From: a virus
Length of the DNA stretch: 64,000 nucleotides
IMG/VR virus record: IMGVR_UViG_3300044641_005643
Direction: 5' to 3' (one strand)
In this document: positions 1 through 64,000 of the stretch, piece after piece
Layout: every line of letters starts with the position of its first letter
How positions within the stretch are numbered: position 1 is the first letter of the stretch
Translations under genes and position numbers: made by a program
Notes under the pieces: model-generated
What the model was told of the DNA's origin: nothing
The model's database searches: none
Seen by the model: the letters and a program-made list of their open reading frames with translations, nothing else

Positions 1-14
1 ATGTTTTCATTAAA

Positions 15-368
15 TTATTCTGATAGGTGATCTTTTTTAATTTCTTTGACTGAACAATGCAAGATATCTGCAATTGTGTTCTTGATATCTATTCTAGTGT
101 TATTTAAATTTCTAATTTGGATCGCTCTTGATCCAATTTCTTCTAGTGAAAGATTTGATTCATTGCCTGATTTAAGTTCAGCTTCAAGATTCCAAATGGC
201 TATATGTATGCTATACAGTTTTTCAAATTCTTTATCAATCAATTCCCATTGAAATTTTTCAACAGCAGTTGAATAAAAATTATATTCTTGATAATTGGCT
301 CCGTTAGTTTTACCATATTTTAGTTTTGCAATTGCATATCTATCTATAAGTTCTATAACCGGAAACAT
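15..368 (-). CDS. hypothetical coiled-coil protein
   Basis: 117-aa ORF coupled to the radical SAM gene; helical, AT-rich. Confidence 0.6.
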   Translation of the reverse strand: MFPVIELIDRYAIAKLKYGKTNGANYQEYNFYSTAVEKFQWELIDKEFEKLYSIHIAIWNLEAELKSGNESNLSLEEIGSRAIQIRNLNNTRIDIKNTIADILHCSVKEIKKDHLSE

Positions 369-1396
369 TATAAGTAAAGACTTTCTAAATTTTGTGGTTG
401 ATCTATTATTTTTTGTATTTGAATATTACTTATGTTGGGCCTGCATGGAGCACAAAGATTAACATTTGTTTTGTTGTAAATTTCATTATGCCTATCATTT
501 AACCAAAGATCTCTAAAATCTCCTGTATCCCAACTGCCTAATTCAAATTTGGTATTTCCTTTTCCTTCACAACACACATATATTTTTCCATTCGCACAGA
601 ATACAGGAAAATGATACATTTGATGACATTTTTTATAAGTTCGAGAAAGTGTTTTATTAATATTAATTTTATAATTTTGTTGATAGGTCTCACTTAAGTC
701 TTTTAAAATAGATAATGTCGTTTCACTTATAGAGTATGCCTTATTGTTTAATATCACCGGACGGAAATAAAGAGTTCGTCCACCTAATTTCTTTACTAAT
801 GCAAACAAATCATTAAAAGCTTCAAAATTATCATTGTGCTGATTGATTAGACATTTAAAATCAACATTACATCCTAAATCTATTAATGACTTGGCATTGT
901 CGCATACCTTATCAAACAAACTTTTTGAAGTTAAACTTCTTCTAATGACTTCGTATAAATTTTTTTCTCCAGCATCTATGTCTATACCAATCCATGCAAT
1001 TTTTTTTAATTTGTCAATTGAAACATTATCTCGCAGTTTATCTAAATTTGATCCATTTGTAGTTATGCTACATAAAAAACCCAAATCAATAGTGTGTTCA
1101 ATAACTTTTTCGTAACCACTTAGAACAGTAGGTTCCCCACCACCGGGATATGTAATAGTATGTGTGGTTCCATAACTCTTTGGGCTGTGTGATCTCCAAG
1201 TTGATATTTTATCTAACAAAGAAATATATTCTTTATAATTTTTTTGCACAGGTTCTTTTTTACGAAATTCATAGGAGTTACAGTAAAAACAATCTTGATT
1301 ACACACATTCGTCAAATCAATATCTACCTGTGCAGGCAGTATTTTCATTTGATCTTTATTTGACATCCAATGCACCAATTCAGCAAATTGATACAT
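368..1396 (-). CDS. radical SAM protein with C-terminal SPASM/twitch-like domain
   Basis: CNQDCFYC (CxxxCxxC), GGGEP, TTNG motifs; C-terminal Cys cluster (KKCH, VCC, CAPC). Confidence 0.85.
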   Translation of the reverse strand: MYQFAELVHWMSNKDQMKILPAQVDIDLTNVCNQDCFYCNSYEFRKKEPVQKNYKEYISLLDKISTWRSHSPKSYGTTHTITYPGGGEPTVLSGYEKVIEHTIDLGFLCSITTNGSNLDKLRDNVSIDKLKKIAWIGIDIDAGEKNLYEVIRRSLTSKSLFDKVCDNAKSLIDLGCNVDFKCLINQHNDNFEAFNDLFALVKKLGGRTLYFRPVILNNKAYSISETTLSILKDLSETYQQNYKININKTLSRTYKKCHQMYHFPVFCANGKIYVCCEGKGNTKFELGSWDTGDFRDLWLNDRHNEIYNKTNVNLCAPCRPNISNIQIQKIIDQPQNLESLYL

Positions 1397-1920
1397 TAGA
1401 TTCTTTCCACACCAGTTATTTGCATGGTATATCTAGGTTCTATTCCAATGTTTGCAGCAAAGTGAGAGGTGTTGTTGTTCCAAACTACATAGTCCCCTCT
1501 TTTCCAATTAACAAAACCTTGTCCATCAATTTCAAAATAATGTCCGCTTTTCCAATCTTCTAAAAAAACAATACAACGCCAAATTTTTGACGGATCTTCT
1601 ATATTATAAAGTTTTCTGTATGTAAGGTAACTATCATAATGTAGAGGAAACATGTTTAATGTTCGTTGGCAATAATAATTAATTGTCACATGATCCCAAT
1701 CGAACATTGTTAAAAAAGGAACAGCGTACTCTGGCATATTTTTTTCTAAAGTTGGCATATTTACTGTCATGCCATTTAGTGTTACACCTACATATCCTTG
1801 GCCACGCCATCTATCTTCGTCAAAAGTATTTTTAATTGGCAAATATTGAAAGTCTAATTGTTTAAAGGAATCATCCCACCAAGGATCAATATGACCAAAT
1901 TTGTATGAATGTGTTTGCAT
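1396..1920 (-). CDS. putative 2OG-Fe(II) oxygenase / cupin-fold protein
   Basis: HYD...H facial-triad pattern with distal R (PRYT). Confidence 0.55.
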   Translation of the reverse strand: MQTHSYKFGHIDPWWDDSFKQLDFQYLPIKNTFDEDRWRGQGYVGVTLNGMTVNMPTLEKNMPEYAVPFLTMFDWDHVTINYYCQRTLNMFPLHYDSYLTYRKLYNIEDPSKIWRCIVFLEDWKSGHYFEIDGQGFVNWKRGDYVVWNNNTSHFAANIGIEPRYTMQITGVERI

Positions 1921-1930
1921 TATAAAATAC

Positions 1931-2890
1931 TTATTTCATGTACCATTTATAAGCGGAATCTACTATTTGATCAAGTGTAGAATAACGTGGTTGCCATTTT
2001 AAAATGTTTTGCGCTAAACTTGCATTAGCCACAAGTTGATCAGGATCGCCTGGACGTCTAGGTCCTATCTGTACTTTTACAGGTCCATAATTTAAAATTA
2101 TGTAATCTATAATTTGTTGATTGCTTATTCCTTGATTTGTTCCTAAATTAAACACTGCCCAACGACCATCTGTGTTCCATTGGATAGCACGATAATGTGC
2201 ATCTGCCAAGTCCCAAACATGTATGTAATCTCTTATACATGTTCTGTCTGGTGTAGCATAGTCGGTACCGTTCAAAGTAAAATACTGGTCATTTATTTTA
2301 GATTCTAACAATCTGGCAATAATATGATTAGCCCCAGATTCTTGACCAAGATCATAGTTGTGGGGTTCGGCTCCGGCAGCGTTAAAGTATCTAAAGCACA
2401 CACTGGCTAGTCCATATGCCTGATTATAGTTTTGTAAAATCACTTCAACGATATCTTTTGAATGACCGTACGGAGTAATAGGTTTTACCCTGTCTGTTTC
2501 AACCAATGGAACACGATCAGGGTTGCCGTACACACTAGCACTAGAACTAAAAAGAACAAGCGGTTTCTTTTTATAATCCTTAACATGATTTAAAAATGTA
2601 ATAGTCTTTGCCACATTGTTGTCATAATATTTTGCAGGATCAAGCACACTTTCTCCAACAGAAATATCTCCAGCACAATGTACAATGACATCGGGTTGTA
2701 ATTCATCTAACCATAATAAACTTTGTCGTGAAACATAATCAGTATGTAAGAAACCATCAACATTTTTTAGTGTGTGATCTCTACGTTCGCGATCAATAAT
2801 ATACACACTAGAGTTTTCAATGCGTTGTTTTAGATAGCGGGCGATGTGGCTACCAATGTAACCACATCCACCTGTAATTACAATTTTCAT
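1931..2890 (-). CDS. galE: UDP-glucose 4-epimerase
   Basis: TGGCGYIGSH Rossmann motif, SSSASVYG, YGHSK (YxxxK), RYFNAAGA, RDYIHV. Confidence 0.92.
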   Translation of the reverse strand: MKIVITGGCGYIGSHIARYLKQRIENSSVYIIDRERRDHTLKNVDGFLHTDYVSRQSLLWLDELQPDVIVHCAGDISVGESVLDPAKYYDNNVAKTITFLNHVKDYKKKPLVLFSSSASVYGNPDRVPLVETDRVKPITPYGHSKDIVEVILQNYNQAYGLASVCFRYFNAAGAEPHNYDLGQESGANHIIARLLESKINDQYFTLNGTDYATPDRTCIRDYIHVWDLADAHYRAIQWNTDGRWAVFNLGTNQGISNQQIIDYIILNYGPVKVQIGPRRPGDPDQLVANASLAQNILKWQPRYSTLDQIVDSAYKWYMK

Positions 2891-4083
2891 TAATACTTGC
2901 TTTCGTGCGTGTGTTTTCTGTAGTCTGTACTCATTCGCAACCAGGATTCTCCGTTGCCTTGGAGAATATCGCAGATCCTGTCAATTGTGAGATCATTCCA
3001 CGCACTGAATCGACCCATGTTTGGGTGCGGATGTTGTAAGAGGGGTACAAGTTTTTGTAGTGCATCTCTAATCGACCACGGGACATAAAGTCTTTCGCTA
3101 TCATTTGCAAAAGCTTCTGGGAAACTTCTGTAGGCGGGGTATAATATATTAGCTCCAAGAGCGTCCGCTTCGCTTGCAGTATTTGAAACCCAATCCTGAA
3201 GAGCACAATTAAATAACACTCGCGTATCGTTGAGTAAAGCATAGTAATCATTCTTTTCAAGATCTTCATACACAGTCAGTTTTCCTTCGGCCTGCAGTCT
3301 GCGAGTACGATCCATGTAACTGCTATTGTTCGACCGCAATTTACTACCACTAAACACACAGAATTCAACTTGAGGCCAATTGTTATAAGGCATTGCTTGA
3401 AGTCTGTGATACTCTTCAATCAAATCCATGTAGAAGTCTGGTTGCTTCTCTTGATCCCAACGTGCTGCAAATCCCACACGGTACGCTCGATCTGCAAACT
3501 TTTTGAGTTCTCCGGGCACACGACCGCGAACTTCGTCCTTACCAAATGCCAATCCACTAATGTTATAAATCTTGCCCTTCCAGCCTGCAACCTTCATGTG
3601 CATGACCATTTCTTCATTGGTAGCAAGAACAATGTCAGCAAAACTATCTACCATCTTTTCATAATGCCCCATCCATTCCTGCATGCCCCATACATGAACA
3701 AAGTCATCAGGATCAATAGTTTGTGCAAGACAACGAACGGCAATGCGAGGACGCATATCGCTAGGCACTTGATCGAGAATGTAAGGTAGGCTCTCGATGC
3801 CGGGTTGAAACATGTCTTCAAAGTAGATAACATCTTCACTGGTAACTTCTCCTGCTTTCATCTTGCGAACCAGATTCATAAGTTGGCTCATGCCAAAATA
3901 TGTACGACCGTGTGCATCCAACACTTGTCCTGTAACAATGGCTTGGTCATTGCTCAGTGTTTCGCCGGGTACAATTTCATAATTGATACCACGACGTTCA
4001 AATACAGCACGATTCCACTCTTGCAATTGTAGTGTGTATCTTGCTTTGTAAGGCTCAAGGCCCATGTACCATAACTTACGCAT
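2890..4083 (-). CDS. GT-B fold glycosyltransferase (GT4-like)
   Basis: C-terminal RWDQEKQP and ASEADALG...YP motifs; start moved to MRKLW after a GGAG RBS. Confidence 0.65.
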   Translation of the reverse strand: MRKLWYMGLEPYKARYTLQLQEWNRAVFERRGINYEIVPGETLSNDQAIVTGQVLDAHGRTYFGMSQLMNLVRKMKAGEVTSEDVIYFEDMFQPGIESLPYILDQVPSDMRPRIAVRCLAQTIDPDDFVHVWGMQEWMGHYEKMVDSFADIVLATNEEMVMHMKVAGWKGKIYNISGLAFGKDEVRGRVPGELKKFADRAYRVGFAARWDQEKQPDFYMDLIEEYHRLQAMPYNNWPQVEFCVFSGSKLRSNNSSYMDRTRRLQAEGKLTVYEDLEKNDYYALLNDTRVLFNCALQDWVSNTASEADALGANILYPAYRSFPEAFANDSERLYVPWSIRDALQKLVPLLQHPHPNMGRFSAWNDLTIDRICDILQGNGESWLRMSTDYRKHTHESKY

Positions 4084-4091
4084 CTCTCCAC

Positions 4092-4355
4092 TCATAGCCA
4101 GCCCCCAGCTCTCGCAATACCAATTGCGCCAACAAAAATCCAGAAACCATTTAACAATGTATAGGCCTTGTCTTTCTTTAACATAGCACAATAAGTTAAT
4201 AATATAGCGTCTAAGGTATTAACGATCCAAACTAACATAAATGGGCTAGCTGGTCCTAACCATGACACTAAACTAAAACAAAAAATACGCATAACTACCC
4301 CAGCCATTTCCATCTGAGATATATTATTTTTAATGAAGTCAGTGATTAATTTCAT
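4092..4355 (-). CDS. small membrane protein
   Basis: about 3 hydrophobic segments; in operon. Confidence 0.55.
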   Translation of the reverse strand: MKLITDFIKNNISQMEMAGVVMRIFCFSLVSWLGPASPFMLVWIVNTLDAILLTYCAMLKKDKAYTLLNGFWIFVGAIGIARAGGWL

Positions 4356-4570
4356 GTGCGTTCTTTTTTAGCATACCACATGTTGCGCGGTTCACGACCT
4401 TTGAGACTGCGTTGAAAATCACCCCAGGGAGTTTTTTCATTGTATAGATGACGTTCGTCAAACGGGTGTCCGTATTGCACACAAAATTCACGATAACGTT
4501 CGAGGTCATCAAAAATTTGATTGACTTCGGGTTTCATAGTCAAATACTTCTTAAGCCATTTAGCGGCCAT
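4352..4570 (-). CDS. hypothetical protein
   Basis: AAGGAG RBS; overlaps the next gene. Confidence 0.7.
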   Translation of the reverse strand: MAAKWLKKYLTMKPEVNQIFDDLERYREFCVQYGHPFDERHLYNEKTPWGDFQRSLKGREPRNMWYAKKERT

Positions 4571-5546
4571 TTCGTTCTCCTTGGAAGTGTTGTTTAAGCT
4601 GAATAATTATTGGATCAAAAATTAATTTTTTAATATCGTTTGATATAAGTCTTTGTTGATTATATAGTCTTCTTTGATAAGTTTCAAATTTAATTTGTTC
4701 ATGATCTAAAGTTGCTAAATGATCTAAGACTTTATGCATCTGAATAATTCGATGTTGCCAATCGTCGATGTTGTCATAGAATTGATGATCAACAATATCA
4801 TCAAATACATCAAATCCTAAATTTCTAAGAAGTTGCACAGCACCTTTTCTTGCGCATAATATTGGAATTTGTCCTACATGAAAAACTTTGTAGGTTTTTT
4901 CGCTAATATACAAATCCTCAACAGTATTTTCGGCAACAATATGAAATAGGCTTTCTTGGTACACTGGAAGATCAACAGCATACATAGACTCTACTACATC
5001 AGTTTCAACAGTGGGCCATGTATAGTACTCTTGTTCAATTTGTTTAACAAATGAATAAAATTCTGTATCTTTTGCATACCAGTTAAGTTCAAATGGTGAA
5101 TGTAATTTGAATTTAGAAATAAGAATTTGGTTAAAATATGATTTTTCTTTAAGTTTTAAATAGTTAAATATTTTTCCCGGGCGATAATTATTAAAATTTC
5201 TTGATGCACAGGAAAAAAGATAATTTGTCTTAATTAGGCTAATATCTCTGATAATAATTGACTGAGTAAGCCACATAAACAAATAAATGCAGTAATAAAA
5301 TATATTGTTTTTTGGTTGAGTTATAAATTCTGTATCAAAAGTAAAAATAAAAACATTTGGTCCTATATTTTCCGGTATATCTAATTTACCATGGAATTTA
5401 TACAAAAAAATTATATCTTCTGTGGATGAATAGATATAATCTTCAACTGGAAAACATTGGGCCTTCTTTATTATCTCGAATAAATCTTTATCGTAGTTTT
5501 TAATGTATTGAACTAATGGTAAAAAATGAGAATTGTCAACCCACAT
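4560..5546 (-). CDS. AT-rich hypothetical protein, possible glycosyltransferase-like C-terminus
   Basis: SEKTYK...LRNLGFDVFDDIVDH.YD pattern; start at MWVDN. Confidence 0.5.
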   Translation of the reverse strand: MWVDNSHFLPLVQYIKNYDKDLFEIIKKAQCFPVEDYIYSSTEDIIFLYKFHGKLDIPENIGPNVFIFTFDTEFITQPKNNIFYYCIYLFMWLTQSIIIRDISLIKTNYLFSCASRNFNNYRPGKIFNYLKLKEKSYFNQILISKFKLHSPFELNWYAKDTEFYSFVKQIEQEYYTWPTVETDVVESMYAVDLPVYQESLFHIVAENTVEDLYISEKTYKVFHVGQIPILCARKGAVQLLRNLGFDVFDDIVDHQFYDNIDDWQHRIIQMHKVLDHLATLDHEQIKFETYQRRLYNQQRLISNDIKKLIFDPIIIQLKQHFQGERNGR

Positions 5547-5548
5547 TG

Positions 5549-5983
5549 TTAGATTTTTATTGATAGAGAGGGTTGATGAGTTGCGTAAGTGATAGTACAA
5601 CCGTTTTCGTTGTCTTCACTTACACTGATTGTGACATCGCGTCCAGGATACCTGTCGGCAATTTGAATATACAAATCATCTGCGATCATTTCGCAGCTTT
5701 TGTAATCTAGTTCTAGAACCGCGTTCCCACCACTATACAGCCCTTCCAACCATCGTTTGAATTGGATGAACTCGATTTCCCGATCATTATGGAACACATC
5801 GATTGACACCCTAAAGTGGAAGATGTGACGATGAGGGTAACCAAGAAAACTAACGTCCGCAAGACCAGGATCCTCCAATGCTGCTGGGTATTTATGAACG
5901 CCTTCCTTTTGAAAGGTAACCCATATTTGTCTTGCAGCACGGCCCATAATTCTATCAGCAGTTTCTCTTTGTTCTTGATTCAT
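5549..5983 (-). CDS. QueD/PTPS-like T-fold protein (7-deazaguanine pathway)
   Basis: H...HRH metal ligands, SCEMIA and C-terminal VSED motifs resembling 6-carboxytetrahydropterin synthase; near the TGT-like gene. Confidence 0.6.
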   Translation of the reverse strand: MNQEQRETADRIMGRAARQIWVTFQKEGVHKYPAALEDPGLADVSFLGYPHRHIFHFRVSIDVFHNDREIEFIQFKRWLEGLYSGGNAVLELDYKSCEMIADDLYIQIADRYPGRDVTISVSEDNENGCTITYATHQPSLSIKI

Positions 5984-6495
5984 CGAATAACCTCATCGTT
6001 TGTGTATTTTGACCAATCAGTAAAACAATTTTCTCTTTGCATTAAATCGTGGACACTATGACACCAGACACCAGGATTGGTGCCTGCAAAGTCTTTGTCA
6101 TCAAGTTTAATTGTAGCATTATATCCTAGTTGTTGTATATAGGGCAATTTAACCGATATCATTGGAATGAATTTGTGATATTCTGTCAAACTGGTTTCTC
6201 TCAATCCTTCTACTTCACTAACAGCTAGATCCAAAGTGCACCAATAACCGCGACTTATAAAAGGCATGATCATATTTTCCCAACGAGTCCAATCTGAACT
6301 AGTAGATCTTCCGTTTGGAAAACTTTGGTTAGCACCAAAATATATGTGTGTGCATTTATGTGCAATTGCTGCGGCGTCAATTAGGTCTTTGTCTTGTACG
6401 CCAACTACAAATAATGTTTTTTGGCCGTATGCAGGAGTGTGTTCAACTTCTGATCCTACAAAAAGTTTTGTATTCGTATGTCCTTGTCTATTCAT
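5980..6495 (-). CDS. conserved phage hypothetical protein in the deazaguanine cluster
   Basis: about 171-aa ORF coupled to its neighbours. Confidence 0.7.
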   Translation of the reverse strand: MNRQGHTNTKLFVGSEVEHTPAYGQKTLFVVGVQDKDLIDAAAIAHKCTHIYFGANQSFPNGRSTSSDWTRWENMIMPFISRGYWCTLDLAVSEVEGLRETSLTEYHKFIPMISVKLPYIQQLGYNATIKLDDKDFAGTNPGVWCHSVHDLMQRENCFTDWSKYTNDEVIR

Positions 6496-6700
6496 TACCG
6501 TATCCAATTCTTTGTGTGTCCTCTTCCCATTGTAGTCGATTTAGTTTGCTGATTTCATCTTTAAGCAGCAACTTTTTCTTTTTTAATTCTGCTAAATGTT
6601 CTACATCAACTCCTGGATGATTTGTTTGCATTTCGTTTATTTGTTTGTCGAGTAATTTATGCATTTCTTCTAAATGTTTAATTCTACTTTTATAACTCAT
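6488..6700 (-). CDS. DUF465/YdcH-like helical hairpin protein
   Basis: HxxLDxxI...LKKKKLxLKDEI pattern; GGAGGAG RBS. Confidence 0.7.
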   Translation of the reverse strand: MSYKSRIKHLEEMHKLLDKQINEMQTNHPGVDVEHLAELKKKKLLLKDEISKLNRLQWEEDTQRIGYGNE

Positions 6701-6701
6701 A

Positions 6702-8240
6702 TCACTCCTCCAAATGAGATTGAATTAGATTTGATGCCTCTTGATCTGACATTTCATTTTCGTCATCTTCAACTACTTCAAACAGTGCATTGAACATTGT
6801 GTTACTGTTTTTGGTTTTTTTACCTTTAAATCCTCTTGTGCCAACAATGTCCATCCAATATCTTTCATAATGTTCAATGATAGATTCGGAAGTTGCTCTA
6901 TCTGGTGCTGCAAATATAGCCTCAACAATGTCTTCAAATTTTGAATGATCACCATTGCGATACCATAACATGGCCGGTCTTTGTCCAGAATCAAAAGTTC
7001 TATTGGCTCGTTGCACACTTTCAATATGCATCCAAACATTATGACTCATCATTAATGCGTAACTAAAACTATCCCAACTGGTGCGACCTTCCTTTCCGTT
7101 TTTGTTTAGATCACCAGGCTTGTATATACAAACGTCTTTTATTGATAAATGCTTGCTAACGGGCGATTCATCAAACACATCAAAAATTCCATCCTGCAAT
7201 ACTGCGTCTCGAAATGTTCTGGTGTCTGTAGCGTATTTCTTGTCGTCGGCACTGGGTGACATTCTGTAACACCATTTTGCGTCATGAGGCAAGTCAATTT
7301 GATGATACATCTGTCCGTTGGCTGTGGCCAGAAACGGACTGGCACAATCAAAACTGATAGTAAAAGCAGGATTGACATACTTGCGTACTGCTCTCTGTAC
7401 TACTGTTAATAATACTGCCCATTCTAATTTACTTGTTCCCAAAAAGTGCATCCAATCATGCACGCCTTCTTGAAGAAGGTTATCGTATTTTAACGCAATC
7501 AAACGTTTCAGCACAAGATGTATATCACACATGTTCTGTCCGCCCATAGCCCATCCGTCAAAATGTGTGTCTGGGTACTTGGCAGGATCACAAAACTCTT
7601 TCATTTCTTCGTACCACTCATTGGCACTGGTATGATTGTCGCCTTGTAAAACATTTAAAAACTTTGCACCACCATTTTTCTTACCTCGACGATGCTGCAT
7701 GAAATAGTTGTTGTTGAACTTTGTGGCATCAACGGCTTCTTCGAGTGTTGATATACCACAAGCGGCACTTGCCTTCTTGTCATGTATTACCCAGGTGGGA
7801 ATATCAAGAATCATGCCATAATCAGCAATCCCATCGAGCCATTTAAGAACTGCTGAACGTTTTTTTTCAGCCTTGGCACAACCTGAGTTGGCACGCCAGT
7901 CACCTTCCCACAAGCCCTTGGCAATTTGGAATCCACCCGAATCACCTAGCATGAAAGTGCCGGGCTCGCGTTTGCGAACCATATCTTCACTGGCGTCTTC
8001 TTTGTTGAGATCTAGGTTGGCGTGACCACCTGAGTACAGACTCCATCTGTAAGGAAACAGGGCCTGTTGGCTGTTGAGCCAATTGAACTGTTCCATGTCT
8101 TGTAACGCCGGTGGCATACGAGCAGGATCAACATAGTCATTACTAACACGTTGCTTTCCTATAAAAGTTGCGTAAAAACCAGAAATAGCAGGCAAGAACA
8201 CTGCATAATCTGATTGTTTTACTGTTAAATTATCCTGCAT
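6702..8240 (-). CDS. TGT-family guanine transglycosylase (DpdA-like)
   Basis: TGT motifs in the correct order: DSGGFQ, MILD, VLQG, AMGG, HFLG, FDC; no CxCxxC zinc site. Confidence 0.75.
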   Translation of the reverse strand: MQDNLTVKQSDYAVFLPAISGFYATFIGKQRVSNDYVDPARMPPALQDMEQFNWLNSQQALFPYRWSLYSGGHANLDLNKEDASEDMVRKREPGTFMLGDSGGFQIAKGLWEGDWRANSGCAKAEKKRSAVLKWLDGIADYGMILDIPTWVIHDKKASAACGISTLEEAVDATKFNNNYFMQHRRGKKNGGAKFLNVLQGDNHTSANEWYEEMKEFCDPAKYPDTHFDGWAMGGQNMCDIHLVLKRLIALKYDNLLQEGVHDWMHFLGTSKLEWAVLLTVVQRAVRKYVNPAFTISFDCASPFLATANGQMYHQIDLPHDAKWCYRMSPSADDKKYATDTRTFRDAVLQDGIFDVFDESPVSKHLSIKDVCIYKPGDLNKNGKEGRTSWDSFSYALMMSHNVWMHIESVQRANRTFDSGQRPAMLWYRNGDHSKFEDIVEAIFAAPDRATSESIIEHYERYWMDIVGTRGFKGKKTKNSNTMFNALFEVVEDDENEMSDQEASNLIQSHLEE

Positions 8241-8856
8241 AAAATTTAATTGAGTTGATGAGTTTGTAATCTTCGACAAAATATTTTTCTAGATTATAAA
8301 GGTATTTAGAATTTTGTTCAATGGCTTTTGTAAAAATAGTTTTAAACTTTTTTCTTTCCGGATCGTGATCTGAAATATGTTGATAATCATAATTGAAATA
8401 CCTATTGTTCATATCTTTATCATTTAGAAACTTACTAAAATGCTGTCTGTAATTTTCGCCACACCAAAAAAAAGTACAATTGTTGAAATTTAATCCGTCA
8501 ATGAATAGACTTTGTTTTTCGGTGTGATCGTCAAAAGCCACCCGATCAAATATGATGTCAAAAAAAGATTTTGAAAAATAAGCTGTATCAATTTTGGAAT
8601 GATACAAACACATATATTCTGCCATGCCACTGATCCATCTTTCAACAGGATCGCGTAAAACAATTATTGCATGTTTAGAATATAAATTATCCTTATGATA
8701 ATTGTAAAATTCCCATCCCCAGTCTTTTAAGTTTGGTTTAGTCCATGAACTGGCATTTTTTGGAATATAGATATACATGGTATCTGTGTTTTGGTGACTC
8801 ATACATTCACCAAACACATGACCTTTATTTTTGTAGTAATCTACAAACTGATTCAC
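8230..8856 (-). CDS. sulfotransferase-like protein
   Basis: IPKNASS (5'-PSB-like) and RDPVERWIS (3'-PB-like) motifs. Confidence 0.6.
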   Translation of the reverse strand: MNQFVDYYKNKGHVFGECMSHQNTDTMYIYIPKNASSWTKPNLKDWGWEFYNYHKDNLYSKHAIIVLRDPVERWISGMAEYMCLYHSKIDTAYFSKSFFDIIFDRVAFDDHTEKQSLFIDGLNFNNCTFFWCGENYRQHFSKFLNDKDMNNRYFNYDYQHISDHDPERKKFKTIFTKAIEQNSKYLYNLEKYFVEDYKLINSIKFYAG

Positions 8857-9572
8857 TTGGTTTGCGCAGGCAATATGTAATTGTAAATTGCTAGACCACT
8901 ATCAACAGTGATCTGTGCAGCACCTTCATCACTGAAACGAATCATTTTGTCACCACTTAAACTTAGAATACTAATAACCGCACTCAATGGCCATGACCAT
9001 GCCTTGGTCAATGATCCTGCTACATCATGTGCAAATACAAAGTTACCTGCATGACTGCTATGATCGCCAAAGTAAAACATCAAGTTGTTGTTTTCGGTTT
9101 TGGCAATGAATGTTGTTTCTCCACTGTTGGCCTGTGCTTGGAATTTTAGGCGTTGGATAGCAGCAACACTGGGTTCAATCTCTACTCCCCACTTAACACC
9201 TTTGAATTTTACTGTTTTGAGTTGATCATTCACAATCTCTGCACTCATAAAACGATAATCGTTTTTGAAATCACCGGCAGAATTTTCAAAGTGAATGCCT
9301 GTTGGGGCTTCATCTTTTTTGGTAATAGACAATCTAGCGTCATCTCTGTATTCGGGAATATTGAGAATGGTATTAAGTTTTCCTAAGTTTGGCATTCCAA
9401 ATGTGCCAATAAATTCAGGCACAGGATTATGAAATTGTGCATTAACAATGACTGTACGTTCTTCGCTTAATGCTTCAACAGTGGTTGTGTTTTCAGTTCC
9501 AACTATTTTAACTAGATCAATAATTCCTAAATTATGTGTGTGTTGAACAATATCTTGTAGATAGTCTTTCAT
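8853..9572 (-). CDS. DNA polymerase sliding clamp (gp45-like)
   Basis: 239 aa, beta/alpha clamp-like pattern, near the DNA polymerase, GGAG RBS. Confidence 0.6.
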   Translation of the reverse strand: MKDYLQDIVQHTHNLGIIDLVKIVGTENTTTVEALSEERTVIVNAQFHNPVPEFIGTFGMPNLGKLNTILNIPEYRDDARLSITKKDEAPTGIHFENSAGDFKNDYRFMSAEIVNDQLKTVKFKGVKWGVEIEPSVAAIQRLKFQAQANSGETTFIAKTENNNLMFYFGDHSSHAGNFVFAHDVAGSLTKAWSWPLSAVISILSLSGDKMIRFSDEGAAQITVDSGLAIYNYILPAQTK

Positions 9573-9594
9573 GTGAGTCTCCGTAAATGTTAAT

Positions 9595-9624
9595 ATTTTA
9601 ATACTTTGTTGAAGGTGTTGTCAA
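9595..9624 (-). promoter_or_regulatory. sigma70-type promoter
   Basis: TTGACA-N18-TAAAAT upstream of the clamp gene. Confidence 0.6.
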
Positions 9625-9635
9625 ATCTAAAAAGA

Positions 9636-10565
9636 TTAATTTTTTGTTTTAATCTCACCAGATGTTTGTGATAATTTGATTGATTTCAGCTGCCCTGGTT
9701 TTTTAAATTCAATTATGGAAAAGGCCGGGTTGGCATCATAACTAAAAGTAGTTTCAAATCCTAAACTTTCTGCCATTGGTTGTAAAATTGTTTTGGGCAC
9801 ATATGTCATAAAGAAGTTTTCTGCATAGGCAGCAGCAGCAGGAAGATCGGCATTGTTGTATGTAAAAATAATTTTTCCGCCAGGGCGTAACCAATTCATT
9901 GCTTGATGCAAATACTGTTTGATACTATCTAAACTAAGATAGTTGAAATAGTTGTAGCTAAAAATTAGACCCAGCTGATTAGATGGCAAATTTACTATTT
10001 TACAGTTTTCTACAATTTTGTACTTTCTTACCCTGCCTTGATAAAGATCTGGAAATTGCTGAACAGCTGACACTAAAAATTCATCAAAAGAGTCGGCTAT
10101 GTACAGCGGATCGCTTGCAACCAAATATTTTGTCCATTCCCCATCTCTGCAACCAATCTCCAAAGCCGGATACTGCCAATTGCTGTATAAATTTATTCTT
10201 TGTTTTAAAGCCAATTCAAAAATTTCGTCTTGAGCAATTTTTCTAATATTTTTAACTGTTTCTATTGAATTGCATGTCAATTCTAATTCATAGTTGTTGG
10301 AAAATAGTTTTTTAGCAAGAAGGTTTATTTTTTCTTGAGCATGACTTAACAAGCTCAAGATGTTGGATGATGTTGTGTCTAGATATTGTTTTACGTTTTT
10401 GTGCTCGTCGGCAATGGCCAATAGTTGTTGTTGTATTTCAGAATCAACTTTGTCTGTTAAATTTATAAATCGTTGATAGTTTTTATCAATTTCCGTAACA
10501 ATCACAGAAGAATCATATGCTATCTGTAATTGATTACGAAAAGTAACAAGTTGTTCTAGATTCAT
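9636..10565 (-). CDS. class I SAM-dependent methyltransferase with N-terminal coiled coil
   Basis: LEIGCRDG motif I, LRPGG motif. Confidence 0.7.
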   Translation of the reverse strand: MNLEQLVTFRNQLQIAYDSSVIVTEIDKNYQRFINLTDKVDSEIQQQLLAIADEHKNVKQYLDTTSSNILSLLSHAQEKINLLAKKLFSNNYELELTCNSIETVKNIRKIAQDEIFELALKQRINLYSNWQYPALEIGCRDGEWTKYLVASDPLYIADSFDEFLVSAVQQFPDLYQGRVRKYKIVENCKIVNLPSNQLGLIFSYNYFNYLSLDSIKQYLHQAMNWLRPGGKIIFTYNNADLPAAAAYAENFFMTYVPKTILQPMAESLGFETTFSYDANPAFSIIEFKKPGQLKSIKLSQTSGEIKTKN

Positions 10566-10591
10566 CGAAGGCCATACTGTACAAAGATTAT

Positions 10592-13252
10592 TTATTCAAA
10601 CGTAAATAGGCTGTCAAATGTTGTTTTAATATCAGTATGCGAAGGAATATCCCACTCCAAAACTCCTAACAAGTTTTCCACTTTTTGATCCACAATAGTG
10701 CCTTCCATCTCTGAATCGTCAAATGGCAACTCTTTGAACCAAGCGGGCAAGTGTGTTTCGTCTGTGGGATAACCAACTGATGTATAACCAAGGGGATTGT
10801 CTTTGAGTTTGCACACAATAGTTTTCATACCATCCACAATGGCCATGCTGTAGTTGTCACTGTGCATTCTACGCAAATTGTTCCAGTTCATGGCAGCACG
10901 TACATGCCCGGGCATGTTGGCTCGACCCAGGCGTTCTTCTTCTTTGGTATATTTGGTCAAATTATTGACACGTTTAGGAGTACCTTTTTCCCAGGCCGGT
11001 CTATCTTGGAACGCAAGTTTAAAGTCTCTCACTTTGTTATAAACATGTTCTTGGGCTGAGCCTGTCAAGACATCAGTAAGCAAATCACTCAAGAAGTCCT
11101 GCACAACCTTGGGAGTGTCTGAACGCTTGAGATCCAGGCCCATGGCCTTGACCTTGCCTGGCTTGCCGTGTGTGTCTAATCTATGCCCTTCTAGATCATA
11201 TATGAGAACAGCGTATCGTTTCTTTTTTATAAACAATCCCTTACTTGCAACAAGTTCGCGTCCACCTTTAATAAGTTCGCCCATTGCTCTAGGCACGTGA
11301 CAAGCTCGCTCCATAAAGGCCGGGAAACTGGCATTGACTTGGTCGGCAATTGAATCATAGAGCTGGGCACAGATTTCTTTAGTCCATTCCATTCGCCCGG
11401 ATTCAACTTCTTCTCTAACTGCTGGCCAAGCTGTGAAATAACATGAATCAGTGTCGCCATAGATAATACTTTTACCGACATGGTCGTACTCTCCGAATAT
11501 GCACTCATTGATATACGCATCCATGTGTCTAGCGATGATCCGTCCAGTGAGCGTAGTACTTTGACCAATCCTTTTATCGAAAAATCTACAACCTGGATTG
11601 AGAATTGCTCCGTAGAGACTGTTAAGGTTAATCTTTTTGACAAGTTGTCGCTTGTCCCAGAACGCCTTGTCCTCATCTGTAGTGGCTTCTTTTTTCTTGG
11701 CTTGCAGTTCCTTACGTTCCGCATACCACCTTTCTAACAGTCCTGGTACAACTGCTTTTTGTTCATAACTAAAGATAGTTCCATTGGCACTCAACATCCA
11801 GGGTTGATTGCTGTCAAATATCATGCGCCAGACATCGGCAGCACTCATTACATCCGATCCACCTGCCTCCCAATCAACTGTGATTTCCGTGCCAATTTCG
11901 CCTGCCATCACAGCAGTATATTCAAGACTACCAAACATGTTTTCCCAGGCATCTGCAAAGCTTGACCCTGCAGCCATTTTGTCTTGAATATATCTGTCGG
12001 TCATTATGGGCCGGAGTTGCCCGACAATCGACTCTTGTGCCATGTTAAGAGCGCGGATCGCTGACGGGTAGAGACTGTTGATGTCGATTGCGCCGATCCA
12101 GTCGTGCATTCCTTTCTTGGGGAAAGCAACATAGGCACCTGCCGCTTGTGTGTCTCCTTGGTCATCTCTTCCTTTCCTGTTAGGTACAACCATACCTCGT
12201 TGATGTGCTTCATTGATAATTGCTTGCTCGGTTACTGCTACAGCTCCCATTGTGGTTGGAAGCAATACTGTATTATCATGTGCCAGTTCATTGGCTAGAT
12301 CTAGGAAACGCAGTTTCTTGTCTAGTTTAGCAACAAGCATGGTATCTTGCCTGTTGTAATCAATAAATTTAGGAAAGTCTTTGTTGTATAATTGGTCCAG
12401 TGTGCCTTCGTACTGTGTCTTGCGTTCTTCCAGTTCATATTCACCGATGGCATCCAGACTGTAACTGTGGCGTTCTTCGTATGTGTATTTGCGATACAGT
12501 TGCATATAGTCCATATGCACACGACCAATCAAGTCAAATGTGAGATTCTCTGCCCCAAAGCGTTCGAATGTTCTTTGTTTAGGCAGTTGCCCCCACAAGC
12601 AAAATCTACGTGTGTCGTCTTTGTTCAGCACTCGAGTCACACGCATGACCATATAGGGAATATCAAAGCCTTCCGAGTTCCAACCACTTAGTATGTCAGC
12701 GTCATCAATTATATCTAGAAAAGTATTGAGTAAGTCTTCTTCACGTTCAAAGAGAAAACAGTTGTCATACTGATTGCAAATTTCTTGTGCCGTTTCCCAA
12801 CTGTAACTCTTGGGTGGAACCACCAGTGTAACCAGTCGATCCATCCAGTCTAGATAAACACTTATTGCAGTAATAGGATTAAATGGATCCTCTGGCTTTG
12901 AGAAACCTCTTACCGGATCAAAATCTACCTCAATATCGAAAAAAGCAGTTTGTAGTTTAGGAGATTCTGCACCTAGATAATGTTCTTCTAGACATCGGAA
13001 CACTGGATTGATATCTGATTCCCAGACACGCTTGTTGCTATTGATGCGTAATTCTTTTTGAAATTCTTTATTCGAACGACATGAAAACCTACTAACAGGA
13101 GTACCATAAACAGTACGAAATTTTCCGCGAGGGTCATCGTAGTAAAAGATATAGCTGGCCGGATATTCTTTATAACGTCGTTCTCCGCCAACACGTTCTA
13201 CAATGTGGATACAATCCTGGTTACGATCATATAAAGCATCAATATAGCTCAT
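10592..13252 (-). CDS. family B DNA polymerase (T4 gp43-like)
   Basis: ExoI FDIE, ExoII GWNSEGFD, DINSLYPS, KINLNSLYG, YGDTDS, KKRYA. Confidence 0.97.
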   Translation of the reverse strand: MSYIDALYDRNQDCIHIVERVGGERRYKEYPASYIFYYDDPRGKFRTVYGTPVSRFSCRSNKEFQKELRINSNKRVWESDINPVFRCLEEHYLGAESPKLQTAFFDIEVDFDPVRGFSKPEDPFNPITAISVYLDWMDRLVTLVVPPKSYSWETAQEICNQYDNCFLFEREEDLLNTFLDIIDDADILSGWNSEGFDIPYMVMRVTRVLNKDDTRRFCLWGQLPKQRTFERFGAENLTFDLIGRVHMDYMQLYRKYTYEERHSYSLDAIGEYELEERKTQYEGTLDQLYNKDFPKFIDYNRQDTMLVAKLDKKLRFLDLANELAHDNTVLLPTTMGAVAVTEQAIINEAHQRGMVVPNRKGRDDQGDTQAAGAYVAFPKKGMHDWIGAIDINSLYPSAIRALNMAQESIVGQLRPIMTDRYIQDKMAAGSSFADAWENMFGSLEYTAVMAGEIGTEITVDWEAGGSDVMSAADVWRMIFDSNQPWMLSANGTIFSYEQKAVVPGLLERWYAERKELQAKKKEATTDEDKAFWDKRQLVKKINLNSLYGAILNPGCRFFDKRIGQSTTLTGRIIARHMDAYINECIFGEYDHVGKSIIYGDTDSCYFTAWPAVREEVESGRMEWTKEICAQLYDSIADQVNASFPAFMERACHVPRAMGELIKGGRELVASKGLFIKKKRYAVLIYDLEGHRLDTHGKPGKVKAMGLDLKRSDTPKVVQDFLSDLLTDVLTGSAQEHVYNKVRDFKLAFQDRPAWEKGTPKRVNNLTKYTKEEERLGRANMPGHVRAAMNWNNLRRMHSDNYSMAIVDGMKTIVCKLKDNPLGYTSVGYPTDETHLPAWFKELPFDDSEMEGTIVDQKVENLLGVLEWDIPSHTDIKTTFDSLFTFE

Positions 13253-13257
13253 AGTTT

Positions 13258-13286
13258 ATTTTATTTTTTGTTAATAAAAAAGTCAA
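13258..13286 (-). promoter_or_regulatory. sigma70-type promoter 5 nt before the DNA polymerase ATG
   Basis: TTGACT-N17-TAAAAT-N5-ATG, no Shine-Dalgarno. Confidence 0.6.
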
Positions 13287-13395
13287 ACAGTTTTTCACAA
13301 CAAACAGCTACACGCAAACCAAGCCACATGCAACCAATAATACATATACCTAACAATGCCCAATAAAAAATTATTTCAAATAGAATCATCAACAT
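13261..13395 (-). CDS. possible 44-aa membrane peptide
   Basis: MLMILFEIIFYWALLGICIIGCMWLG...; fills an intergenic gap; below the ORF-track cutoff. Confidence 0.35.
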   Translation of the reverse strand: MLMILFEIIFYWALLGICIIGCMWLGLRVAVCCEKLFDFFINKK

Positions 13396-13456
13396 TAGGT
13401 CAATAGCCTCGCCCAATCATCTCTAATGCATGCTAATATAATATATACAACATCAA

Positions 13457-13717
13457 TCAAAGAGTTTTACCTACAGTTTGAAGAATAGTGTTCAGTTCTT
13501 CGTTGTCGGCGTTTTCTTCGCCCAGTTTTGATTTGAATGCAGTACGTATCGCTTTTTTAAGAATAGCAGGCTTGATTTCCATTTCTTCTGCTACTGCTTT
13601 AATTGTGTCGCTCAGGCCGGCATTGAGATCTTCAACTTCTTGCATGATAGTCATGCCTTCATTGATGATTTGTGTAAGTTTGGCTTTTTGTTCTGCAGAG
13701 AACATTCTTGAACTCAT
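13457..13717 (-). CDS. DsbA-like dsDNA-binding / transcription protein
   Basis: helical pattern typical of T4-like DsbA family; AGGAG RBS and own promoter (TTGTAT-N17-TATAAT, 13743-13771). Confidence 0.55.
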   Translation of the reverse strand: MSSRMFSAEQKAKLTQIINEGMTIMQEVEDLNAGLSDTIKAVAEEMEIKPAILKKAIRTAFKSKLGEENADNEELNTILQTVGKTL

Positions 13718-13780
13718 AATATCTCCTGGATAATGTTTGATTATTATAAACTACAAATAGGGAAAATACAAGAAAATTTT

Positions 13781-13853
13781 GCTCACTTTAACTCTTGGGG
13801 CACGACTCCTTTGAGTAGCGCAGCAGCCGCGCACACCGGTCCTAAGGGTGTTC
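13781..13853 (-). ncRNA. candidate structured RNA (three hairpins, possible pseudoknot); strand uncertain
   Basis: GC-rich intergenic island; ACACC/GGUGU, GCGCGG/CUGCGC, ACUC/GAGU stems. Confidence 0.4.
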
Positions 13854-14047
13854 TATTTTTTTGATTCGCAGATTCTGGTTCTTTCTAATGTGCCATCTGG
13901 CCTAGTTTCTTCTCGCCATTCAGTACAAATCTGTGTTTCTGTTTTGGGTTTTTCTGGTACCAATCGATCCACTGTATAACTGGCAGTCATCCAGCCCATG
14001 GCACTGAAGAAACCCCACACTATCATGTATGGTACTTCACCTAACAT
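13853..14047 (-). CDS. small membrane-anchored protein
   Basis: N-terminal TM segment, C-terminal Cys pair. Confidence 0.55.
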   Translation of the reverse strand: MLGEVPYMIVWGFFSAMGWMTASYTVDRLVPEKPKTETQICTEWREETRPDGTLERTRICESKK

Positions 14048-14615
14048 CTGCTATTTTCTTTTTGATGATTTCAATCACGTGATCATTAAGTACAACTTCA
14101 TAATGATTACATTCCAGTTCGATTAATTCCATGATGTCGGCTCTATGACTTTGACTGGCAATAGTAACCACACCATCGTTTAGTGCTGATATCCAGGGTG
14201 CCGATCCGGTTGTGGTCACAATGTTGGTCCATGGACGATGTAGATCAAATGCGTGTGCTTTTTTCATGGCCCACGAATTGGGACCGATGTCTTTTAGTAA
14301 TCTACTGTACGGTAAGAAATATTTTGCAACATCTGCAGATTCAGCACCACCGTATGGCGTACTTAATGTTACCGCACCCAGCACTTGATCTGCGAATTCT
14401 TGTGCCAAGTGCAGTGCGTATATACCACCCAGACTGTGACAAATAAAAAACATGTCTCGTTGAGCACTTAGTAGCTCCTTCATGTTCTCTAAATTTTTCT
14501 CAAAGCCATTTCTGCTGTCATAATTGATCAACAGCGTTTTGCCTTTGATTTGTCGTCTGATGTAGTTAAAACTTTCACTGGTGGCACTGGCACCGTGAAT
14601 ATAAACTAAAAGCAT
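14037..14615 (-). CDS. alpha/beta hydrolase
   Basis: HG oxyanion motif, CHSLGG nucleophile elbow, NDGVV, distal H. Confidence 0.85.
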   Translation of the reverse strand: MLLVYIHGASATSESFNYIRRQIKGKTLLINYDSRNGFEKNLENMKELLSAQRDMFFICHSLGGIYALHLAQEFADQVLGAVTLSTPYGGAESADVAKYFLPYSRLLKDIGPNSWAMKKAHAFDLHRPWTNIVTTTGSAPWISALNDGVVTIASQSHRADIMELIELECNHYEVVLNDHVIEIIKKKIADVR

Positions 14616-14621
14616 GATAGA

Positions 14622-15056
14622 TTATGTAAGCGTGGATCTCAGCATCCAACTGTGTTTGGCATGAGCATCTTGCCTGCTGGCCAAGAAATCACTGAGGCCG
14701 TGTTTGCCTAGTTCTTCGGCTGCACGGAATACGATGCGGAACATTTCTTCCAATTTATCACTGTCTTGCAACAACTCTACTAGCATTGATTCGGCTGGTA
14801 GCACTTCAGTTTCATCGTCGATCATGCTCAAGATGCTGAATCTAGTGAATGAACCTGGTGTGTAAGTGCCAGTGGCCCTAATTTCCTCTGCAAACTTGTC
14901 TATGCTACCATAGACTTCTTCGTAGATGTTAGCAAACAGTTCATGATATTGTGGAAAGTTGGGTCCTTCCACATTCCAGTGAAAATAGTGGGCTTTTAGA
15001 TAAAAAGCATATTCACTAGCAAATGCAATTTTGAGAGCGCGATGTAATGAGTCCAT
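14622..15056 (-). CDS. dps: Dps (ferritin-like DNA protection protein)
   Basis: HYFHWNVEG, HELF, DKFAEEIR, WMLRS. Confidence 0.93.
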   Translation of the reverse strand: MDSLHRALKIAFASEYAFYLKAHYFHWNVEGPNFPQYHELFANIYEEVYGSIDKFAEEIRATGTYTPGSFTRFSILSMIDDETEVLPAESMLVELLQDSDKLEEMFRIVFRAAEELGKHGLSDFLASRQDAHAKHSWMLRSTLT

Positions 15057-15064
15057 ACCTGTAT

Positions 15065-15214
15065 TTATCTGCCCTGTCCTCTATTGGGTTTGAAGCCACG
15101 GCGATAGCTCTTGTTCATGGTGCTGGTTTTTGGTCTCAGTCCGCCAACGTGAGTGCGTTTGACCACATGATCGATTGCAGGTTTGCCTGTTGCAGTTCCT
15201 TTCGCTTTTGCCAT
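15065..15214 (-). CDS. 49-aa basic protein ending in RGQGR
   Basis: MAKAKGTATGKPAIDH...NKSYRRGFKPNRGQGR; GGAG RBS; not in the ORF track. Confidence 0.7.
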   Translation of the reverse strand: MAKAKGTATGKPAIDHVVKRTHVGGLRPKTSTMNKSYRRGFKPNRGQGR

Positions 15215-15232
15215 TTTGTTCTCCGACTTAGG

Positions 15233-15916
15233 TTACTTAAAAGCTTGACTTTTACCATAATCATCTTTATGATTACTGGTCTTTTCATACATCACTGTAT
15301 CTGTGTCTCCCAGGCGCCATTTGGGATTTTGTTCTACCACATACTTGCGAGTACAAACTCGAAAATCAGGAAACTTCATGTCTGTAGGATTACTGGCAGC
15401 ATCAAAGAACAAACAACGATTGTTGGGCTGTGCTGCATACTGTCCATTATCTAGTTCTATAAAGTTAAAACTTTTGTGATCTTCGGGCCATTCACTGTAG
15501 CCAGTGTCTATAATGTTATGATCCGGGTGTGCATTATCTACGGTAAACAAATAATTACCCGAATACATTTGTTTGTCTTTGGCGTAAAACTTACAACTTA
15601 AATTCTTTAAAAAGGCTTTTTGAATTATAGCAATATCGTAATCAAAACAGTCCCATATTTGTAAAGAGTCTAGAGGTAAAAAATTCTGTGTGTCAAGATT
15701 CTCTGTGCGTGATACAAACGCATGCAAAGGTAGTTTGTCATAAAGTGCGCCATAGTTGGGTAGATATGCTTCTATTCTAAATGCCTGCCCTCTGATACTT
15801 TTTAAAGTGATCCAGATGCAAGGCTCGTATTCTCCGTGTCCTCGTTCGAAGTCATAAAGAAACTCTCGTCGAATGTACGAATGTATTGGTGGTAAGTTAG
15901 CTACTAAAAAACTCAT
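15233..15916 (-). CDS. conserved phage hypothetical protein
   Basis: 227-aa ORF with QIWDCF and GQYAAQPNNR motifs. Confidence 0.75.
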   Translation of the reverse strand: MSFLVANLPPIHSYIRREFLYDFERGHGEYEPCIWITLKSIRGQAFRIEAYLPNYGALYDKLPLHAFVSRTENLDTQNFLPLDSLQIWDCFDYDIAIIQKAFLKNLSCKFYAKDKQMYSGNYLFTVDNAHPDHNIIDTGYSEWPEDHKSFNFIELDNGQYAAQPNNRCLFFDAASNPTDMKFPDFRVCTRKYVVEQNPKWRLGDTDTVMYEKTSNHKDDYGKSQAFK

Positions 15917-15925
15917 TGATTGAAC

Positions 15926-16501
15926 TCATGGTTGTTGATCTTGATCAGATTGCATTCTACGAATAATGCTGGAATTTTGTCTTGCAGGATCTATGTAATT
16001 TTTGATTTCTTGATCGGCAAATGCTTTAGGATCTTGTAACAATTTACCTGCTGTAAATACCTTGCCTAAAAAGTCAAGACCTTTTCTCAAATTGCTAGGC
16101 GGTTGTTGATCTTGCGGTTGTAATTCTGGAATACCTTGTTCCTTCATGGAACGAGTTTTTGTGGCCACATTCTTGGCAGCTCCACGACGTTCTGGATTGG
16201 GATCTTCTCTACGCTTTTTTGCAGCACTACTGGCACGACCTTTTTTGCCTAGGCCGTGTGCTTTGCTAGCAGGTAGGCATTTTGGTTTGCCCTCGCTTGA
16301 ATCTCTGCCGCCACATTCGCCGCGGATCTTACCATCCGGACCAAAGCGTACCCATTTTTCTTTAAACCATTTTTTGAGATCTTCTTCCAGCTCTTGTTCG
16401 CTCATCTTGACACAATTGGGAACCATGCGGTCGCCCTTTTTCTTCATACCAAGCTGTCGATAACCTTCCCAACAAGATTCTAGCAGTTCTCTATATTTCA
16501 T
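15926..16501 (-). CDS. putative capsid-targeted internal protein with Cys-paired basic modules
   Basis: N-terminal MKYRELLE; modules CWEGY...VPNCVK and WFKEKWV...KPKCLP. Confidence 0.55.
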   Translation of the reverse strand: MKYRELLESCWEGYRQLGMKKKGDRMVPNCVKMSEQELEEDLKKWFKEKWVRFGPDGKIRGECGGRDSSEGKPKCLPASKAHGLGKKGRASSAAKKRREDPNPERRGAAKNVATKTRSMKEQGIPELQPQDQQPPSNLRKGLDFLGKVFTAGKLLQDPKAFADQEIKNYIDPARQNSSIIRRMQSDQDQQP

Positions 16502-16509
16502 TTAATGTC

Positions 16510-16899
16510 TCATTGAGCTTGTGCAGGGACTGCAACAGTAAATTCGCCGCCCACAGGTTGATCAAATCTCCAACCTTTTTGTCTAAACATGTTGTAGTAA
16601 GGACCAATCACTTTGCTGACATTTTGAGGGCTTACAACTCCTTCCATATCAGCATATTGTGTATCCATGGTACCTGGATGACCTTGAATCACAGTCACCG
16701 ATCCGTCTTGATTGACTTTGCTATAAAACCCCCGTTCCCCTGGAGTGGTGCTAAAATAACTGTTCAATTTGTCAACAATTTCTTCGGCGTATTTGCCTGT
16801 GGCTTGTGGATCAACTTGCATATCGGCAGGTGGCACATCCTCGGCCATGGAAGCCTGTTCAATCAAATCAGCATATTTTCTAAAAAATCTTGGATCCAC
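16510..16899 (-). CDS. hypothetical (possible internal virion) protein
   Basis: GTG start after GAGGA; N-terminal ...ADLIE. Confidence 0.6.
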   Translation of the reverse strand: MDPRFFRKYADLIEQASMAEDVPPADMQVDPQATGKYAEEIVDKLNSYFSTTPGERGFYSKVNQDGSVTVIQGHPGTMDTQYADMEGVVSPQNVSKVIGPYYNMFRQKGWRFDQPVGGEFTVAVPAQAQ

Positions 16900-16914
16900 A
16901 ATTGTTCCTCTAAC

Positions 16915-17712
16915 TTATTTTTTACTCTTGTTGCCCCAGTTCTTTGCACCCACTTTGCGGCAGCGTACTAATGCACCGGATGCATAGGCCGACGGCCATA
17001 CTTTGTAACGACTTTTTACTTTGTGATAGCAGGCATCTTGCTTCTCTGCCAACATCTTGTCTTCATATGCAAGACCTCCGCACTCGGGACATAATGTTGC
17101 ACGTTCGGTCACAATATCGTAACCGGCACGACGCATTTCTTCTAAATATCGTTCTACGCCTTCCGCCACACCTTGCTGACCGTGTGACATAAGCCAACCT
17201 TGGTTAGTGCCCATGTGGAATTCACCAATAGTCTCACCGTCCCAGCTTTGTGCTACCATACGAACTCTATCCCGCTGTGGGTATATTTCACCACCTGCTG
17301 CGGCGACTTCATCACTCCAACGATCATAATCGTTATGCTTAGTAACTCCTGTATTCTCTTTAACAGGTTTTTTATCCTGCTTTTCTTTTTTTATATCTTT
17401 AATACTTTTTTCGTTATAACCAGCAATAGCGTCAAGTTCTTGTTTAGAAAGTTTTTTAGTCCAGCCTGGTTCGTTATATGGTTGTGGTTTTTTTACATTT
17501 GCTTCGGCTACTTTATATTTCTTTTTAATTTCTGCTTGTGTCGCAATACGCTTGGCATCATCCTCAATGTCATATGATGTTTTTAATTCTTTATAATAGT
17601 CGGGGTCAGGCAGGCCGCTCTTTTTCCTTAGTTCTTGATGACGGCGGTGTAGCCGATCTTGCACAGAGCCTTCTGTTATTTTTTTATTTTCAAAGAGATC
17701 ATTAACGAACAT
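16915..17712 (-). CDS. putative capsid-targeted modular internal protein
   Basis: N-terminal MFVNDLFE; repeated ITE/VAE/VKE/LAE sites; C-terminal DACYHKVK...SAYASGALVRCRK module. Confidence 0.55.
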   Translation of the reverse strand: MFVNDLFENKKITEGSVQDRLHRRHQELRKKSGLPDPDYYKELKTSYDIEDDAKRIATQAEIKKKYKVAEANVKKPQPYNEPGWTKKLSKQELDAIAGYNEKSIKDIKKEKQDKKPVKENTGVTKHNDYDRWSDEVAAAGGEIYPQRDRVRMVAQSWDGETIGEFHMGTNQGWLMSHGQQGVAEGVERYLEEMRRAGYDIVTERATLCPECGGLAYEDKMLAEKQDACYHKVKSRYKVWPSAYASGALVRCRKVGAKNWGNKSKK

Positions 17713-17713
17713 T

Positions 17714-18214
17714 TTAAATGGCCTGTTGTCTAAGTTGCGCTATCTGTGAGGATAGTGCTTCAATTTGTTGTTTTACTCCAACTTTTTGTGCTTGCATTTG
17801 TTGCAGGCTCATGGCCTTTTCCACAGGATTGGCACCTTGCGGGAAACCTTTGTTGAGGTCCGCCAGCTGGGCGCGAGCACCTTGTAGTTGAGATACCAGT
17901 CCGACTATTTGATCTTTGATCTGTTGTTTGCCGGCTCGCATCTGTTCTTTGGCGGCTTTGTCTTCAGCTGCACCTGGCTCACCTGAAATACCAGATCCTG
18001 GGGCACCGTATTCCATGAATTGTTTGCGTAGCACTGACTCAATATCTTCTTCCATACTCTCAGCTGCTCCGCCATCACCTACCATTTTACTGCGTGATTT
18101 TTTAGCACTATCAGTACCCCGCCAATAGCCAGGCCATTTGGGACCAGTAGGCTTGCGCTCGGCTGCACTCATGGCATCCATTTTTTCCAACAGATTTTTG
18201 ATATTGCTCATCAA
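17714..18214 (-). CDS. hypothetical coiled-coil protein (possible internal virion protein)
   Basis: Q-rich C-terminal heptads. Confidence 0.6.
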   Translation of the reverse strand: MMSNIKNLLEKMDAMSAAERKPTGPKWPGYWRGTDSAKKSRSKMVGDGGAAESMEEDIESVLRKQFMEYGAPGSGISGEPGAAEDKAAKEQMRAGKQQIKDQIVGLVSQLQGARAQLADLNKGFPQGANPVEKAMSLQQMQAQKVGVKQQIEALSSQIAQLRQQAI

Positions 18215-18675
18215 TATACGCCTTTACCTACCTCAACTTTTTTAGGCTTGTAGGCATTGCCAACTTTTTTAGGCACACCAGATGTCTTTTTGTTTGCAGG
18301 GCCAGTCATTGATGTAGCTACTGCTCCGGCACTGCTTGCACCACCCGTGGCCATTTCATTAATCATTTTGTCAAGTGCATAATCAGCAGCCGCTTCTGCA
18401 AACGGCATCATCTCTGGTTCTTGACTCACAGCTTCGTATTTTAAATAATCTTGAACACTTTCCAAATATTCGCTAGCCACAGCAATTTTGGTTTGTACCC
18501 ATCCTTCTAGGCCTTCCATTTCGCTTACATCTTTTAACAAACGGTGGATTTGAATGGCTGCTTGTGCTGCGCTGTACAACTGACTACGAGCCATTTGCAC
18601 TTCGTGGTCTCGGTGCATGTCGTCAGCTTCCTGAGCAATAATGCTATTCTCTACAATAAATTCTGTTGGTTTCAT
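18211..18675 (-). CDS. putative internal head protein
   Basis: N-terminal MKPTEFIVE resembles T4 internal-protein capsid targeting sequences; TAAATA upstream. Confidence 0.55.
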   Translation of the reverse strand: MKPTEFIVENSIIAQEADDMHRDHEVQMARSQLYSAAQAAIQIHRLLKDVSEMEGLEGWVQTKIAVASEYLESVQDYLKYEAVSQEPEMMPFAEAAADYALDKMINEMATGGASSAGAVATSMTGPANKKTSGVPKKVGNAYKPKKVEVGKGVY

Positions 18676-18684
18676 AATAATTTC

Positions 18685-19137
18685 CTAGGTTTTAATATTT
18701 ATTTTTTTGTTAAGAAGCCGGCTTTTCTGAATCAGTGGAAGATAGGTTTCGTAGGTTTTTTTAACTGGTCTATCTTTGTGTCTTAATTCCAAAATTTCGC
18801 CAGAAGCTGTTGTTGTATTTTGATTTGGATTTACTCTATCTAAAACAAAATTCCAGGTGTATCCTTTATCAGTTGATCTCAAAAAATTTGGCTGTACAAT
18901 ATTGCCATTAACCTTAAAGTTTTTCAACTCAAACATACTAAGGTCTTTATCTGTGTCAAGTTTTAATATATGAATGCCTGGGCCTAGCAAACAAAAGATG
19001 TTTTCATGTATGTAATGATTCTTTGACGACCAATGGAAGGTTCTTTCAGCGAACAACTCATCATCAACATATAATCTATAAATTGGCGGATTTTCGTACC
19101 AATTACAATGAACTTCTAATTCTAGTTTGCTTTCCAT
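18685..19137 (-). CDS. hypothetical beta-rich protein
   Basis: 150-aa AT-rich ORF; pattern similar to 20072..20554. Confidence 0.55.
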   Translation of the reverse strand: MESKLELEVHCNWYENPPIYRLYVDDELFAERTFHWSSKNHYIHENIFCLLGPGIHILKLDTDKDLSMFELKNFKVNGNIVQPNFLRSTDKGYTWNFVLDRVNPNQNTTTASGEILELRHKDRPVKKTYETYLPLIQKSRLLNKKINIKT

Positions 19138-20042
19138 TATTTTTTACGCCCTGCGCAATGTGCTCGCTGGCTAAAGCCTTGCGGACGATTACAGTTGATA
19201 CTGCGTTTGTACTTGGCACTCCACTTTTCTTTAAGAGTGGCAATTTGTTCTTGTAGTTGTGAAACACTGTCGGCTAGGTGCATTTTTTTAAGCTGTCGGC
19301 TCACTTCGCCGGGTCTCACATCTTTGGTAATACTCATACTGTATCTAGGATCACGCACTTGTTTTTTGTTAGCTACAACGCCTACACCAGCAGCTTCTTC
19401 ATTTACTGTTTGTGGTATCTTATCAAGCACACGACCCAATTCGGGGTCATCTCTACCATACATTTGTAACAGGTATTCGGATCTTGATTTAGGATTGTCT
19501 CGTACAGCATTCCAGGCAGCTCTAGCAGGTGTGCCATGACTGACATCCACTTGCTGTCCGTTGATTGTGATTACTTTTTGTCTTTCGTCAGCTATAATCA
19601 CGTACCCGTGTTTGTCAGCAGTTTCACACTTATCCAGGCTTTCAAAAGTTTTAAAGTAACTGGAACTGCCATCTTTTTTGACGCTGTCTGGACGCAAACG
19701 GTCTCGATCAGGTGCCCCTACAGCAACAACAAATATCGTGTTGGCAGGATTGAATCGCGGTTCGGGTAGTTTGTACGGATTGGTTACTTCAATAATACGG
19801 TCGCTAGGAACACCAGCTGCGGTCATTAAAACTGTTTTGTCGGAAAAATTGAATGGACTTTTGGGTGGCTCTACTTTGTTGCTGGTAGCAATGAAAACAC
19901 TGTCTCTACCAAATTTATTCTGCAGACTGCGAAATACATCGCCATGCCCAAGATGGAAGGGTTGAAAACGTCCTGGGTAGAGAACAACTAGTTCTGGACC
20001 AGCTTCGGCTATATAACTTTCAAATAAATCAGCAACAAACAT
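19137..20042 (-). CDS. cytidylyltransferase-like (HIGH) nucleotidyltransferase with basic C-terminal module
   Basis: YPGRFQPFHLGH motif; N-terminal MFVADLFE; C-terminal KWSAKYKRSINC...HCAGRKK. Confidence 0.7.
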   Translation of the reverse strand: MFVADLFESYIAEAGPELVVLYPGRFQPFHLGHGDVFRSLQNKFGRDSVFIATSNKVEPPKSPFNFSDKTVLMTAAGVPSDRIIEVTNPYKLPEPRFNPANTIFVVAVGAPDRDRLRPDSVKKDGSSSYFKTFESLDKCETADKHGYVIIADERQKVITINGQQVDVSHGTPARAAWNAVRDNPKSRSEYLLQMYGRDDPELGRVLDKIPQTVNEEAAGVGVVANKKQVRDPRYSMSITKDVRPGEVSRQLKKMHLADSVSQLQEQIATLKEKWSAKYKRSINCNRPQGFSQRAHCAGRKK

Positions 20043-20071
20043 GGAAATTCCATTATATTGCTGTATTTAGC

Positions 20072-20554
20072 TTAAATGTTTTCTAGTAACCAAATGTAAA
20101 AAGGACTCTGAAACGGCAGTAGCCATTTACCGTTCCATCCAAGATTGACGCAGTTTTTAACTGAAGCAGGTAACTCTTTGCCCTTGGCCAGCATTGCACG
20201 TGCATAACTTTGGGGATAATTTGGACTGTAATCGCTGGCTGTCCATAACAAAGAGCCTAGATCTATTTCTTCAATTTCAATTGAATCAATATTAAGCAAT
20301 AGATCTTCAATTATATTACCTTGCTCGTCTAGTACTGTGTCATAGATTGACTTATTTTTTAATTCTATTTCTAATGTGCAATTGCCTTCATTTACATTTG
20401 CTGAAAATTCAAAATATGCAGTTTCTTGTTTTTTAGCTTCTACACGACCCTGCACGAGTAACTCTCCATTTACAAATATATTAAACTCAGGTTGTTTTTT
20501 ATCCGTAGAACTGCTTAGTCCTATTTTAAAATGGAGAGTTTCTCTATCACTCAT
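20072..20554 (-). CDS. conserved hypothetical protein
   Basis: start at MSDRETL; C-terminal LGWNG.W...F.SPFYIWLLE. Confidence 0.65.
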   Translation of the reverse strand: MSDRETLHFKIGLSSSTDKKQPEFNIFVNGELLVQGRVEAKKQETAYFEFSANVNEGNCTLEIELKNKSIYDTVLDEQGNIIEDLLLNIDSIEIEEIDLGSLLWTASDYSPNYPQSYARAMLAKGKELPASVKNCVNLGWNGKWLLPFQSPFYIWLLENI

Positions 20555-20564
20555 AACAGTTATC

Positions 20565-21515
20565 TTATGCAGGAGCCTTTTGGGCCATTTTAATCGCATC
20601 TGCAAGTGCAGCAGGAGCAGATACATCAAGTTGTGGTTGATCACCAGCCGGTCCAAACTGTGGCATCTTGCTGAGGTCGCCCACAAACTCATAATGTCCA
20701 ATGTGATTCAACAACACTTTACCGTGTGCCCAGATTTCGCCACCCAGTGCGCTCCATCTGCGACAGAACAACCAATCCTCGCTCAGATAGTGTCCTTTTT
20801 CATCAATAGCAACATCAAAGATACTGTACATGGTAGGCTCGTACTGTTTGCCCAGGCCCACATCATCCACATACTTGGTTTCTGGATGTGCTTTGCATAG
20901 TGTTTCATACACATGTCGTTTGAACAACAAGAAACCGGTACCCATGGTATCTACAGTAAAGATATCACCTTGTACTTTGGTTTCACGTTTGAGATTGATA
21001 ACATAATTGACTGGAAGTGCTTTCTTGGGATACAGGCCACCAATTACATCTTTGTCGCAGGCCATCATCTGCAAGATACTTTCTGGTTGGAAACGAATAT
21101 CTGCATCAATAAACATAAAATGAGTGGCCGATGTATTAGTCATCATTTTGGCCATTAAGTTGTTTCTAGCACGAGTAACCAAACTTTCATTGACCATGGT
21201 GTCCAAACTCCAGTTTAGGCCAACTTGTTGCGCCATTAAGATGAATCGTAATAAGGATGTCATTGTGGGCTCACTAACATTGCCACCATAGCAAGGCATA
21301 CCAATATGCAAATGACATTTGGTAAAGTCAAATGGCGTTCCCTGTTGCTGCTGTTGTTTTTGTTGTGCCTGCTGAGCTGCCGCAGCTTTGATCATGGCAA
21401 CTGCATCCTGCGGACTGGTTGCTTGTTGTTGCTCTCTTTGAGCCGCTGCTGCTTTAATTGCTGCCACAGCACTGGCCTGCGAAGAGGCTTTATCTCCAAT
21501 TATTTTTTTGACCAT
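20565..21515 (-). CDS. GT-A fold glycosyltransferase with Ala/Gln-rich N-terminus
   Basis: ESLVTRARN, FIDADI (DxD), GTGFLL, SEDWLFC. Confidence 0.75.
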   Translation of the reverse strand: MVKKIIGDKASSQASAVAAIKAAAAQREQQQATSPQDAVAMIKAAAAQQAQQKQQQQQGTPFDFTKCHLHIGMPCYGGNVSEPTMTSLLRFILMAQQVGLNWSLDTMVNESLVTRARNNLMAKMMTNTSATHFMFIDADIRFQPESILQMMACDKDVIGGLYPKKALPVNYVINLKRETKVQGDIFTVDTMGTGFLLFKRHVYETLCKAHPETKYVDDVGLGKQYEPTMYSIFDVAIDEKGHYLSEDWLFCRRWSALGGEIWAHGKVLLNHIGHYEFVGDLSKMPQFGPAGDQPQLDVSAPAALADAIKMAQKAPA

Positions 21516-21537
21516 TGAGTTCTCTCTTTGTAATTGA

Positions 21538-21702
21538 TTAGGCTTTGTTGGCTTCAACAACAACGTTGTCGCCGAGTAGTTCTTGAGCTACCTGTTCAAG
21601 AGCTGTTCTGATATCTTCAGTAATAAAGGTACCAGGTGATTCATCATTTTTGATTAATTTGCTTACTGTGATAACTACCACTTCTTCATGTACTTTTGCC
21701 AT
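21538..21702 (-). CDS. 54-aa hypothetical protein
   Basis: MAKVHEEVVVITVSKLIK...; AAGGA RBS and TAAATA upstream; not in the ORF track. Confidence 0.65.
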   Translation of the reverse strand: MAKVHEEVVVITVSKLIKNDESPGTFITEDIRTALEQVAQELLGDNVVVEANKA

Positions 21703-21726
21703 ATGAGCAATCCTTGAATAATAAAG

Positions 21727-22449
21727 TTATTTATTATCCAAGCATACCAGCTCAGAAACTTCTCTAATCAAGTCAGGATGAATGAGAGTCAAAAACGTGG
21801 CCACATGCCTGTCATTGGTTAAGAAATTGGTTCCCCATATCCAGTTATATGGCTTGCTTAGACTTTCTCGCGCATGATCGCTGATTTTTATCAAATCGCC
21901 CAAGCTGTCCAAATAAGCCAATACCTGTTGTCTTACATCTACTTCAAATTGTTTTTCTCTCAGCCACACACGGTATCGATATTTGGGCGGCTTTTTGACA
22001 AGAATGACATGATTTTGTAATATTGCTTTGATTTCTTCATTGGCCGGCCCAGTGATGGCAGCAATTTTATCTCTGTGATTGGGACCTATAGATTTGGCTA
22101 CACTCTGTAAAACTAATTCATCCGTGGCATACACAGATATTTTGGGTTCTTCGGTTCTGATTTTGACATCAGGATATTCGTAATATAGATCTTTGAGACT
22201 GATCAAGAAACCAATGTCAGCTTCTTTGAGATGCTTGGCCAACTGTTTGTTCCACCATGACCCTTGACGTCTGTAATCTCTAATCCATTTTCTACGCTTT
22301 TCAATGTCGTAGCTGACGTTTTCGCAACGAATACTTTTACAACCTGGTGCTGTAATGTCTAACCTAAAATAATATTCGTTATAAAACTGTTTGTTTGATT
22401 CTTGAATATCAATATTGGGCGATAGGTTCTTCCAGAACAATGTATCCAT
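21727..22449 (-). CDS. hypothetical protein
   Basis: 240-aa ORF downstream of clpA. Confidence 0.7.
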   Translation of the reverse strand: MDTLFWKNLSPNIDIQESNKQFYNEYYFRLDITAPGCKSIRCENVSYDIEKRRKWIRDYRRQGSWWNKQLAKHLKEADIGFLISLKDLYYEYPDVKIRTEEPKISVYATDELVLQSVAKSIGPNHRDKIAAITGPANEEIKAILQNHVILVKKPPKYRYRVWLREKQFEVDVRQQVLAYLDSLGDLIKISDHARESLSKPYNWIWGTNFLTNDRHVATFLTLIHPDLIREVSELVCLDNK

Positions 22450-24700
22450 TTTCGTCTATTCTATGTTTGAAGTCAGCTGCTACCGGTTGAAATACAAATT
22501 TGCTATCCACACAATCAACTACTATAGTGGCATTGGGCATGATAGCTTCGAACAAAATCTTTTTACTCAAAGGCACTTTGATTGATTCATTGATCTTTCT
22601 TTGCAAAGGTCTTGCACCCATCTTGCTATCAAAACCATTCAGGATCAATTCATCCACTGCCTGTTCTGTAAGTCGCACACGCAACTGTTTGTCAAGTAGC
22701 AGTTCATTTAGTTCATTGATAAATTTATTCACAATCTTGCGCATGCTGAGTTGGTCAAGCTTGCTGAATTTTACTACGCCATCCAATCTGTTTCTGAACT
22801 CGGGTTTAAAGAAGTCTTTGACAGCTCGGTCATCTTCACCTTCGCGTTCCAAGGCAGTGGTAAATCCAATGGTGTTTCTATCGTTGTCTGCCGCCCCAAG
22901 ATTACTTGTTAAAATAATTATTGCGTTTCTGCAATCGGCTTTTTTGCCATTGCTGCTGGTAACTGAACCTTCATCCATCATTTGCAACAGCACGTTGCTG
23001 ACATCTGGGTGTGCTTTTTCTATTTCATCCATAAGGATGATACAGTTGGGATTCTTTTCAATGTCGGATATCAACAATCCACCACCCAAGTTGCCATCAT
23101 CATAACCCACATATCCGGGCGGAGCACCAATCAGCTTGGCCACGGTATGACGTTCTTGATATTCACTCATGTCATAACGTAACAGTTTCATACCAAGTGT
23201 TTCTGACAGCAGTTTGGCCAATTCTGTTTTGCCTGTGCCTGTGGGGCCTAGGAACAAGAAATTGCCAATGGGCTTGTTGATTGATTTGAGTCCGGCCTTG
23301 CTCACATAGATTTTTTCTAGCACTGTATCTACAGCCCGATCCTGACCGTACAACCTATCCTTGATCCGGTGTTCTAGATAATCTACACCTGCACTGTCTG
23401 TACCGGCCTGCACGCCAATTTGATCCACTGGAATTTTGGTAATTCTACTGATGGCATTCACAATGTCTCGCTTGCCAATTGACCATACCGTGTGTTTGAT
23501 TCTATTCTTCGCACAGCAGGCATCGATTAGGTCAATGGCCTTGTCGGGCAATTTTTTATCAGTTTGATATCTCACTGACAAATCAACTGCTGCGTCAATG
23601 GCGTCATCGTAAATGGTGCCACCATGGAAATCCTCAAAGTTGAATCGCAAACCACGCAAAATTTCTTTGGCAATTTCTGGCGTGGGTTCATCAATGGTCA
23701 CACGCTGGAACCTACGCATGAGTGCGCGGTCTTTCTCAAAGCTTTGTGTGTATTCTTCCCACGTGGTGCTGGCAATTACTTTGATCTTGCCTTTGCTGAG
23801 TGCAGGCTTGATCATGTTGGCTAGATCCACGCTGCTCTGACTGCCTGCACCGGCACCACGCATTTGATGCGCTTCATCAATGAAAAGAATCGTCTTGCCT
23901 TTTACGTTAAGAGCAGACAAAATTTCTTGTATCTTTTCTTCAAAGTCGCCTCTATATTTGCTGCCAGCCAACAGGCTACCAATATCTAGGTTATACACAG
24001 TGTAATCGTAAAGATATTCGGGCACAGTTTTGGTCACTATTGATAATGCTAATCCTTCAGCAATAGCAGTTTTACCCACACCGGGATCGCCTACCATAAG
24101 CACATTGGATTTATTTCTTCGTGCCAGTATTTCTACTATGTCATTGAGTTCTTGTGTGCGACCAATCACAGGATCAATCTTGCCGTCAGTGGCCTGCTTG
24201 TTGAGATTTTCGCAATAGTGATCCAACACTTTGTCGGCTCGATTGGTAGTTGCTATACTCTTTCTGGCATCGGACTTGTAGCTTTTGTTGTAGATTTCAA
24301 CCAGTTTGGCTCGATCAAGATTGTACTTGCTCATGAAGTAATGAGCATAGCTGTTTGATTCGGCATGAATGCTCAAAAACAAATCCATCAACTCAATGTG
24401 TGTTCTAGCACTGAATAACACTTGTGTAAATGCCCGATTAAAAACACGTTCCAATGCATGTGTTTTTTTGGGTTCCTGTTCATCCACAATCAAGTTGGTG
24501 GCCTGTAACAGGTATGATTCTAGTTCGGCATCAAGACTGCCAACATCTGCACCAAATTGGGTCAAAAGGTCTTTGAACGGATCAAATCTGATCATTGACA
24601 AGAACACATGTTCCAGTGTCACGTACTCGTGACTGAGGGTCTTGGCCAGTTCGGTGGCTTCGGCCACAATATGATCAATTTCGGGATTGGTTTGCAGCAT
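22409..24700 (-). CDS. clpA: ClpA ATP-dependent Clp protease ATPase subunit
   Basis: Clp N-domain, two AAA modules (GDPGVGKT, GPTGTGKT), IGF ClpP-docking loop, no ClpB M-domain. Confidence 0.92.
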   Translation of the reverse strand: MLQTNPEIDHIVAEATELAKTLSHEYVTLEHVFLSMIRFDPFKDLLTQFGADVGSLDAELESYLLQATNLIVDEQEPKKTHALERVFNRAFTQVLFSARTHIELMDLFLSIHAESNSYAHYFMSKYNLDRAKLVEIYNKSYKSDARKSIATTNRADKVLDHYCENLNKQATDGKIDPVIGRTQELNDIVEILARRNKSNVLMVGDPGVGKTAIAEGLALSIVTKTVPEYLYDYTVYNLDIGSLLAGSKYRGDFEEKIQEILSALNVKGKTILFIDEAHQMRGAGAGSQSSVDLANMIKPALSKGKIKVIASTTWEEYTQSFEKDRALMRRFQRVTIDEPTPEIAKEILRGLRFNFEDFHGGTIYDDAIDAAVDLSVRYQTDKKLPDKAIDLIDACCAKNRIKHTVWSIGKRDIVNAISRITKIPVDQIGVQAGTDSAGVDYLEHRIKDRLYGQDRAVDTVLEKIYVSKAGLKSINKPIGNFLFLGPTGTGKTELAKLLSETLGMKLLRYDMSEYQERHTVAKLIGAPPGYVGYDDGNLGGGLLISDIEKNPNCIILMDEIEKAHPDVSNVLLQMMDEGSVTSSNGKKADCRNAIIILTSNLGAADNDRNTIGFTTALEREGEDDRAVKDFFKPEFRNRLDGVVKFSKLDQLSMRKIVNKFINELNELLLDKQLRVRLTEQAVDELILNGFDSKMGARPLQRKINESIKVPLSKKILFEAIMPNATIVVDCVDSKFVFQPVAADFKHRIDENGYIVLEEPIAQY

Positions 24701-24708
24701 AAAAATAT

Positions 24709-25575
24709 TTATTGAATGTTGAATAGATTTCTAATACCCTGTTGCTGCTCTGGGGTAAGGTCGGTAGCTACTGTTATTTTAACATTGATTAAGAGATTGC
24801 CCCTAACGTTTTGGTTCATTGCATACAGGCCTTGTTCGGCCAATCTAAAACGAGTGCCTGGCTGTGTGCCAGCTGGTATGTTGATGTCAAATCGTTTGCC
24901 ATCTAGTCCGGCGACTGTGACTGAGCCACCTACCATGGCCAGCACACAGTCTATGTCAATGTTTTTGTGTAAATCTATATTATCTACACCAAATTCTGAA
25001 TTGGCTTCGATATTGACTTTGACATACAGATCGCCTCTGGGCAATGATGCAAAGAAGTTGTCACCCAGGCCGGAATATTTTACAGTGCTGCTGGGTCTAA
25101 CACCACGTGGTATTTTGACTTCTACAGGATAGGTATCACCATTGCTGGTGCGCACGTTTATGACCTTGGTCTGCTCTTGCAATGTGCTGGCTAGACTCAC
25201 TATCAATTCTATCTGTAAATCTTTGTTTCGCCTTGGTTGTCTAAAAACATTGAATGGATCTGCGTTGTTTGCAAAGCCAGATCCAAAAGCAAAACCAAAG
25301 TTTCTCAACATCTCTTCCATTTCGTGCGGCATGCCTGAGCCCACGTCCTGTCCATTTACACTGAAACGGAATCCGCCCATGCCACGACGTTCGGCATCGT
25401 ATTGTGCTCTGCGATTGTCGTCGCTCAATGTTTCGTATGCAGATTGTATTTGTTGGAATCGATTGGTGTCACCGCCTTTGTCGGGATGATGTTGATTGGC
25501 CAATTTACGATAGGCCTTTTTGATTTCATCCTGATTGGCAGATTCTGAAACGCCTAAGGTGTCGTAATGAGTCAT
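24709..25575 (-). CDS. dnaJ: DnaJ/CbpA-type co-chaperone (no zinc finger)
   Basis: J domain with HPD, G/F-rich region, C-terminal domain; start at MTHYDTLG. Confidence 0.88.
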   Translation of the reverse strand: MTHYDTLGVSESANQDEIKKAYRKLANQHHPDKGGDTNRFQQIQSAYETLSDDNRRAQYDAERRGMGGFRFSVNGQDVGSGMPHEMEEMLRNFGFAFGSGFANNADPFNVFRQPRRNKDLQIELIVSLASTLQEQTKVINVRTSNGDTYPVEVKIPRGVRPSSTVKYSGLGDNFFASLPRGDLYVKVNIEANSEFGVDNIDLHKNIDIDCVLAMVGGSVTVAGLDGKRFDINIPAGTQPGTRFRLAEQGLYAMNQNVRGNLLINVKITVATDLTPEQQQGIRNLFNIQ

Positions 25576-25581
25576 GATACA

Positions 25582-25610
25582 ATTATATACCTTTCGCTTG
25601 TGTTTGTCAA
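25582..25610 (-). promoter_or_regulatory. perfect sigma70 promoter, likely leaderless dnaJ
   Basis: TTGACA-N17-TATAAT-N6-ATG. Confidence 0.75.
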
Positions 25611-25612
25611 AC

Positions 25613-25637
25613 AAAAAGAGCCCACGAATGGGCTCTT
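25613..25637 (-). terminator. intrinsic terminator of the lysis operon
   Basis: AAGAGCCCA-UUCG-UGGGCUCUU followed by a U run. Confidence 0.85.
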
Positions 25638-25656
25638 ATGTTTTGGTTGTGTTTAA

Positions 25657-25854
25657 TTACTTCTTGCCGCTGTCTTTTTTTGCATCTTCAATCTTAGTAC
25701 CTTCTAACTTCTTGTGTACCTTGATTGTTTTGCAAACTTCTTTTTCTTTGTTGGTTTTGTTATCAAATTCTTTGACACAAACCCGCTTTTCTTCGGCTGC
25801 ATAAACACTGGTCAGTGCCATTACGCCAATCATTAATGCTACGAAATAATTCAT
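25657..25854 (-). CDS. small secreted protein
   Basis: signal peptide ending VYA, Cys pair. Confidence 0.6.
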   Translation of the reverse strand: MNYFVALMIGVMALTSVYAAEEKRVCVKEFDNKTNKEKEVCKTIKVHKKLEGTKIEDAKKDSGKK

Positions 25855-26078
25855 TTTGGAATACCCTTTTTAGTAAATTTTTCTGATGCTGTGAATCCTA
25901 GTCCGCCTAACACAATGTACATGATAGCATCAAAGGTTTGCGGACTTACTTTTTTTTCAAAAAACAACTCAGCGAGAAAACCAATCATGATCAGTAAAAA
26001 AGCCAAAAATGTGATGACTCTTTTACTGCTGGGATTACTCTCGCTTTCTCCAGAAAGCATTTTAATTAAAAAATGCAT
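25851..26078 (-). CDS. holin-like two-TM protein
   Basis: SSKRV plus two TM segments, basic C-terminus, in the lysis cassette. Confidence 0.55.
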   Translation of the reverse strand: MHFLIKMLSGESESNPSSKRVITFLAFLLIMIGFLAELFFEKKVSPQTFDAIMYIVLGGLGFTASEKFTKKGIPK

Positions 26079-26593
26079 TATCTCTCTGGATGATCTGGTT
26101 GCACTGGTGCTTCTTTACCGCCAAATCCTCCACCTACCGACGGAGTAAAACTGGCTAGTGCAGCGTCGGCCAATGATGCTAGTGGTGCAGGTTCTGCTGC
26201 TCCAAATGCTGCTGGTGCTGCTGCTACACCAAAATCTCCCAACGTTGGTTCAATTCTGCCAGGTGCAGGCGCTGGTGTTGGTGCAGGCGGAGGAGTATAA
26301 GGTTTATTGGCAGCTTCTATTGCCTTGGCTCTCAATTCTTTGTCATCACCGGCCAACATGATACCTGACAATGTACCAGTCAAGAATGTGGCAATAGGAA
26401 TAATAAGTTCAAAGAATTTATTATCAACCGGACTCATACCGTTCATGGGCTGTGTTACAAAAATTAGGCTATACAATACAACAAAAACAATACCAAACAA
26501 TGTTAAACCTAGTACAATACCAATAAAGAATTTTAATCTAACATTCAGTTCTTCGGTTGTGTATCTTGGTCCTTCCCAAATATCTTTAATCAT
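26078..26593 (-). CDS. two-TM membrane protein with Pro/Ala-rich tail
   Basis: two hydrophobic helices; in the lysis cassette. Confidence 0.65.
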   Translation of the reverse strand: MIKDIWEGPRYTTEELNVRLKFFIGIVLGLTLFGIVFVVLYSLIFVTQPMNGMSPVDNKFFELIIPIATFLTGTLSGIMLAGDDKELRAKAIEAANKPYTPPPAPTPAPAPGRIEPTLGDFGVAAAPAAFGAAEPAPLASLADAALASFTPSVGGGFGGKEAPVQPDHPER

Positions 26594-26832
26594 TTACATT
26601 CTCCTTTTTTAGGTGCAGGTGCAGCGGGGGCAAAACTGTTGCCGGTCTGACCGCCTGCTTTGTCTTTTTCATATGGTGTTAGGTCTTCTGGGCAAGTGCC
26701 GTTAGCACTGCAAAATGGCTTCTTACATTCCTTTTTGTCCCAGTTGTCAGGATCTTGACAAGGATATCTATATCTCTCCTGACAAGCCACCAATAACGGA
26801 AGTGCTAGTAGTAGAAATAGATATCTCATCAA
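26590..26832 (-). CDS. Cys-rich lipoprotein
   Basis: lipobox LVAC; RYPCQDP.NW...C...C...C. Confidence 0.7.
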   Translation of the reverse strand: MMRYLFLLLALPLLVACQERYRYPCQDPDNWDKKECKKPFCSANGTCPEDLTPYEKDKAGGQTGNSFAPAAPAPKKGECK

Positions 26833-27446
26833 TGAACTCCTAACACATGAAGCGCATGGTTGTAGTGTTTGATTCTATCATCTAGTCCAATAAAGCCGCC
26901 ATTGATTTTGCGAGTCATGGTTTTGATATCACCGGCATCGGCTTCTTTGTTTAGTTTGTTGGTTTCCCAGAACCAGCAGGCACTTTGTGCTGCACCCTCA
27001 AAGGTCTGCGTGTATTCAGCTGCCTCTTCGGCTGAGATTTCTAAACTGGCTGCAAACCAAGTGTAGTTTGTTTTTCCAGTCAATTGAATCAAGCCACGAC
27101 CACGATAGCGCCAGCCATCGCCCGACGCTTCATCACCGTTGCCCATTCTGTTGGCATAGATTCTGTTGGCAATTTTTTCTGGCTTCTTCTCGTAGGCCTT
27201 GGCTGTGGGCATGTCTTTAAAATATTTGCCAAAGATCTTCATCAAGCTTTCGGCTTTGTAATTCAAGTTTTCTGTAAGGAAAACAAAATTACCTGATTCA
27301 TGAGCACACTGTGCTATGAATGCTGCAATACGCTGCGGAGTATTGATTTCGTAATCCGGCAACAATTGACTCAAGGCATTGTGCCAATAGTCAATGTATG
27401 GATTTTTAGGTAGTAATTCTCTCAACTGCTGTTTGGTTAATTCCAT
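26829..27446 (-). CDS. GH19 (chitinase-like) endolysin
   Basis: AQCAHES, YRGRGLIQLTG, TRKINGG; start MELTK after AAGGAG. Confidence 0.9.
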   Translation of the reverse strand: MELTKQQLRELLPKNPYIDYWHNALSQLLPDYEINTPQRIAAFIAQCAHESGNFVFLTENLNYKAESLMKIFGKYFKDMPTAKAYEKKPEKIANRIYANRMGNGDEASGDGWRYRGRGLIQLTGKTNYTWFAASLEISAEEAAEYTQTFEGAAQSACWFWETNKLNKEADAGDIKTMTRKINGGFIGLDDRIKHYNHALHVLGVH

Positions 27447-27507
27447 TCCGGCTCCTTTTATCGATTGTGTTTGCCGCCACATACGGGGCAGGTTTCTTGT
27501 TGTTGCA

Positions 27508-27774
27508 TCACTTTACTTCCTCAAATATCTTTTTTTGTTTTGTGTGCCACTCGTTCCAGCCTTGTACCTTTTGAGCGCAGGCATAATATTCGGTATAATT
27601 TTCTACTACCACCTTGTGTAAATCCACAATAGAAACTGAGTCGCCTTCAATTTTTTTAAGTTCCGGGCAACTGGCTTTTAACGATGGTGGTGCTTCGGGA
27701 AATTTGGCAACTACAGGTACAGTAGTAGAACAGCCAGTTAATAGTAATAAAATTAATATGCTAGATAATTTCAT
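27508..27774 (-). CDS. o-spanin (Rz1-like lipoprotein)
   Basis: lipobox LTGC, Pro-rich, next to the i-spanin and endolysin. Confidence 0.7.
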   Translation of the reverse strand: MKLSSILILLLLTGCSTTVPVVAKFPEAPPSLKASCPELKKIEGDSVSIVDLHKVVVENYTEYYACAQKVQGWNEWHTKQKKIFEEVK

Positions 27775-28283
27775 TTTGCCGCCGCCTTATTCTGTTCTTC
27801 CACAATAATTCTTGGCACAGGGCAAGATTTAATAGCATCTAATAATTCTTTTTGTCGTGCTTCAAATGCAGCACGCTCTTCTGCGCTCATGTCTTTGACT
27901 ATTTCAGTGGTTTTGCCTTCTACCAACCTAGTGATATATTCAACTTGTTTTCGACCTTTTTCTCTAATCAGTTTTGTGCGTTCTACAGTCTTGGCTTCTA
28001 ATTCACTATTAAGCTGTTTGCTTTTGGCTTCAGCAGCAGCCACCTTGGCTTCCATTTCTGCCACACGCTCGCGCCAGGCCATTTCTGTGCTGTAACCACC
28101 GTACCAATACAATCCTGAACAAAATAGGATTATGGATACAATTTGTATTGGAAGTTTGTATTGACTGACAAACGGAAGTTTGCCGAGGAAAAAACCCAAT
28201 ATTATACCTGCCAAGCCCACAAGCAGCATGGCATAGGTGATATAGAGAATTAAACTGTCAGGTAGTAAATGTAGTAGCCACAT
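27771..28283 (-). CDS. i-spanin (Rz-like)
   Basis: N-terminal TM segments followed by a long coiled coil. Confidence 0.65.
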   Translation of the reverse strand: MWLLHLLPDSLILYITYAMLLVGLAGIILGFFLGKLPFVSQYKLPIQIVSIILFCSGLYWYGGYSTEMAWRERVAEMEAKVAAAEAKSKQLNSELEAKTVERTKLIREKGRKQVEYITRLVEGKTTEIVKDMSAEERAAFEARQKELLDAIKSCPVPRIIVEEQNKAAAK

Positions 28284-28326
28284 AATAAACTGTTAATCGA
28301 AACTAACAGTATTTATGTGATTTTGG

Positions 28327-28875
28327 TTAAAGAATGCCTGCTAGGCTTCTAATTGATTGAGTATGATCATTGACAGGGGCTCGAGTGGTCACTTTTACAC
28401 CTGCTGCTGTACGCATCTCATCCAGCCCTTTTTTGCCATATTGAGCTTGATATGCGCTGGTTGTTAGCGGAACATTGTTTTTGATAGTGTCTGCTGACAG
28501 TTCTAGTTTTTCTGGTCGCGATCTTATTTGAACACTCCAGTCGCTCATTTTTTGACTAGTTAAATTCAGTATGTCTTTCAGCATTGCTACGATGTTTTCT
28601 GCTGCGCCTGGCTCACGATCACATTCCACAAATACTAGATAATCACCGTCATCGAGTTCTCCGGCACTTACATCAGCATCAAGTACCCACTCGTAGCCTT
28701 TTTCGATGAAATTGACTAGATCTTCTGCTGGCTCACGTCCAGTCACTTTAAAACTTAGTACCAAAATATCTTCATCCTTGCCCATTTTGCTTTTGTACTC
28801 GTCAATGTGCAATTCTGGATGTACCAGTCTAGCCAAATCGTTTTGTTCTAGTCCTTCAGTGATATTTGCTGACAT
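28327..28875 (-). CDS. conserved hypothetical protein
   Basis: start MSANITEG after AAGGA; C-terminal LAGI. Confidence 0.65.
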   Translation of the reverse strand: MSANITEGLEQNDLARLVHPELHIDEYKSKMGKDEDILVLSFKVTGREPAEDLVNFIEKGYEWVLDADVSAGELDDGDYLVFVECDREPGAAENIVAMLKDILNLTSQKMSDWSVQIRSRPEKLELSADTIKNNVPLTTSAYQAQYGKKGLDEMRTAAGVKVTTRAPVNDHTQSIRSLAGIL

Positions 28876-28876
28876 T

Positions 28877-29413
28877 TTAAATTCCTTGAGCTGCTTGTGC
28901 AGGTGCTTGGGCATCTGTTTTGTACATGTTATCGTCAAGTCCTTCTTCATAGGCAGACTCCATTTCTTCTACATCCACAGTACCTGATTCCAGTTCCAAA
29001 CTACCTTGATTGATTTCCTGCATCAGTTTCTTGGGCATGACAATTTCAACAAGCCATATAGGAGTTTTTGCCAATTTAGGAACTCTAGTACCGGGCTGAA
29101 AATCGTTTTGATCTTTGACCTTGATAGGATATTCTAGTATGTCTTTTTTGTACTTGATTTCGCAACCATAATCTAGCAGACGTTCGCCACCTCTTGGATC
29201 AGGCATTTTTTTATAGGGCCACATAAATGTACAAACCACAAAGTATTTTTCGTACTTTGGGCCTTGTACCAGCTCGCCGCGCTTCCAGTTAGCAAATGCG
29301 TAGATGTCTAACCCGTCAATCACACGCTCAAAATCTAATAGTGTATTGACTGCGCTATCAGTCAATGAAATATCTTTAATATTTTCTAGTACATCGTTTA
29401 TATTTGTAGCCAT
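28877..29413 (-). CDS. conserved hypothetical protein
   Basis: 178 aa, MPDPRGG motif, TAAATA upstream. Confidence 0.7.
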   Translation of the reverse strand: MATNINDVLENIKDISLTDSAVNTLLDFERVIDGLDIYAFANWKRGELVQGPKYEKYFVVCTFMWPYKKMPDPRGGERLLDYGCEIKYKKDILEYPIKVKDQNDFQPGTRVPKLAKTPIWLVEIVMPKKLMQEINQGSLELESGTVDVEEMESAYEEGLDDNMYKTDAQAPAQAAQGI

Positions 29414-29640
29414 ATAACTTCCAATATAAGTTATTTAGCGAATCAAGATTTGATTTCTAAATTGAAATTTTATAAGGTTTAAGCCTAGCTTAATACTTAG
29501 TGTGTAATTTAATCCATAAAAACACAATTTAAGCCCTTGTTCTACAAATTAAATAGAAGCGTGGACTTGATAAAAAAGGTTGCCAAGCCCACTACAGGGA
29601 CAAGGCAATGACGGATCCACCAACCATAAAGGAGGAAGTC

Positions 29641-30357
29641 TTGAGCAAGCGCCGTAAAAGCGAAGCAGCACAATTGCAAGTAGTACAAATAGATTCATAC
29701 CAAAAACAACGCCGTACCATTCAATTAATTCCCAAAAGCGTCAATCAAGAAACTTACATAGATCTTTTACAAAATCCACAACGCCTAATAGTTTTTGCCG
29801 CAGGTCCGGCAGGCACAGGAAAAACTATGCTGGCTGTGTTGGCTGCGTTACAAGCATTTAGAGCAGGCGAATGTTCTAAAATTGTTATAACCAGACCCGC
29901 AGTAGGCGTTGATGACGAGCAACACGGATTTTTGCCGGGCACACTTAATCAAAAAATGGAACCATGGACTAGACCAATTTTTGACATCATAGAGGAATAT
30001 TATAGACCACAAGAGGTATCGCGTCTGCTAGAAGAAAAATATATTGAGATTGCTCCACTAGCATACATGCGAGGGCGGACATTTAAAAATTCGTGGATTA
30101 TTGCAGATGAGATGCAAAACGCGACACCAAGTCAGATGAAAATGCTGCTAACTCGACTCGGCGAAAACTCCAAGATGGTTGTAACAGGAGACACCCAGCA
30201 GGCCGACCGTAGGGCCAAGGACAACGGATTATTGGACTTCCAAAAACTTGTAAAGAATTTTGATAGCCAATACATTGCTGGTGTGGAATTTGCAGTTCGC
30301 GATGTTAGAAGACATCCGGCTGTGAGCGAAGTTCTTAAATTGTACGGGGAGGTTTAA
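29641..30357 (+). CDS. phoH: PhoH-like ATPase
   Basis: GPAGTGKT, RPAV, GFLPG, YMRGRT, DEMQN, TGD; TTG start after AGGAGG. Confidence 0.95.
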   Translation: MSKRRKSEAAQLQVVQIDSYQKQRRTIQLIPKSVNQETYIDLLQNPQRLIVFAAGPAGTGKTMLAVLAALQAFRAGECSKIVITRPAVGVDDEQHGFLPGTLNQKMEPWTRPIFDIIEEYYRPQEVSRLLEEKYIEIAPLAYMRGRTFKNSWIIADEMQNATPSQMKMLLTRLGENSKMVVTGDTQQADRRAKDNGLLDFQKLVKNFDSQYIAGVEFAVRDVRRHPAVSEVLKLYGEV

Positions 30358-30836
30358 AACAACTTATATAATTCGTGCAGGGTGGTGTCAATATTGGTAT
30401 GATGAATAGCGATACCACCGGCTGCTTTCCATTCTATTATATTACTTTGGCGATCGTCAATTAGGATATCACCAGGACGACAGTGATGCCATTTATCTTT
30501 GCTAAATGGCCCAAACATAACTGGTATGCCTTGAAAATGTTTTTGTGCCCACTCTACTTTGTCATAAAAGGCCCACGGTACATCGTTGCCTTTGGGAACT
30601 GCTGTTAAGAATGCATAGTCGTAATCTCGTTTTAAACAAAGCTTGATACATATACGAACTAATTCATCAGCATAGGGTGTCTTTATTAAGTCACGATAAA
30701 TGCGAGGATTTTGAGCTAATTGTTGCCATTTGTCGTTGGGATATACGCCAGCACTCGGGGGAAACCCTAACGTACGATGTGCATATTCGTCGAAGTCTGC
30801 TACAACTCCGTCCATATCTAAGTAAAGTGTATTCAA
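30354..30836 (-). CDS. HAD-family 5'(3')-deoxyribonucleotidase
   Basis: LDMDGVVADF and ILIDDR motifs. Confidence 0.85.
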   Translation of the reverse strand: MNTLYLDMDGVVADFDEYAHRTLGFPPSAGVYPNDKWQQLAQNPRIYRDLIKTPYADELVRICIKLCLKRDYDYAFLTAVPKGNDVPWAFYDKVEWAQKHFQGIPVMFGPFSKDKWHHCRPGDILIDDRQSNIIEWKAAGGIAIHHTNIDTTLHELYKLF

Positions 30837-31067
30837 TTATTTTTTCAGTTTGTCATGCACTGCTTGTAGATAAACAGTTTGATTATTGAGCTTATTTTGT
30901 AGAGATCTTACTGTGTCTCGAAGATTATGTATTTCGTGCTGCATACTAATTATAACGTTTTGTTGATCTCTAATTTTAACATCATGCGTCATCAAATTGG
31001 GGCGCGGAGGTGCATTGGGATCCACTGCCCTTTTCTTTTTGACACGCATGGCTTTAAAAATATTCAT
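30837..31067 (-). CDS. hypothetical coiled-coil protein
   Basis: coupled ORF in operon. Confidence 0.6.
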   Translation of the reverse strand: MNIFKAMRVKKKRAVDPNAPPRPNLMTHDVKIRDQQNVIISMQHEIHNLRDTVRSLQNKLNNQTVYLQAVHDKLKK

Positions 31068-31387
31068 ACGTAATATTTATCGCCTGGAACACTTGGAAAT
31101 TTCAGTGCTACAACTTTGGTGTCTTCTAGATAGCGGGCATGATATTCTTCGCCCGGCTCACTGACATAAATATCTCCTGGACCAAATTCTTCACCGTTGA
31201 TTACCATCCTTCCTTCTGTAATCAATTGTACTTCGGTAATTATTTTATGCAGATGCGGCGTATCAATATTACCAGCTTTGTTTGTTGCCCAACAACATTC
31301 AAAATTCTTGGTTCTGACTACTGCTTCAGGAAAGTCTCCTACGAACCAACCACGTGCGCCACTATTACTCAGTTTGTACTTTTTCAT
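31064..31387 (-). CDS. cupin-domain protein
   Basis: HLH...E...GD....PG..H cupin motifs. Confidence 0.75.
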   Translation of the reverse strand: MKKYKLSNSGARGWFVGDFPEAVVRTKNFECCWATNKAGNIDTPHLHKIITEVQLITEGRMVINGEEFGPGDIYVSEPGEEYHARYLEDTKVVALKFPSVPGDKYYV

Positions 31388-31727
31388 CTTTGAGTTCTGA
31401 CTGCATTTGATCTAACATTTGATTGAAGTATTCTGCATCTAATTTGACCATGACTTCAGTAATGTATTTGTGATAGCCTTTAAAAAAATATTTAAAAAGT
31501 TCGTCAAAATTCTTTACATCATTGAATGAATTTTTATCCACAGTTTTGTTTGATAGATTGAGAATGATCTTGGCAGTATAAAGATCTTGATTTCTCAATC
31601 TGGTACTAATTTGCACACGTTCATCGTATTGATAATTGGCAGGATCTTTCATGTAGCCTGCAATGTGTGTTTTGCGAGGATCTCTTGGTCTTGTCACATA
31701 TTGTGCTACGAGGTAAATGTTTTTCAT
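31365..31727 (-). CDS. hypothetical protein
   Basis: coupled to the clamp loader gene. Confidence 0.65.
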   Translation of the reverse strand: MKNIYLVAQYVTRPRDPRKTHIAGYMKDPANYQYDERVQISTRLRNQDLYTAKIILNLSNKTVDKNSFNDVKNFDELFKYFFKGYHKYITEVMVKLDAEYFNQMLDQMQSELKDEKVQTE

Positions 31728-32647
31728 TGTATTTGACTCAATTCAACCAATGTGGCGCTAAGATTGATTTCTGGATCTGCTATTATAGGATGATTGACCA
31801 AGCCTTTTCTGATCAAAAGGATAGCTTGATCTTGTTGTTCCGGGGTTGATCCCCATAGATCCAAGTTTTGATACATCCAGGTAAAAATTTCTTCCATTTC
31901 TTCCGGAGCGGTATGAGTACAAAGCAATGTGCGAGCGTCTCTAACTCGCCCTTGTTTGAACAATTCAATCACTTCCAATTTGTGATCTGCAGATCCGGAC
32001 CCACTAGAAGTTTTTGACAAAATCAATTGACCGCTTACGCTGTTTGTTTGTAGTAGTTTTAAACAACTGCGTAGATCAGGATAAGTGGCTTTAACAAAAC
32101 TATCTAGTGTATCAAGTTCAAACTCAACGCCTTCGTTGATCAGTATGGTAGCAGCTCTGCTAGTAAATTCTGTTTGATCAGATTTATCAATAACAATTTG
32201 TTGGCATCTTGATTTTAGTGGGGCAATAATTTTATGTGCTAGATTAGCAGTAAGAATAAATCTTGCTTGCGCTTGATAAGTTTCAATTAGGCCGCGTAAT
32301 ATTGCCTGTGCGTTATGCGACAAGTAATCGGCTTCATCTAACAGCACAATCTTCAAATCTCCAAAAGGCATAGTACTTACGAAACCTTCAATCTTGGTCT
32401 TTAAGAAATCTACGCCATTATCTCTACTTGCATTGACCTGTAGGAAATCGTAAGGATCAATCTCTAAAGTATTCACAAGTATTTTTGCTAGTGTAGTTTT
32501 ACCTGTGCCTGCTGGACCAGTGAACAACAGATGCGGAATACTTTTTTCTTGAACAAAGTGTTCAATTTGCTCACGTTGTGTGGGGTCAGTGAATACATAC
32601 CCGTCTAGTGTTTGCGGGCGATATTTCTCAGTCCAAAGTTCTTTCAT
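31724..32647 (-). CDS. clamp loader ATPase subunit (gp44/RFC-like)
   Basis: WTEKYRP, GPAGTGKT, NAS, LDEAD, SRC. Confidence 0.93.
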   Translation of the reverse strand: MKELWTEKYRPQTLDGYVFTDPTQREQIEHFVQEKSIPHLLFTGPAGTGKTTLAKILVNTLEIDPYDFLQVNASRDNGVDFLKTKIEGFVSTMPFGDLKIVLLDEADYLSHNAQAILRGLIETYQAQARFILTANLAHKIIAPLKSRCQQIVIDKSDQTEFTSRAATILINEGVEFELDTLDSFVKATYPDLRSCLKLLQTNSVSGQLILSKTSSGSGSADHKLEVIELFKQGRVRDARTLLCTHTAPEEMEEIFTWMYQNLDLWGSTPEQQDQAILLIRKGLVNHPIIADPEINLSATLVELSQIQ

Positions 32648-32844
32648 TGTGTAAGTGCGTTAATAAAGTTTTGCATTGATTGCTGATCTAGCAGTATTTC
32701 GTACTTTTTTTGTTCATCTTGAGAATTTTTAGCATTAAGCCATTGTGTAGTTATTTTAAGATGTCTAAATCCCGGAGGATGTGCGGCATCATTGAGATAA
32801 ACATAAGTTCGAAATCCATCGTTATCATTGATTAAAGTTTTCAT
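32644..32844 (-). CDS. hypothetical protein
   Basis: ATGA overlaps on both sides. Confidence 0.6.
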   Translation of the reverse strand: MKTLINDNDGFRTYVYLNDAAHPPGFRHLKITTQWLNAKNSQDEQKKYEILLDQQSMQNFINALTQ

Positions 32845-33263
32845 TCGTATTGTTCTCTGGTTCGGCGTTCTGCATGTACTGCGGTTGATAGTGTGTGAAT
32901 GTTTTCTGGTTCGTTGTCACTTACAAAAATAATTGCTTCAGGATCCACTCTGCGTATTGTGAGTTCTTGTTGCTGTTTGAATATCTTTGTACCTCGGCTC
33001 CATCTTCCGTGCTCCACAAGCACCCATTGCCCTACACGAATGTCCTGCTGTTCAGGACCAACAGCAAACACTCGCGCCCATCGCGGTCTAATGCCATCAG
33101 TCTTTCCATCATCGCCTAATAATACTATACCGCTGCTTAATTGTCTACCTTCAAAACTCATGTCTGTGACAATAATGTTGTTTCTTAGAGGCCTTATTTC
33201 GCCATCTATGTCTAAACCAAATTGATATCCTCGTTTTTGATCAAACGGATTTTCGACTGCCAT
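32841..33263 (-). CDS. groES: GroES-like co-chaperonin
   Basis: IRPLRNNIIV, SSGIVL mobile loop, VFAVGP, VGQWVL. Confidence 0.8.
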   Translation of the reverse strand: MAVENPFDQKRGYQFGLDIDGEIRPLRNNIIVTDMSFEGRQLSSGIVLLGDDGKTDGIRPRWARVFAVGPEQQDIRVGQWVLVEHGRWSRGTKIFKQQQELTIRRVDPEAIIFVSDNEPENIHTLSTAVHAERRTREQYE

Positions 33264-33274
33264 GTTTTCCTCGC

Positions 33275-33709
33275 TTAAATTCTAGTTGGACCTGGTTTGA
33301 TAGGTTCTGGTTCTTTGGCCGGTTGTGTTTTAGCAACTGAATTGGCTAAACTACCGCGTATGTTTTTAGGTAATGGTGCCACTTCTACTTTGACATCTTG
33401 AGCAGAATCTTCAACAGATTCTGGTTTTTTAACAACCACTGGTTCTTCCCATTCGTCCATTAAATCCTTTTTCGTTTGTTTGGTTTCTTTGGGAATTGGA
33501 ATGTGATCGGACGCCACTGGGGTATTCAATTTGTAGTACTCTGCCATGACCTTTTCTCTAGTGCGTTCAATTTTTCCACCGTGGCCAAGTTCATCTCCAC
33601 GTGCATTTACTTTCATATTTCCCACAGCTATAGAATCTTCATTTTGTGCAATCACAGTATCTATGTTAATAACTTTTCCATTGGCAGTTTTATAAACTCT
33701 TTTACTCAT
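33275..33709 (-). CDS. conserved hypothetical protein
   Basis: AVGNMKVNARGDELG motif; AGGAG RBS and TAAATA. Confidence 0.7.
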   Translation of the reverse strand: MSKRVYKTANGKVINIDTVIAQNEDSIAVGNMKVNARGDELGHGGKIERTREKVMAEYYKLNTPVASDHIPIPKETKQTKKDLMDEWEEPVVVKKPESVEDSAQDVKVEVAPLPKNIRGSLANSVAKTQPAKEPEPIKPGPTRI

Positions 33710-33730
33710 GTAACTCTCCTAGTCGGGTAT

Positions 33731-34249
33731 TTATCGCAAGAATTCTTCAATGTCTAAATCGTAATATATGCTGTTTATTCGATGCACGCCGATCAAGTAC
33801 AACACATAACTGGCCACACTAGATCCTCGACCTACACCCCAAACAACATTGTTGGCTCTCCAGGTGTCCACTAGATATTTTAATTGTCTAAGTAGCGGAA
33901 ACAAATTTCTTTCTTGGTACAATAACAGTTCTTGACCTACTCGTTGCAGTTCTTGTTGTGTGGCACATCGATCCAGTAACCATTTGGCTATGTCTAACTG
34001 TTGATAGTCTTCGGGCATATTCCACTGATCTTGTTTGGTCTTGTGAAATGTTTGCATAGAATAATTGTCGGGAAGAGGATGATATTCTTGCACCAACGGG
34101 AGATCAGCAAACAACTGTTTTACTGCACTATTGTATCTATCCCAATCTTCGACAAAAAATCTATCTAGATCAATGTCGGGGTTTTTGTACAGCAGTTCGC
34201 ATAACTCTGTGCTGGATACATATGTTTGCCCGAAGTTATCATATTTCAT
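33731..34249 (-). CDS. truncated DnaE (DNA polymerase III alpha)-like protein
   Basis: RV..EL...GVGRGSSVASYVLYLIGVH...LDIEEFL matches the DnaE GRGS region; stops before the PDxDxD catalytic motif. Confidence 0.7.
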   Translation of the reverse strand: MKYDNFGQTYVSSTELCELLYKNPDIDLDRFFVEDWDRYNSAVKQLFADLPLVQEYHPLPDNYSMQTFHKTKQDQWNMPEDYQQLDIAKWLLDRCATQQELQRVGQELLLYQERNLFPLLRQLKYLVDTWRANNVVWGVGRGSSVASYVLYLIGVHRINSIYYDLDIEEFLR

Positions 34250-34482
34250 TGAATGTCAATTATGCCTTTGAAATTGTTGTTCTTGGCTTCCATTTCTTCC
34301 ATCAGCTTGCGATTACGTGTATCCATTTCGTAACGATAATTTTCCAAGATCATCTGCATTTGCGGAATTGCGCCCATTGGTCCAAATCTGTAGGCTTGAT
34401 TCAGTTTCTGCGTGAGTTCATTGTATTTCTTGTGCAATTCTTCGGTACTCAAGTTTGATAATTCTGGTACTAACGGGTGCAT
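34246..34482 (-). CDS. hypothetical coiled-coil protein
   Basis: coupled ORF; AAGGAG RBS. Confidence 0.65.
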   Translation of the reverse strand: MHPLVPELSNLSTEELHKKYNELTQKLNQAYRFGPMGAIPQMQMILENYRYEMDTRNRKLMEEMEAKNNNFKGIIDIQ

Positions 34483-34916
34483 TATAAATCTCCTTCTCTC
34501 CTGTTCTCGGAATGATGTACGTCAAATTCACCGCCGGGATAACGAGCTTTTAATTTATTTACGTTTTCCGCAATCACTGCGTTTGGATCTAGATTCAGTG
34601 CTCTACAAGCATTGATCCAGTACCACATGATATCACCCAGTTCGCGCTTCATGTGGAACACATTTTCTTCAGTGAGTGGTTTGCCTTGAAAGTAGATCTT
34701 TTTAGGAATTTCGCAGAACTCTCCAGTTTCTGCTGCTAGTCCCAGTGCTGCTGTTAGTAATAGAGGAACATTGATATCCGGACCGTGTGCTTGAGCCTCA
34801 AAATCCCAATTACCATCCAATTGATCAAGCCTGTTCATAAAGGCGGTTAGATCATTTGATGGCTTTGATGTTACTGCCGCTACAAAATCTTTGTATCGGT
34901 TCAAATCTACAGTCAT
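34482..34916 (-). CDS. mazG: MazG-like NTP pyrophosphohydrolase
   Basis: AETGEF.E and RELGDIMWY motifs. Confidence 0.85.
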   Translation of the reverse strand: MTVDLNRYKDFVAAVTSKPSNDLTAFMNRLDQLDGNWDFEAQAHGPDINVPLLLTAALGLAAETGEFCEIPKKIYFQGKPLTEENVFHMKRELGDIMWYWINACRALNLDPNAVIAENVNKLKARYPGGEFDVHHSENRREGDL

Positions 34917-34966
34917 AAAAAACTCCTAGTTAGCACAATTATAAACTGTGCTGATCTAGGAGTCAA
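34917..34966 (-). promoter_or_regulatory. overlapping terminator hairpin, sigma70 promoter and RBS
   Basis: ACTCCTAG.TCAGCACA / TGTGCTAA.CTAGGAGT inverted repeat plus T run, containing TTGACT-N17-TATAAT and AGGAG. Confidence 0.65.
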
Positions 34967-34980
34967 TTTATTAGAACTAA

Positions 34981-36288
34981 TTATTCGCTGCGTAACCAGT
35001 TCGAAGCTGCTGTACTGTATATAAATCTAGCAGATACATTGCCTGATGAAGCTGTGGTATTAGGGAACCATTGAACATCGGTCATTGAGCCACCTGGGCC
35101 TTTGGAAACCCAAACTGCTGTCAGTGGAGCCAAGAATGAAAGCTGAATTTCTCTTCCATTTTCGGCAGCTGATGGCAATGCTATCCAGGCATTTCCAATT
35201 GTGGCTGAACTTGCTGTGTCGAAGAATAGTGTGCCAAAATTGGTATTGGCAAAAAACATTTGACCGTTGGTCAATGTAACATAAGCAAAGTTTTGATTGA
35301 TTCGACCACCTGTGCCGCTTGTGCTAATAATATTGCCTGCGGTAACGATGTTACCGGCAATTCTGACATCACCTGTAGAAGCACCTATAAAAATGTTTGT
35401 GGCAGCATTGCCTACGCTGACAGTTGTTGCTGACACATTAAAGATATTGGCAACTGCCCCGGTAGTTCTAATGTTTCCGGAATTAATCCAAAGATTTCCA
35501 TTTATATGCACATTACTTGCAATACCAGCACCACCACGTACAACCAAAGCACCTGTAGTTGAGGAAGTTGAATTGATATCAGAACGTACTACAACATTGG
35601 CACCTACTGTGGAATTAATTACATTACCTAGTCTAACATTGCCTTCAACAGTCATGTCGCCAAAAAATTGGGCTTCGATGTTACCAAAAAAGTCTCTGTT
35701 TCTGGTAAGATCTTTGATACCTAGGGTAGCACCGCCATCAAATGTAAAAATTTCAAAAAAGTAATCGTTGGTATTTGCAATTTCTGCTGCGGTAAAAGTA
35801 ATTGATTGACCACTAAATCCTGTTACTGTATCAGGATCTCCCAATGTCAAAATTAGCGGAAACTGTACTAAAAATGCAGAACTTGGATTAGAAATCCATA
35901 ATTTAATACTTGAATAAGAATTCTGTGTATTGGTTGGAAAACTAAAAGTTAGTTGGATTGTGCCAGATAATGTAACTTTTTGGTAGTTACCATTTGTAAA
36001 ATTGATTTGATAAGCACCAGACTGAGTGCCATTGTTATAAAAAGTTTCACGCCAGCTGGTCAATCTTGGGTTTACAATGGCATTTCCTAGTAAATCATTA
36101 CTAAGAGTTGTGTTTAACAGAGCACTTTTAAGCACTGCTTTGTTTTGTAAATCTTCAATTTCTGCTTTGGCAAAAGTTAGATTGTTACGTAGATTAGTAA
36201 AGTTGTCTCTAAAACCTTGACTATCATTATCTTGTCCGGCAACTGGGTAGGTACCGTCGATATTATTCGGGTTAATTTGGCTTGTCAT
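34981..36288 (-). CDS. virion structural protein (tail-associated)
   Basis: N-terminal GQDNDSQGFRDNF coiled coil; G/N/T-rich beta repeats (GALVVRGGAGI). Confidence 0.65.
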   Translation of the reverse strand: MTSQINPNNIDGTYPVAGQDNDSQGFRDNFTNLRNNLTFAKAEIEDLQNKAVLKSALLNTTLSNDLLGNAIVNPRLTSWRETFYNNGTQSGAYQINFTNGNYQKVTLSGTIQLTFSFPTNTQNSYSSIKLWISNPSSAFLVQFPLILTLGDPDTVTGFSGQSITFTAAEIANTNDYFFEIFTFDGGATLGIKDLTRNRDFFGNIEAQFFGDMTVEGNVRLGNVINSTVGANVVVRSDINSTSSTTGALVVRGGAGIASNVHINGNLWINSGNIRTTGAVANIFNVSATTVSVGNAATNIFIGASTGDVRIAGNIVTAGNIISTSGTGGRINQNFAYVTLTNGQMFFANTNFGTLFFDTASSATIGNAWIALPSAAENGREIQLSFLAPLTAVWVSKGPGGSMTDVQWFPNTTASSGNVSARFIYSTAASNWLRSE

Positions 36289-39200
36289 TTATACAAAAAC
36301 TCCATCTTGTGGGAACTTGATATATTTATCTAAAGATTCTGGAACTATCCAAATATCTTTGTTGTTGCTAAATCTGGTACCGCCAGTAACACTGGTTCCG
36401 GGCACGTATCCTTCGCGCATCAGGCAGGTGCCACCGTCAAATGTGGTCTCCGATGTTCTGAATATACCTGTAGCAAAAGTAAATAACTCGTACTGCGGAG
36501 CCGATATTCCGGGCGCGAGTCTATATTGTAATGTAGAAACTTTGTATGTATCGCCAGTGCGTACTTTTACTGTTTGATCTAACAGTATTTCTTGAACAAA
36601 AATCAATCGTACTTCGTCATCGTCGCTTTGATCAAAATGGCTGTATGTTAAATCTGATTGTGCTTCATCAAATCCGTACTCGTCCTCATCTAATCCTATA
36701 TCTTCGAATGGTGTAAATTGAAAGCTCCAGATACCCCCTTGATAATTGATAGTAGAATTAACACCACCAATTTTATCTAGATATCCATAAACAGGATCGC
36801 CTTTGGCATCAAACCATCCATCATTGGGAAAATCAAATCCTGACTGTTTGGCAAAGATTATTCGTTCGTTTTCTTTAATATCTTGCACTCCATCAATTAA
36901 AAAGCTAGATTTTATAATACTTAAATTTTCGCCATCAATTGTTATAAAGGCAGTATCAACTGCATAATCAACAAAAGCTTCTCCATTGATTCTGATAGCA
37001 CCCGAAGCTGCTGAAGTCACATTGGCCGACAGGGTCAGTGTTGTTCCGGTTGAATTTAAATTACTGATAAATGTATTATCAGGTATAACAACACCTACTT
37101 CTCTTGATAAAATTCTCCAACCATAACCAACTCTTACTGTGTTTGATACCACAATAGTATTGGAGTTTGTGACAGCATTTATAATTTGTGTATCAATAAT
37201 TGCCTCTCCAACGTTGAGATTGGGATATTTGTCAAATGTGGTTGGAACACTTGGTAAAAATTGATTGGTATCTATATCAAAGAAACGTGATAGATAATTG
37301 TCCCATTGATATCTATCTGCTACAAAACTCACATAATTCAAATCAAAATCACTGACTTTGACTCTATACGCTATTGTTTTTGATGCTCCTGGTTTGGTGT
37401 AGGCTAACACAACACAACGTATTAGACCCAAAACAGTTCCATCCTCTTGTACGCTAGTCATCCATCGCGGTAATGTGCTTTTGTTAGCATATCCTTTACC
37501 ATTTTCCAATCTGGTTTGCATGTTAGGGAAACTGTTGGGATAGATAACATTATATGACTGGTTGTTGATCAAGAAACTATTTGCTATCGCTAACTGTACT
37601 TCTAAAGGTGGTCCTGGTGTGTTAAAAGTTTGATCGTCTATCAGTTCGGAATAAACTACTTCATATGCAACCGAGCCATCCTCATTCAGGGCTCTAGCAG
37701 TTTGTATATCTTTGAAGTTGATTCTTTTTTTATAATGATTTCTACTGATAGCACTTACAAAACTGTCTGCTGTGCCAACACTCAATCCAGAAAGAAACAG
37801 TGATTTGAAAGTTTTTTGTACTCCAAAATAGGAATCATCTGGTCTATAAAGTAATTCAGTGGGAAATACTGATTGATTTTTTGTCAAATTTTCCCATGCC
37901 TGTCTCTGATCTATATCAGGTAAAGCTCGTAAAAACACATTCTCATATGGAGCTAGACTACGCGGCACTGTGGTAATAGTAAAATCTTTTGCTGCACTGA
38001 TTGAACCGTCGATGGCAGTGGCTCGTACTGTGAAGCCACACTGTTGATCAAAAGTGGTACGTCCGCCATCAATCGCAGTTGAAATGGCATTGCTAACAGT
38101 GCTGACTGATGTTTGTAAAATATTGTTTGAAAATACTAAAATAGTACCTTGTTCAACATAAATTGCCGGGGCCACCTTTATGGTGTTTAAGTCTATGATT
38201 TCAACAAGTTTAGAGCCAGCAGCAACTCCTACACCTTGTACGCTCATACCCACTGTGAGATTTGCTGTTGAAGTTACATTAAGTTCTGCACTTTGCCCAT
38301 CTAGCACAAAATATCTAAAACTTACTCTTCCAATCAATCTGCCCGAACGTAAAAATTTTAAACCTTGCGGTAGTTTTCTAAAAGGATTGTATATGACTTC
38401 GTAAGTTAATTCTTTGCCATAGGTATTGTAAGCTTCAACCTGTATTTCACTTATGGCACCGTTATCTATGGTACCAAGATCAAAAGGTGTTGTCCATACT
38501 ATTTCTTCATTTACATCTCGTTTGACCTGCAATGAAAAATTAACTTTACCACTTGTTATGGTAGGCGAAGTTGTTCTTTTGGCCTCTACATTAAATGAAT
38601 AACTTTTGATATTTTCAACTTGATCAGGCAATACTCCCTGTACCCAGCCAGTATTAATATCAATCACCAATCCAACTGGTAGTCCTTCTTCGCCCTGATC
38701 AAACAAAATACTGTCATAGCCGGTTGTGATTGAAATAAATTGAACAAAAATTGTGTCGGTAGTGGCAGGAGTCAGTGTGGTAAAAATTAACAATGCTCCG
38801 GTCACTGTATAATCAGTGATTGCTGTTAGTCTGACATCATTTACAAAGACTACAATTCTAGATGCATTAGCAGGAACCTGATCCAGCACATATTGATTGG
38901 GCGCCATAGATCCATTTGTGCCATTCCCGGCCAAAGTTTGATTCACTGCTTCATCCAAATCATCCATGCCTGATACATCAAGTTCATCAATTTCCCATGA
39001 AATGTCTTGATCTTCAGCATCGTAAGCAATAAATTTATAAGCAAAGGTGCTGCCCGACACCAGAATAGGCAAGGATTCTGGATTGTTTAGAATAATAGGA
39101 TAATAGTTGTTGTCGGCATCAACACTGATAAATGTATTGTTAATTAATGTAATATTATTGTCTGCGCTATAATTGCCCTTGCTGACAACTAACAATCTAA

Positions 39201-39825
39201 CATTTACTGTGTCAGTTTTTAAATCATCGCTGACTTGCACTGTGAAGTTATAAAATTTATCTGCGCTTGAGCCTAAAGGATCATACACTGCACTGTCATT
39301 TGCTGCGGCTTCAAAACCCAATTGCGTAACATTAGCGGCAACCAGCTCTACTAGTCCAAAAAGTCTTCCAGATGAACTCAATGACACACTGGGAGGCAAT
39401 TCTCCTTGTATTACACTCCATGTCTGAATGGCATTTGGATTGTCATTTACTGAAGTGAAAGTATAATCTAAAAATGCACCATCAAACCAGGCACCAATCA
39501 AGTCCGGTCTAGGAATAATTTGTGGTCCGTTGACGTTGCTTACAGTTAGGCTAAAAGTTCTATCTGCTACTGCACCATCAGGATTGGTTGCTCTAACTGT
39601 GAATGTGCTGGTAACTTTCTGACTTACAGAACTCAAGATGGTAGGTATGCCACGTAAATTACCATCTCTGGTTACATACAGACCACCAGGCAATTGCCCA
39701 CTTATAAAACTGTAAAATAATGTTTGTTGATCACTGTCTTCAGCTTCAAATTGAAAACTGTAAAAATAGTTTTCGGCTACTGTGCCTAAATCTCCGCGTG
39801 GTGTGGTCCAAGAAACTATACTCAT
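36289..39825 (-). CDS. large virion protein with Ig-like (He_PIG/cadherin-like) repeats
   Basis: repeated G.LP.GL.L...G.L.G and FTVRA motifs. Confidence 0.7.
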   Translation of the reverse strand: MSIVSWTTPRGDLGTVAENYFYSFQFEAEDSDQQTLFYSFISGQLPGGLYVTRDGNLRGIPTILSSVSQKVTSTFTVRATNPDGAVADRTFSLTVSNVNGPQIIPRPDLIGAWFDGAFLDYTFTSVNDNPNAIQTWSVIQGELPPSVSLSSSGRLFGLVELVAANVTQLGFEAAANDSAVYDPLGSSADKFYNFTVQVSDDLKTDTVNVRLLVVSKGNYSADNNITLINNTFISVDADNNYYPIILNNPESLPILVSGSTFAYKFIAYDAEDQDISWEIDELDVSGMDDLDEAVNQTLAGNGTNGSMAPNQYVLDQVPANASRIVVFVNDVRLTAITDYTVTGALLIFTTLTPATTDTIFVQFISITTGYDSILFDQGEEGLPVGLVIDINTGWVQGVLPDQVENIKSYSFNVEAKRTTSPTITSGKVNFSLQVKRDVNEEIVWTTPFDLGTIDNGAISEIQVEAYNTYGKELTYEVIYNPFRKLPQGLKFLRSGRLIGRVSFRYFVLDGQSAELNVTSTANLTVGMSVQGVGVAAGSKLVEIIDLNTIKVAPAIYVEQGTILVFSNNILQTSVSTVSNAISTAIDGGRTTFDQQCGFTVRATAIDGSISAAKDFTITTVPRSLAPYENVFLRALPDIDQRQAWENLTKNQSVFPTELLYRPDDSYFGVQKTFKSLFLSGLSVGTADSFVSAISRNHYKKRINFKDIQTARALNEDGSVAYEVVYSELIDDQTFNTPGPPLEVQLAIANSFLINNQSYNVIYPNSFPNMQTRLENGKGYANKSTLPRWMTSVQEDGTVLGLIRCVVLAYTKPGASKTIAYRVKVSDFDLNYVSFVADRYQWDNYLSRFFDIDTNQFLPSVPTTFDKYPNLNVGEAIIDTQIINAVTNSNTIVVSNTVRVGYGWRILSREVGVVIPDNTFISNLNSTGTTLTLSANVTSAASGAIRINGEAFVDYAVDTAFITIDGENLSIIKSSFLIDGVQDIKENERIIFAKQSGFDFPNDGWFDAKGDPVYGYLDKIGGVNSTINYQGGIWSFQFTPFEDIGLDEDEYGFDEAQSDLTYSHFDQSDDDEVRLIFVQEILLDQTVKVRTGDTYKVSTLQYRLAPGISAPQYELFTFATGIFRTSETTFDGGTCLMREGYVPGTSVTGGTRFSNNKDIWIVPESLDKYIKFPQDGVFV

Positions 39826-39920
39826 TTTATTTTGACTGAGAATGACAAGTTGTTACATCAAACTCGGTGTATTCATCACCAGATTTGGCAAGAATTACAC
39901 TGATGCTTTGTTTTGGCATG

Positions 39921-40277
39921 TTATGTTATTACCTCATAACTCATTACAATTTGTGCTGTTGAATTTGCACTTACATTTGCCTGTAGGTAATCGCCTTCTT
40001 CGAGAAACAATGCTGTATCTCTTGCGATTACCGTAAGCGTGGAACCTACTGCAACATTTGCTGTTCCGGCAATATACCCTCGTGCAGCTCCGCGTCGCAG
40101 AATCACATTTGAAGAAATAGCACTTGTGCCGTAATTACTAATTGTTAAAGTATCAATCTTGACAAGATTTCCACTGCTTTCTGGATTTACTATAACATTT
40201 GATAATGTGGTAGTTGCATCAAATATTGTTGTTTTTCCTAAAATTTGGGTACTAGCTAATAAATTTGGTGTTGCCAT
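39921..40277 (-). CDS. small beta-rich tail-associated protein
   Basis: GGAGG RBS; follows the fiber genes. Confidence 0.6.
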   Translation of the reverse strand: MATPNLLASTQILGKTTIFDATTTLSNVIVNPESSGNLVKIDTLTISNYGTSAISSNVILRRGAARGYIAGTANVAVGSTLTVIARDTALFLEEGDYLQANVSANSTAQIVMSYEVIT

Positions 40278-40278
40278 T

Positions 40279-41847
40279 TTATCCTCCGAAAATCATTACT
40301 GATGTATATGCTCTTGCTGCACTGGATGTACTATTACCAGGTTCAAATGACACTCCATTTCCTGACCAACGAATACCATTGCTGATGTATAACAATTGTG
40401 AAATGACATTACCTGTTGATAAAACGTCACCTGCGGTATTAATATTTCCAGATGAATTTATACCACCGCCTGCTGTTATCAAACCAGTTGCAGAGACATT
40501 GCCCACTGTACCAATGTTTCCAACCGCCACGATTGCCTGACCACCGCTTCCTCCAATATACAGATTACCAGTGTTGATACTGGTACCGCCTCTCACTTGT
40601 AGAGCCCCGGTGGTTGTGTTTGTGGCCTGTGTGTTATTTGTGGTTCGTAGTCCGCCACCTATGTCTAAAGAACCAGTGCCGTTAATGGCTCCACTAAAAT
40701 CTATATCAAACACCCACAGCTTGTTCCAACGATTACTAGTACCAGATCCTAAGCTGAAAGTCACATCCGAACTTGGATTGGCTCCATTTAATACTGTAGC
40801 ACCAGAAACAGTTAGACCACTCAACGTGCCAAGACTGGTAATAAAAGGTTGGCTGCTAGTAATCACATTGCCAATTATATTGCCTCGTATGTTGCCCGAA
40901 CTCACAAGTGAAAGATTTGATACAAATACGTTGCCACTTACACCTAAACCACCAGCGACGGTGACTGCACCTGTTGTGGTCGATGTTGATTGTGTGGCCT
41001 CATTGAATTGTGTTGCACCAGCAACTGGTCCTCCGGTAAATGCTGCTATAGATGTGGCCACCGGACTTCCGCCGATGTAGATTGTATCAGAGCCACCAGC
41101 CATGTATATTGGTCCAACAATATTTCCACGCACAGTCAAGTTGCCAACATTGGCAGCATTGCCTACAAAAATATTGCTTTGAATATTGACATTGCCTTGA
41201 ACACCAACACCACCTCGCACTACGAGAGCTCCAGTCACATTACTTGAGCTTACAGTTGTATTTGAAAGTAAGAGTTGTCCAAATTGTACATTTCCTGGCG
41301 TACCTTGGGTGATCACATTGCTGGCATTTTGTAACACATCATCAAAATAAACAAGGCTACGTGTGCTATTTTGCCAACCTAAAAAACCTCTAAATTCTGC
41401 TCCTTTATAATATTGCCAGATCAGTCCCACATCTTTGCTGTTGTCAGAAGGCAGTGGCGTGGCTGAGTATTGTAAAGGAAATATAGGATCAGTTAAAACA
41501 GTAGATGATAAAGTGGCCTGAGTACCAGTTACTTCCAAATTACCTATAATTTTTACATTACCGATAATAAATGCACCATTGCTCTGAACAAACAAATTGC
41601 TGCCACTTACGATATTGCCTCTGGCAACAATGGTGTTGGCATTTGCATAGGTAGTGGCGTAGATATATGTGTTAGACAAAACATAACCACTATCAACACC
41701 GGTAGCACTTATTGTAGTTTGTTGAGTTCCTGACAGTGATTCTTGAATGTAAGTAAAGTTATCGTTGACTATTTCAAAGGCATCTCTGATAGGCTCGCCT
41801 GTACCATCGTTTGCAGTATTACCAATATTAATTTGATCTATTGCCAT
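40279..41847 (-). CDS. tail fiber / baseplate-attached fiber protein
   Basis: N-terminal INIG..ANDGTG.PIRDAF..VNDNF (T4 gp9/gp10-like); STTTGA.V.GG.G repeats. Confidence 0.7.
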   Translation of the reverse strand: MAIDQINIGNTANDGTGEPIRDAFEIVNDNFTYIQESLSGTQQTTISATGVDSGYVLSNTYIYATTYANANTIVARGNIVSGSNLFVQSNGAFIIGNVKIIGNLEVTGTQATLSSTVLTDPIFPLQYSATPLPSDNSKDVGLIWQYYKGAEFRGFLGWQNSTRSLVYFDDVLQNASNVITQGTPGNVQFGQLLLSNTTVSSSNVTGALVVRGGVGVQGNVNIQSNIFVGNAANVGNLTVRGNIVGPIYMAGGSDTIYIGGSPVATSIAAFTGGPVAGATQFNEATQSTSTTTGAVTVAGGLGVSGNVFVSNLSLVSSGNIRGNIIGNVITSSQPFITSLGTLSGLTVSGATVLNGANPSSDVTFSLGSGTSNRWNKLWVFDIDFSGAINGTGSLDIGGGLRTTNNTQATNTTTGALQVRGGTSINTGNLYIGGSGGQAIVAVGNIGTVGNVSATGLITAGGGINSSGNINTAGDVLSTGNVISQLLYISNGIRWSGNGVSFEPGNSTSSAARAYTSVMIFGG

Positions 41848-41863
41848 TTCCTAATCCGTTCCT

Positions 41864-44800
41864 TTAACCACCTAAAGCTCGCAGTCTAGCAGCTAGCTCG
41901 TCCAGTGCTTGCTGTATGTTTGTAATTGTTCCGTCGTAATTTGCCATGTTGTTTGGTGTGTAACCTACATTACCTAGGTTGGCCCAGGTTATTTCTTTTG
42001 TGCCTGGATTAAAAACTAACACATTACCACCTGTGACTTCGCGTACCGGGCTTATGAATAAACCTTGGGCTGTGGTGTTTAAATCAGTCACGGATGCATT
42101 GATAACAATACTGTTTGCGTGTTGATTTAATACACCAGCATTGGCACCAATGGCAATAGCATTATTGCCTTGGAACCAATAACCAGAAAAAGTACCAACT
42201 GAAATTGAATTATTACCTTGGTATGTAGCTCCGGAATAGTCACCAATTGCAACTGATAAATTGCCCTGATTACTGCTGCCTGTGTAATATCCAACAGCAA
42301 TTGAGTTGGCACTTTGATAAGAAAGGCCGGAAAATTTTCCAATAGCAATAGCATTTTCACCTTGATTTGCAGAACCTGCCTGCCAACCAATACCAATGGC
42401 AAACGCACCTTGATCTGTACTGCCTGCATTTGAACCCAATGCCACGGCTTCGCTGCCTTGATTAGTAGATCCTGCTGCAAGTCCAAAGCGCACTGTTGAT
42501 GTGGTCTGAAGATACGAATCAACATTACTATTGGTGTAAGTGCCACTGACCGGTTGGTTATTTACTAATAAAGTATTGTTATTGACACTTATAGGTGTAT
42601 TACCAATATAGATTGTGTTGTTGCTTACCCAAAGATCTCGCCATTGATAATTTACGTTGCCTAAACTATAAGTGACATTGGCCGCTGGAATTATATTTGC
42701 TGCTATTCCTGAATTAGAATACGCTGCAACATTAACATTGCTATATGATGTAAAAGTGCTATTTGCAAAAGTCTGAAATGCACCAATGTTGGCATTAATC
42801 GTGTTAATAGAAGTTGCCTGTGTGGCTGCATTTGCATTTGCAAATATTTGGTAGGCACCAATATTGGCATTGATTGTATTAATCGATGTAGCTTGAGTTG
42901 ATGCATTTGCTGTCAAACTGTCAATATCCAGGGCCTGAGCGGCAGCATTGGCTACAAGCGTTGTAATACTTGCAGCTTGAACAGCAGCATTGGCATTAGC
43001 ATAGGTCTGATAAGCACCTATGTTGGCGCTGGTAATATTTTCATTATTCAGGTATGCGGCCACATTGGTATTGCTATAACCAGCGGGTCCAAATTGTGCG
43101 TTGGCATAAGTTTGGAACGCACCCAAATTGGCATTAAACACATCAGCCTTGATTGCAAGTGTTCCAATGTTTGCATATAAACCAGGCACGTCTTGAATAG
43201 CTGTACTTTGAATAGTGCCATCTTTGAACTGCAAATTACAATACAAATAAAGATCTGCGTCCTTTCCTAAGCTAATGTAACTGGTATTTGCACCTATTAC
43301 TATATTTTGATTGGTAATAATGAAAGCATTACTTCCAGTTGTAGAAATAACACTAGAATTTGGAAGTTTTTCAATAAAAGTGTTACCTGTAGGATACACA
43401 AAGTAACCCGAATTGGTACTACTTAAAATACCAATTTCTAAATTATTAACATTATTTGAGCCATTGTCTGCTACAAATTTTAAACCACTTGAAGCATTTG
43501 TTTGTGTGTTTGTGTTTTGAACTACAACTTGATACAGTGAATTAATGTTACCAACAAATATACCACCTAAATTAGGATAATTAATTGGACTGGCATTTCC
43601 AACTTCCAGGGCTGATGTGATTTTAACATTTACATTTGCTATAACATAATTTGCCTGAATATTGCCGTTAGTCAAAGCTGCCTTTGATGCTATAACTATA
43701 TTGGCCGCTAGTATATCTGCACTTAATTGATTAATTTGCGCTGCACTGATGTTGGCGTTGGTTTGTAATGTAGTTACATTAGAATGAGTGCTGCCTAAGT
43801 TAGCATCAATGGTGATAATACGAGCGTTTGCTGCTGCTATGTTGGCATTGCTTGATGCAACATTTGCAAGATAAAAATTAACATTTGCATACAAATTGTC
43901 AATCGATGACTGTTGAAAAGCAGCATTAGATTGCAAAACTGATATAGCAGAATTGGCTGCTGTTAGATTTGCATTTACTAAATTGATTTGTGTTGCTTGA
44001 GTGCCGGCATTAGAACTCAATGATGCTATGTTTATGTTGGCCGCAGCAATATTGGCATTGATTTGATTTATTGATACTGCCTGCGCGGCTGAATTGGCTG
44101 CTAAACTTACAATGCTGCTTTCTTGTGCCTGTGAGTTTGAGGTCAAGGCATCTAATTGCTGTGCCTGACTTGCCGAATTTGATAGCAGGGTAGAAATGAC
44201 AGCATTGGCTGCATTTACATTGGCATTGATCAAATTCAAAGACACGGTCTGACTGGCAGAATTGGCATTACTGAAAATTTGATAGCTGCCGATATTTGCA
44301 TCTAGACTGGCAATGGCAACAGACTGAGTTCCTGCATTGGCCAACAATGTCAGTAATGTAGATCCCTGACTGGCAGAATTGGCTGTCAAATTGTTCAAAT
44401 CCAATGCTTGAGCTGCAGAATTGGCCTGCAATGAAGAGATAGCTGCGTTTGCTGCTGATACGTTTGCGTTCAGACTTGACAAATTGGCATTGCCACCAAA
44501 TGCAGTGTTTTGAATGGTACCATCTGAAAATCTAATAACTGTGTTGTGTGCAAATTGAACCACATTACCAGTGGTTATAGTGACCTGTGGTACTCCGATG
44601 TTGCCCGAATAAAATTGTATGTCATTGGTGTCAGACTGAACAATTAGATTACCGCCTGTGACAAAAACAAAACCATCATGAGGCTTGCCGGCTGGATATT
44701 CTGGATCATTCCACTGACTACCATTTATACCAAAAGCAGCATAGTTTGTGGCATCGTTTCCGTCATCGGCTGTGGCAACAAAATCTCCAGTGGCTGTTGG

Positions 44801-45751
44801 ATTTAAATTTTGAAGATTTATTTGGTAATATCCAGCCGAATTGCCAAAAAATAATGCAGCTGGATTGGCCCAGGTTTCTCCTAGTGCTTGGTTGATTTCT
44901 GAACCGCCTATAAAATAACTGTCGGTTCTAATAGTGTTTGATGCCGAAATATAATTGGCAGATATATTACCGCTAAAATTGGCTCCGGACAAATTGGCTC
45001 TTAGCAGTATAGCAGCATTGGCAGCAGCAACGTTGGCATTTACAGCCTGCACATTGGCCAATATAGCATTGCTGCTCAAGGCATTGGCAATGCTGCTATC
45101 AACATAACTTACATTGGCCTTGACTGAAACAAGATTATTGATTTGTGTGGCTTGGCCGGCACTATTAGATTCTAGTGTGGCAATTCTAGCTGAATGATTG
45201 CTGATAACAGCATTTGCAGCAGTAATATTAGCACTTAAACTGTCAGTTACTGAACCAGTCACATTGGCAATATTGGCAGCAATTGCAGCATTCACATAGG
45301 CCTTGCTGGCTGCACCGGTGATATTATTGACTGTGAGTGTTACATTGCCTGTTAGGCCATTTACTCGCAACACCGGAGCAATTGGAACACCTGCGGCAGA
45401 CACTGTGGCTATATTGCCCACTGTGGCATTGGCCAGGGTGGTTACAGTTAATAAAACATCATTTAATGGTGTTGTGCCACCTAGAACATTGCCGCGAATC
45501 ACATACACATTACCCACCGCCTGCCCGGTACCTTGCAACACAGGTGTGGCAGCATAACTTTCGGTGTAGCGAATTACGTTAAAAGTAATACCTGCCACAT
45601 TAGAAGCGATATTACCGTAGGTCAAACCTTGGCTATCTACGGTGCCGTAAAGTTCGCTAAAATTTTCATTAATTTTGGTGAATGCATCGCGTAACGGATC
45701 ACCTGTGCCATCGCTAGCAGCAGCGCCAACGTCAATAACTTGCTGTACCAT
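41864..45751 (-). CDS. long tail fiber with coiled-coil shaft and YadA-like head repeats
   Basis: same N-terminal motif; N/A-rich heptads; about seven 14-aa AG..NQG..AIAIG repeats. Confidence 0.72.
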   Translation of the reverse strand: MVQQVIDVGAAASDGTGDPLRDAFTKINENFSELYGTVDSQGLTYGNIASNVAGITFNVIRYTESYAATPVLQGTGQAVGNVYVIRGNVLGGTTPLNDVLLTVTTLANATVGNIATVSAAGVPIAPVLRVNGLTGNVTLTVNNITGAASKAYVNAAIAANIANVTGSVTDSLSANITAANAVISNHSARIATLESNSAGQATQINNLVSVKANVSYVDSSIANALSSNAILANVQAVNANVAAANAAILLRANLSGANFSGNISANYISASNTIRTDSYFIGGSEINQALGETWANPAALFFGNSAGYYQINLQNLNPTATGDFVATADDGNDATNYAAFGINGSQWNDPEYPAGKPHDGFVFVTGGNLIVQSDTNDIQFYSGNIGVPQVTITTGNVVQFAHNTVIRFSDGTIQNTAFGGNANLSSLNANVSAANAAISSLQANSAAQALDLNNLTANSASQGSTLLTLLANAGTQSVAIASLDANIGSYQIFSNANSASQTVSLNLINANVNAANAVISTLLSNSASQAQQLDALTSNSQAQESSIVSLAANSAAQAVSINQINANIAAANINIASLSSNAGTQATQINLVNANLTAANSAISVLQSNAAFQQSSIDNLYANVNFYLANVASSNANIAAANARIITIDANLGSTHSNVTTLQTNANISAAQINQLSADILAANIVIASKAALTNGNIQANYVIANVNVKITSALEVGNASPINYPNLGGIFVGNINSLYQVVVQNTNTQTNASSGLKFVADNGSNNVNNLEIGILSSTNSGYFVYPTGNTFIEKLPNSSVISTTGSNAFIITNQNIVIGANTSYISLGKDADLYLYCNLQFKDGTIQSTAIQDVPGLYANIGTLAIKADVFNANLGAFQTYANAQFGPAGYSNTNVAAYLNNENITSANIGAYQTYANANAAVQAASITTLVANAAAQALDIDSLTANASTQATSINTINANIGAYQIFANANAATQATSINTINANIGAFQTFANSTFTSYSNVNVAAYSNSGIAANIIPAANVTYSLGNVNYQWRDLWVSNNTIYIGNTPISVNNNTLLVNNQPVSGTYTNSNVDSYLQTTSTVRFGLAAGSTNQGSEAVALGSNAGSTDQGAFAIGIGWQAGSANQGENAIAIGKFSGLSYQSANSIAVGYYTGSSNQGNLSVAIGDYSGATYQGNNSISVGTFSGYWFQGNNAIAIGANAGVLNQHANSIVINASVTDLNTTAQGLFISPVREVTGGNVLVFNPGTKEITWANLGNVGYTPNNMANYDGTITNIQQALDELAARLRALGG

Positions 45752-45809
45752 AAATCATCCTATATACTAGGTATTTATGGCTTTTGCTAGGAATGGAGTT
45801 TTGGCGGGA

Positions 45810-46136
45810 TCAGTAAGGTGTGAAACTGCTACCGCAGCCGCAGGTGGTTTGAGCTTGTGGGTTGTCTATGCTAAAGTTGGCACCCATGGCATCTTCGGTA
45901 TATTTGATTTTGGCACCTTGCAGGTACTGTGCGCTCATAGAATCCACTAATAAACCAACACCGTCGATGTTGAGATCAAAATCGTCTTCATTTTGTTCTT
46001 CGTCAAAGGTAAATCCGTACTGCATGCCCGAACATCCACCGCCCTGCACAAATATGCGCAGTTTAAGATCAGGATTGCCTTCTTCGGCTATGAGTTCTCT
46101 GAGTTTGGTTACTGCACTCTCTTGTAAATCAATCAT
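45810..46136 (-). CDS. erpA: A-type Fe-S cluster carrier ErpA/IscA
   Basis: GGGCSG.QYGF and CGCGSSF. Confidence 0.92.
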
Positions 46137-46836
46137 TTAGTTTTCTCCATAAATTTTGCATACACTCTAGTCTAATTCTGGGATTTTGACTTCCATGGAA
46201 ATGTAAAATAGCTTGATCAAATTTATTATTATTTAATTCGTTTATCATCATGGAATGCCGGGCACCTATTTGTTTAACTACCCACGCTTGCTTTTTTTCC
46301 CAGTTGAAGTTTTTCTGTAACAGCATGATCTGATTGGCAGCGTCCTGATCATAATTAAAAGAATCAAAATTCCAGTTCTTTATTGCAAGATCGTAATTTG
46401 TCCAAAATTCTTCGTCAAGCGTGGCGGGATAATATCTAACACCAGCATTGGCATTTTTTTTGTACCACTCTGTCGCATTAGCGTCAAATATCAGCGGATC
46501 ATCTTCGCTAAACATGCGAAATTCATCAAAATGGCCAAATATATCCAGAGCGTGAACACACAGTGTGTCTGCATTGGTGTATAAAATGTTGCAAGGATAA
46601 TTAGTGTGCCATATTTCTTGAATGGCCCGGGCTGTGTTTATAAAGCACGTATGTATGTTTTCTTGGTCACCAGTAAGTTCAATCAAAGTCCACTCACCGA
46701 GCAAGTTTTTTCTAAAACTTTTTATGCTCAATTGATGCATCAGTTCATATTCGTGGAATGAGTTTTTGAGATCGACGGGCTCACCATTACAAGTATCTAA
46801 AATACAATACAAGTCTTTGACTAGGAAATTACGCAC
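46129..46836 (-). CDS. putative nucleotide-sugar transferase-like protein
   Basis: [21 protein letters not shown] motifs (GT8/GT34-like pattern); start uncertain. Confidence 0.5.
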
Positions 46837-47380
46837 GATCTCCTGCGTAAATCCTTCTGTTCACATATTCCCAATTGATTATGCGCCAAATATTTTGTAG
46901 GTATTTTTTCTTGTCTGTGCCGTAGTCTAATGTCCAGGCATGCTCCCACCAGTCAATCAACAACGCAATATCTGTGCGTATGGCATGATTTTTGATTGTT
47001 TTGATTTGACCGCTGCGGCTCAAGTAAATCCAATTTGAACCTTGCAATTTCATGGCTTCAGCTTCAATATCTTTTTTGAAATCTGTGAAATTACCAAAGT
47101 GTTTGTTAATTAATGCTAGACTAGCACCTGTAGGGCTGTTGCCATTTTTGGGTGGCCTCAACTGCGGAAAGTAGATGTTATGTAAATATGCGCCGGCTTC
47201 ATTGAAGGTGGCATCGCCTTCGCCCTTGTTGTACCTATCCACATAACCACGTGCCAGTTTACCATAATGATTTTCTATTGTGGCTTTGCTTTTAACTGGC
47301 GATAACGCAGTCATTGCATAAGGCAGCTTTTTAAGCTCTAGTTTTTTCTTTTCTTCTAGTAAGTCAATGATATCACGCAT
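46829..47380 (-). CDS. sod: Fe/Mn superoxide dismutase (short form)
   Basis: LPY...L.P, H ligands, DWWEHA signature. Confidence 0.88.
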   Translation of the reverse strand: MRDIIDLLEEKKKLELKKLPYAMTALSPVKSKATIENHYGKLARGYVDRYNKGEGDATFNEAGAYLHNIYFPQLRPPKNGNSPTGASLALINKHFGNFTDFKKDIEAEAMKLQGSNWIYLSRSGQIKTIKNHAIRTDIALLIDWWEHAWTLDYGTDKKKYLQNIWRIINWEYVNRRIYAGDRA

Positions 47381-47384
47381 ATTG

Positions 47385-47603
47385 CTATTTAGTGCGATAC
47401 ACTATGCGACCACGATGCAGATCATATGGGCTCATTTCAATTTCTACACTGTCTCCTGCTAATATACGTATATTATTTTGACGTAGCCGACCCGCAATGG
47501 TGGCTATAATCTGATGGTTGTTTTCTAGTGTAACTCGAAACATGGCACTGGGCAGCAATTCATCCACCACACCAGTCATTCTAATTAAATCTTCCTTGCT
47601 CAC
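47385..47603 (-). CDS. infA: translation initiation factor IF-1
   Basis: [30 protein letters not shown]. Confidence 0.96.
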
Positions 47604-47627
47604 AAATTCCCTTAATAAAGTACGTAT

Positions 47628-48119
47628 TTATTGTGCCCATTTCTCAGCAGAGCAATTGTGTAACCATAAGTTAGGACGAGTATTTGTTTCACGCTGTGTA
47701 GTTCTAGGCTGACCATCTTTTGTGAAATAAATTTTCAATGAATCACTAGTGTGTTGATACGGTGCATAAACTCTATGCGGAATTATAAAAAAATAATTTT
47801 TTTGTGTTTTGGGTTCATAGACCATTACACGTAATTTGCCTGTTTTGTTTTTCAAACCACTCACGGTTGCGTAATTAGTAGTTTTATCATAATAAACTGT
47901 ACTATATTTGCTATCAGACATGTCTTTGAAATCTGATCCTTTTGCATTCTTTTTGTTCTGTTTTAATTTTTTTTTGCTTTTTTTAACAATTGCTTTTTCG
48001 GCCAACTGACCAACATTGATTAAATCTTCTTGCCATAATAACTTTACTGCGTCTTTGAATTGCAAAGTTTTATTTCTAATATGATATGAAAAGGCCATAT
48101 TAATCAACTGTTGATTCAA
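47628..48119 (-). CDS. basic hypothetical protein
   Basis: 163-aa ORF; start uncertain. Confidence 0.55.
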   Translation of the reverse strand: MNQQLINMAFSYHIRNKTLQFKDAVKLLWQEDLINVGQLAEKAIVKKSKKKLKQNKKNAKGSDFKDMSDSKYSTVYYDKTTNYATVSGLKNKTGKLRVMVYEPKTQKNYFFIIPHRVYAPYQHTSDSLKIYFTKDGQPRTTQRETNTRPNLWLHNCSAEKWAQ

Positions 48120-48121
48120 TT

Positions 48122-48499
48122 TTATCTCCTCATTGATGAAATATCTTTGGCTTCTTGATCACTAAAGATTGGCACTGCATTTGACTTGTGCATGGTACCG
48201 ATACCTACAATGTTGTCACCTGTATATCGCTGCGGCATGCGCACATTTACAGCACCTTTTACTCCAGTATCCAAACTGGGGATACGCGGCTGGTCAGCAT
48301 CACGGCGCAAGGGCTTGGGTGACACAAAACTTTTGCGTTCCAGTTTGATCTTGTTCTTGGGGGCGTATCGGTCTTTGATGGCCTGCCACTCTTGTTCTAA
48401 CATCTCAGCCTGGCGTTTTTGTTCTGCACTCGCAAATTTTTTCTTGCCCTTACGCCTACCCGTCATGCTCAGCCAAGGACCTTCCATGTGCATGCTCAT
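48122..48499 (-). CDS. conserved phage hypothetical protein
   Basis: YTG...GIGTMHKSNAVP motif; GAGG RBS and own promoter. Confidence 0.75.
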   Translation of the reverse strand: MSMHMEGPWLSMTGRRKGKKKFASAEQKRQAEMLEQEWQAIKDRYAPKNKIKLERKSFVSPKPLRRDADQPRIPSLDTGVKGAVNVRMPQRYTGDNIVGIGTMHKSNAVPIFSDQEAKDISSMRR

Positions 48500-48528
48500 A
48501 GCAACCTCACTTAATTAAGCAGAATTAT

Positions 48529-48557
48529 ATTATAGCACTAAACGGATTTAGCGTCAA
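48529..48557 (-). promoter_or_regulatory. sigma70-type promoter
   Basis: TTGACG-N17-TATAAT with extended -10 TG. Confidence 0.7.
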
Positions 48558-48897
48558 GAGGATCCAGCACTTTAGTAATGGTTGCTTTTTCATTAACAAT
48601 CAAGATTTTGTGCTTGGGATAGTAGATTTGAATATTGTTGGCTGCTTCTTCTTCGGACAAACCTTGTCCTAAAAATTTGTTGTTCTTGCCATAAGCTAGC
48701 ACCACTTGATGGCCATTTTCTTCCACATGTTCAAAACGCAAAGCGAGAACTGCTTTTTCGGCTTCACGTAAAAGCTCGGCTTCTTCCACCGCATCATTGA
48801 TACGATGTTTTAGTTGTTGCATAAAGATCCACGATCCTAGCAACTGCCACATAAGGTAAAAAAATACAGCCCAACCAAGGATATCAATAATGTCCAT
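48538..48897 (-). CDS. membrane-anchored hypothetical protein
   Basis: N-terminal TM segment. Confidence 0.6.
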   Translation of the reverse strand: MDIIDILGWAVFFYLMWQLLGSWIFMQQLKHRINDAVEEAELLREAEKAVLALRFEHVEENGHQVVLAYGKNNKFLGQGLSEEEAANNIQIYYPKHKILIVNEKATITKVLDPLDAKSV

Positions 48898-48898
48898 T

Positions 48899-49729
48899 TT
48901 ATGTCCAAAGTGCTTGACGAATTCGGATCAGACGAATCATCATCGCTTCGTCCTCTTGTGTATACTTATCTTCAATCTCTTGAGTAGCGTCCAGTGCCCG
49001 ACTACTTGCCTCTAATTCCGCCTCGCTGCGGTCTTCAAAGTCCAGCAAGTCTGCACCACTCGCTCTACGCTGTTCGCAGTAGGCCGACCAACCACCTGCA
49101 TCATGTGGATCCGGTCGATTGGGATACACTTCGGTCCACCACTTGTATAACTCAAAAATTTCTCTAGCAGCGATAGCTTGGTAAGTGGGTTCGGCTAGAT
49201 GCTTTTTGTCCTCTTCTAGAAAATCAGCATTGGTCACTTGCATTTGCCAAGCAAGATTATCTAGTCCGGCTTGCGGACAACGCCAAGTCCTCCAACGCCA
49301 CCAACCAGTTGCCCAGAACGGAGCACGGTACTTGGCCCGCTCTGCTTGATCGCTCCAGGCTATGTGCCACCAAGCCAGCTCCACTTCAACAAAGTCTCTA
49401 AGTTCATTAAAAAGACATGGAAGAAACCTGCTCCCAACATCACGCCACTCGCCGCGAGGAATATCGCTTGCGCTAGCAGTAAGAGCGTGGGTACGAGTGA
49501 CCCAACGATTGTTGATATAATATTTGATAGCATAGAGTCGATCCGGTATCCAGTAAACAATGGTTTGTAAAAAGTCTAGCCCTTCTTCGGCTATCCAATA
49601 GCGAATAGGATGCTTTTTCTGGGCAGCTTCACGCCATTCACGCCAGCCCTTGGAGGTAAGAGCCGTTGGGCTAGGAGTTCCACGAAGCCAGTCGGCAACG
49701 GGTCCAATGGTCCAATAGTGATTACGCAT
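48899..49729 (-). CDS. Trp-rich conserved hypothetical protein
   Basis: 276 aa; C-terminal LIRIRQALWT. Confidence 0.7.
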   Translation of the reverse strand: MRNHYWTIGPVADWLRGTPSPTALTSKGWREWREAAQKKHPIRYWIAEEGLDFLQTIVYWIPDRLYAIKYYINNRWVTRTHALTASASDIPRGEWRDVGSRFLPCLFNELRDFVEVELAWWHIAWSDQAERAKYRAPFWATGWWRWRTWRCPQAGLDNLAWQMQVTNADFLEEDKKHLAEPTYQAIAAREIFELYKWWTEVYPNRPDPHDAGGWSAYCEQRRASGADLLDFEDRSEAELEASSRALDATQEIEDKYTQEDEAMMIRLIRIRQALWT

Positions 49730-49731
49730 CT

Positions 49732-49932
49732 TTAAGAAAAGTGTTTGTTTAGCACTTCTAGCTTGTCTTCGTATTCAGCAATTTGAGCAATTTCGGCTTC
49801 CATGGCTGTCATCCAATCAGTATGATCGTGTATGGCAATAGGATTGTTCAACATCACTTCCACATTCATACGATGCCGGTGAATATTGCTTTCAAAATAC
49901 GCTCTGGCTGCTTCTAGTAATTTCTTTCTCAT
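49732..49932 (-). CDS. hypothetical protein
   Basis: AAGGA RBS before MRKKL. Confidence 0.65.
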   Translation of the reverse strand: MRKKLLEAARAYFESNIHRHRMNVEVMLNNPIAIHDHTDWMTAMEAEIAQIAEYEDKLEVLNKHFS

Positions 49933-49973
49933 AATCATTCCTTTCAAAAGTAAGTAACTTCATCCTGCTTTAT

Positions 49974-50813
49974 TTAGATCTCCACATACTTTAGTTTGAA
50001 ACGGTCGGCTCGAGCTTCGTAACCATCATAGCCTCTTGGATTGCACACAATTCTAGTGGTGCCGATCATGTAGTCAAAGTCCTCATGAGTGTGTCCGTGA
50101 GTCCATAATCGAATCTGCCTACGATCCAAAATGAACTCGTCTAGGTTGCTGCTATATGCACCATTTACCAGTGTTTCGTTTTTATACCTAGGATGAGTAC
50201 TGGCCTTGCTAGGCGCATGATGTCCAACAACCACGGTCGGCATGTTAGGATACAGAGCCAATACCTCATCTAGTCCTTTGAGGAAAGCTTTATGATCCTC
50301 TACAGTGTCTTCGGGCATAAACACTTTTTTTCCGTCTGCACTTGTATTTTTCACATAATTGTAATCATTAAGCATCATACGGATACGATGCATGGTATTG
50401 GTATCTTCCCCATTCATATCCGTCCATAATGTACCACCGTAGAACACTACACCGTCGATAATTCGTGACTCTTTGTCCAAGAAATACGTATTAGACAAAT
50501 TGGCAAAAGCTTCTCTGATGTGTTTTCCGCTTGTAGCAAAGTCGCCGTGATAGTGTTCGTGATTTCCCATGATTAAAATCACATGCCGAAATCTCTCTGC
50601 GCAACGACCAACAAATTTTACATACCGTTCAGCTCGAGCACGAGCCCTATGCAATACAGGTACAACTAGGCCACTGTCGTCAAACATAAAATCACGCAGC
50701 TCCGAGGCAATGAAAATGTCGCCGCCCAGCACCAACACATCGGCCTGTTCGTCGTTGGCCAAATCCAAGTCTCCAAATTCCAAGTGGAGATCGCTGCATA
50801 CTGCAATTTTCAT
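49974..50813 (-). CDS. calcineurin-like metallophosphoesterase
   Basis: SDLHLE, GGD, GNHE, HH.P, HGHTH. Confidence 0.9.
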   Translation of the reverse strand: MKIAVCSDLHLEFGDLDLANDEQADVLVLGGDIFIASELRDFMFDDSGLVVPVLHRARARAERYVKFVGRCAERFRHVILIMGNHEHYHGDFATSGKHIREAFANLSNTYFLDKESRIIDGVVFYGGTLWTDMNGEDTNTMHRIRMMLNDYNYVKNTSADGKKVFMPEDTVEDHKAFLKGLDEVLALYPNMPTVVVGHHAPSKASTHPRYKNETLVNGAYSSNLDEFILDRRQIRLWTHGHTHEDFDYMIGTTRIVCNPRGYDGYEARADRFKLKYVEI

Positions 50814-50814
50814 C

Positions 50815-50982
50815 TTAGGTCCATTTCAATGCAAAGTAACTGGCCTGTTCCGATCTATCAAATCTAAATTCATAACATCTGGCAGGCATCATGTGTTGCA
50901 CCTCAAAGCTGCCGCCAATGTTTTCTTTGGCCCATACAATAGCAGCATGTGCTCGATTAACAGGAATATTTATTTTATACAT
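50815..50982 (-). CDS. small hypothetical protein (FALKW family-like)
   Basis: TAGACC-N17-TATAAT-N6-ATG upstream. Confidence 0.6.
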   Translation of the reverse strand: MYKINIPVNRAHAAIVWAKENIGGSFEVQHMMPARCYEFRFDRSEQASYFALKWT

Positions 50983-51039
50983 AGCTGTATTATAGCACAA
51001 AAAGCATTAGAGGTCTATATAAATACCAAAAGGATCGGT

Positions 51040-51237
51040 ATGTGGTTGTTGCTAATCATTGTGTTAAGTTCGGAACCACCATACAATCATCGCGGATCAG
51101 TACAAAACTTCTATATATCCGAAACTGAATGTCGGACCGAACTAGCAACGGCCATGAAAAGTTTGTTTTTGAAAGGCACACAGATTTCTGGTAGTTGTGA
51201 ATTTAGAGAATACCTTACTCCTCGTAGGACTTTTTGA
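51040..51237 (+). CDS. small secreted or membrane protein
   Basis: TATAAATA and AAGGA upstream of MWLLLIIVL; Cys pair. Confidence 0.55.
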   Translation: MWLLLIIVLSSEPPYNHRGSVQNFYISETECRTELATAMKSLFLKGTQISGSCEFREYLTPRRTF

Positions 51238-51447
51238 ATGAAAACTCATATCGCATCACTACTAGAAAAATTCAATTCTGTATCCAAATATAAATCTGAA
51301 GATAACCATAAACAGATACAAGCCGTAGCGTCGCTTGTTGCAGTTGATATTTTAAAAACTGTACTACATGATAAAGATTTAGGTGCAGGTAGAATTGATC
51401 TAGTTAAACGCATAGCAGCAACCTATGAAATAGATATGCCGCTTTAA
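51238..51447 (+). CDS. hypothetical protein
   Basis: abuts the previous ORF. Confidence 0.5.
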   Translation: MKTHIASLLEKFNSVSKYKSEDNHKQIQAVASLVAVDILKTVLHDKDLGAGRIDLVKRIAATYEIDMPL

Positions 51448-51788
51448 CTTTTTTTAAGGATATCAAACACTTTTTGCTGTTCTAGTAATTTTCTTTCCAG
51501 TTCCATATATTGCTCCCTGAGCTGTTGCAATTCTTGCCAGTCTTGCTCAAGACGCACATTTGGTATCAAGATGGCCAGGCGTTGTTCAATACGTTCCAGA
51601 GTTTCAGTTAAACTGCGTCCTTTAACCTCAATATCACCTTCAAATACCGCATCACCTTTGACATGGATTTTGGAACCGGGATTGTTTATAGGAGCAAAAG
51701 TGTGTCCCGTGCTGCTGGTTCCTTGACTATTAATTGTAACGTATCCGCTAGCGGAAGTAGCCGGGTGTATTGGTATAGAGGTGCTCAT
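51444..51788 (-). CDS. hypothetical protein with C-terminal coiled coil
   Basis: VKGDA.FEGDI.VKG.SL...L..IE.RLAIL pattern. Confidence 0.65.
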   Translation of the reverse strand: MSTSIPIHPATSASGYVTINSQGTSSTGHTFAPINNPGSKIHVKGDAVFEGDIEVKGRSLTETLERIEQRLAILIPNVRLEQDWQELQQLREQYMELERKLLEQQKVFDILKKS

Positions 51789-51964
51789 TTGACCTTGACC
51801 ATGCTGTCCTTGCGTATCCAATTCACTCTACGATGTGGATCAGATTCGCGCCAGACGCCAATGAATGGTTCGCCGTCTATGGCCTTTTCGTAGGCCGTGC
51901 TGGTGGAGAACACTTCGCCGGTGCGAAGGTTTTTGACTCGATAAATTCGTTCAGGTTTTCGCAT
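51785..51964 (-). CDS. 59-aa hypothetical protein
   Basis: MRKPERIYRVKNLRTGEVF...; GAGG RBS; promoter TTGACC-N17-TATAAT at 51983-52011; not in the ORF track. Confidence 0.6.
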   Translation of the reverse strand: MRKPERIYRVKNLRTGEVFSTSTAYEKAIDGEPFIGVWRESDPHRRVNWIRKDSMVKVK

Positions 51965-52012
51965 GATATAGCCTCGTGTGTTATTATAACATACCGCCCA
52001 GCTGCGGTCAAT

Positions 52013-52036
52013 AAAAAACGGGCATCGAGCCCGTTT
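52013..52036 (-). terminator. intrinsic terminator at the end of the tRNA array
   Basis: AAACGGGC-loop-GCCCGUUUUUU. Confidence 0.8.
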
Positions 52037-52041
52037 GAACT

Positions 52042-52118
52042 TGGTTGCAGGAGTCAGATTCGAACTGACGATCTCCAGGTTATGAGCCTAGCGGGATGAC
52101 CAACTTCCCTATCCTGCG
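52042..52118 (-). tRNA. tRNA-fMet (CAT)
   Basis: cloverleaf, C1:A72 mismatch, encoded CCA. Confidence 0.9.
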
Positions 52119-52178
52119 ATTGTTTATCTAAAGCGTTTTAGCAATTGCTTGATACGCCATCTAATGTAATAGGGCACT

Positions 52179-52382
52179 TCACGCAACGGAATTGGTAACA
52201 TCTTCGATCCTTTTGTTACGTTTATAAGCAAGATATTCATCAAATGTAATTGGAATCCAACCCATTAATGCTGTAACATATCCCATTAGTGCTAAACTAT
52301 TGTCTGTGTCGTAAGCAGTAAACACATTCCAGATACAAGCAAATACTACAAAAAAAGGCAAACCTACTCGTAGATACTTCAT
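52179..52382 (-). CDS. small membrane protein
   Basis: two TM segments, AAGGAG RBS. Confidence 0.6.
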   Translation of the reverse strand: MKYLRVGLPFFVVFACIWNVFTAYDTDNSLALMGYVTALMGWIPITFDEYLAYKRNKRIEDVTNSVA

Positions 52383-52408
52383 GACACACTCCTTGAAAAA
52401 AATAAATT

Positions 52409-52482
52409 TGGCTACCCCGCACGGATTCGAACCGCGGCTAAGAATTTTGGAGATTCCTGTGCTACCGCTACACTACGGGGTA
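52409..52482 (-). tRNA. tRNA-Trp (CCA)
   Basis: cloverleaf, CCA end. Confidence 0.93.
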
Positions 52483-52502
52483 ATGTCCTTACAATTACTA
52501 AA

Positions 52503-52745
52503 TCAATACTTGTTCAGTCTTTCTCTAATATTATCCATGCTTTCTTGAATGCTTTCGTCCATTTTTAGTCGGCTAAGCATGAGTCCATACATGGTCCAAA
52601 TCAAAAACACACCCAGCAAACCGGCAAAGATCAATGTTGCATCAGCTGCAAAAAAATGAGCCAATGACACAACAACAAATACACCTGCAAAAATTGCAGC
52701 CAACCAACCAACGGTATATAATGCTGCCTTAAGTCTAATATCCAT
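52503..52745 (-). CDS. small membrane protein
   Basis: two TM segments, AGGAG RBS. Confidence 0.65.
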   Translation of the reverse strand: MDIRLKAALYTVGWLAAIFAGVFVVVSLAHFFAADATLIFAGLLGVFLIWTMYGLMLSRLKMDESIQESMDNIRERLNKY

Positions 52746-52801
52746 AAAAAACTCCTAGTTAGTTAATGTACTTGACATTTTACTTGAAGTTCTAATTTGT
52801 G

Positions 52802-53122
52802 TCAATGGTAGTGGCCTTGGAAGCAGTGCCGAACTTCGTGCCCTAGTTCGTGCCCGTTTGGTCGTTTTTTGGTTATGATAGTGCAGACACTGCCTTGCCA
52901 AAAACTACAGGCTTCTACACTAATATTAATGCCCCCGAGCCCTCTACGGCGACTTTCTTGGTCGCATGCCTGATTGATATTGTCCGCATAAATCCAGGTC
53001 AGCTGCACAGTTTCATACTTGTTCTTTTTTGCATCAAACTTGGCCATGGGATCTGCCCACTCTTGAGCCACAGAATTGGTTGCAAAAAAAGCAATTGCAA
53101 AAATAGCAACTAGTTGTTTCAT
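52802..53122 (-). CDS. secreted protein with HExxH zincin-like motif
   Basis: signal peptide; HELGHEVRH; GGAG RBS. Confidence 0.55.
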   Translation of the reverse strand: MKQLVAIFAIAFFATNSVAQEWADPMAKFDAKKNKYETVQLTWIYADNINQACDQESRRRGLGGINISVEACSFWQGSVCTIITKKRPNGHELGHEVRHCFQGHYH

Positions 53123-53152
53123 TCGTAACTCCATGTTTATTAACATACTAGT

Positions 53153-53181
53153 ATTATAGCAAAATGGGTCTTTATGGTCAA
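53153..53181 (-). promoter_or_regulatory. sigma70-type early promoter (near-duplicate of 56782..56810)
   Basis: TTGACC-N17-TATAAT; shared cccattttgcTATAATac core. Confidence 0.75.
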
Positions 53182-53182
53182 C

Positions 53183-53476
53183 TCAAACTTCGTTGCTATC
53201 TTTGTAATATTTCGCCTGCTTGTGCCTGCGTTCTTGCACAGTTTCTTCGCCGAAAAACTTGCGGGGATTGCCGCACATGGCGCACTTGGGATCACCACAA
53301 TTCAAAATCTTGGTTTTGTGATGCCGATGTGGTTGCAGCATAAAAGGCAGTTTGCTCATTGCTGAACTTAATTTATGATAACCGTAGTTTTTAGCTAACT
53401 GTAATTGCCTTTGAATTTTTGTTTCTTTTTGATGGAGTCTTTCACCGTGTTTGATTTTTTCTTGTGCGTCTGACAT
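53183..53476 (-). CDS. basic hypothetical protein with CxxxxCxxC motif
   Basis: CGDPKCAMCGNPRK; AAGGAG RBS. Confidence 0.7.
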   Translation of the reverse strand: MSDAQEKIKHGERLHQKETKIQRQLQLAKNYGYHKLSSAMSKLPFMLQPHRHHKTKILNCGDPKCAMCGNPRKFFGEETVQERRHKQAKYYKDSNEV

Positions 53477-53494
53477 ATGGCTTTCTCCTTGTTT

Positions 53495-53582
53495 TGGCGG
53501 AAGTGGTGGGATTCGAACTCACGGAGCCTTTCAGCTCGACAGTTTTCAAGACTGCTCCAATAGACCACTCTGGCACACTTCC
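53495..53582 (-). tRNA. tRNA-Ser (TGA)
   Basis: long variable arm, G73, CCA. Confidence 0.93.
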
Positions 53583-53583
53583 T

Positions 53584-53820
53584 TTATTTGGACCAGGCCA
53601 GCACAAACAGTGTGCGGTCTTGATCCCATTTAAATGCTACACCTATATTGTATATTGCAGGACAATCGTGATAGGCCCAACGGGCGTATCTGGGACCTAC
53701 AGATTCGCGTAGCCAATCCTCAATCAACAACAAACCGTTGATCCAATCCATTTGATCTGATTGGATTGAGGGCCACGGAATTCGGGCATGATAAGGGAAT
53801 GTGTGCCAATCCACTAACAT
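53584..53820 (-). CDS. hypothetical protein
   Basis: TAAATA-N5-ATG; lies between tRNAs. Confidence 0.6.
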   Translation of the reverse strand: MLVDWHTFPYHARIPWPSIQSDQMDWINGLLLIEDWLRESVGPRYARWAYHDCPAIYNIGVAFKWDQDRTLFVLAWSK

Positions 53821-53831
53821 ACCGATATTTA

Positions 53832-53909
53832 TGGAGCAACGGGCGTGATTCGAACACGCGGTTTTCAGGATTTGCAGTCCCGTGCATTGGGCCTCTCTGC
53901 CACCGTTGC
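53832..53909 (-). tRNA. tRNA-Cys (GCA)
   Basis: cloverleaf, U73, CCA. Confidence 0.9.
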
Positions 53910-53917
53910 ATTAATTT

Positions 53918-54400
53918 TTATTTGACAGGCATTTTTATACCCAGAATCTTACAAACCTTGTTGGCATCTACATCAAAAACATTTTTAACGATGGTATCTA
54001 TGGTTTCTCGATCAAAATCATGAATTGATCTATAAAGCCAAGATAGATTTTTACAGTATCGATTGGCATGAAACCAAATTTCTTCTTGTAGTTCTTGATA
54101 GGTGCGATTGTTGGTACCCCATGGATCAGAACCATTTGGCACCAATCCCCATTCTCGTATTACGAATCTAACAAATGATAAATCTTGATCTAAACAATTT
54201 TGGTACCATTCCTCTCTATATTTTTTGGATTTGTACCAACAATGGTTCCAATTAGGCTTTTGAAGAGTGGCTTCGGTACGATTTTTTGTTCTTAAATATT
54301 CAGCATCACGAATTAGTTCTGGAGTCAAACCCTTTTTGTGTTGTTCTAAAATATTTTGCTTATCTATTGTAATGGCATCATGCAACGACATTGAACGCAT
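53918..54400 (-). CDS. hypothetical protein
   Basis: AAGGA RBS; promoter TTGACC-N17-TATAAT at 54429-54457. Confidence 0.65.
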   Translation of the reverse strand: MRSMSLHDAITIDKQNILEQHKKGLTPELIRDAEYLRTKNRTEATLQKPNWNHCWYKSKKYREEWYQNCLDQDLSFVRFVIREWGLVPNGSDPWGTNNRTYQELQEEIWFHANRYCKNLSWLYRSIHDFDRETIDTIVKNVFDVDANKVCKILGIKMPVK

Positions 54401-54459
54401 AATAATCCTTTAGCTTGATTGAACGAACATTATAATACAACAATCAATTAAGGTCAATC

Positions 54460-54534
54460 TGGTCCGGCGTAGATGAATCGAACACCTATTCTAGAGGTAG
54501 AAGCTCTATGTATTATCCATTATACGAACGCCAG
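54460..54534 (-). tRNA. tRNA-Arg (TCT)
   Basis: cloverleaf, CCA. Confidence 0.9.
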
Positions 54535-54539
54535 AATTT

Positions 54540-54689
54540 TTAACTTGGTATTACCTTGGGTATGTAAGGCACATTTCTCGGACCGTGTCGTTGTTCGAAT
54601 AACATTCGAGCTTCTGTTAAGTCTTTGGCATACACACGGTCCTTGACATCACCTTGGGGTGTTCTTACAGTTGTTTCGTACATGGGCAT
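54540..54689 (-). CDS. 49-aa hypothetical protein
   Basis: MPMYETTVRTPQG...; AGGA RBS; upstream part of the tracked ORF overlaps tRNAs. Confidence 0.6.
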   Translation of the reverse strand: MPMYETTVRTPQGDVKDRVYAKDLTEARMLFEQRHGPRNVPYIPKVIPS

Positions 54690-54708
54690 AACATATTTCC
54701 TATAACAA

Positions 54709-54794
54709 TGGTGGGCCGGGTCGGGCTCGAACCGACATGGCCTTTCGGACTGAATTATGAGTTCAGGGCATCCCACCAATAGTGCTTCCGGCCC
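54709..54794 (-). tRNA. tRNA with CAT anticodon and long variable arm (Ile2-like; identity uncertain)
   Basis: GGGCCGG acceptor, A73, CAT anticodon, variable hairpin CC-GAAA-GG. Confidence 0.75.
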
Positions 54795-54801
54795 ACGAAA
54801 C

Positions 54802-54885
54802 TGGTGCGACTGGTCGGACTCGAACCAACATGCCTTGCGGCGAGGGATTTTAAATCCCTTGAGTATACCATTTCTCCACAGTCGC
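54802..54885 (-). tRNA. tRNA-Leu (TAA)
   Basis: type II cloverleaf, CCA. Confidence 0.93.
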
Positions 54886-54893
54886 AATATACT

Positions 54894-54969
54894 TGGTCTC
54901 CCTAGAAAGATTTGAACTTCCACCGCCTGGTCCCAAACCAGGTACGCTGCCAGATTACGCCATAGGGAG
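54894..54969 (-). tRNA. tRNA-Pro (TGG)
   Basis: cloverleaf, CCA. Confidence 0.92.
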
Positions 54970-54974
54970 TATTA

Positions 54975-55202
54975 CTAATCATCATCCTCGTTGCTATTAA
55001 AGTATGCGACAATTCGACTACGAGCCTCTTCTTCTGTCAAGGCCGGAATGGCCACTGTAGCCAATCCGTTTTTGATTCGGATATCAAACGGAACCACTCC
55101 ATTGGGCATCCAATTTTCTTCCACTGGTACAGTTATGACAAACTCCTTCAAGTTCATCATTCTCGTCAAGACCTCTTTTGTTGTATCGTCAAAATTGGAC
55201 AT
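54975..55202 (-). CDS. hypothetical protein
   Basis: AAGGA RBS. Confidence 0.6.
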   Translation of the reverse strand: MSNFDDTTKEVLTRMMNLKEFVITVPVEENWMPNGVVPFDIRIKNGLATVAIPALTEEEARSRIVAYFNSNEDDD

Positions 55203-55213
55203 ATCTAATCCTT

Positions 55214-55287
55214 TGGTGCCCCTTGACAGAATCGAACTGCCATCAGAGGATTACAAATCCACTGTATTACCATTATACTAAAAGGGC
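55214..55287 (-). tRNA. tRNA-Thr (TGT)
   Basis: cloverleaf, CCA. Confidence 0.92.
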
Positions 55288-55293
55288 CTAACT

Positions 55294-55385
55294 TGGCGGA
55301 GATAGTTGGATTCGAACCAACGGTAGAGTATAATCCCTACGACGGTTTAGCAAACCGCTGCCTTAAGCCTCTCAGCCATATCTCC
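55294..55385 (-). tRNA. tRNA-Ser (GCT)
   Basis: long variable arm, G73, CCA. Confidence 0.93.
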
Positions 55386-55393
55386 TTAATAAC

Positions 55394-55422
55394 ATTATAT
55401 ATGCTGTTTATGGTACTGTCAA
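55394..55422 (-). promoter_or_regulatory. perfect sigma70 promoter for a tRNA block
   Basis: TTGACA-N17-TATAAT just upstream of tRNA-Ser. Confidence 0.8.
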
Positions 55423-55425
55423 TAT

Positions 55426-56028
55426 TTACAAAACAGGACCGTTACCATTTCTAAAGCCTATAGTGCCGCCCTCAGCTTCGATGCGTTTGATCACATCTTC
55501 AAACAAGATAGGAGCGAAGTCAGTTTGTTCTACGCATACACAATGATAGCGTGGGTCGATGCGTTCTCTAACACCCCACTCCATGAACTGCATTGTGGAA
55601 CTGGCTCGCTGCATCACACGGCCACCATGCAAGTGTCCGTGAATATTAACACCAAATCTACCAAGGCTATCTTCGTGCATGGGAATATGACTCAAGATCA
55701 TGCCGTTCATGACATGATATCCACGTACATCGCGGAAATACTTGGTGTATTCCTCTAGTGCAAAGATGTCATGATTACCTTTGATAAGAACTTTGTCTCC
55801 GTTTAGTCTTGCCAGTGTAGGCAAGGCCTTTTTGTTAATCACAACATCACCTAGGTGATACACTTTGTCCGTGGGTCTAACACGCTCGTTCCATAGACGG
55901 ATCATAGCCTCATCCATTTCCTCAGGCGTGTCCCAAGGACGCAGTTTAGTGACACCATCGTTGCGGACAAAACGGCAAACGCCAGCGTGACCAAAATGCG
56001 TGTCACTCGTTAAAAAAGTTGCTGGCAT
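55426..56028 (-). CDS. calcineurin-like metallophosphoesterase
   Basis: SDTHFGH, HLGD, GNHD, HGHLH. Confidence 0.9.
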   Translation of the reverse strand: MPATFLTSDTHFGHAGVCRFVRNDGVTKLRPWDTPEEMDEAMIRLWNERVRPTDKVYHLGDVVINKKALPTLARLNGDKVLIKGNHDIFALEEYTKYFRDVRGYHVMNGMILSHIPMHEDSLGRFGVNIHGHLHGGRVMQRASSTMQFMEWGVRERIDPRYHCVCVEQTDFAPILFEDVIKRIEAEGGTIGFRNGNGPVL

Positions 56029-56042
56029 TTGGTTCTCCTATT

Positions 56043-56264
56043 TTAAGCAATCGCTCCTGCGGCCTCTGCCGCCAATCGTTTAATGGCACGGCCTGCGGCT
56101 TCGCGACTGTTGGTACATGCATAATCGTCGCTCAAACTATTAAAACCGTGATATAACACCCACTCACCATCCCGCAACCATTCTACTCGAATATCGTAGG
56201 CACGTTCAAACGGTGAGCCTTCATGTACGATTCGTACCGGACCCCAATCATGTGCAATATACAT
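56043..56264 (-). CDS. hypothetical protein
   Basis: TAATG coupling with the upstream ORF. Confidence 0.55.
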   Translation of the reverse strand: MYIAHDWGPVRIVHEGSPFERAYDIRVEWLRDGEWVLYHGFNSLSDDYACTNSREAAGRAIKRLAAEAAGAIA

Positions 56265-56422
56265 TATATCACCCCACAAGCTTCATAAAATCGAGACTGA
56301 TCAAATCTTGGATTTGTTCTAGCACAGGTCCGTGCCATGGCCTCGGCTACCATAACTCTAGTTTCTAAGTCTTGAATCTTTGCAATTGTTTCAGCAATCG
56401 CTTCAAAATCTTTTCTAGTCAT
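56264..56422 (-). CDS. 52-aa hypothetical protein
   Basis: MTRKDFEAIA...NPRFDQSRFYEAC; AAGGAGG RBS; not in the ORF track. Confidence 0.7.
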   Translation of the reverse strand: MTRKDFEAIAETIAKIQDLETRVMVAEAMARTCARTNPRFDQSRFYEACGVI

Positions 56423-56431
56423 ACGGCCTCC

Positions 56432-56752
56432 TTATGCTAGTTCAAGTTCTCGGGCAGGAAAAGTAATCTTACCTTCGTACTCGAGCTGATCGCGCTCAAA
56501 ATCAGTAAGGTAATCATCCTCGACAACAGACCAATCAACTATGTGCTCGCGCACATAATCGTTATCCGATTCAACCTTTGGCCGCACCAGATCTACTACA
56601 ATACCAGGGGCATAACGAGTAGGGTCAAAGTTGCGAATTACATAATCGCTGCCGCCTTTGGCCTTCCAGTAAGCATCATCGCCCTTGCCAATGGAACCAT
56701 CTTCGTTCCATGCGTAGTTTTCGTAAACTTGGGTAGTGATAAGTAGCTTCAT
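56432..56752 (-). CDS. conserved early hypothetical protein
   Basis: TQ..ENY...YWK.KGG motif; AGGAG RBS. Confidence 0.7.
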   Translation of the reverse strand: MKLLITTQVYENYAWNEDGSIGKGDDAYWKAKGGSDYVIRNFDPTRYAPGIVVDLVRPKVESDNDYVREHIVDWSVVEDDYLTDFERDQLEYEGKITFPARELELA

Positions 56753-56781
56753 TTTTGGCTCCTGTTAATTACTATACTCGT

Positions 56782-56877
56782 ATTATAGCAAAATGGGCCA
56801 TTATGGTCTATCATTTGTTTTAGTTGCAAGAATAGCAACACTTGTTGCTATATTCGTAATGTTGCTCAAAAGCAACA
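56782..56877 (-). promoter_or_regulatory. early promoter with upstream palindromic operator-like repeats
   Basis: TAGACC-N17-TATAAT; GTTGC-N6/7-GCAAC repeats at 56822-56877. Confidence 0.6.
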
Positions 56878-56883
56878 GTTGAG

Positions 56884-56957
56884 TGGAGCGGGATATCGGA
56901 ATCGAACCGATGACTAGAGCTTGGAAGGCTTTCGTTTTACCATTAAACTAATCCCGC
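56884..56957 (-). tRNA. tRNA-Gly (TCC)
   Basis: cloverleaf, U73, CCA. Confidence 0.93.
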
Positions 56958-56966
56958 ATTTAAACT

Positions 56967-57041
56967 TGGCGGTCCCAACGGGAGTCGAACCCGTCTCTGC
57001 GCCGTGACAGGGCGCCATACTTACCGATATACTATAGGACC
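56967..57041 (-). tRNA. tRNA-Asp (GTC)
   Basis: cloverleaf, G73, CCA. Confidence 0.93.
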
Positions 57042-57046
57042 TTGTC

Positions 57047-57123
57047 TGGCTCCGAGAATAGGAATCGAACCTATCTGATGAACGGATTAACAGTCCGCTG
57101 CCCCACCTTGTGGCCGTCTCGGA
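57047..57123 (-). tRNA. tRNA-Asn (GTT)
   Basis: cloverleaf, G73, CCA. Confidence 0.88.
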
Positions 57124-57130
57124 ATAATAC

Positions 57131-57205
57131 TGGTGGGCGGTGAGAGATTCGAACTCCCGACCCGTTCCGTGTAAAGGAACTCTTCTACCGCTGAAATAAC
57201 CGCCC
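57131..57205 (-). tRNA. tRNA-Val (TAC)
   Basis: cloverleaf, CCA. Confidence 0.93.
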
Positions 57206-57207
57206 GA

Positions 57208-57492
57208 TCAAATATATCTATCTATGTTCATACCAATGGCGCTGGCACGTTGCACCAGCCGCTGTTCTTTAATACTTTCGCCAAATGCATACTGCCTTAG
57301 GAATTCTGTGTCTTTGTCATAGTTGTAATTTCGTTGCAGTCTGTTAGCTTCTTGTATGGCCATGAGATTGGCCATTTCTCTTATCTTGTGTTCTTCAATG
57401 TCGCGACGCTTCATGTCCATGAGCACTTGCACTCGCTGACCAATCATTTGGTAATCATTTAAATATGCATGTGGTACTCGATATATAACCAT
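57208..57492 (-). CDS. hypothetical protein
   Basis: AGGAG RBS before MVIYR. Confidence 0.6.
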   Translation of the reverse strand: MVIYRVPHAYLNDYQMIGQRVQVLMDMKRRDIEEHKIREMANLMAIQEANRLQRNYNYDKDTEFLRQYAFGESIKEQRLVQRASAIGMNIDRYI

Positions 57493-57505
57493 ATTTGCTC
57501 CTGAT

Positions 57506-57590
57506 TGGTGGGGATGGAAGGATTCGCACCTACTCACCCGAAAGAACGGATTTACAGTCCGCCGCCACTCTCTAACTTAGCCGCATCCCC
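57506..57590 (-). tRNA. tRNA-Tyr (GTA)
   Basis: type II, CCA; atypical T-loop TGCGAAT. Confidence 0.85.
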
Positions 57591-57599
57591 ATTTAATTT

Positions 57600-57675
57600 T
57601 GGTGGAGGTGGACGGTTACGATCCGACTGCCTCCTGCTTGCAAAGCAGGCGCTCTCCCAATTGAGCTACACCCCC
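57600..57675 (-). tRNA. tRNA-Ala (TGC)
   Basis: G3:U70, CCA; T-loop ATCGTAA. Confidence 0.92.
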
Positions 57676-57678
57676 TGA

Positions 57679-57930
57679 TTAATTTTCTCTAACGTCTTTG
57701 GCATCAACACAAGTTTCACCTTTGAACACATATACATCGCTATCAACTCTGAGTTGTTCAAATACTTGATTATTCACACATATAAATGGATCTTTGTGAT
57801 TTTCCATATAAAAGAATACTCCATAACCAATACCCGCCAATACCATTAGAATGGGGATATATTTTAGATACTTTACAATTTCGGGCATGGCACCCAAAAT
57901 TTGTGGCAAGTTTTTGAGCAGTTCTTTCAT
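57679..57930 (-). CDS. membrane-anchored hypothetical protein
   Basis: TAAATA-N5-ATG; one TM segment. Confidence 0.6.
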   Translation of the reverse strand: MKELLKNLPQILGAMPEIVKYLKYIPILMVLAGIGYGVFFYMENHKDPFICVNNQVFEQLRVDSDVYVFKGETCVDAKDVREN

Positions 57931-57943
57931 GCTCGTATTTATG

Positions 57944-58018
57944 TGGCACACCGTAGGAGAATCGAACTCCTCTTACCTGCGTGAAAGGCGGGTGTCCTAA
58001 CCGATAGACGAACGGTGC
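57944..58018 (-). tRNA. tRNA-Glu (TTC)
   Basis: cloverleaf, CCA. Confidence 0.92.
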
Positions 58019-58029
58019 ATAAAATTTAA

Positions 58030-58330
58030 TGCTAACAAGGAACTGACTGTTACATGATGCCGAAGTCATTACTGCATCAAACCCTTGCTGAACCCGCATT
58101 GCGGGACGATTCGCACTCAATCGTTTTTGATCTAAATCTTGCTTAGGCCACGCTTTTCCACAGTCGCCCCTATGCTGGAGTTGTTACCCTGTCCATCCCA
58201 TTTATTCTCGTGTCTGTGTGCAGTTGGGATTCTGCCTAGCAGTGTCTGAGGGGTTGCCTCGCTAACGGTTTACTGCCACCGGGTCAATTATCGTCGCCAC
58301 ACGCTACTTTCAGGAAAGTAGTAACCGGAA
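58030..58330 (-). ncRNA. candidate structured ncRNA(s) inside the tRNA array
   Basis: about 300 nt without a credible ORF; many stems and a possible AUCCCA/UGGGAU pseudoknot. Confidence 0.5.
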
Positions 58331-58331
58331 A

Positions 58332-58412
58332 CCATATTGAAACACACTCAATACTCTTATACGCCCGTGCCTTGCAAGCCGTTAAAATATAAGCGAATGT
58401 GTTTTAATATGG
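58332..58412 (-). repeat. long imperfect inverted repeat directly 3' of tRNA-Leu
   Basis: ccatattgaaacacactc / gaatgtgttttaatatgg plus inner cttata/tataag. Confidence 0.7.
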
Positions 58413-58494
58413 TGCGGATGAAAGGAATCGAACCTTCACGTATTTCTACGCTAGAACCTAAATCTAGTGCGTCTACCTATTTCGCCACATCCGC
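58410..58494 (-). tRNA. tRNA-Leu (TAG)
   Basis: type II cloverleaf, CCA. Confidence 0.93.
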
Positions 58495-58539
58495 ATTTAC
58501 TGCTCAATTGTTAATGAACGTTTACTACACTATTTCATT

Positions 58540-58568
58540 ATTATAGCAATTTGTTCATTTTAGGTCTA
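58540..58568 (-). promoter_or_regulatory. sigma70-type promoter
   Basis: TAGACC-N17-TATAAT with extended -10 TG. Confidence 0.65.
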
Positions 58569-58615
58569 CTATTATGTGTGTTGTATTTTAGCCACACAGT
58601 TGCTATTTTGTTAAC

Positions 58616-58691
58616 TGGTAGTAGAGGAGGGACTCGAACCCACGATACGCACCGTATGAAGGTGCTGCATTGGCCGCTATGCTACTCTACC
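58616..58691 (-). tRNA. tRNA-Met (CAT), elongator-type
   Basis: cloverleaf, paired 1:72, CCA. Confidence 0.85.
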
Positions 58692-58692
58692 G

Positions 58693-58769
58693 TGGTACCC
58701 ACTCTTGGAATTGAACCAAGGACCCCAACCTTATCAAGATTGTGCTCTCACCAACTGAGCTAAGTGGGC
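58693..58769 (-). tRNA. tRNA-Ile (GAT)
   Basis: cloverleaf, CCA. Confidence 0.92.
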
Positions 58770-58775
58770 ATAAAC

Positions 58776-58850
58776 TGGCCGGTCCTGACAGATTCGAACT
58801 GCCGACAGCTGGTTTCGAAGACCAGAACTCTTCCGCTGAACTAAGGACCG
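58776..58850 (-). tRNA. tRNA-Arg (TCG)
   Basis: cloverleaf, CCA. Confidence 0.9.
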
Positions 58851-58852
58851 TA

Positions 58853-58928
58853 TGGGGTATCCGACCGGTATCGATCCGGTACTACCTGTTTCACAGACAA
58901 GTGTGCAGGCCACTACACTACGGACACC
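58853..58928 (-). tRNA. tRNA-His (GTG)
   Basis: G-1:C73, CCA; T-loop ATCGATA. Confidence 0.92.
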
Positions 58929-58933
58929 ACGGG

Positions 58934-59004
58934 CAGGGATACTAGGATTTGAACCTAGACTAACAGAGTCAAAGTCTGCGGTGCTGCCGTTACACTATAT
59001 CCCA
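58934..59004 (-). tRNA. tRNA-Gln (TTG)
   Basis: cloverleaf, U1:U72, G73; no encoded CCA (reads CCC). Confidence 0.88.
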
Positions 59005-59011
59005 ACTGAAC

Positions 59012-59593
59012 TTATAAATTTCCTAATAATCTTTTTGCTCTTTCATAATTATTACCTTTTGCTGCAATACCTGCTTTCAATAAGCCTTGCCGTATATTAG
59101 GCGATTCATTTATGCACTCAAGTAAAAACTCATCAGTTATATCATTAGCACCGTTCTTAGCAGGTTTATTTCTGCCTCTCCAAGTATCTGTGATACTATG
59201 ACAATTTGGACATAATCCTTCTAAGTTTTCTCTAGTATTGTTTTGATTATTGCCATCCTTATGCTCTAACTCCAGGACAATCTTAAATCCCTGCCACTCA
59301 CTAATACCGCAACAATTACAACGATGTTCTTGTTCTTCAAACACTCTACGGCGTTTATTTTCCATTCCAAGTTCTTCAAACGGAGTCGCTAGGTACTTTT
59401 GAAGTCTAGTTTCTCTTAGTTTTTGTGCTGCTTTTTCCCTATCATAGGGAGTTTGTTTAGAAGGTTTTCCTTTTAGTGCTAAACTTTTTTTAAGTTTTGC
59501 TTCTTCTGAGAATACTCTACTGTTAGCACATGTTCTTGAACAATACACTCCTACTTTTGTATGTTCTTTATTGCATTTAGGACATTGTTTCAT
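59012..59593 (-). CDS. HNH homing endonuclease (free-standing, in the tRNA array)
   Basis: N-terminal CxxC...CSxxC zinc finger; LEHKDGN..NN..ENL..LCPNCH. Confidence 0.9.
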   Translation of the reverse strand: MKQCPKCNKEHTKVGVYCSRTCANSRVFSEEAKLKKSLALKGKPSKQTPYDREKAAQKLRETRLQKYLATPFEELGMENKRRRVFEEQEHRCNCCGISEWQGFKIVLELEHKDGNNQNNTRENLEGLCPNCHSITDTWRGRNKPAKNGANDITDEFLLECINESPNIRQGLLKAGIAAKGNNYERAKRLLGNL

Positions 59594-59647
59594 ATCGAAC
59601 CTTGTTAAATATAACTTTATTTATCTAAGTTCGATATGAAACAATGT
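59582..59647 (-). promoter_or_regulatory. translation-blocking hairpin with a late promoter in its loop
   Basis: perfect 19-bp inverted repeat covering the HNH ATG; TAAATA at 59618-59623. Confidence 0.75.
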
Positions 59648-59650
59648 AAA

Positions 59651-59725
59651 TGGTGAGGGCAGAGAATTACGATATCTCGACCTACTGGTTAAAAGCCAGT
59701 TGCTCTTCCTCTGAGCTATGCCCCC
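59651..59725 (-). tRNA. tRNA-Lys (TTT)
   Basis: cloverleaf, CCA; T-loop ATCGTAA. Confidence 0.9.
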
Positions 59726-59941
59726 ATTCGAATTCCATATAGTTGGAACATCAATGCTGCTAATTTATGCTTGTTTTGATATGTCCAACCATATCGTAGC
59801 AAGCCCTTCTTGACACTGTCCATGACAGGATCTCCTCTAAAACTGTAATGTACTACTTCGATGAATTTTTGTCAAGCCATAATAACAAAACAAATACTCC
59901 TAATACAACTGTCACAGCCCCATTTTGTTTCCTCCTCGAAG

Positions 59942-60118
59942 TTATTTTAACGGAATACAACCCGCGCTAGTTCTATAATTTTCAATGCGAATAGTTTTTA
60001 CTGCTTGTTCTCGGGCTCTCATACAAGTTTCATAATCATTGTACTTCGCCGTAATACTACCACTGCTAGTCGTGGTACCGGGGGTAGCACTGAACAATGA
60101 AATTACTAGTATCCACAT
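59942..60118 (-). CDS. small secreted or membrane protein
   Basis: AAGGAG RBS before MWILVISL; Cys pair; pattern similar to 51040..51237. Confidence 0.6.
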   Translation of the reverse strand: MWILVISLFSATPGTTTSSGSITAKYNDYETCMRAREQAVKTIRIENYRTSAGCIPLK

Positions 60119-60177
60119 ATAGTCTCCTTTAAATAAATCTATAATTTTTAACAAATACAACAAAGTTAAATATCTTA

Positions 60178-60813
60178 ATGTATGCCACCATTACAAAAGA
60201 AAAATTTTTATCAGAAGCAGAAATAAATTTTATTGTTAATGATATCTATAATAATGGTTTTCATTATAATGACATAGTTGATAATAAATTACACAGTTTT
60301 TATAAACCATGGCGATATTACAATAAAAATTTTGAACTTATAAAGAACATTCTAGATCCAAAATTGAAAGAAATTTTGGACTATGATTTCGTCATTGATC
60401 ACAGTCATATGCTAGACAGTCACGTACCCTATAGTATTCACACAGATTATTGGCAAGTAAAAAACTTTAGGCAATTAGAGCCGGCTCACTCAATTATAAT
60501 TCCATTAGACAATTACAATTCGAATACAGTAATTTTTAATGAAAACTCAAAAATCAAAAGACTAGATGAATACATAAACCAAGAAAATCCTCAGCGTAAT
60601 ATCACAAAAATCTCAACAGACCTCGTAAAAAATTACCTTTCTCATATAGATAAAGATCTATTAGATTATCTATCAATAAAAGAAATTTTAAAATGGAACA
60701 AAGGTTGCCTTATTGCATTTGATAGAAAATATTTTCATTGTAGTGACAATTATTCTGCCAACGGTTTAAGTGGCAAAAAAGCCTTGATTTTATGGACTTC
60801 AACAAAAATTTAA
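60178..60813 (+). CDS. putative 2OG-Fe(II) oxygenase-like protein
   Basis: HTD...YFHC pattern; AT-rich; TAAATA-N5-ATG. Confidence 0.5.
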   Translation: MYATITKEKFLSEAEINFIVNDIYNNGFHYNDIVDNKLHSFYKPWRYYNKNFELIKNILDPKLKEILDYDFVIDHSHMLDSHVPYSIHTDYWQVKNFRQLEPAHSIIIPLDNYNSNTVIFNENSKIKRLDEYINQENPQRNITKISTDLVKNYLSHIDKDLLDYLSIKEILKWNKGCLIAFDRKYFHCSDNYSANGLSGKKALILWTSTKI

Positions 60814-60822
60814 AAATTTATA

Positions 60823-60896
60823 TGGAGCAGGATACCAGAGTCGAACTGGTGACTGGACGTTGGCAACGTGCCGTTTTACCCCTAAACTAATCCTGC
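60823..60896 (-). tRNA. tRNA-Gly (GCC)
   Basis: cloverleaf, U73, CCA. Confidence 0.92.
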
Positions 60897-60904
60897 TTTG
60901 TTCT

Positions 60905-60999
60905 TGGTAGTAGGCCAGGGATTCGAACCCTGTCGTTCCAGCCCATCTGACCAGTCTCCACGGTTTATAAGTCCGCGCCGCATACCAATGCTGCCTACC
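60905..60999 (-). tRNA. non-canonical tRNA(-like) RNA, TAT anticodon (Ile)
   Basis: acceptor stem, T arm and CCA normal; 4-nt D loop, very long variable region. Confidence 0.65.
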
Positions 61000-61080
61000 A
61001 TTCGCACACTCTGAATACAAAGTGTATGATTGAACAGACTATTTTATGTAAAATGCAAAAAAATAAAAATAAATATAAAC

Positions 61081-61857
61081 ATGAATAAAACCCAGTTTTT
61101 ATCAATAAATCAGCATGTAATCAAAGATAAAATAGTTTTAGACTTGGCTTGTCATATTGGAGTTAGCACAAAAATTATTCAAGATTTAGGTGCAAAATAT
61201 GTTTATGGTCTCGAAGGTCGAGAAAATTTAGTGCAAACTGCTCTACAAAGTGTCAATGGTAATGTCGAATTTATCGTAGGAGACATGACAGATAGTGCAG
61301 TTATTCTTCCATTGGTTAAAAAAAGCCAGACCATAGTCTGTATAGGATCATTATATCATTTATATGATCATTTCAGATTTTTCCAATATATTTTCCAACC
61401 ACATGTGGAATACTGTATTATAAGTACTTTGTTCGGGCCAGAATCAATTAATCCAGAAATGTGGTGGGGTTTCGAAAACACTCATGATATCCATAACGGG
61501 TTTTACAAAAATTTACCTATTATCCCACATGGCACTCCCAATCTTTCCTGGATTCTAAATTCAGCAAAAATTTTTGGATTTGAATGTGATTGGATACACT
61601 GTTATGGCAAAAAAGTGACCAAAGCAATTTCCCAAATCACAGTAGAGGAATATTTAAGTGTAGCTGGAGACGATTGGCCTCCGTATGAAGATATAATAAG
61701 TGGTCAAAAACTTCCTGTTTTTGTACAGCAAGAGCTTGATCAAATGTTACATGATTATCCTTCTGAAGATCGCAGAATGATCTTGAGACTATATAATTCC
61801 AAGCTAATCAAATCCAAACCAATACAATTAAAAGAAAATTATAAATGGCCGTTTTGA
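61081..61857 (+). CDS. class I SAM-dependent methyltransferase
   Basis: VLDLACHIG motif I, GLEGR, GSLYH; TAAATA-N5-ATG at 61081. Confidence 0.75.
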   Translation: MNKTQFLSINQHVIKDKIVLDLACHIGVSTKIIQDLGAKYVYGLEGRENLVQTALQSVNGNVEFIVGDMTDSAVILPLVKKSQTIVCIGSLYHLYDHFRFFQYIFQPHVEYCIISTLFGPESINPEMWWGFENTHDIHNGFYKNLPIIPHGTPNLSWILNSAKIFGFECDWIHCYGKKVTKAISQITVEEYLSVAGDDWPPYEDIISGQKLPVFVQQELDQMLHDYPSEDRRMILRLYNSKLIKSKPIQLKENYKWPF

Positions 61858-61884
61858 ATTACACAGATTTAGATAAATTAGTAT

Positions 61885-62070
61885 CAGACTAGTTGCTACG
61901 GTGATAGCAGTGGCCGCGGTCAATGCGGGTGGGATTACAAGCCCCCAAATGCTCTTCTAATCTGCTCAATCATTCCCGTTTTACTCAGCTGTTACCGCCA
62001 GCAGTTTCATCAGGGGCTCCGCCCGTTTGGCATGTTCGAGTGCTGCCGCGGCCTCGTTCCGCATTCACTT
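61885..62070 (-). ncRNA. candidate pseudoknotted ncRNA
   Basis: AAUGCGG/CCGCAUU and GGCCGCGG/CCGCGGCC long-range stems in crossing order; GC-rich, non-coding. Confidence 0.5.
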
Positions 62071-62072
62071 TG

Positions 62073-62237
62073 CTACTTGTGTCGTCGAGTTAGACGCAAT
62101 TTTTCTAATTGTTCTGATTGCTCGCGCAATCTTTGCATTTTACCTTTTAACAATTCTTCAAGCAATCTATCGTTAAAAACAAAATCACGTTCTTCTAACT
62201 TTTTTTGAAACGACACGATGTCTTGTTCGTTTGTCAT
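62073..62237 (-). CDS. 54-aa charged helical protein downstream of the attenuator
   Basis: MTNEQDIVSFQKKLEERDF...; AAGGTGGAG upstream; not in the ORF track. Confidence 0.5.
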   Translation of the reverse strand: MTNEQDIVSFQKKLEERDFVFNDRLLEELLKGKMQRLREQSEQLEKLRLTRRHK

Positions 62238-62250
62238 CTCCACCTTTATA

Positions 62251-62286
62251 AAACAAAAACCCCAGGGTTTTGATTCCTGGGGTTTT
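62251..62286 (-). terminator. attenuator terminator
   Basis: AAACCCCAGG-loop-CCUGGGGUUUUUGUUUU. Confidence 0.85.
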
Positions 62287-62308
62287 ATAGAATTTAGTTC
62301 TACTACAC

Positions 62309-62422
62309 TTAGGTTCTATATTTCCCCAGCACACGATTACTATCACGTGTAATCATACCCCAGTAGGCCACTTGCCCCGATTCGGGTTGTATAAACGCTT
62401 TATGTAATAGTGCGGAGTTCAT
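62309..62422 (-). CDS. 37-aa putative leader peptide
   Basis: MNSALLHKAFIQPESGQVAYWGMITRDSNRVLGKYRT*, between a promoter and a terminator; last codons form the antiterminator arm. Confidence 0.6.
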   Translation of the reverse strand: MNSALLHKAFIQPESGQVAYWGMITRDSNRVLGKYRT

Positions 62423-62432
62423 TATAGTCTCT

Positions 62433-62461
62433 ATTGTAGTTTTATTTATGTTTGTTGTCAA
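62433..62461 (-). promoter_or_regulatory. sigma70 promoter with an embedded TAAATA late-type motif
   Basis: TTGACA-N17-TACAAT; spacer contains ATAAATA. Confidence 0.75.
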
Positions 62462-62549
62462 TAGATATTTTTCCAAATTTTGTTGCTTTTCTGTTAATTA
62501 ACAAACAATTAACGATTTGGTTTTGAAGTCACGATTGGTAAATAATTAT

Positions 62550-63032
62550 ATGTTAAAACACATTCATCACATCGTTCCTAAGTATATGGGAGGAACTGAC
62601 GATCCGTCAAATCTTGTGGAACTCACAGTAGAAGAACACGCCGAGGCTCACAGATTGTTATATGAGCAGCACGGAAATTGGCAAGACAGAATAGCTTGGT
62701 TATCACTAAGCGGACAAATTGGAAAAGATGAAGCTATACAAGAGGCCAGAGGTGCTGCTAATCGTGGAAGAAAAAGAACACCAGAACAATTAGAAAATAT
62801 GCGTAAAGCATCAAAAGCAAGAGCAGAACGACATATGTCTGATCCTGAGTTTTGGGCTGAGATTAATAGAAAAAGATCAGAATCACATAAAGGTAAGAAA
62901 AAATCCGCAGAGCATATGGCAAATTGGGCTGCTTCTCGTAAAGGACATGTAGTGTCAGAAGAAACACGAGAAAAAATTAGAAAAACACTTTCTGAAACTA
63001 GAGCCAAAAAGAAAGCCCTACTCGAGGGCTAA
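62550..63032 (+). CDS. HNH endonuclease with NUMOD3-like DNA-binding repeats
   Basis: HHIVPK..GG.DD..NL..LT..EH...H; KGKKKS.EH and SEETREKI repeats; TAAATA-N5-ATG. Confidence 0.88.
   Translation: MLKHIHHIVPKYMGGTDDPSNLVELTVEEHAEAHRLLYEQHGNWQDRIAWLSLSGQIGKDEAIQEARGAANRGRKRTPEQLENMRKASKARAERHMSDPEFWAEINRKRSESHKGKKKSAEHMANWAASRKGHVVSEETREKIRKTLSETRAKKKALLEG
63006..63030 (-). terminator. probable terminator after pqqA
   Basis: AGCCCU-loop-AGGGCU followed by UUCUUUUU. Confidence 0.55.
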
Positions 63033-63051
63033 CTTTTGAATAAACTTTATA

Positions 63052-63126
63052 TTAGCGGTTAGCAATATAAAGGGTAATCTCGAAGCCGAAACGCATATCG
63101 TTTGCTTGTGGTGTAGTCCATGCCAT
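63052..63126 (-). CDS. pqqA: pyrroloquinoline quinone precursor peptide PqqA
   Basis: MAWTTPQANDMRFGFEITLYIANR*: W-x-x-P, R-F-G-F-E-x-x-x-Y; AAGGAG RBS 8 nt upstream; not in the ORF track. Confidence 0.95.
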   Translation of the reverse strand: MAWTTPQANDMRFGFEITLYIANR

Positions 63127-63238
63127 TTTTATTTCTCCTTGAAAAAATAACATACTGCATTAGTATGTATCTCTATTGTAAGACAAATCTGGCACAAACC
63201 ACATCCATACAGTCATGATTTTACGCTACGTAAAATCA

Positions 63239-64000
63239 TTAGCCTTTTTTGAACTTGGCAGCTTCTTCACTGCCGCCGGTGGCATTGCCCTTGCTGTAAC
63301 TATGAGCACCAACACCAGCCAGCTGTCCATTTTGCACAACCAGGTATTCGTTACGAATTGGACGTCCTTCAAACCAGCACTCCAACACTTCACGCACACC
63401 TGCTGCATATCTGGTTTGAGCACTTAGACTGGTGCCAGATATGTGTGGTGTCATGCCATGATTGGGCATGCTACGCCAAGGATGATCCTGTGGTGCCGGT
63501 TGTGGGAACCATACATCACCAGCATAGCCTGCCAGCTGACCAGTTTCCAGTGCTCGAGCCACAGCATCACGATCGCAGATTTTACCTCTAGCAGTATTCA
63601 CAATATAGCTACCACGTTTCATCTTGCTGATCATGGCTTCATCGAACAGGTGTTCGGTTTCGGGATGCAATGGGCAGTTGATGGTCACAATATCTACCAC
63701 CTTGACCATGCTTTCCACACTGTCGTGCCAGGTCAAGTTCAATTCCTGTTCCACCAGCTCAGGCAAACGATGACGATCATAATAGTGCAAATGCACACCA
63801 AATGGCTTTAACAATCTCAGTGCTCGCAGACCAATTCTACCAGCTGCCACTGTGCCCACATGCATGCCTTCGATGTCATAGCTGCGTGTAACGCAATCGG
63901 CGATGTTCCAGCCGCCGTTGATCACTTGTTGATAACTGGGAATATAATTTCTTACCAGACTCAACATCTGCATCACAATGTGCTCGGCCACCGAATTACT
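63239..64000 (-). CDS. fdh: NAD-dependent formate dehydrogenase (5' end outside the window)
   Basis: VAEH, GGWNIADC, AAGRIG, YDRH, NTARG, WFPQPAP.DHPWR, PHISGTSLSAQ.RYAAG. Confidence 0.95.
   Translation of the reverse strand, partial: SNSVAEHIVMQMLSLVRNYIPSYQQVINGGWNIADCVTRSYDIEGMHVGTVAAGRIGLRALRLLKPFGVHLHYYDRHRLPELVEQELNLTWHDSVESMVKVVDIVTINCPLHPETEHLFDEAMISKMKRGSYIVNTARGKICDRDAVARALETGQLAGYAGDVWFPQPAPQDHPWRSMPNHGMTPHISGTSLSAQTRYAAGVREVLECWFEGRPIRNEYLVVQNGQLAGVGAHSYSKGNATGGSEEAAKFKKG

Follow-up and report, generated by a model that had tools for sequence, protein, structure and literature searches.

An uncultured jumbo phage from freshwater is likely to have a trp-type, ribosome-mediated leader-peptide transcription attenuator at the head of its tRNA region. 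Such an element had been noticed in a sequence-only reading of the window, i.e. the whole stretch of 64,000 nucleotides analyzed here, and the observation was confirmed, with the parts lying at the positions that had been given for them (Table 1). The interpretation is supported as well, as every part of it that can be tested by sequence analysis held up.

In the proposed mechanism, host RNA polymerase would start at the AUG of a 37-40-codon open reading frame (ORF), or at most 3 nt away from it, and the transcript would comprise four segments, namely codons 2-4 (segment 1), the six final codons, which include an invariant G-run (segment 2), UUCUAUA-AAA-CCCCAG (segment 3) and the 3' arm of a terminator (segment 4). 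With no ribosome on the leader, 1:2 and 3:4 would pair, and transcription would terminate. An initiated ribosome that is delayed in the first 28-31 codons would hold 1:2 open and leave segment 2 free, so that 2:3, the antiterminator, would be the first to form and RNA polymerase would continue. A ribosome that arrives in time at the last ~9 codons or at the stop codon would hide segment 2, whereupon 3:4 would form and terminate transcription. Because essentially each amino acid is represented once or twice in the leader, a slowdown at codons of any class would increase read-through, and transcription would then proceed into a gene of 54-56 aa, a structured non-coding RNA (ncRNA) and the first tRNA genes.

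Table 1. Features of the putative attenuator locus and its surroundings, with their positions in the window.
Feature	Position	Strand	Evidence or remark
Sigma-70-type promoter	62433..62461	(-)	11/12 match; conserved in relatives
Leader ORF, 37 codons + TAA	62309..62422	(-)	Open and in frame in relatives
Region 1, codons 2-4, CUCCGCAC	62410..62417	(-)	Minimum-energy fold; upstream pairing in relatives
Internal hairpin GAUUAC...GUAAUC	62338..62361	(-)	Consensus structure; within I-T-R-D-S-N codons
Region 2, antiterminator 5' arm CUGGGG AAA UAUAGAA	62314..62329	(-)	Last six sense codons
Region 3, antiterminator 3' arm UUCUAUA AAA CCCCAG	62277..62292	(-)	Overlaps terminator 5' arm
Intrinsic terminator AAAACCCCAGG, 9-nt loop, CCUGGGGUUUU(U)	62255..62286	(-)	99% of cells paired (31 sequences)
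Gene 1, 54-aa protein from ATG 62237 (56 aa from GTG 62243)	62073..62237	(-)	dN/dS 0.19
5' part of structured GC-rich ncRNA	61885..62070	(-)	Conserved; no Rfam family
850-bp insertion with methyltransferase-like gene	61035..61884	(+)	Relatives lack it; Pfam
ncRNA 3' end (~61034-61010) and odd 95-nt tRNA-like gene	60905..61034	(-)	Weak tRNA-Sec match

Gene order, promoter and downstream genes

The expectation that the architecture would recur ahead of tRNA arrays in related phages was borne out: the entire layout is preserved in about 36 distinct relatives on viral and metagenome contigs of freshwater origin. Promoter, ORF, antiterminator, terminator and downstream gene follow one another with the same spacing in 10/10 viral-contig loci and in 36/39 metagenome loci, the other three (L033, L042 and L043) containing too little upstream sequence or not being covered there. 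All alignment statistics of the leader (frame, structure and composition) are based on 31 sequences. An 801-nt DNA query around the element had zero matches in 50,697 GenBank phage records, and tblastn of the small protein encoded downstream gave none in these records either; therefore the exact element is present in no cultured phage of this collection.

On the minus strand the promoter consists of TTGACA (62461-62456), a spacer of 17 nt and TACAAT (62438-62433), and the ATG follows 10 nt past the -10 hexamer, i.e. ~3-4 nt past the expected transcription start; a near-consensus promoter with an ORF about 4 nt from the start is what had been described beforehand. This promoter has the highest score of 20 promoter-like sites between 58000 and 64000. 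It should be noted that the total of such sites in this interval is not above that in shuffled sequences, and thus the case for the leader promoter is its conservation. It is retained in 29 of the 31 aligned relatives and additionally in L027, L040, L046 and L048; deviating hexamers are TAGACT at -35 (L010) and TACACT at -10 (L044/L045). The spacer contains ATAAATAA, which is invariant across the relatives and occurs only once in the window. A T4-type late promoter within this spacer was not clearly indicated, as [TG]ATAAATA occurs only six times in the window and its distance to start codons is inconsistent.

The promoter spacing in the relatives would place the RNA start at the AUG or not more than 3-4 nt from it, and no Shine-Dalgarno sequence was found ahead of the leader ATG. 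ATGATG lies 7 nt past the -10 hexamer in 24/31 relatives (6 nt in L016). The first ATG is lost in 7/31 sequences, including the window, where it reads ATA; in these a 3-nt 5' leader remains, which makes leaderless initiation less favored. Judging from these distances, the leader mRNA is probably leaderless.

The 54-56-aa gene has a strong ribosome-binding site and starts 18 nt past the terminator. This gap leaves no room for a promoter, and thus expression of the gene would need read-through of the terminator. Its low dN/dS (Table 1) indicates that the gene is real. An AlphaFold model of the protein shows a two-helix hairpin (pLDDT 85), and the protein is predicted to form a helical hairpin that has a basic tail; it belongs to no Pfam or PHROG family, and a feature search of the ESM Atlas gave no usable match. 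In the window, the 850-bp insertion splits the ncRNA and parts the leader unit from the tRNAs; the uninterrupted junction, from 61034 to 61885, is seen in RNA and DNA contigs. The 95-nt tRNA-like gene, which has a UAU anticodon and a long variable arm, heads the tRNA array in the relatives. A feedback loop between an AUA codon of the leader and this odd tRNA(UAU) was considered and dropped, because AUA is present in 25/31 leaders and is thus not invariant.

In metatranscriptomes of two lake studies (X19 and X20), contigs were found on relatives of the leader's 3' part with its terminator, of the small gene, of the ncRNA and of the odd tRNA. They were not counted as evidence for expression or read-through, since contigs hide starts, ends and levels, and DNA carry-over is possible.

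The caveat that blocks of tRNA genes may have promoters of their own had been raised at the outset, and further promoter-like sites were indeed found within the tRNA arrays of relatives. Together with the insertion in the window, these sites limit the extent to which the tRNA array could be under control of the attenuator. This control may reach no further than the gene of 54-56 aa, the ncRNA and the first few tRNAs.

Reading frame and amino-acid coverage of the leader

The predicted 37-codon ORF (ATG at 62422, TAA at 62311-62309) is found in the window as proposed, and is open and in frame in ~36 distinct relatives; the peptides encoded by the 31 aligned leaders have 37-44 residues. In-frame stops are absent from all 31 aligned sequences, while frames 1 and 2 contain on average 3.5 and 4.8 stops per sequence, respectively. 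None of 163 distinct single-site variants creates a stop codon (P ~6e-4 with a rough null), and indels within the leaders of the main clade are 3 or 12 nt long, i.e. multiples of three. We infer that the leader is translated.

The leader has a dN/dS of ~0.6 and a pS of 0.285, compared with 0.19 and 0.42 for the adjacent gene, and the entropy is similar at the three codon positions (0.55/0.60/0.62). The peptide is thus under weak constraint and synonymous sites are constrained. Matches of the leader peptide in Pfam and PHROGs were zero. A GGG Gly codon is present in 30/31 sequences (GGC in L039), although GGG is rare in the genes of this phage (RSCU 0.17), and the preceding codon is always NNG, being CTG, CAG, ATG, TGG, CGG, TTG or TCG; this pattern argues that the G-run of the antiterminator is maintained at the RNA level, whatever residue the preceding codon encodes. 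A trap of rare codons was also considered, but the leader is not a clear one, its mean codon usage lying only at the 8th percentile of the gene windows of this phage.

The leader peptide of the window contains 19 of the 20 amino acids, with Cys missing, and has no run of a single residue, exactly as described in the sequence-only reading. The claim that nearly all amino acids are sampled turned out to be even stronger in the relatives: all 20 are present in 22/31 leaders, and 19 in the remaining 9/31. Random windows of the same length from the proteins of this phage contain on average 15.5-15.9 different amino acids, and the probability of finding 20 is 0.003-0.005. When residues were shuffled within alignment columns, the mean was 18.68 +/- 0.13, versus 19.71 observed, and 0/5000 shuffles were as high, although such tests overstate independence because the leader sequences share ancestry. 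K, E, F, C and H, when lost at one column, are regained at other columns. The zone in which a stalled ribosome is predicted to cause read-through still contains 17-20 amino acids; the sole Cys of 15 relatives lies within the zone in which a stall is predicted to terminate transcription instead. No residue is enriched and no run of regulatory codons is present in the 31 leaders, in which Ala, for example, occurs two to four times. The element was therefore classed as a variant rather than an ordinary leader-peptide attenuator, the leaders having 19-20 amino acids instead of one enriched residue.

The conservation of the leader ORF and several near-invariant residues (L, H, Y-W, I-T-R) would also be compatible with a stand-alone functional small protein of 37-40 aa, followed by a leaky terminator that does no more than keep short and long transcripts in a constant proportion; the hairpin at the stop codon would then stabilize the mRNA or tune termination without sensing translation, and operon-internal terminators giving fixed partial read-through are indeed common. 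This explanation is unlikely, because dN/dS is ~0.6 and third-position change is not in excess, the residues with the highest conservation coincide with conserved RNA hairpins, and the G-run is fixed at the RNA level regardless of the encoded residue. Furthermore, in the L011/L047 clade the peptide is largely different although the frame and the layout are retained, and neither the presence of 20 amino acids in 40 residues nor the relocation of lost residues would be expected for a folded or binding peptide.

If the leader acts as part of an attenuator, its trigger could possibly be a host attack on translation or an ordinary shortage of tRNAs or amino acids, and either would have the same effect. 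A more far-reaching reading, which is held only tentatively, is that of a general sensor of decoding capacity: any loss of charged tRNA, be it via starvation, a mismatch in codon usage or tRNA-cleaving defense nucleases of the host, would stall the ribosome on the leader and switch on the small protein, the ncRNA and the tRNA genes as an inducible counter-measure against attack on tRNAs, throughout this clade of freshwater jumbo phages and perhaps analogously in cultured relatives such as the Sinorhizobium phage Phosso.

Mutually exclusive RNA structures

In the terminator an 11-bp stem, formed by 62286-62276 (5' arm) and 62266-62256 (3' arm), is followed by a U-tract. The motif occurs once in the window, and it was missed by a simple terminator scan because its loop exceeds 8 nt. 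A single compensatory change, from C-G to U-A, was found in L034. The minimum-energy fold of the whole leader contains the terminator (-52.3 kcal/mol, z = -3.9), while the antiterminator pairing, when folded alone, has -19.0 kcal/mol and z = -4.2, with 0/200 shuffles as good. Both a strong terminator and the alternative pairing had been predicted; since they have CCCCAG in common, they are mutually exclusive. In the alignment, 92% of the cells of the antiterminator are paired, compared with at most 60% once the partners are slid against each other, and the distant clades L007 and L011/L047 retain the antiterminator despite their different sequence. Covariation is scarce: in the fixed alignment, both partners have changed at one pair. 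As most positions are invariant, coding and structural conservation of the antiterminator are not fully separable.

Further pairings lie upstream. In the minimum-energy fold, the partners of region 1 are GUGC and the G-run, both in region 2; region 1 would thus be an anti-antiterminator. When region 3 is omitted, the G-run is bound upstream in 23/31 relatives, with codons 2-4 as the partner in 20. The internal hairpin, which has five pairs changed on both sides and 94.6% of its cells paired, forms part of the closed 1:2 conformer and might act as a pause hairpin.

The geometry fits the proposed role of the ribosome. From the start of the G-run to the stop codon the distance is 10-19 nt in all 31 sequences (15-16 nt in 27/31), and the footprint of a ribosome whose A site is at most four codons ahead of the G-run covers the 5' arm of the antiterminator. 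The claim that a ribosome at the stop codon hides this arm is consistent with these distances, and can be extended to the last ~9 codons; a ribosome stalled earlier would expose the arm. Deletion of the terminator 3' arm in silico yields minimum-energy folds with the antiterminator in 31/31 sequences. For the full-length RNA, the advantage of the terminator conformer has a median of only 3.7 kcal/mol, and in an equilibrium scan with a ribosome mask this conformer is still preferred at most positions by minimum free energy. As equilibrium energies alone thus fail to reproduce switching, the inferred switch must depend on the kinetics and order of folding.

The formation of the antiterminator over the 1:2 pairing in all 31 sequences lacking the 3' arm makes the ribosome-free default uncertain, and the G-run is poorly paired upstream in 8/31. 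Both observations would be compatible with a translation-coupled switch of another logic, in which a Rho site is hidden or exposed, RNA decay is controlled, or only two states exist, read-through being the ribosome-free default and termination following solely from completed translation. Such a logic appears very unlikely, because a canonical intrinsic terminator with its U-tract is conserved and the 1:2 pairing via codons 2-4 recurs in distant clades; moreover, the two-state and the three-state version predict responses to stalling of the same sign.

The strong structure of the leader (z = -3.9), the constrained synonymous sites and the conserved hairpins with some covariation could likewise be expected of an element that acts as RNA only, with no role for the ORF, such as a sensor resembling a riboswitch or a ~170-nt small RNA that ends at the terminator and acts in trans, or of a terminated leader with an additional job in trans. 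Small RNAs derived from attenuators do exist, e.g. rnTrpL of Sinorhizobium, according to the available part of one report (PMC6614838). An RNA-only element is quite improbable, because the frame is open in all relatives, with in-frame indels and zero stop-creating variants, and the amino-acid coverage would be unexplained for an untranslated RNA. In addition, the Rfam leader and riboswitch families (Trp_, His_, Leu_, Thr_ and Phe_leader, T-box and others) had no match to the leader in the window at E values up to 1, nor in five relatives at E values up to 0.5, where a weak Phe_leader match in L014 lies ~1 kb off. It is possible that a function in trans exists on top of attenuation.

Significance and closest known systems

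To our knowledge, essentially nothing is known about the regulation of phage tRNA genes, and transcription attenuation has so far been tied to genes for amino acids and resistance. No published account of such attenuator control for phage tRNA genes was found. The available parts of two papers attribute the tRNA genes of phages to codon compensation and, later, to the replacement of host tRNAs destroyed by defense nucleases (PMC10264068, PMC10802454). The element described here would represent a feedback control, by which the translation status of the infected cell acts on transcription of the tRNA region. If it is confirmed, phages would gauge decoding capacity directly, transcription attenuation would also govern RNAs of the translation apparatus, and the compositional completeness of a peptide would be a selectable trait. 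The element would also supply a small natural module for reporting that codons, of whatever class, are being decoded slowly.

Leader-peptide attenuators are known from the enterobacterial trpL, hisL, leuL, thrL, pheL and ilv leaders and from the pheM leader of pheST. The phage element shares with these a short promoter-adjacent ORF, four segments that form 1:2, 2:3 or 3:4, and a terminator 5' arm that is common to the antiterminator; the selection of the fold by the position of the ribosome, with stalling leading to read-through, is proposed to be shared as well. In contrast to the enterobacterial leaders, however, the phage leader contains every amino acid about once or twice rather than a regulatory run of one residue, is probably leaderless whereas the enterobacterial leaders carry a Shine-Dalgarno sequence, and matched no Rfam leader family. 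Furthermore, the element is phage-encoded and would gate a small protein, an ncRNA and tRNA genes instead of biosynthetic enzymes.

The whiB7/wblC attenuators of mycobacteria and Streptomyces also have a longer, diverse upstream ORF (uORF), a Rho-independent terminator and a competing antiterminator; there, efficient translation of the uORF leads to termination and translation stress to read-through, which is also proposed for the phage element (PMC10274678). The amino-acid content of the mycobacterial whiB7 uORF decides which starvations are sensed, and this principle is also the one proposed for the phage leader; alanine is enriched in the whiB7 uORF, and the gene under its control encodes a transcription factor belonging to a cellular stress regulon (PMC10274678). 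The phage leader has no sequence relationship to whiB7, is not enriched in Ala, is followed by a gene of no Pfam or PHROG family, seems to be selected for full coverage of the 20 amino acids, and would gate RNAs of the translation apparatus. Thus, the phage element would work similarly to the whiB7/wblC attenuator but is no member of this type. The mycobacterial polycysteine ORFs, as far as described in the available part of a preprint (bioRxiv 10.1101/834739), are likewise leaderless short 5' ORFs on polycistronic transcripts that serve as sensors via ribosome pausing; they respond to cysteine only and act at the level of translation by unmasking a ribosome-binding site, and a terminator/antiterminator pair is not part of that description.

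Among cultured phages, the nearest DNA polymerase is that of the Sinorhizobium phage Phosso (PV764938.1; L052), with 51% identity. Its main tRNA array is preceded by the same order of a promoter-like site, a short ORF, a terminator, a structured RNA and tRNA-Gly(gcc). The ORF encodes 54 aa with 19 different amino acids and has no detectable sequence similarity to the leader; a 10-bp antiterminator connects its late codons with the terminator 5' arm and encloses the stop codon. It differs from the leader studied here in that the Phosso ORF begins with GTG and is preceded by a 5' UTR containing a Shine-Dalgarno-like site, and in that two additional promoter-like sites are present in the interval from the terminator to the tRNAs. 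The Phosso locus is a lead, from one genome only, toward an analogous element, and its layout in a cultured phage opens a route to experiments.

Leader layout in the window and its relatives

The sequence-only reading had proposed a minus-strand promoter, a 37-codon ORF and a terminator in succession, and all three are present within the stretch that it named (Table); the room upstream of the ORF is too short for any Shine-Dalgarno sequence. It had also paired late leader codons with an arm that includes the terminator's CCCCAG, and folding confirmed this: by itself, the antiterminator hairpin reaches -19.0 kcal/mol (z = -4.2), and the fold of the entire leader (-52.3 kcal/mol, z = -3.9) contains the terminator, with the G-run of the late codons paired with codons 2-4.

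Table. Features at and around the leader in the window
Feature	Position	Strand	Description
Promoter	TTGACA 62461-62456, 17 nt, TACAAT 62438-62433	minus	11/12 match
Leader ORF	ATG 62422 to TAA 62311-62309	minus	open reading frame, 37 codons
Terminator	62286-62255	minus	hairpin
Antiterminator	62329-62314 (last six sense codons) x 62292-62277 (includes terminator CCCCAG)	minus	pairing
Small gene	62073-62237	minus	54 aa from ATG 62237
ncRNA, flanks of insertion	61885-62070 and 61010-61034		conserved structured ncRNA, split in window
Insertion in ncRNA	61035-61884		850 bp
Methyltransferase-like ORF	61030-61857	plus	carried by the insertion
tRNA-like gene	60905-60999	minus	95 nt, UAU anticodon, long variable arm, encoded CCA
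tRNA genes	52042-60896	minus	25 genes
HNH endonuclease gene	62517-63032	plus	homing-endonuclease type
pqqA and dehydrogenase gene	63052-63126 and 63239-64000	minus

Since the layout of a single window could be due to chance, relatives were sought with the small downstream gene, which led to 10 loci on viral contigs and 39 in freshwater metagenomes. The sequence-only reading had suggested looking for conserved architecture in related phages; every locus reaching far enough upstream shares the promoter, has a 37-44-codon ORF and shows both competing hairpins at equal spacing. The alignment used below contains 31 distinct sequences; five more came afterwards. In 24/31, ATGATG follows the -10 hexamer by 7 nt (6 nt in one), which puts the preferred purine start at the A of the first AUG, so that the predicted mRNA would be leaderless. 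In the other 7, the window among them, the first ATG is mutated (ATA, ATT or AAG), leaving a 3-nt leader.

Two further observations concern these elements. Between the -35 and -10 hexamers, the spacer holds ATAAATAA (62441-62448), and TAAATAA is invariant in 31/31 aligned relatives; this is conserved far beyond the needs of a spacer and may represent a binding site or a promoter of a second type. The terminator hairpin sequence (62249-62283) is found again in several metagenome and metatranscriptome contigs with flanks unlike this locus, and the same module is therefore probably in use elsewhere in related genomes.

Competing pairings and the position of the ribosome

Ahead of the invariant Gly stands a codon for L, Q, M, W, R or S that nonetheless ends in G in all sequences, and the Gly codon itself is GGG in 30/31, though this is the rarest Gly codon of the phage's genes (RSCU 0.17). 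Retention of these codons whatever residue is encoded argues that the G-run, the pairing partner of CCCC, is held as RNA. The antiterminator is paired in 92% of alignment cells, versus at most 60% with the partners slid; few columns vary, so covariation is sparse, and the pairing is kept with other letters in two loci, L007 (UUUGUAGA/UCUACAAA) and L011 (UGGGGUCU/AGACCCCA). For the terminator this figure is 99%, and L034 carries a compensatory change from C-G to U-A; five pairs of an internal hairpin (GAUUAC/GUAAUC plus extension) have changed on both sides.

Before region 3 (UUCUAUA-AAA-CCCCAG) is made, the G-run is paired upstream in 23/31 sequences, in 20 of those with codons 2-4 (region 1). 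With region 3 present and region 4, the terminator 3' arm, absent, the minimum-energy fold includes the antiterminator in 31/31; once the RNA is complete, the terminator conformer is ahead by a median of 3.7 kcal/mol. Conservation and near-balance thus extend to all three predicted pairings, 1:2, 2:3 and 3:4 (region 2 being the last six sense codons), as in the trp leader.

The G-run starts 10-19 nt before the stop codon (15-16 in 27/31) and the terminator CCCC lies 26-31 nt after it. A ribosome at the stop, or with its A site no more than about 4 codons from the G-run, covers the 5' arm of the antiterminator and leaves the terminator uncovered; one held earlier in the leader leaves that arm free. 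Ribosomes reaching the late codons or the stop would therefore mask the antiterminator arm and cause termination, and an earlier stall would free it and allow read-through. The small gene starts 18 nt past the U-tract and has a strong ribosome-binding site and clear coding selection. It can be transcribed solely by reading through the leader terminator, which argues for a terminator that is conditional or partial. As far as comparative sequence analysis goes, the leader is probably a ribosome-mediated attenuator; its trigger, its default state without a ribosome and its reach into the tRNA array are what we infer.

An open frame with near-complete amino-acid coverage

The 19 amino acids (all but Cys) counted by the sequence-only reading stand, and the signal is stronger in relatives: all 20 occur in 22/31 leaders and 19 in 9/31, within 37-44 residues. 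Same-length windows of this phage's proteins average 15.5-15.9, with probabilities of 0.02-0.04 for at least 19 and 0.003-0.005 for 20. High coverage is found separately in three deep clades (main clade 20, L007 20, L011/L047 19). Shuffling residues within columns gave 18.68 +/- 0.13 versus 19.71 observed, and 0/5000 shuffles were as high, a count that is no true probability because the sequences are related. The excess arises because lost residues reappear at other columns: a leader lacking the usual K, E, F, H or C at its column has that residue at a different one, which is hard to explain other than by selection for completeness. The first 28-35 codons, the predicted read-through zone, still hold 17-20 amino acids; the sole Cys in 15 relatives is too near the G-run for a read-through signal.

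Frame 0 is free of stops in 31/31, versus averages of 3.5 and 4.8 in the other two frames; stop-creating changes number 0 among 163 distinct single-site variants (P about 6e-4 under a rough null), and indels in the main clade are of 3 or 12 nt. Nevertheless, the peptide itself is loosely constrained. The dN/dS of the leader is about 0.6 (pS 0.285), versus 0.19 (pS 0.42) for the adjacent gene, and its variability is equal across codon positions (0.55/0.60/0.62), versus 0.40/0.21/0.62 in that gene. In the L011/L047/L040 clade most of the peptide differs and even the stop has moved, with frame, length and fold kept. These patterns point to selection on the open frame and not on the peptide, and are typical of an ORF that would matter more for being translated than for its product, embedded in constrained RNA.

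Gene neighbourhood and comparison with known systems

The phage genes of the window lie almost entirely on the minus strand, and the sequencing runs containing this stretch are lake-water metagenomes. Its family-B DNA polymerase was compared with those of two jumbo phages of about 470-490 kb: identity is 51% for Sinorhizobium phage Phosso and 43% for Agrobacterium phage Atu_ph07. The leader lies upstream of the window's tRNA array and on its strand; in relatives it is followed on one strand by the 54-56-aa gene, a structured ncRNA of about 250 nt, an odd 95-nt tRNA (UAU), and tRNA-Gly, Lys, Gln, His, Phe and so on. On the leader strand of one relative, L005, no terminator-like site was found for about 1.9 kb downstream. 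The earlier caution was that many tRNA blocks have promoters of their own. Promoter-like sites are present inside relatives' arrays, so later blocks are probably self-promoted.

The small protein has 58-79% identity in nine relatives and a predicted two-helix hairpin (helix-loop-long-helix) with a basic C-terminal tail; Pfam, PHROG and Atlas gave no relatives. Its location makes the neighbouring ncRNA or tRNAs possible binding partners. The ncRNA matched no Rfam family and is interrupted in the window; in relatives, and in RNA and DNA contigs from lakes, 61034 is followed immediately by 61885, the junction being ambiguous by 7 nt. The 95-nt gene, the first tRNA after the ncRNA, is called tRNA-Ile(tat) by ARAGORN in relatives and missed in the window; Rfam gives a weak tRNA-Sec match (32 bits). 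A further plus-strand gene separates tRNA-Gly from tRNA-Lys in the window.

On the other side of the leader, pqqA and its terminator lie directly before the promoter in several relatives (L002, L010, L044-L048), and the HNH gene of the window is an insertion between the two. The phage-encoded PqqA (Pfam E = 4e-9) adjoins a formate-dehydrogenase-like 2-hydroxyacid dehydrogenase, a pair that suggests a methylotroph host and an auxiliary module for one-carbon (C1) metabolism.

A full-text literature search found no paper on attenuation ahead of phage tRNA genes, which, coverage being incomplete, is absence of evidence only. An analogous layout precedes the main tRNA array of Phosso (L052 1869-2560; PV764938.1 419668-420359), with a promoter-like site, a 54-aa ORF that uses 19 amino acids, and a terminator. 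Late codons of this ORF pair with the terminator 5' arm over 10 bp, forming an antiterminator with the stop codon inside it; beyond the terminator come two additional promoter-like sites, a structured RNA and tRNA-Gly(gcc). This comparison covers one genome; the phage is cultured, and its layout is open to experiment.

The proposed mechanism is shared with classical leader-peptide attenuators, but their defining run of a single regulatory amino acid is missing from the phage leader. In mycobacteria, leaderless sensory short ORFs are described, but as acting on translation (10.1101/834739). Among published systems, the closest in logic is the uORF attenuator of whiB7, in which efficient uORF translation leads to termination and translation stress to antitermination, and in which the residues of the uORF determine the starvations that are sensed (PMC10274678). 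The leader is of high interest for what it would control and for the selected completeness of its peptide; it would be a known type of regulator, the leader-peptide attenuator, in a new form.

Follow-up and report, generated by a model that had tools for sequence, protein, structure and literature searches.

PqqA is a short peptide whose conserved glutamate and tyrosine become PQQ, the conversion being carried out by PqqB–E. NAD-dependent formate dehydrogenase (FDH) turns formate into CO2 and NADH, the final reaction of C1 dissimilation and one that yields energy. In phages that infect methane and methanol oxidizers, pmoC, methanol dehydrogenase and pqqA have been found before. Viral pqqA, together with methanol dehydrogenase, was published for T4-like phages of Lake Baikal by Coutinho et al. 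(2020, Microbiome 8:163; PMC7678222), which confirms a suspicion, voiced when the present DNA was first read without database searches (the sequence-only reading), that viral pqqA may have been noted before. Populations VP_266 and VP_139 in that study were predicted to infect Methylophilaceae, and formate dehydrogenase is not mentioned in it at all. Among cultured Methylophilales phages, nine GenBank records also contain pqqA. We found no paper on a phage NAD-dependent FDH, and the enzyme seems to be unreported in phages; in the GenBank phage collection, no FDH-like match reached 60% identity, and none was in a methylophage.

The DNA analyzed here, a stretch of 64,000 nucleotides from IMG/VR record IMGVR_UViG_3300044641_005643 (the window), comes from an uncultured jumbo phage from a lake. 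The closest relatives of its DNA polymerase are those of 350–490 kb jumbo phages, and CheckV completeness of related contigs points to a genome of ≈350–400 kb. The window encodes a T4-type family B DNA polymerase and a Clp-like ATPase, along with PhoH, a clamp loader, DnaJ and SOD. ARAGORN located an array of 25 tRNA genes at 52042–60896 on the minus strand, which is also the strand of fdh and pqqA, and an HNH endonuclease gene (PF01844, 22.8 bits) lies on the plus strand at 62517–63032, convergent with pqqA. The flank had initially been called phage-like from the HNH gene and tRNA array, and the complement of phage genes bears this out. Megablast gave no match between the window and GenBank phages, exact-word searches of IMG/VR and metagenome contigs gave none for sequence past position 64000, and Rfam found nothing in 59000–64000 other than tRNAs and sub-threshold matches.

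The pqqA gene occupies 63052–63126 on the minus strand and has 24 codons plus a stop. The peptide, MAWTTPQANDMRFGFEITLYIANR, contains Glu16-Ile-Thr-Leu-Tyr20, that is, Glu16-x3-Tyr20, and so has the form expected of PqqA, ≈20–40 residues with a conserved Glu-x3-Tyr. It scored 36.7 bits against PF08042 (cut-off 21.1) and 35.7 bits against TIGR02107 (cut-off 20); no match was found among solved structures. The homologs in two related contigs differ from it by one residue (L298) and by four (L002). The gene had been proposed to encode a genuine PqqA with a strong ribosome-binding site and a downstream terminator, and this was substantiated by the two curated cut-offs, an AAGGAG sequence and a hairpin followed by a T tract.

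The neighboring fdh gene enters the window with its 3' part (63239–64000, minus strand), comprising 253 codons and the stop; the first ≈147 codons lie past the window end. The C-terminal 253 residues matched NF005750 with 428.8 bits (cut-off 329) over profile positions 148–385 of 386. Three database proteins (P0002–P0004), each of 400 aa with both Pfam domains, were reported as 100% identical to the window FDH over these 253 residues, and a residue-by-residue check placed it at residues 148–400 of P0003, again at 100%. P0003 itself aligns without gaps over residues 1–399 with the Moraxella FDH 2gsd (E = 4e-222), and the enzymes of relatives are 399–400 aa long. The fragment contains the AAGRIG fold, the NAD-specifying Asp in YYDRH, NTARG (Arg), QPAP (Gln) and TPHISG (His), and its substrate and cofactor motifs align with 2gsd. 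The Asn of the CNS motif falls one residue past the window end and is present in P0003. By homology, the phage FDH is predicted to be a full-length, NAD+-specific, metal-independent enzyme, a prediction that for the 5' part draws on the database proteins identical over the 253 residues. The sequence-only reading had described an intact-looking metal-independent FDH. The profile match and motifs uphold that identification, whereas intactness is not readable from the window because ≈147 codons fall past position 64000; the 400-residue length comes from the database proteins.

In trees built with FastTree and IQ-TREE, the window FDH grouped with those of 11 viral contigs with 98% support, so that the phage enzymes form a clade of their own, and the split between the two major FDH clades had 100% support. 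Apart from viral contigs, the window clade includes one actinobacterial singleton. This sequence, on an “Actinomycetota” contig (L087), was considered as a possible mis-binned phage and rejected as such, since its neighbors (DciA, GyrB, GyrA, PPIase, PknB and PP2C) represent an actinobacterial chromosome; PqqC was not found in the actinobacterial genome that carries it. A Pelagibacteraceae/SAR86-type FDH is carried by 69 further viral contigs.

We considered whether host DNA could account for the fdh–pqqA end of the window, through misassembly with a phage contig or through a recent acquisition not under selection. The GC content over fdh (0.49, compared to 0.40 for the window), the 83–84% identity of the FDH to bacterial enzymes, and the fact that the far side of fdh falls outside the window could all be taken to favor this. 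However, the junction recurs in the independent metagenome contig L298, where fdh, a 112-nt spacer and pqqA are repeated at 86% nucleotide and 94% amino acid identity. In that contig, fdh is preceded by rubrerythrin, DUF3501, a GDSL-like gene and a small membrane protein; the HNH gene is missing from this place, and homology to the window ends directly past pqqA. The same FDH clade also adjoins undoubted phage genes: in L009, a gene for the major capsid protein Gp23 is found upstream of fdh, at a distance of ≈830 nt, and tRNA arrays hold or adjoin fdh and pqqA in L002 (27 tRNAs) and L006 (12). Across the clade the flanks of fdh vary, with a capsid gene, an aldolase and FMN-dependent dehydrogenase, tmRNA, or rubrerythrin and DUF3501 as neighbors. 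With dN/dS ≈0.06 relative to its relatives, over saturated dS, the phage FDH clade is, judging from the substitution pattern, under strong purifying selection, and GC3 is 0.31–0.53 in the phage genes compared to 0.60–0.72 in Methylobacter and Methylopumilus, a shift toward phage composition. That other jumbo-phage tRNA arrays share the pqqA cassette likewise speaks against host DNA. Viral flanks, on one side in the window and on both in relatives, and selection are what is expected of a phage auxiliary metabolic gene. Host origin by misassembly or chance pick-up is thus largely refuted, to the point of being barely credible, and the proposal that both genes are phage-borne holds.

The FDH stop codon (63239–63241) and the pqqA ATG at 63126 leave a spacer of 112 nt, exactly as first claimed, and the signals found in and around it concern pqqA. 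Directly abutting the FDH stop codon, a hairpin scan picked up a perfect 11-bp palindrome (63215–63239; no strand assigned), with arms ATGATTTTACG and CGTAAAATCAT separated by 3 nt. As it lacks a T tract on its minus-strand downstream side, it was ruled out as an fdh terminator. We regard it as a candidate box for protein binding that heads the pqqA cassette, and AAAATCATGA-like words occur at an equal distance upstream of pqqA in L002, L298, L234, L283 and other contigs. Next on the minus strand is a promoter-like stretch (63175–63208), made up of an ATGGATG box (63208–63202), 21 nt and a −10-like TACAAT (63180–63175); the layout ATGGATG-N21-(T/C)A(C/T)AAT is conserved in L002 and L298. We infer that this is the pqqA promoter, a status that stays putative because a sigma-70 scan made no call there.

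The leader of the transcript contains an inverted repeat, ACATACT-aatgc-AGTATGT (63150–63168, minus strand), followed by a U-rich tract (63149–63141). The repeat is kept in L298, L003, L180 and L283, and the pairing is kept with other letters in L002 (ACATATACT/AGTATATGT) and L006 (ACATGT/ACATGT). In a set of 113 cassettes from viral pqqA loci, the leader (50 nt) folded at −7.0 kcal/mol, compared to −4.1 kcal/mol for shuffled sequences. The Shine-Dalgarno sequence AAGGAG (63135–63140, minus strand), read from the sequence, lies 8 nt before the ATG, and AAGGAG or AGGAG occupies the equivalent position in all cassettes compared. Downstream, at 63004–63030 on the minus strand, the hairpin scan found AGCCCT-cgagt-AGGGCT (63030–63014) and the tract TTCTTTTTGG, a terminator-like element within the 3' end of the convergent HNH gene that would end the pqqA transcript. 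Of the 113 viral cassettes, ≈80% had a stable hairpin no more than 60 nt past pqqA, compared to 18% of shuffled controls. By these signals, the pqqA cassette is self-contained and not an operon partner of fdh, and it is probably strongly expressed.

Cassettes of the window type are found at other positions in the relatives L002, L006 and L180. The same cassette is shared by other jumbo-phage tRNA arrays. The idea that phage pqqA is generally a passenger of tRNA arrays was dropped, as a tRNA gene lay within 300 nt in only 3 of 119 viral loci; the association holds for the window jumbo lineage and the cultured phage Melnitz only.

Adjacency of pqqA and fdh is not a constant feature of the relatives. 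Within the window FDH clade, pqqA was seen in five contigs (the window, L298, L002, L003 and L006), and it adjoins fdh in three of them: the window, L298 and L003, where it follows fdh by 111 nt. In L002 and L006, which have them around tRNA arrays, ≈9 kb separates the two genes. The covered parts of L001 and L007–L010 showed no pqqA, and a 356-kb, 96%-complete relative has pqqA and no fdh. A survey of viral genomes for the linkage, suggested at the outset, showed it to be loose: fdh was near pqqA in 1 of 120 viral pqqA loci and in none of five large contigs, and pqqA was found in none of 50 other fdh-bearing viral contigs. The single C1-oxidation module originally envisaged is therefore not borne out, given the separate signals of pqqA, the ≈9-kb separation in L002 and L006, and the predominance of pqqA phages that lack fdh. 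The pairing is nevertheless found a second time. In the marine viral contig L192 (IMGVR_UViG_3300030202_003475), cytochrome c, pqqA and, after a 72-nt gap, fdh lie on one strand. Since the L192 FDH belongs to the other major clade (Pelagibacteraceae/SAR86-type) and is 70% identical to the window FDH, the pairing arose independently at least twice. The pairing had been singled out as the unusual part of the locus; it is indeed less familiar than viral pqqA alone, but it is not unique.

The loose linkage raises the question of whether adjacency is incidental, with the two genes traveling as independent cargo in one recombination-prone tRNA/HNH region and FDH serving not methylotrophy but the general housekeeping of formate and NADH. 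It could, for instance, clear formate released by GTP cyclohydrolase I in the 7-deazaguanine pathway or by peptide deformylation. The independent signals and mobility of pqqA, the variable flanks of fdh, and the near-complete relative with pqqA alone are all consistent with this, as is the occurrence of the Pelagibacteraceae/SAR86-type FDH in its many viral contigs when pqqA was present in none of the 47 contigs searched from other viral FDH clades. That last figure also cuts the other way, since the window clade has pqqA in five contigs. Moreover, an adjacency of ≈110 nt in the window clade is met again in L192, with a separate FDH origin, the opposite order and cytochrome c alongside, and by a rough reckoning two given genes of a 350-kb genome have a chance of ≈1 in 1000 of lying no more than 200 nt apart. 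Incidental adjacency is therefore a serious account that we nonetheless regard as rather unlikely.

No pqqB–E genes were seen among the window ORFs scanned, nor in the 356-kb relative. Neither PqqC, methanol dehydrogenase, nor any PqqD-like or PqqE-like partner was found in the 356-kb relative, where the PqqE search gave a weak 22-bit radical-SAM match (cut-off 381 bits); the PqqC search did find the gene in Methylobacter and Methylopumilus, which served as positive controls. In eight clade contigs, methanol dehydrogenase was not found, nor was pmoC, the latter in a search that had no positive control. The window pqqA is thus away from the usual position at the head of a pqqBCDE operon. That position is usual and not obligatory, because orphan copies also occur in Methylopumilus, where pqqA and pqqC are on different contigs. 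With no pqqB–E found among the window ORFs scanned or in the relative, the peptide would be usable only by the host PQQ pathway, in line with the reliance on host PqqB–E that had been postulated.

A gene at 368–1396 was examined as a possible PqqE and rejected, as it matched only the generic Radical_SAM domain. Its presence leaves room for another role of the peptide, as a decoy that ties up host PqqD/PqqE or as the precursor of a different product made by phage radical SAM enzymes, and the EIT-x-YIANR wording of the peptide, not found in the sampled host groups, would suit such a role. The window peptide, however, retains the PqqA signature in full, with both Glu and Tyr, and passes both curated cut-offs; the PqqA of cultured methylophages is nearly or fully identical to that of the host, as expected of a usable substrate; and the search for a PqqD-like or PqqE-like partner was negative. 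A decoy or alternative product is accordingly very improbable.

The host would belong to the methylotrophs or to other PQQ-using proteobacteria, as the sequence-only reading supposed, and the boost to both ends of methanol-to-CO2 oxidation that it envisaged is likewise conjectural. In phage P19250A, PqqA is identical to the Methylopumilus peptide. The EIT-x-YIANR wording of the window PqqA was absent from 301 Methylococcales and 301 Methylophilaceae genomes, and the peptide is equally identical (14/22) to those of Methylopumilus and Methylobacter. The window FDH is 84% identical to that of Methylobacter and 83% to that of Methylophilaceae, values that do not discriminate between the two as hosts.

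We propose, with a probability of about 0.6, that pqqA and fdh are two separate auxiliary metabolic genes, side by side in a plastic tRNA/HNH region of a jumbo phage, that jointly sustain C1-derived reducing power in an infected methylotroph or other PQQ-using proteobacterium. Phage PqqA would be processed by host PqqB–E, keeping up the supply of PQQ while host transcription declines, and PQQ would serve periplasmic PQQ-dependent dehydrogenases such as methanol dehydrogenase. Phage FDH would convert formate to CO2 and NADH in the infected cell, so that together the two proteins may keep C1-derived reducing power flowing. A broader proposal is more tentative, and we would put it at somewhat less than even odds: that NAD-dependent FDH is a widespread, undescribed class of phage auxiliary genes, with no fewer than 116 IMG/VR contigs carrying it and two clades acquired separately; that in methylotroph phages it was joined to pqqA on at least two independent occasions, one of which also involved cytochrome c; that infection pushes C1 carbon to CO2 and NADH over biomass; and that one lineage passed into a streamlined freshwater actinobacterium.

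If so, viral control would reach, through FDH, the final step of C1 oxidation, in which NADH is formed, and infection could change the share of methane- and methanol-derived carbon that leaves lakes as CO2. Because of its shortness, pqqA escapes gene callers, and it is unannotated even in cultured methylophage genomes; it is nevertheless a cheap marker of phages with PQQ-using hosts.

Compared to the bacterial FDH structures from Moraxella sp. C-1 (2gsd) and Pseudomonas sp. 101 (2nac, 2nad), the window enzyme conserves the substrate and NAD motifs, and differs in being phage-encoded and in a codon composition that has moved toward the phage. On bacterial chromosomes, none of 80 loci had pqqA within 6 kb of fdh, except those of Methyloceanibacter (L105 and L132). 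These resemble the window in that, in a methylotroph, an NAD-dependent FDH gene is followed at ≈2 kb by one or two copies of pqqA, and differ in their 29-aa alphaproteobacterial type of PqqA, larger spacing and non-viral DNA. L192 shares with the window pqqA and NAD-dependent fdh on one strand of a viral contig, whereas its gene order is reversed and the genes are adjoined by cytochrome c and an Fe-S assembly gene, neither of which was seen in the window. The cultured Methylophilales phages Melnitz, Venkman, MEP301, MEP401, MEP402 and P19250A have an unannotated, complete pqqA of ≈23–24 codons with an ATG and a ribosome-binding site. In Melnitz the gene is 13 nt before a tRNA gene, and in the window lineage pqqA is likewise in or beside tRNA arrays; the peptides of the cultured phages are of the host type TEMRFGFEVTMYVMNK, unlike the window PqqA. 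From the Baikal phages (PMC7678222), the window phage differs in its placement by polymerase in the 350–490 kb jumbo group, in a PqqA wording that is not of the Methylophilaceae type, and in that no methanol dehydrogenase was found in the window or the eight clade contigs. In both cases, an orphan pqqA is carried by a large, T4-type freshwater phage with a GC content of ≈35–40%, and is read as support for host C1 oxidation by way of host PQQ biosynthesis.

Two genes lie on the minus strand at the 3' coordinate end of the window. The last 253 codons of a NAD-dependent formate dehydrogenase (FDH) gene, at 63239–64000, matched the NCBIfam profile NF005750 with 428.8 bits (cut-off 329) over profile positions 148–385 of 386. 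Downstream, after a spacer of 112 nt, is pqqA (63052–63126; 24 codons), the gene for the peptide precursor of the cofactor PQQ; with both PqqA models its score is above the curated cut-off (36.7 bits vs. 21.1 for PF08042 and 35.7 bits vs. 20 for TIGR02107). Glu and Tyr, spaced as Glu-x3-Tyr and converted into PQQ, are present in the peptide, AAGGAG is placed 8 nt 5' of the ATG, and the gene is followed by a GC-rich stem-loop and its T tract (63030–63014, minus strand). The sequence-only reading had described the same pqqA, FDH and 112-nt spacing, and these features show that the description was accurate.

About 147 FDH codons fall beyond the window end. A protein search returned three 400-residue database proteins (P0002–P0004) with a reported 100% identity across all 253 visible residues, which was checked residue by residue for P0003. 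This protein aligned without gaps to the crystallised Moraxella FDH (2gsd) over residues 1–399 (E 4e-222), with retention of the substrate-channel PF, GIGSDH, CNS, the AAGRIG dinucleotide fold, NTARG, QPAP and TPHISG, as well as the Asp of YYDRH, which sets the NAD+ preference in FDH. Since P0003 matches 2gsd end to end and 11 related viral contigs carry versions of 399–400 residues, the FDH of the window phage is very probably whole, a judgement that for its own contig comes from P0003 and the relatives.

Judged by its gene content, the window is phage DNA. It carries 25 tRNA genes on a single strand and encodes a T4-type family B DNA polymerase and a Clp-like ATPase, together with PhoH, a clamp loader, DnaJ, an Fe/Mn superoxide dismutase, methyltransferases and HNH genes. 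The polymerase is nearest to those of 350–490 kb jumbo phages, with Sinorhizobium phage Phosso first (51%), followed by Atu_ph07, Vibrio 2.275.O and the Yersinia/Serratia/Erwinia giants, and the CheckV completeness of related contigs implies a genome of ≈350–400 kb. A tRNA-Sec-like Rfam match at 60908–61000 (minus strand; 32 bits vs. a gathering score of 47), adjoining tRNA-Gly(GCC) and uncalled by ARAGORN, might represent an unusual tRNA with a long arm, or might have arisen by chance. A GC-rich stretch of ≈220 nt at 61880–62100, between a methyltransferase gene and a small ORF (62073–62243), contained no convincing ORF and gave no Rfam match.

The possibility that the fdh–pqqA end is a chimera or a fresh acquisition from a host was largely ruled out by the FDH clade, its phage neighbours, purifying selection and a second example of the junction. 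IMG/VR held 116 contigs with a relative of the window FDH. In FastTree and IQ-TREE phylogenies that included the viral contigs, the window FDH grouped with 11 of them and one bacterial sequence (98% support), so that the phylogeny proposed in the sequence-only reading placed it within a mostly viral clade. In three viral contigs of this clade (L002, L004 and L006), the FDH gene adjoins tRNA arrays homologous to that of the window, and in a fourth (L009) a Gp23 major capsid gene lies ≈830 nt upstream of fdh. Compared to its relatives, the window fdh had a dN of 0.07–0.10 and saturated dS, with dN/dS ≈0.06 where dS was computable, and third-position GC was 0.31–0.53 in the phage genes vs. 0.60–0.72 in Methylobacter and Methylopumilus. 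The dN/dS ratio and the GC shift thus argue that fdh has long been resident in phages under purifying selection. A 3.8-kb metagenome contig, L298, has an FDH with 94% amino acid identity, the same 112-nt spacer and a PqqA differing by one residue (86% nucleotide identity over 946 nt), and the homology stops directly 3' of pqqA. The junction is therefore real in an independent assembly, contradicting the chimerism against which the earlier reading had cautioned.

Directly upstream of fdh, L298 (156–1884) encodes rubrerythrin, DUF3501, a GDSL-like protein and a small DUF2061-like membrane protein; two of these genes, for DUF3501 and the GDSL-like protein, recur in L002 (3168–4185) with their order unchanged. 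Our best guess is that the region beyond 64000 resembles the L298 set. Together with the superoxide dismutase of the window (46829–47380), these genes suggest an oxidative-stress set. Further host-type metabolic genes, a class II aldolase and an FMN-dependent alpha-hydroxyacid dehydrogenase, are found downstream of fdh (11796–14168) in L001, the closest IMG/VR relative of the window. In L004 (8981–9364), L006 (10735–11118) and L007 (8175–8660), a permuted, two-piece tmRNA gene called by ARAGORN begins at the extreme 3' end of fdh, the place occupied by pqqA in the window.

A phage-clade FDH, 89% identical to that of the window, is also present in an Actinomycetota metagenome-assembled genome (L087 5560–6759; SYEK01000003.1, 1.3 Mb). 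A mis-binned phage contig was considered and rejected: its neighbours, DciA, GyrB and GyrA in one direction and a cyclophilin, a rhomboid protease, a glutamine amidotransferase, a PASTA kinase and a PP2C phosphatase in the other, identify a genuine actinobacterial chromosome. NAD-FDH was found in none of 30 relatives of this genome, which itself had no PqqC. The sequence is a singleton nested among phage sequences, which would fit a horizontal transfer involving the phage lineage, possibly from it to the bacterium.

Comparison of the window with L298, L002, L003, L006, the pqqA-bearing contigs L180, L234 and L283, and others revealed a common cassette. It starts with a palindromic box of AAAATCAT half-sites (63215–63239), followed on the minus strand by an ATGGATG box, 21 nt and a −10-like TACAAT (63208–63175), then by an inverted repeat, ACATACT/AGTATGT (63168–63150), and a U-rich tract, and closes with AAGGAG, pqqA and the terminator. 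The inverted repeat could form a 5' hairpin in the RNA, able to stabilise a short, heavily used mRNA: both arms are longer by the same two bases in L002, and L006 has ACATGT/ACATGT, so that pairing is kept while the letters are changed. The letters are identical in most copies, and a dimeric protein could just as well bind the repeat as DNA, at a site overlapping the transcription start. The 50-nt leaders of 113 different viral pqqA cassettes folded with −7.0 kcal/mol vs. −4.1 for shuffled sequences, and the 60 nt 3' of pqqA with −14.4 vs. −7.8 kcal/mol. The cassette sits 3' of a tRNA-Arg gene in L002, and within the tRNA array in L006; in three other jumbo contigs, no more than 45 nt separate it from a tRNA gene. 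These common signals at differing locations indicate that pqqA is its own, independently mobile transcription unit. A scan for hairpins and terminators found no element on the minus strand that would stop read-through from fdh into pqqA; co-transcription is thus possible, but not required.

The link between the two genes is loose, but not random. The pqqA gene is 111–112 nt 3' of fdh in the window, L298 and L003. In L002 and L006 the two genes are ≈9 kb apart, with tRNA arrays between or around them, and in the available parts of L001, L007–L009 and L010 pqqA was not seen. One jumbo relative (356 kb, 96% complete) has pqqA and no fdh. In the linkage survey called for by the sequence-only reading, fdh was near pqqA in only 1 of 120 viral pqqA loci, on L192 (IMGVR_UViG_3300030202_003475), a 45-kb viral contig of marine type (34% GC), and pqqA scored above cut-off in none of the 47 other fdh-bearing viral contigs searched, all from Pelagibacteraceae/SAR86-type clades. 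The order in L192 is cytochrome c, pqqA, 72 nt, fdh (4160–7488) on a single strand, with an Fe-S cluster assembly (IscA/ErpA-like) gene nearby, and its FDH, 70% identical to that of the window, belongs to the other major clade as sister to that of L079 (100% support for the split). Because both the clade and the gene order differ, the juxtaposition has arisen two or more times, with the order reversed and with FDHs of separate origin. Of 80 bacterial fdh loci, only those of Methyloceanibacter had pqqA within 6 kb, so the phage arrangement is no plain copy of an operon common among hosts. To call the pair a module was an overstatement, given the separate pqqA cassette and the loose linkage: pqqA and fdh are two independently mobile helper genes, joined by selection more than once.

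In Methyloceanibacter (L105 8740–9167; L132 3228–3317), one or two pqqA genes of the 29-residue alphaproteobacterial type lie ≈2 kb 3' of the NAD-FDH gene, and a metagenome contig (L305 10740–11168) has near-identical peptides in the same layout. A further 69 IMG/VR contigs (L012–L080) carry Pelagibacteraceae/SAR86-type FDHs; many are fragments of ≈140–360 kb phages according to CheckV, and 56 of the 69 form a viral-only clade.

No PqqB–E was found among the window ORFs scanned. The 96%-complete relative had no PqqC and no methanol dehydrogenase, and its only PqqE match was a generic radical SAM hit (22 bits vs. a cut-off of 381); the PqqC search did find the gene in two Methylobacter genomes and Methylopumilus. 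The phage peptide would thus be able to feed only a host pathway. Pointing to methylotrophs, complete pqqA genes are present in nine GenBank records of cultured Methylophilales phages (four Melnitz records, Venkman, MEP301, MEP401, MEP402 and P19250A), unannotated or merely overlapped by an annotated "hypothetical protein". A Manatee Spring podovirus also has a complete pqqA, unannotated save for an overlapping "hypothetical protein". The genes from these phages (MZ577097 76134–76205, plus strand; KX815270 28085–28153, MT375522 9977–10045 and MW452941 3316–3384, minus strand; also OP830906, OP830907 and MW202481 2116–2190) each come with an ATG and ribosome-binding site; the overlapping annotation is on the opposite strand in Melnitz and the podovirus, and the Melnitz pqqA ends 13 nt before a tRNA-Leu gene. 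Neither the Melnitz paper nor the MEP401/402 paper mentions pqqA as a phage gene. Phage P19250A and Methylopumilus have identical peptides. The window peptide is a different variant, ending in EITLYIANR, identical at 14 of 22 positions to the Methylopumilus and Methylobacter peptides alike; its C-terminal wording was not found in 301 Methylococcales and 301 Methylophilaceae genomes. The top bacterial matches of the window FDH were from Methylobacter (84%) and a Methylophilaceae bacterium (83%). We infer that the host is most likely a methylotroph or methanotroph of the beta- or gammaproteobacteria whose cell is big enough for a 350–400 kb phage.

The interpretation first put forward, a phage contribution to C1 oxidation, is reasonable and its mechanism plausible: host PqqB–E would consume the phage PqqA peptide, and the phage FDH would convert formate to CO2 and NADH. 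Phage FDH is present in databases but seems to be undescribed in the literature. In the full texts searched, a partial set, no description of NAD-FDH as a phage gene was found, a large marine survey of auxiliary metabolic genes does not mention formate, and GenBank phage records gave FDH-like matches only at <60% identity, in doubtful records. Viral PqqA has been described before, alongside methanol dehydrogenase, in T4-like phages of Lake Baikal with Methylophilaceae as predicted hosts (Coutinho et al. 2020, PMC7678222), in a paper that makes no mention of formate dehydrogenase. In agreement with this type, a 72-kb viral contig with pqqA (L223) also encodes a PQQ-dependent methanol/ethanol-type dehydrogenase (G663:C1:34049-35731; 628-aa frame, 608 bits).
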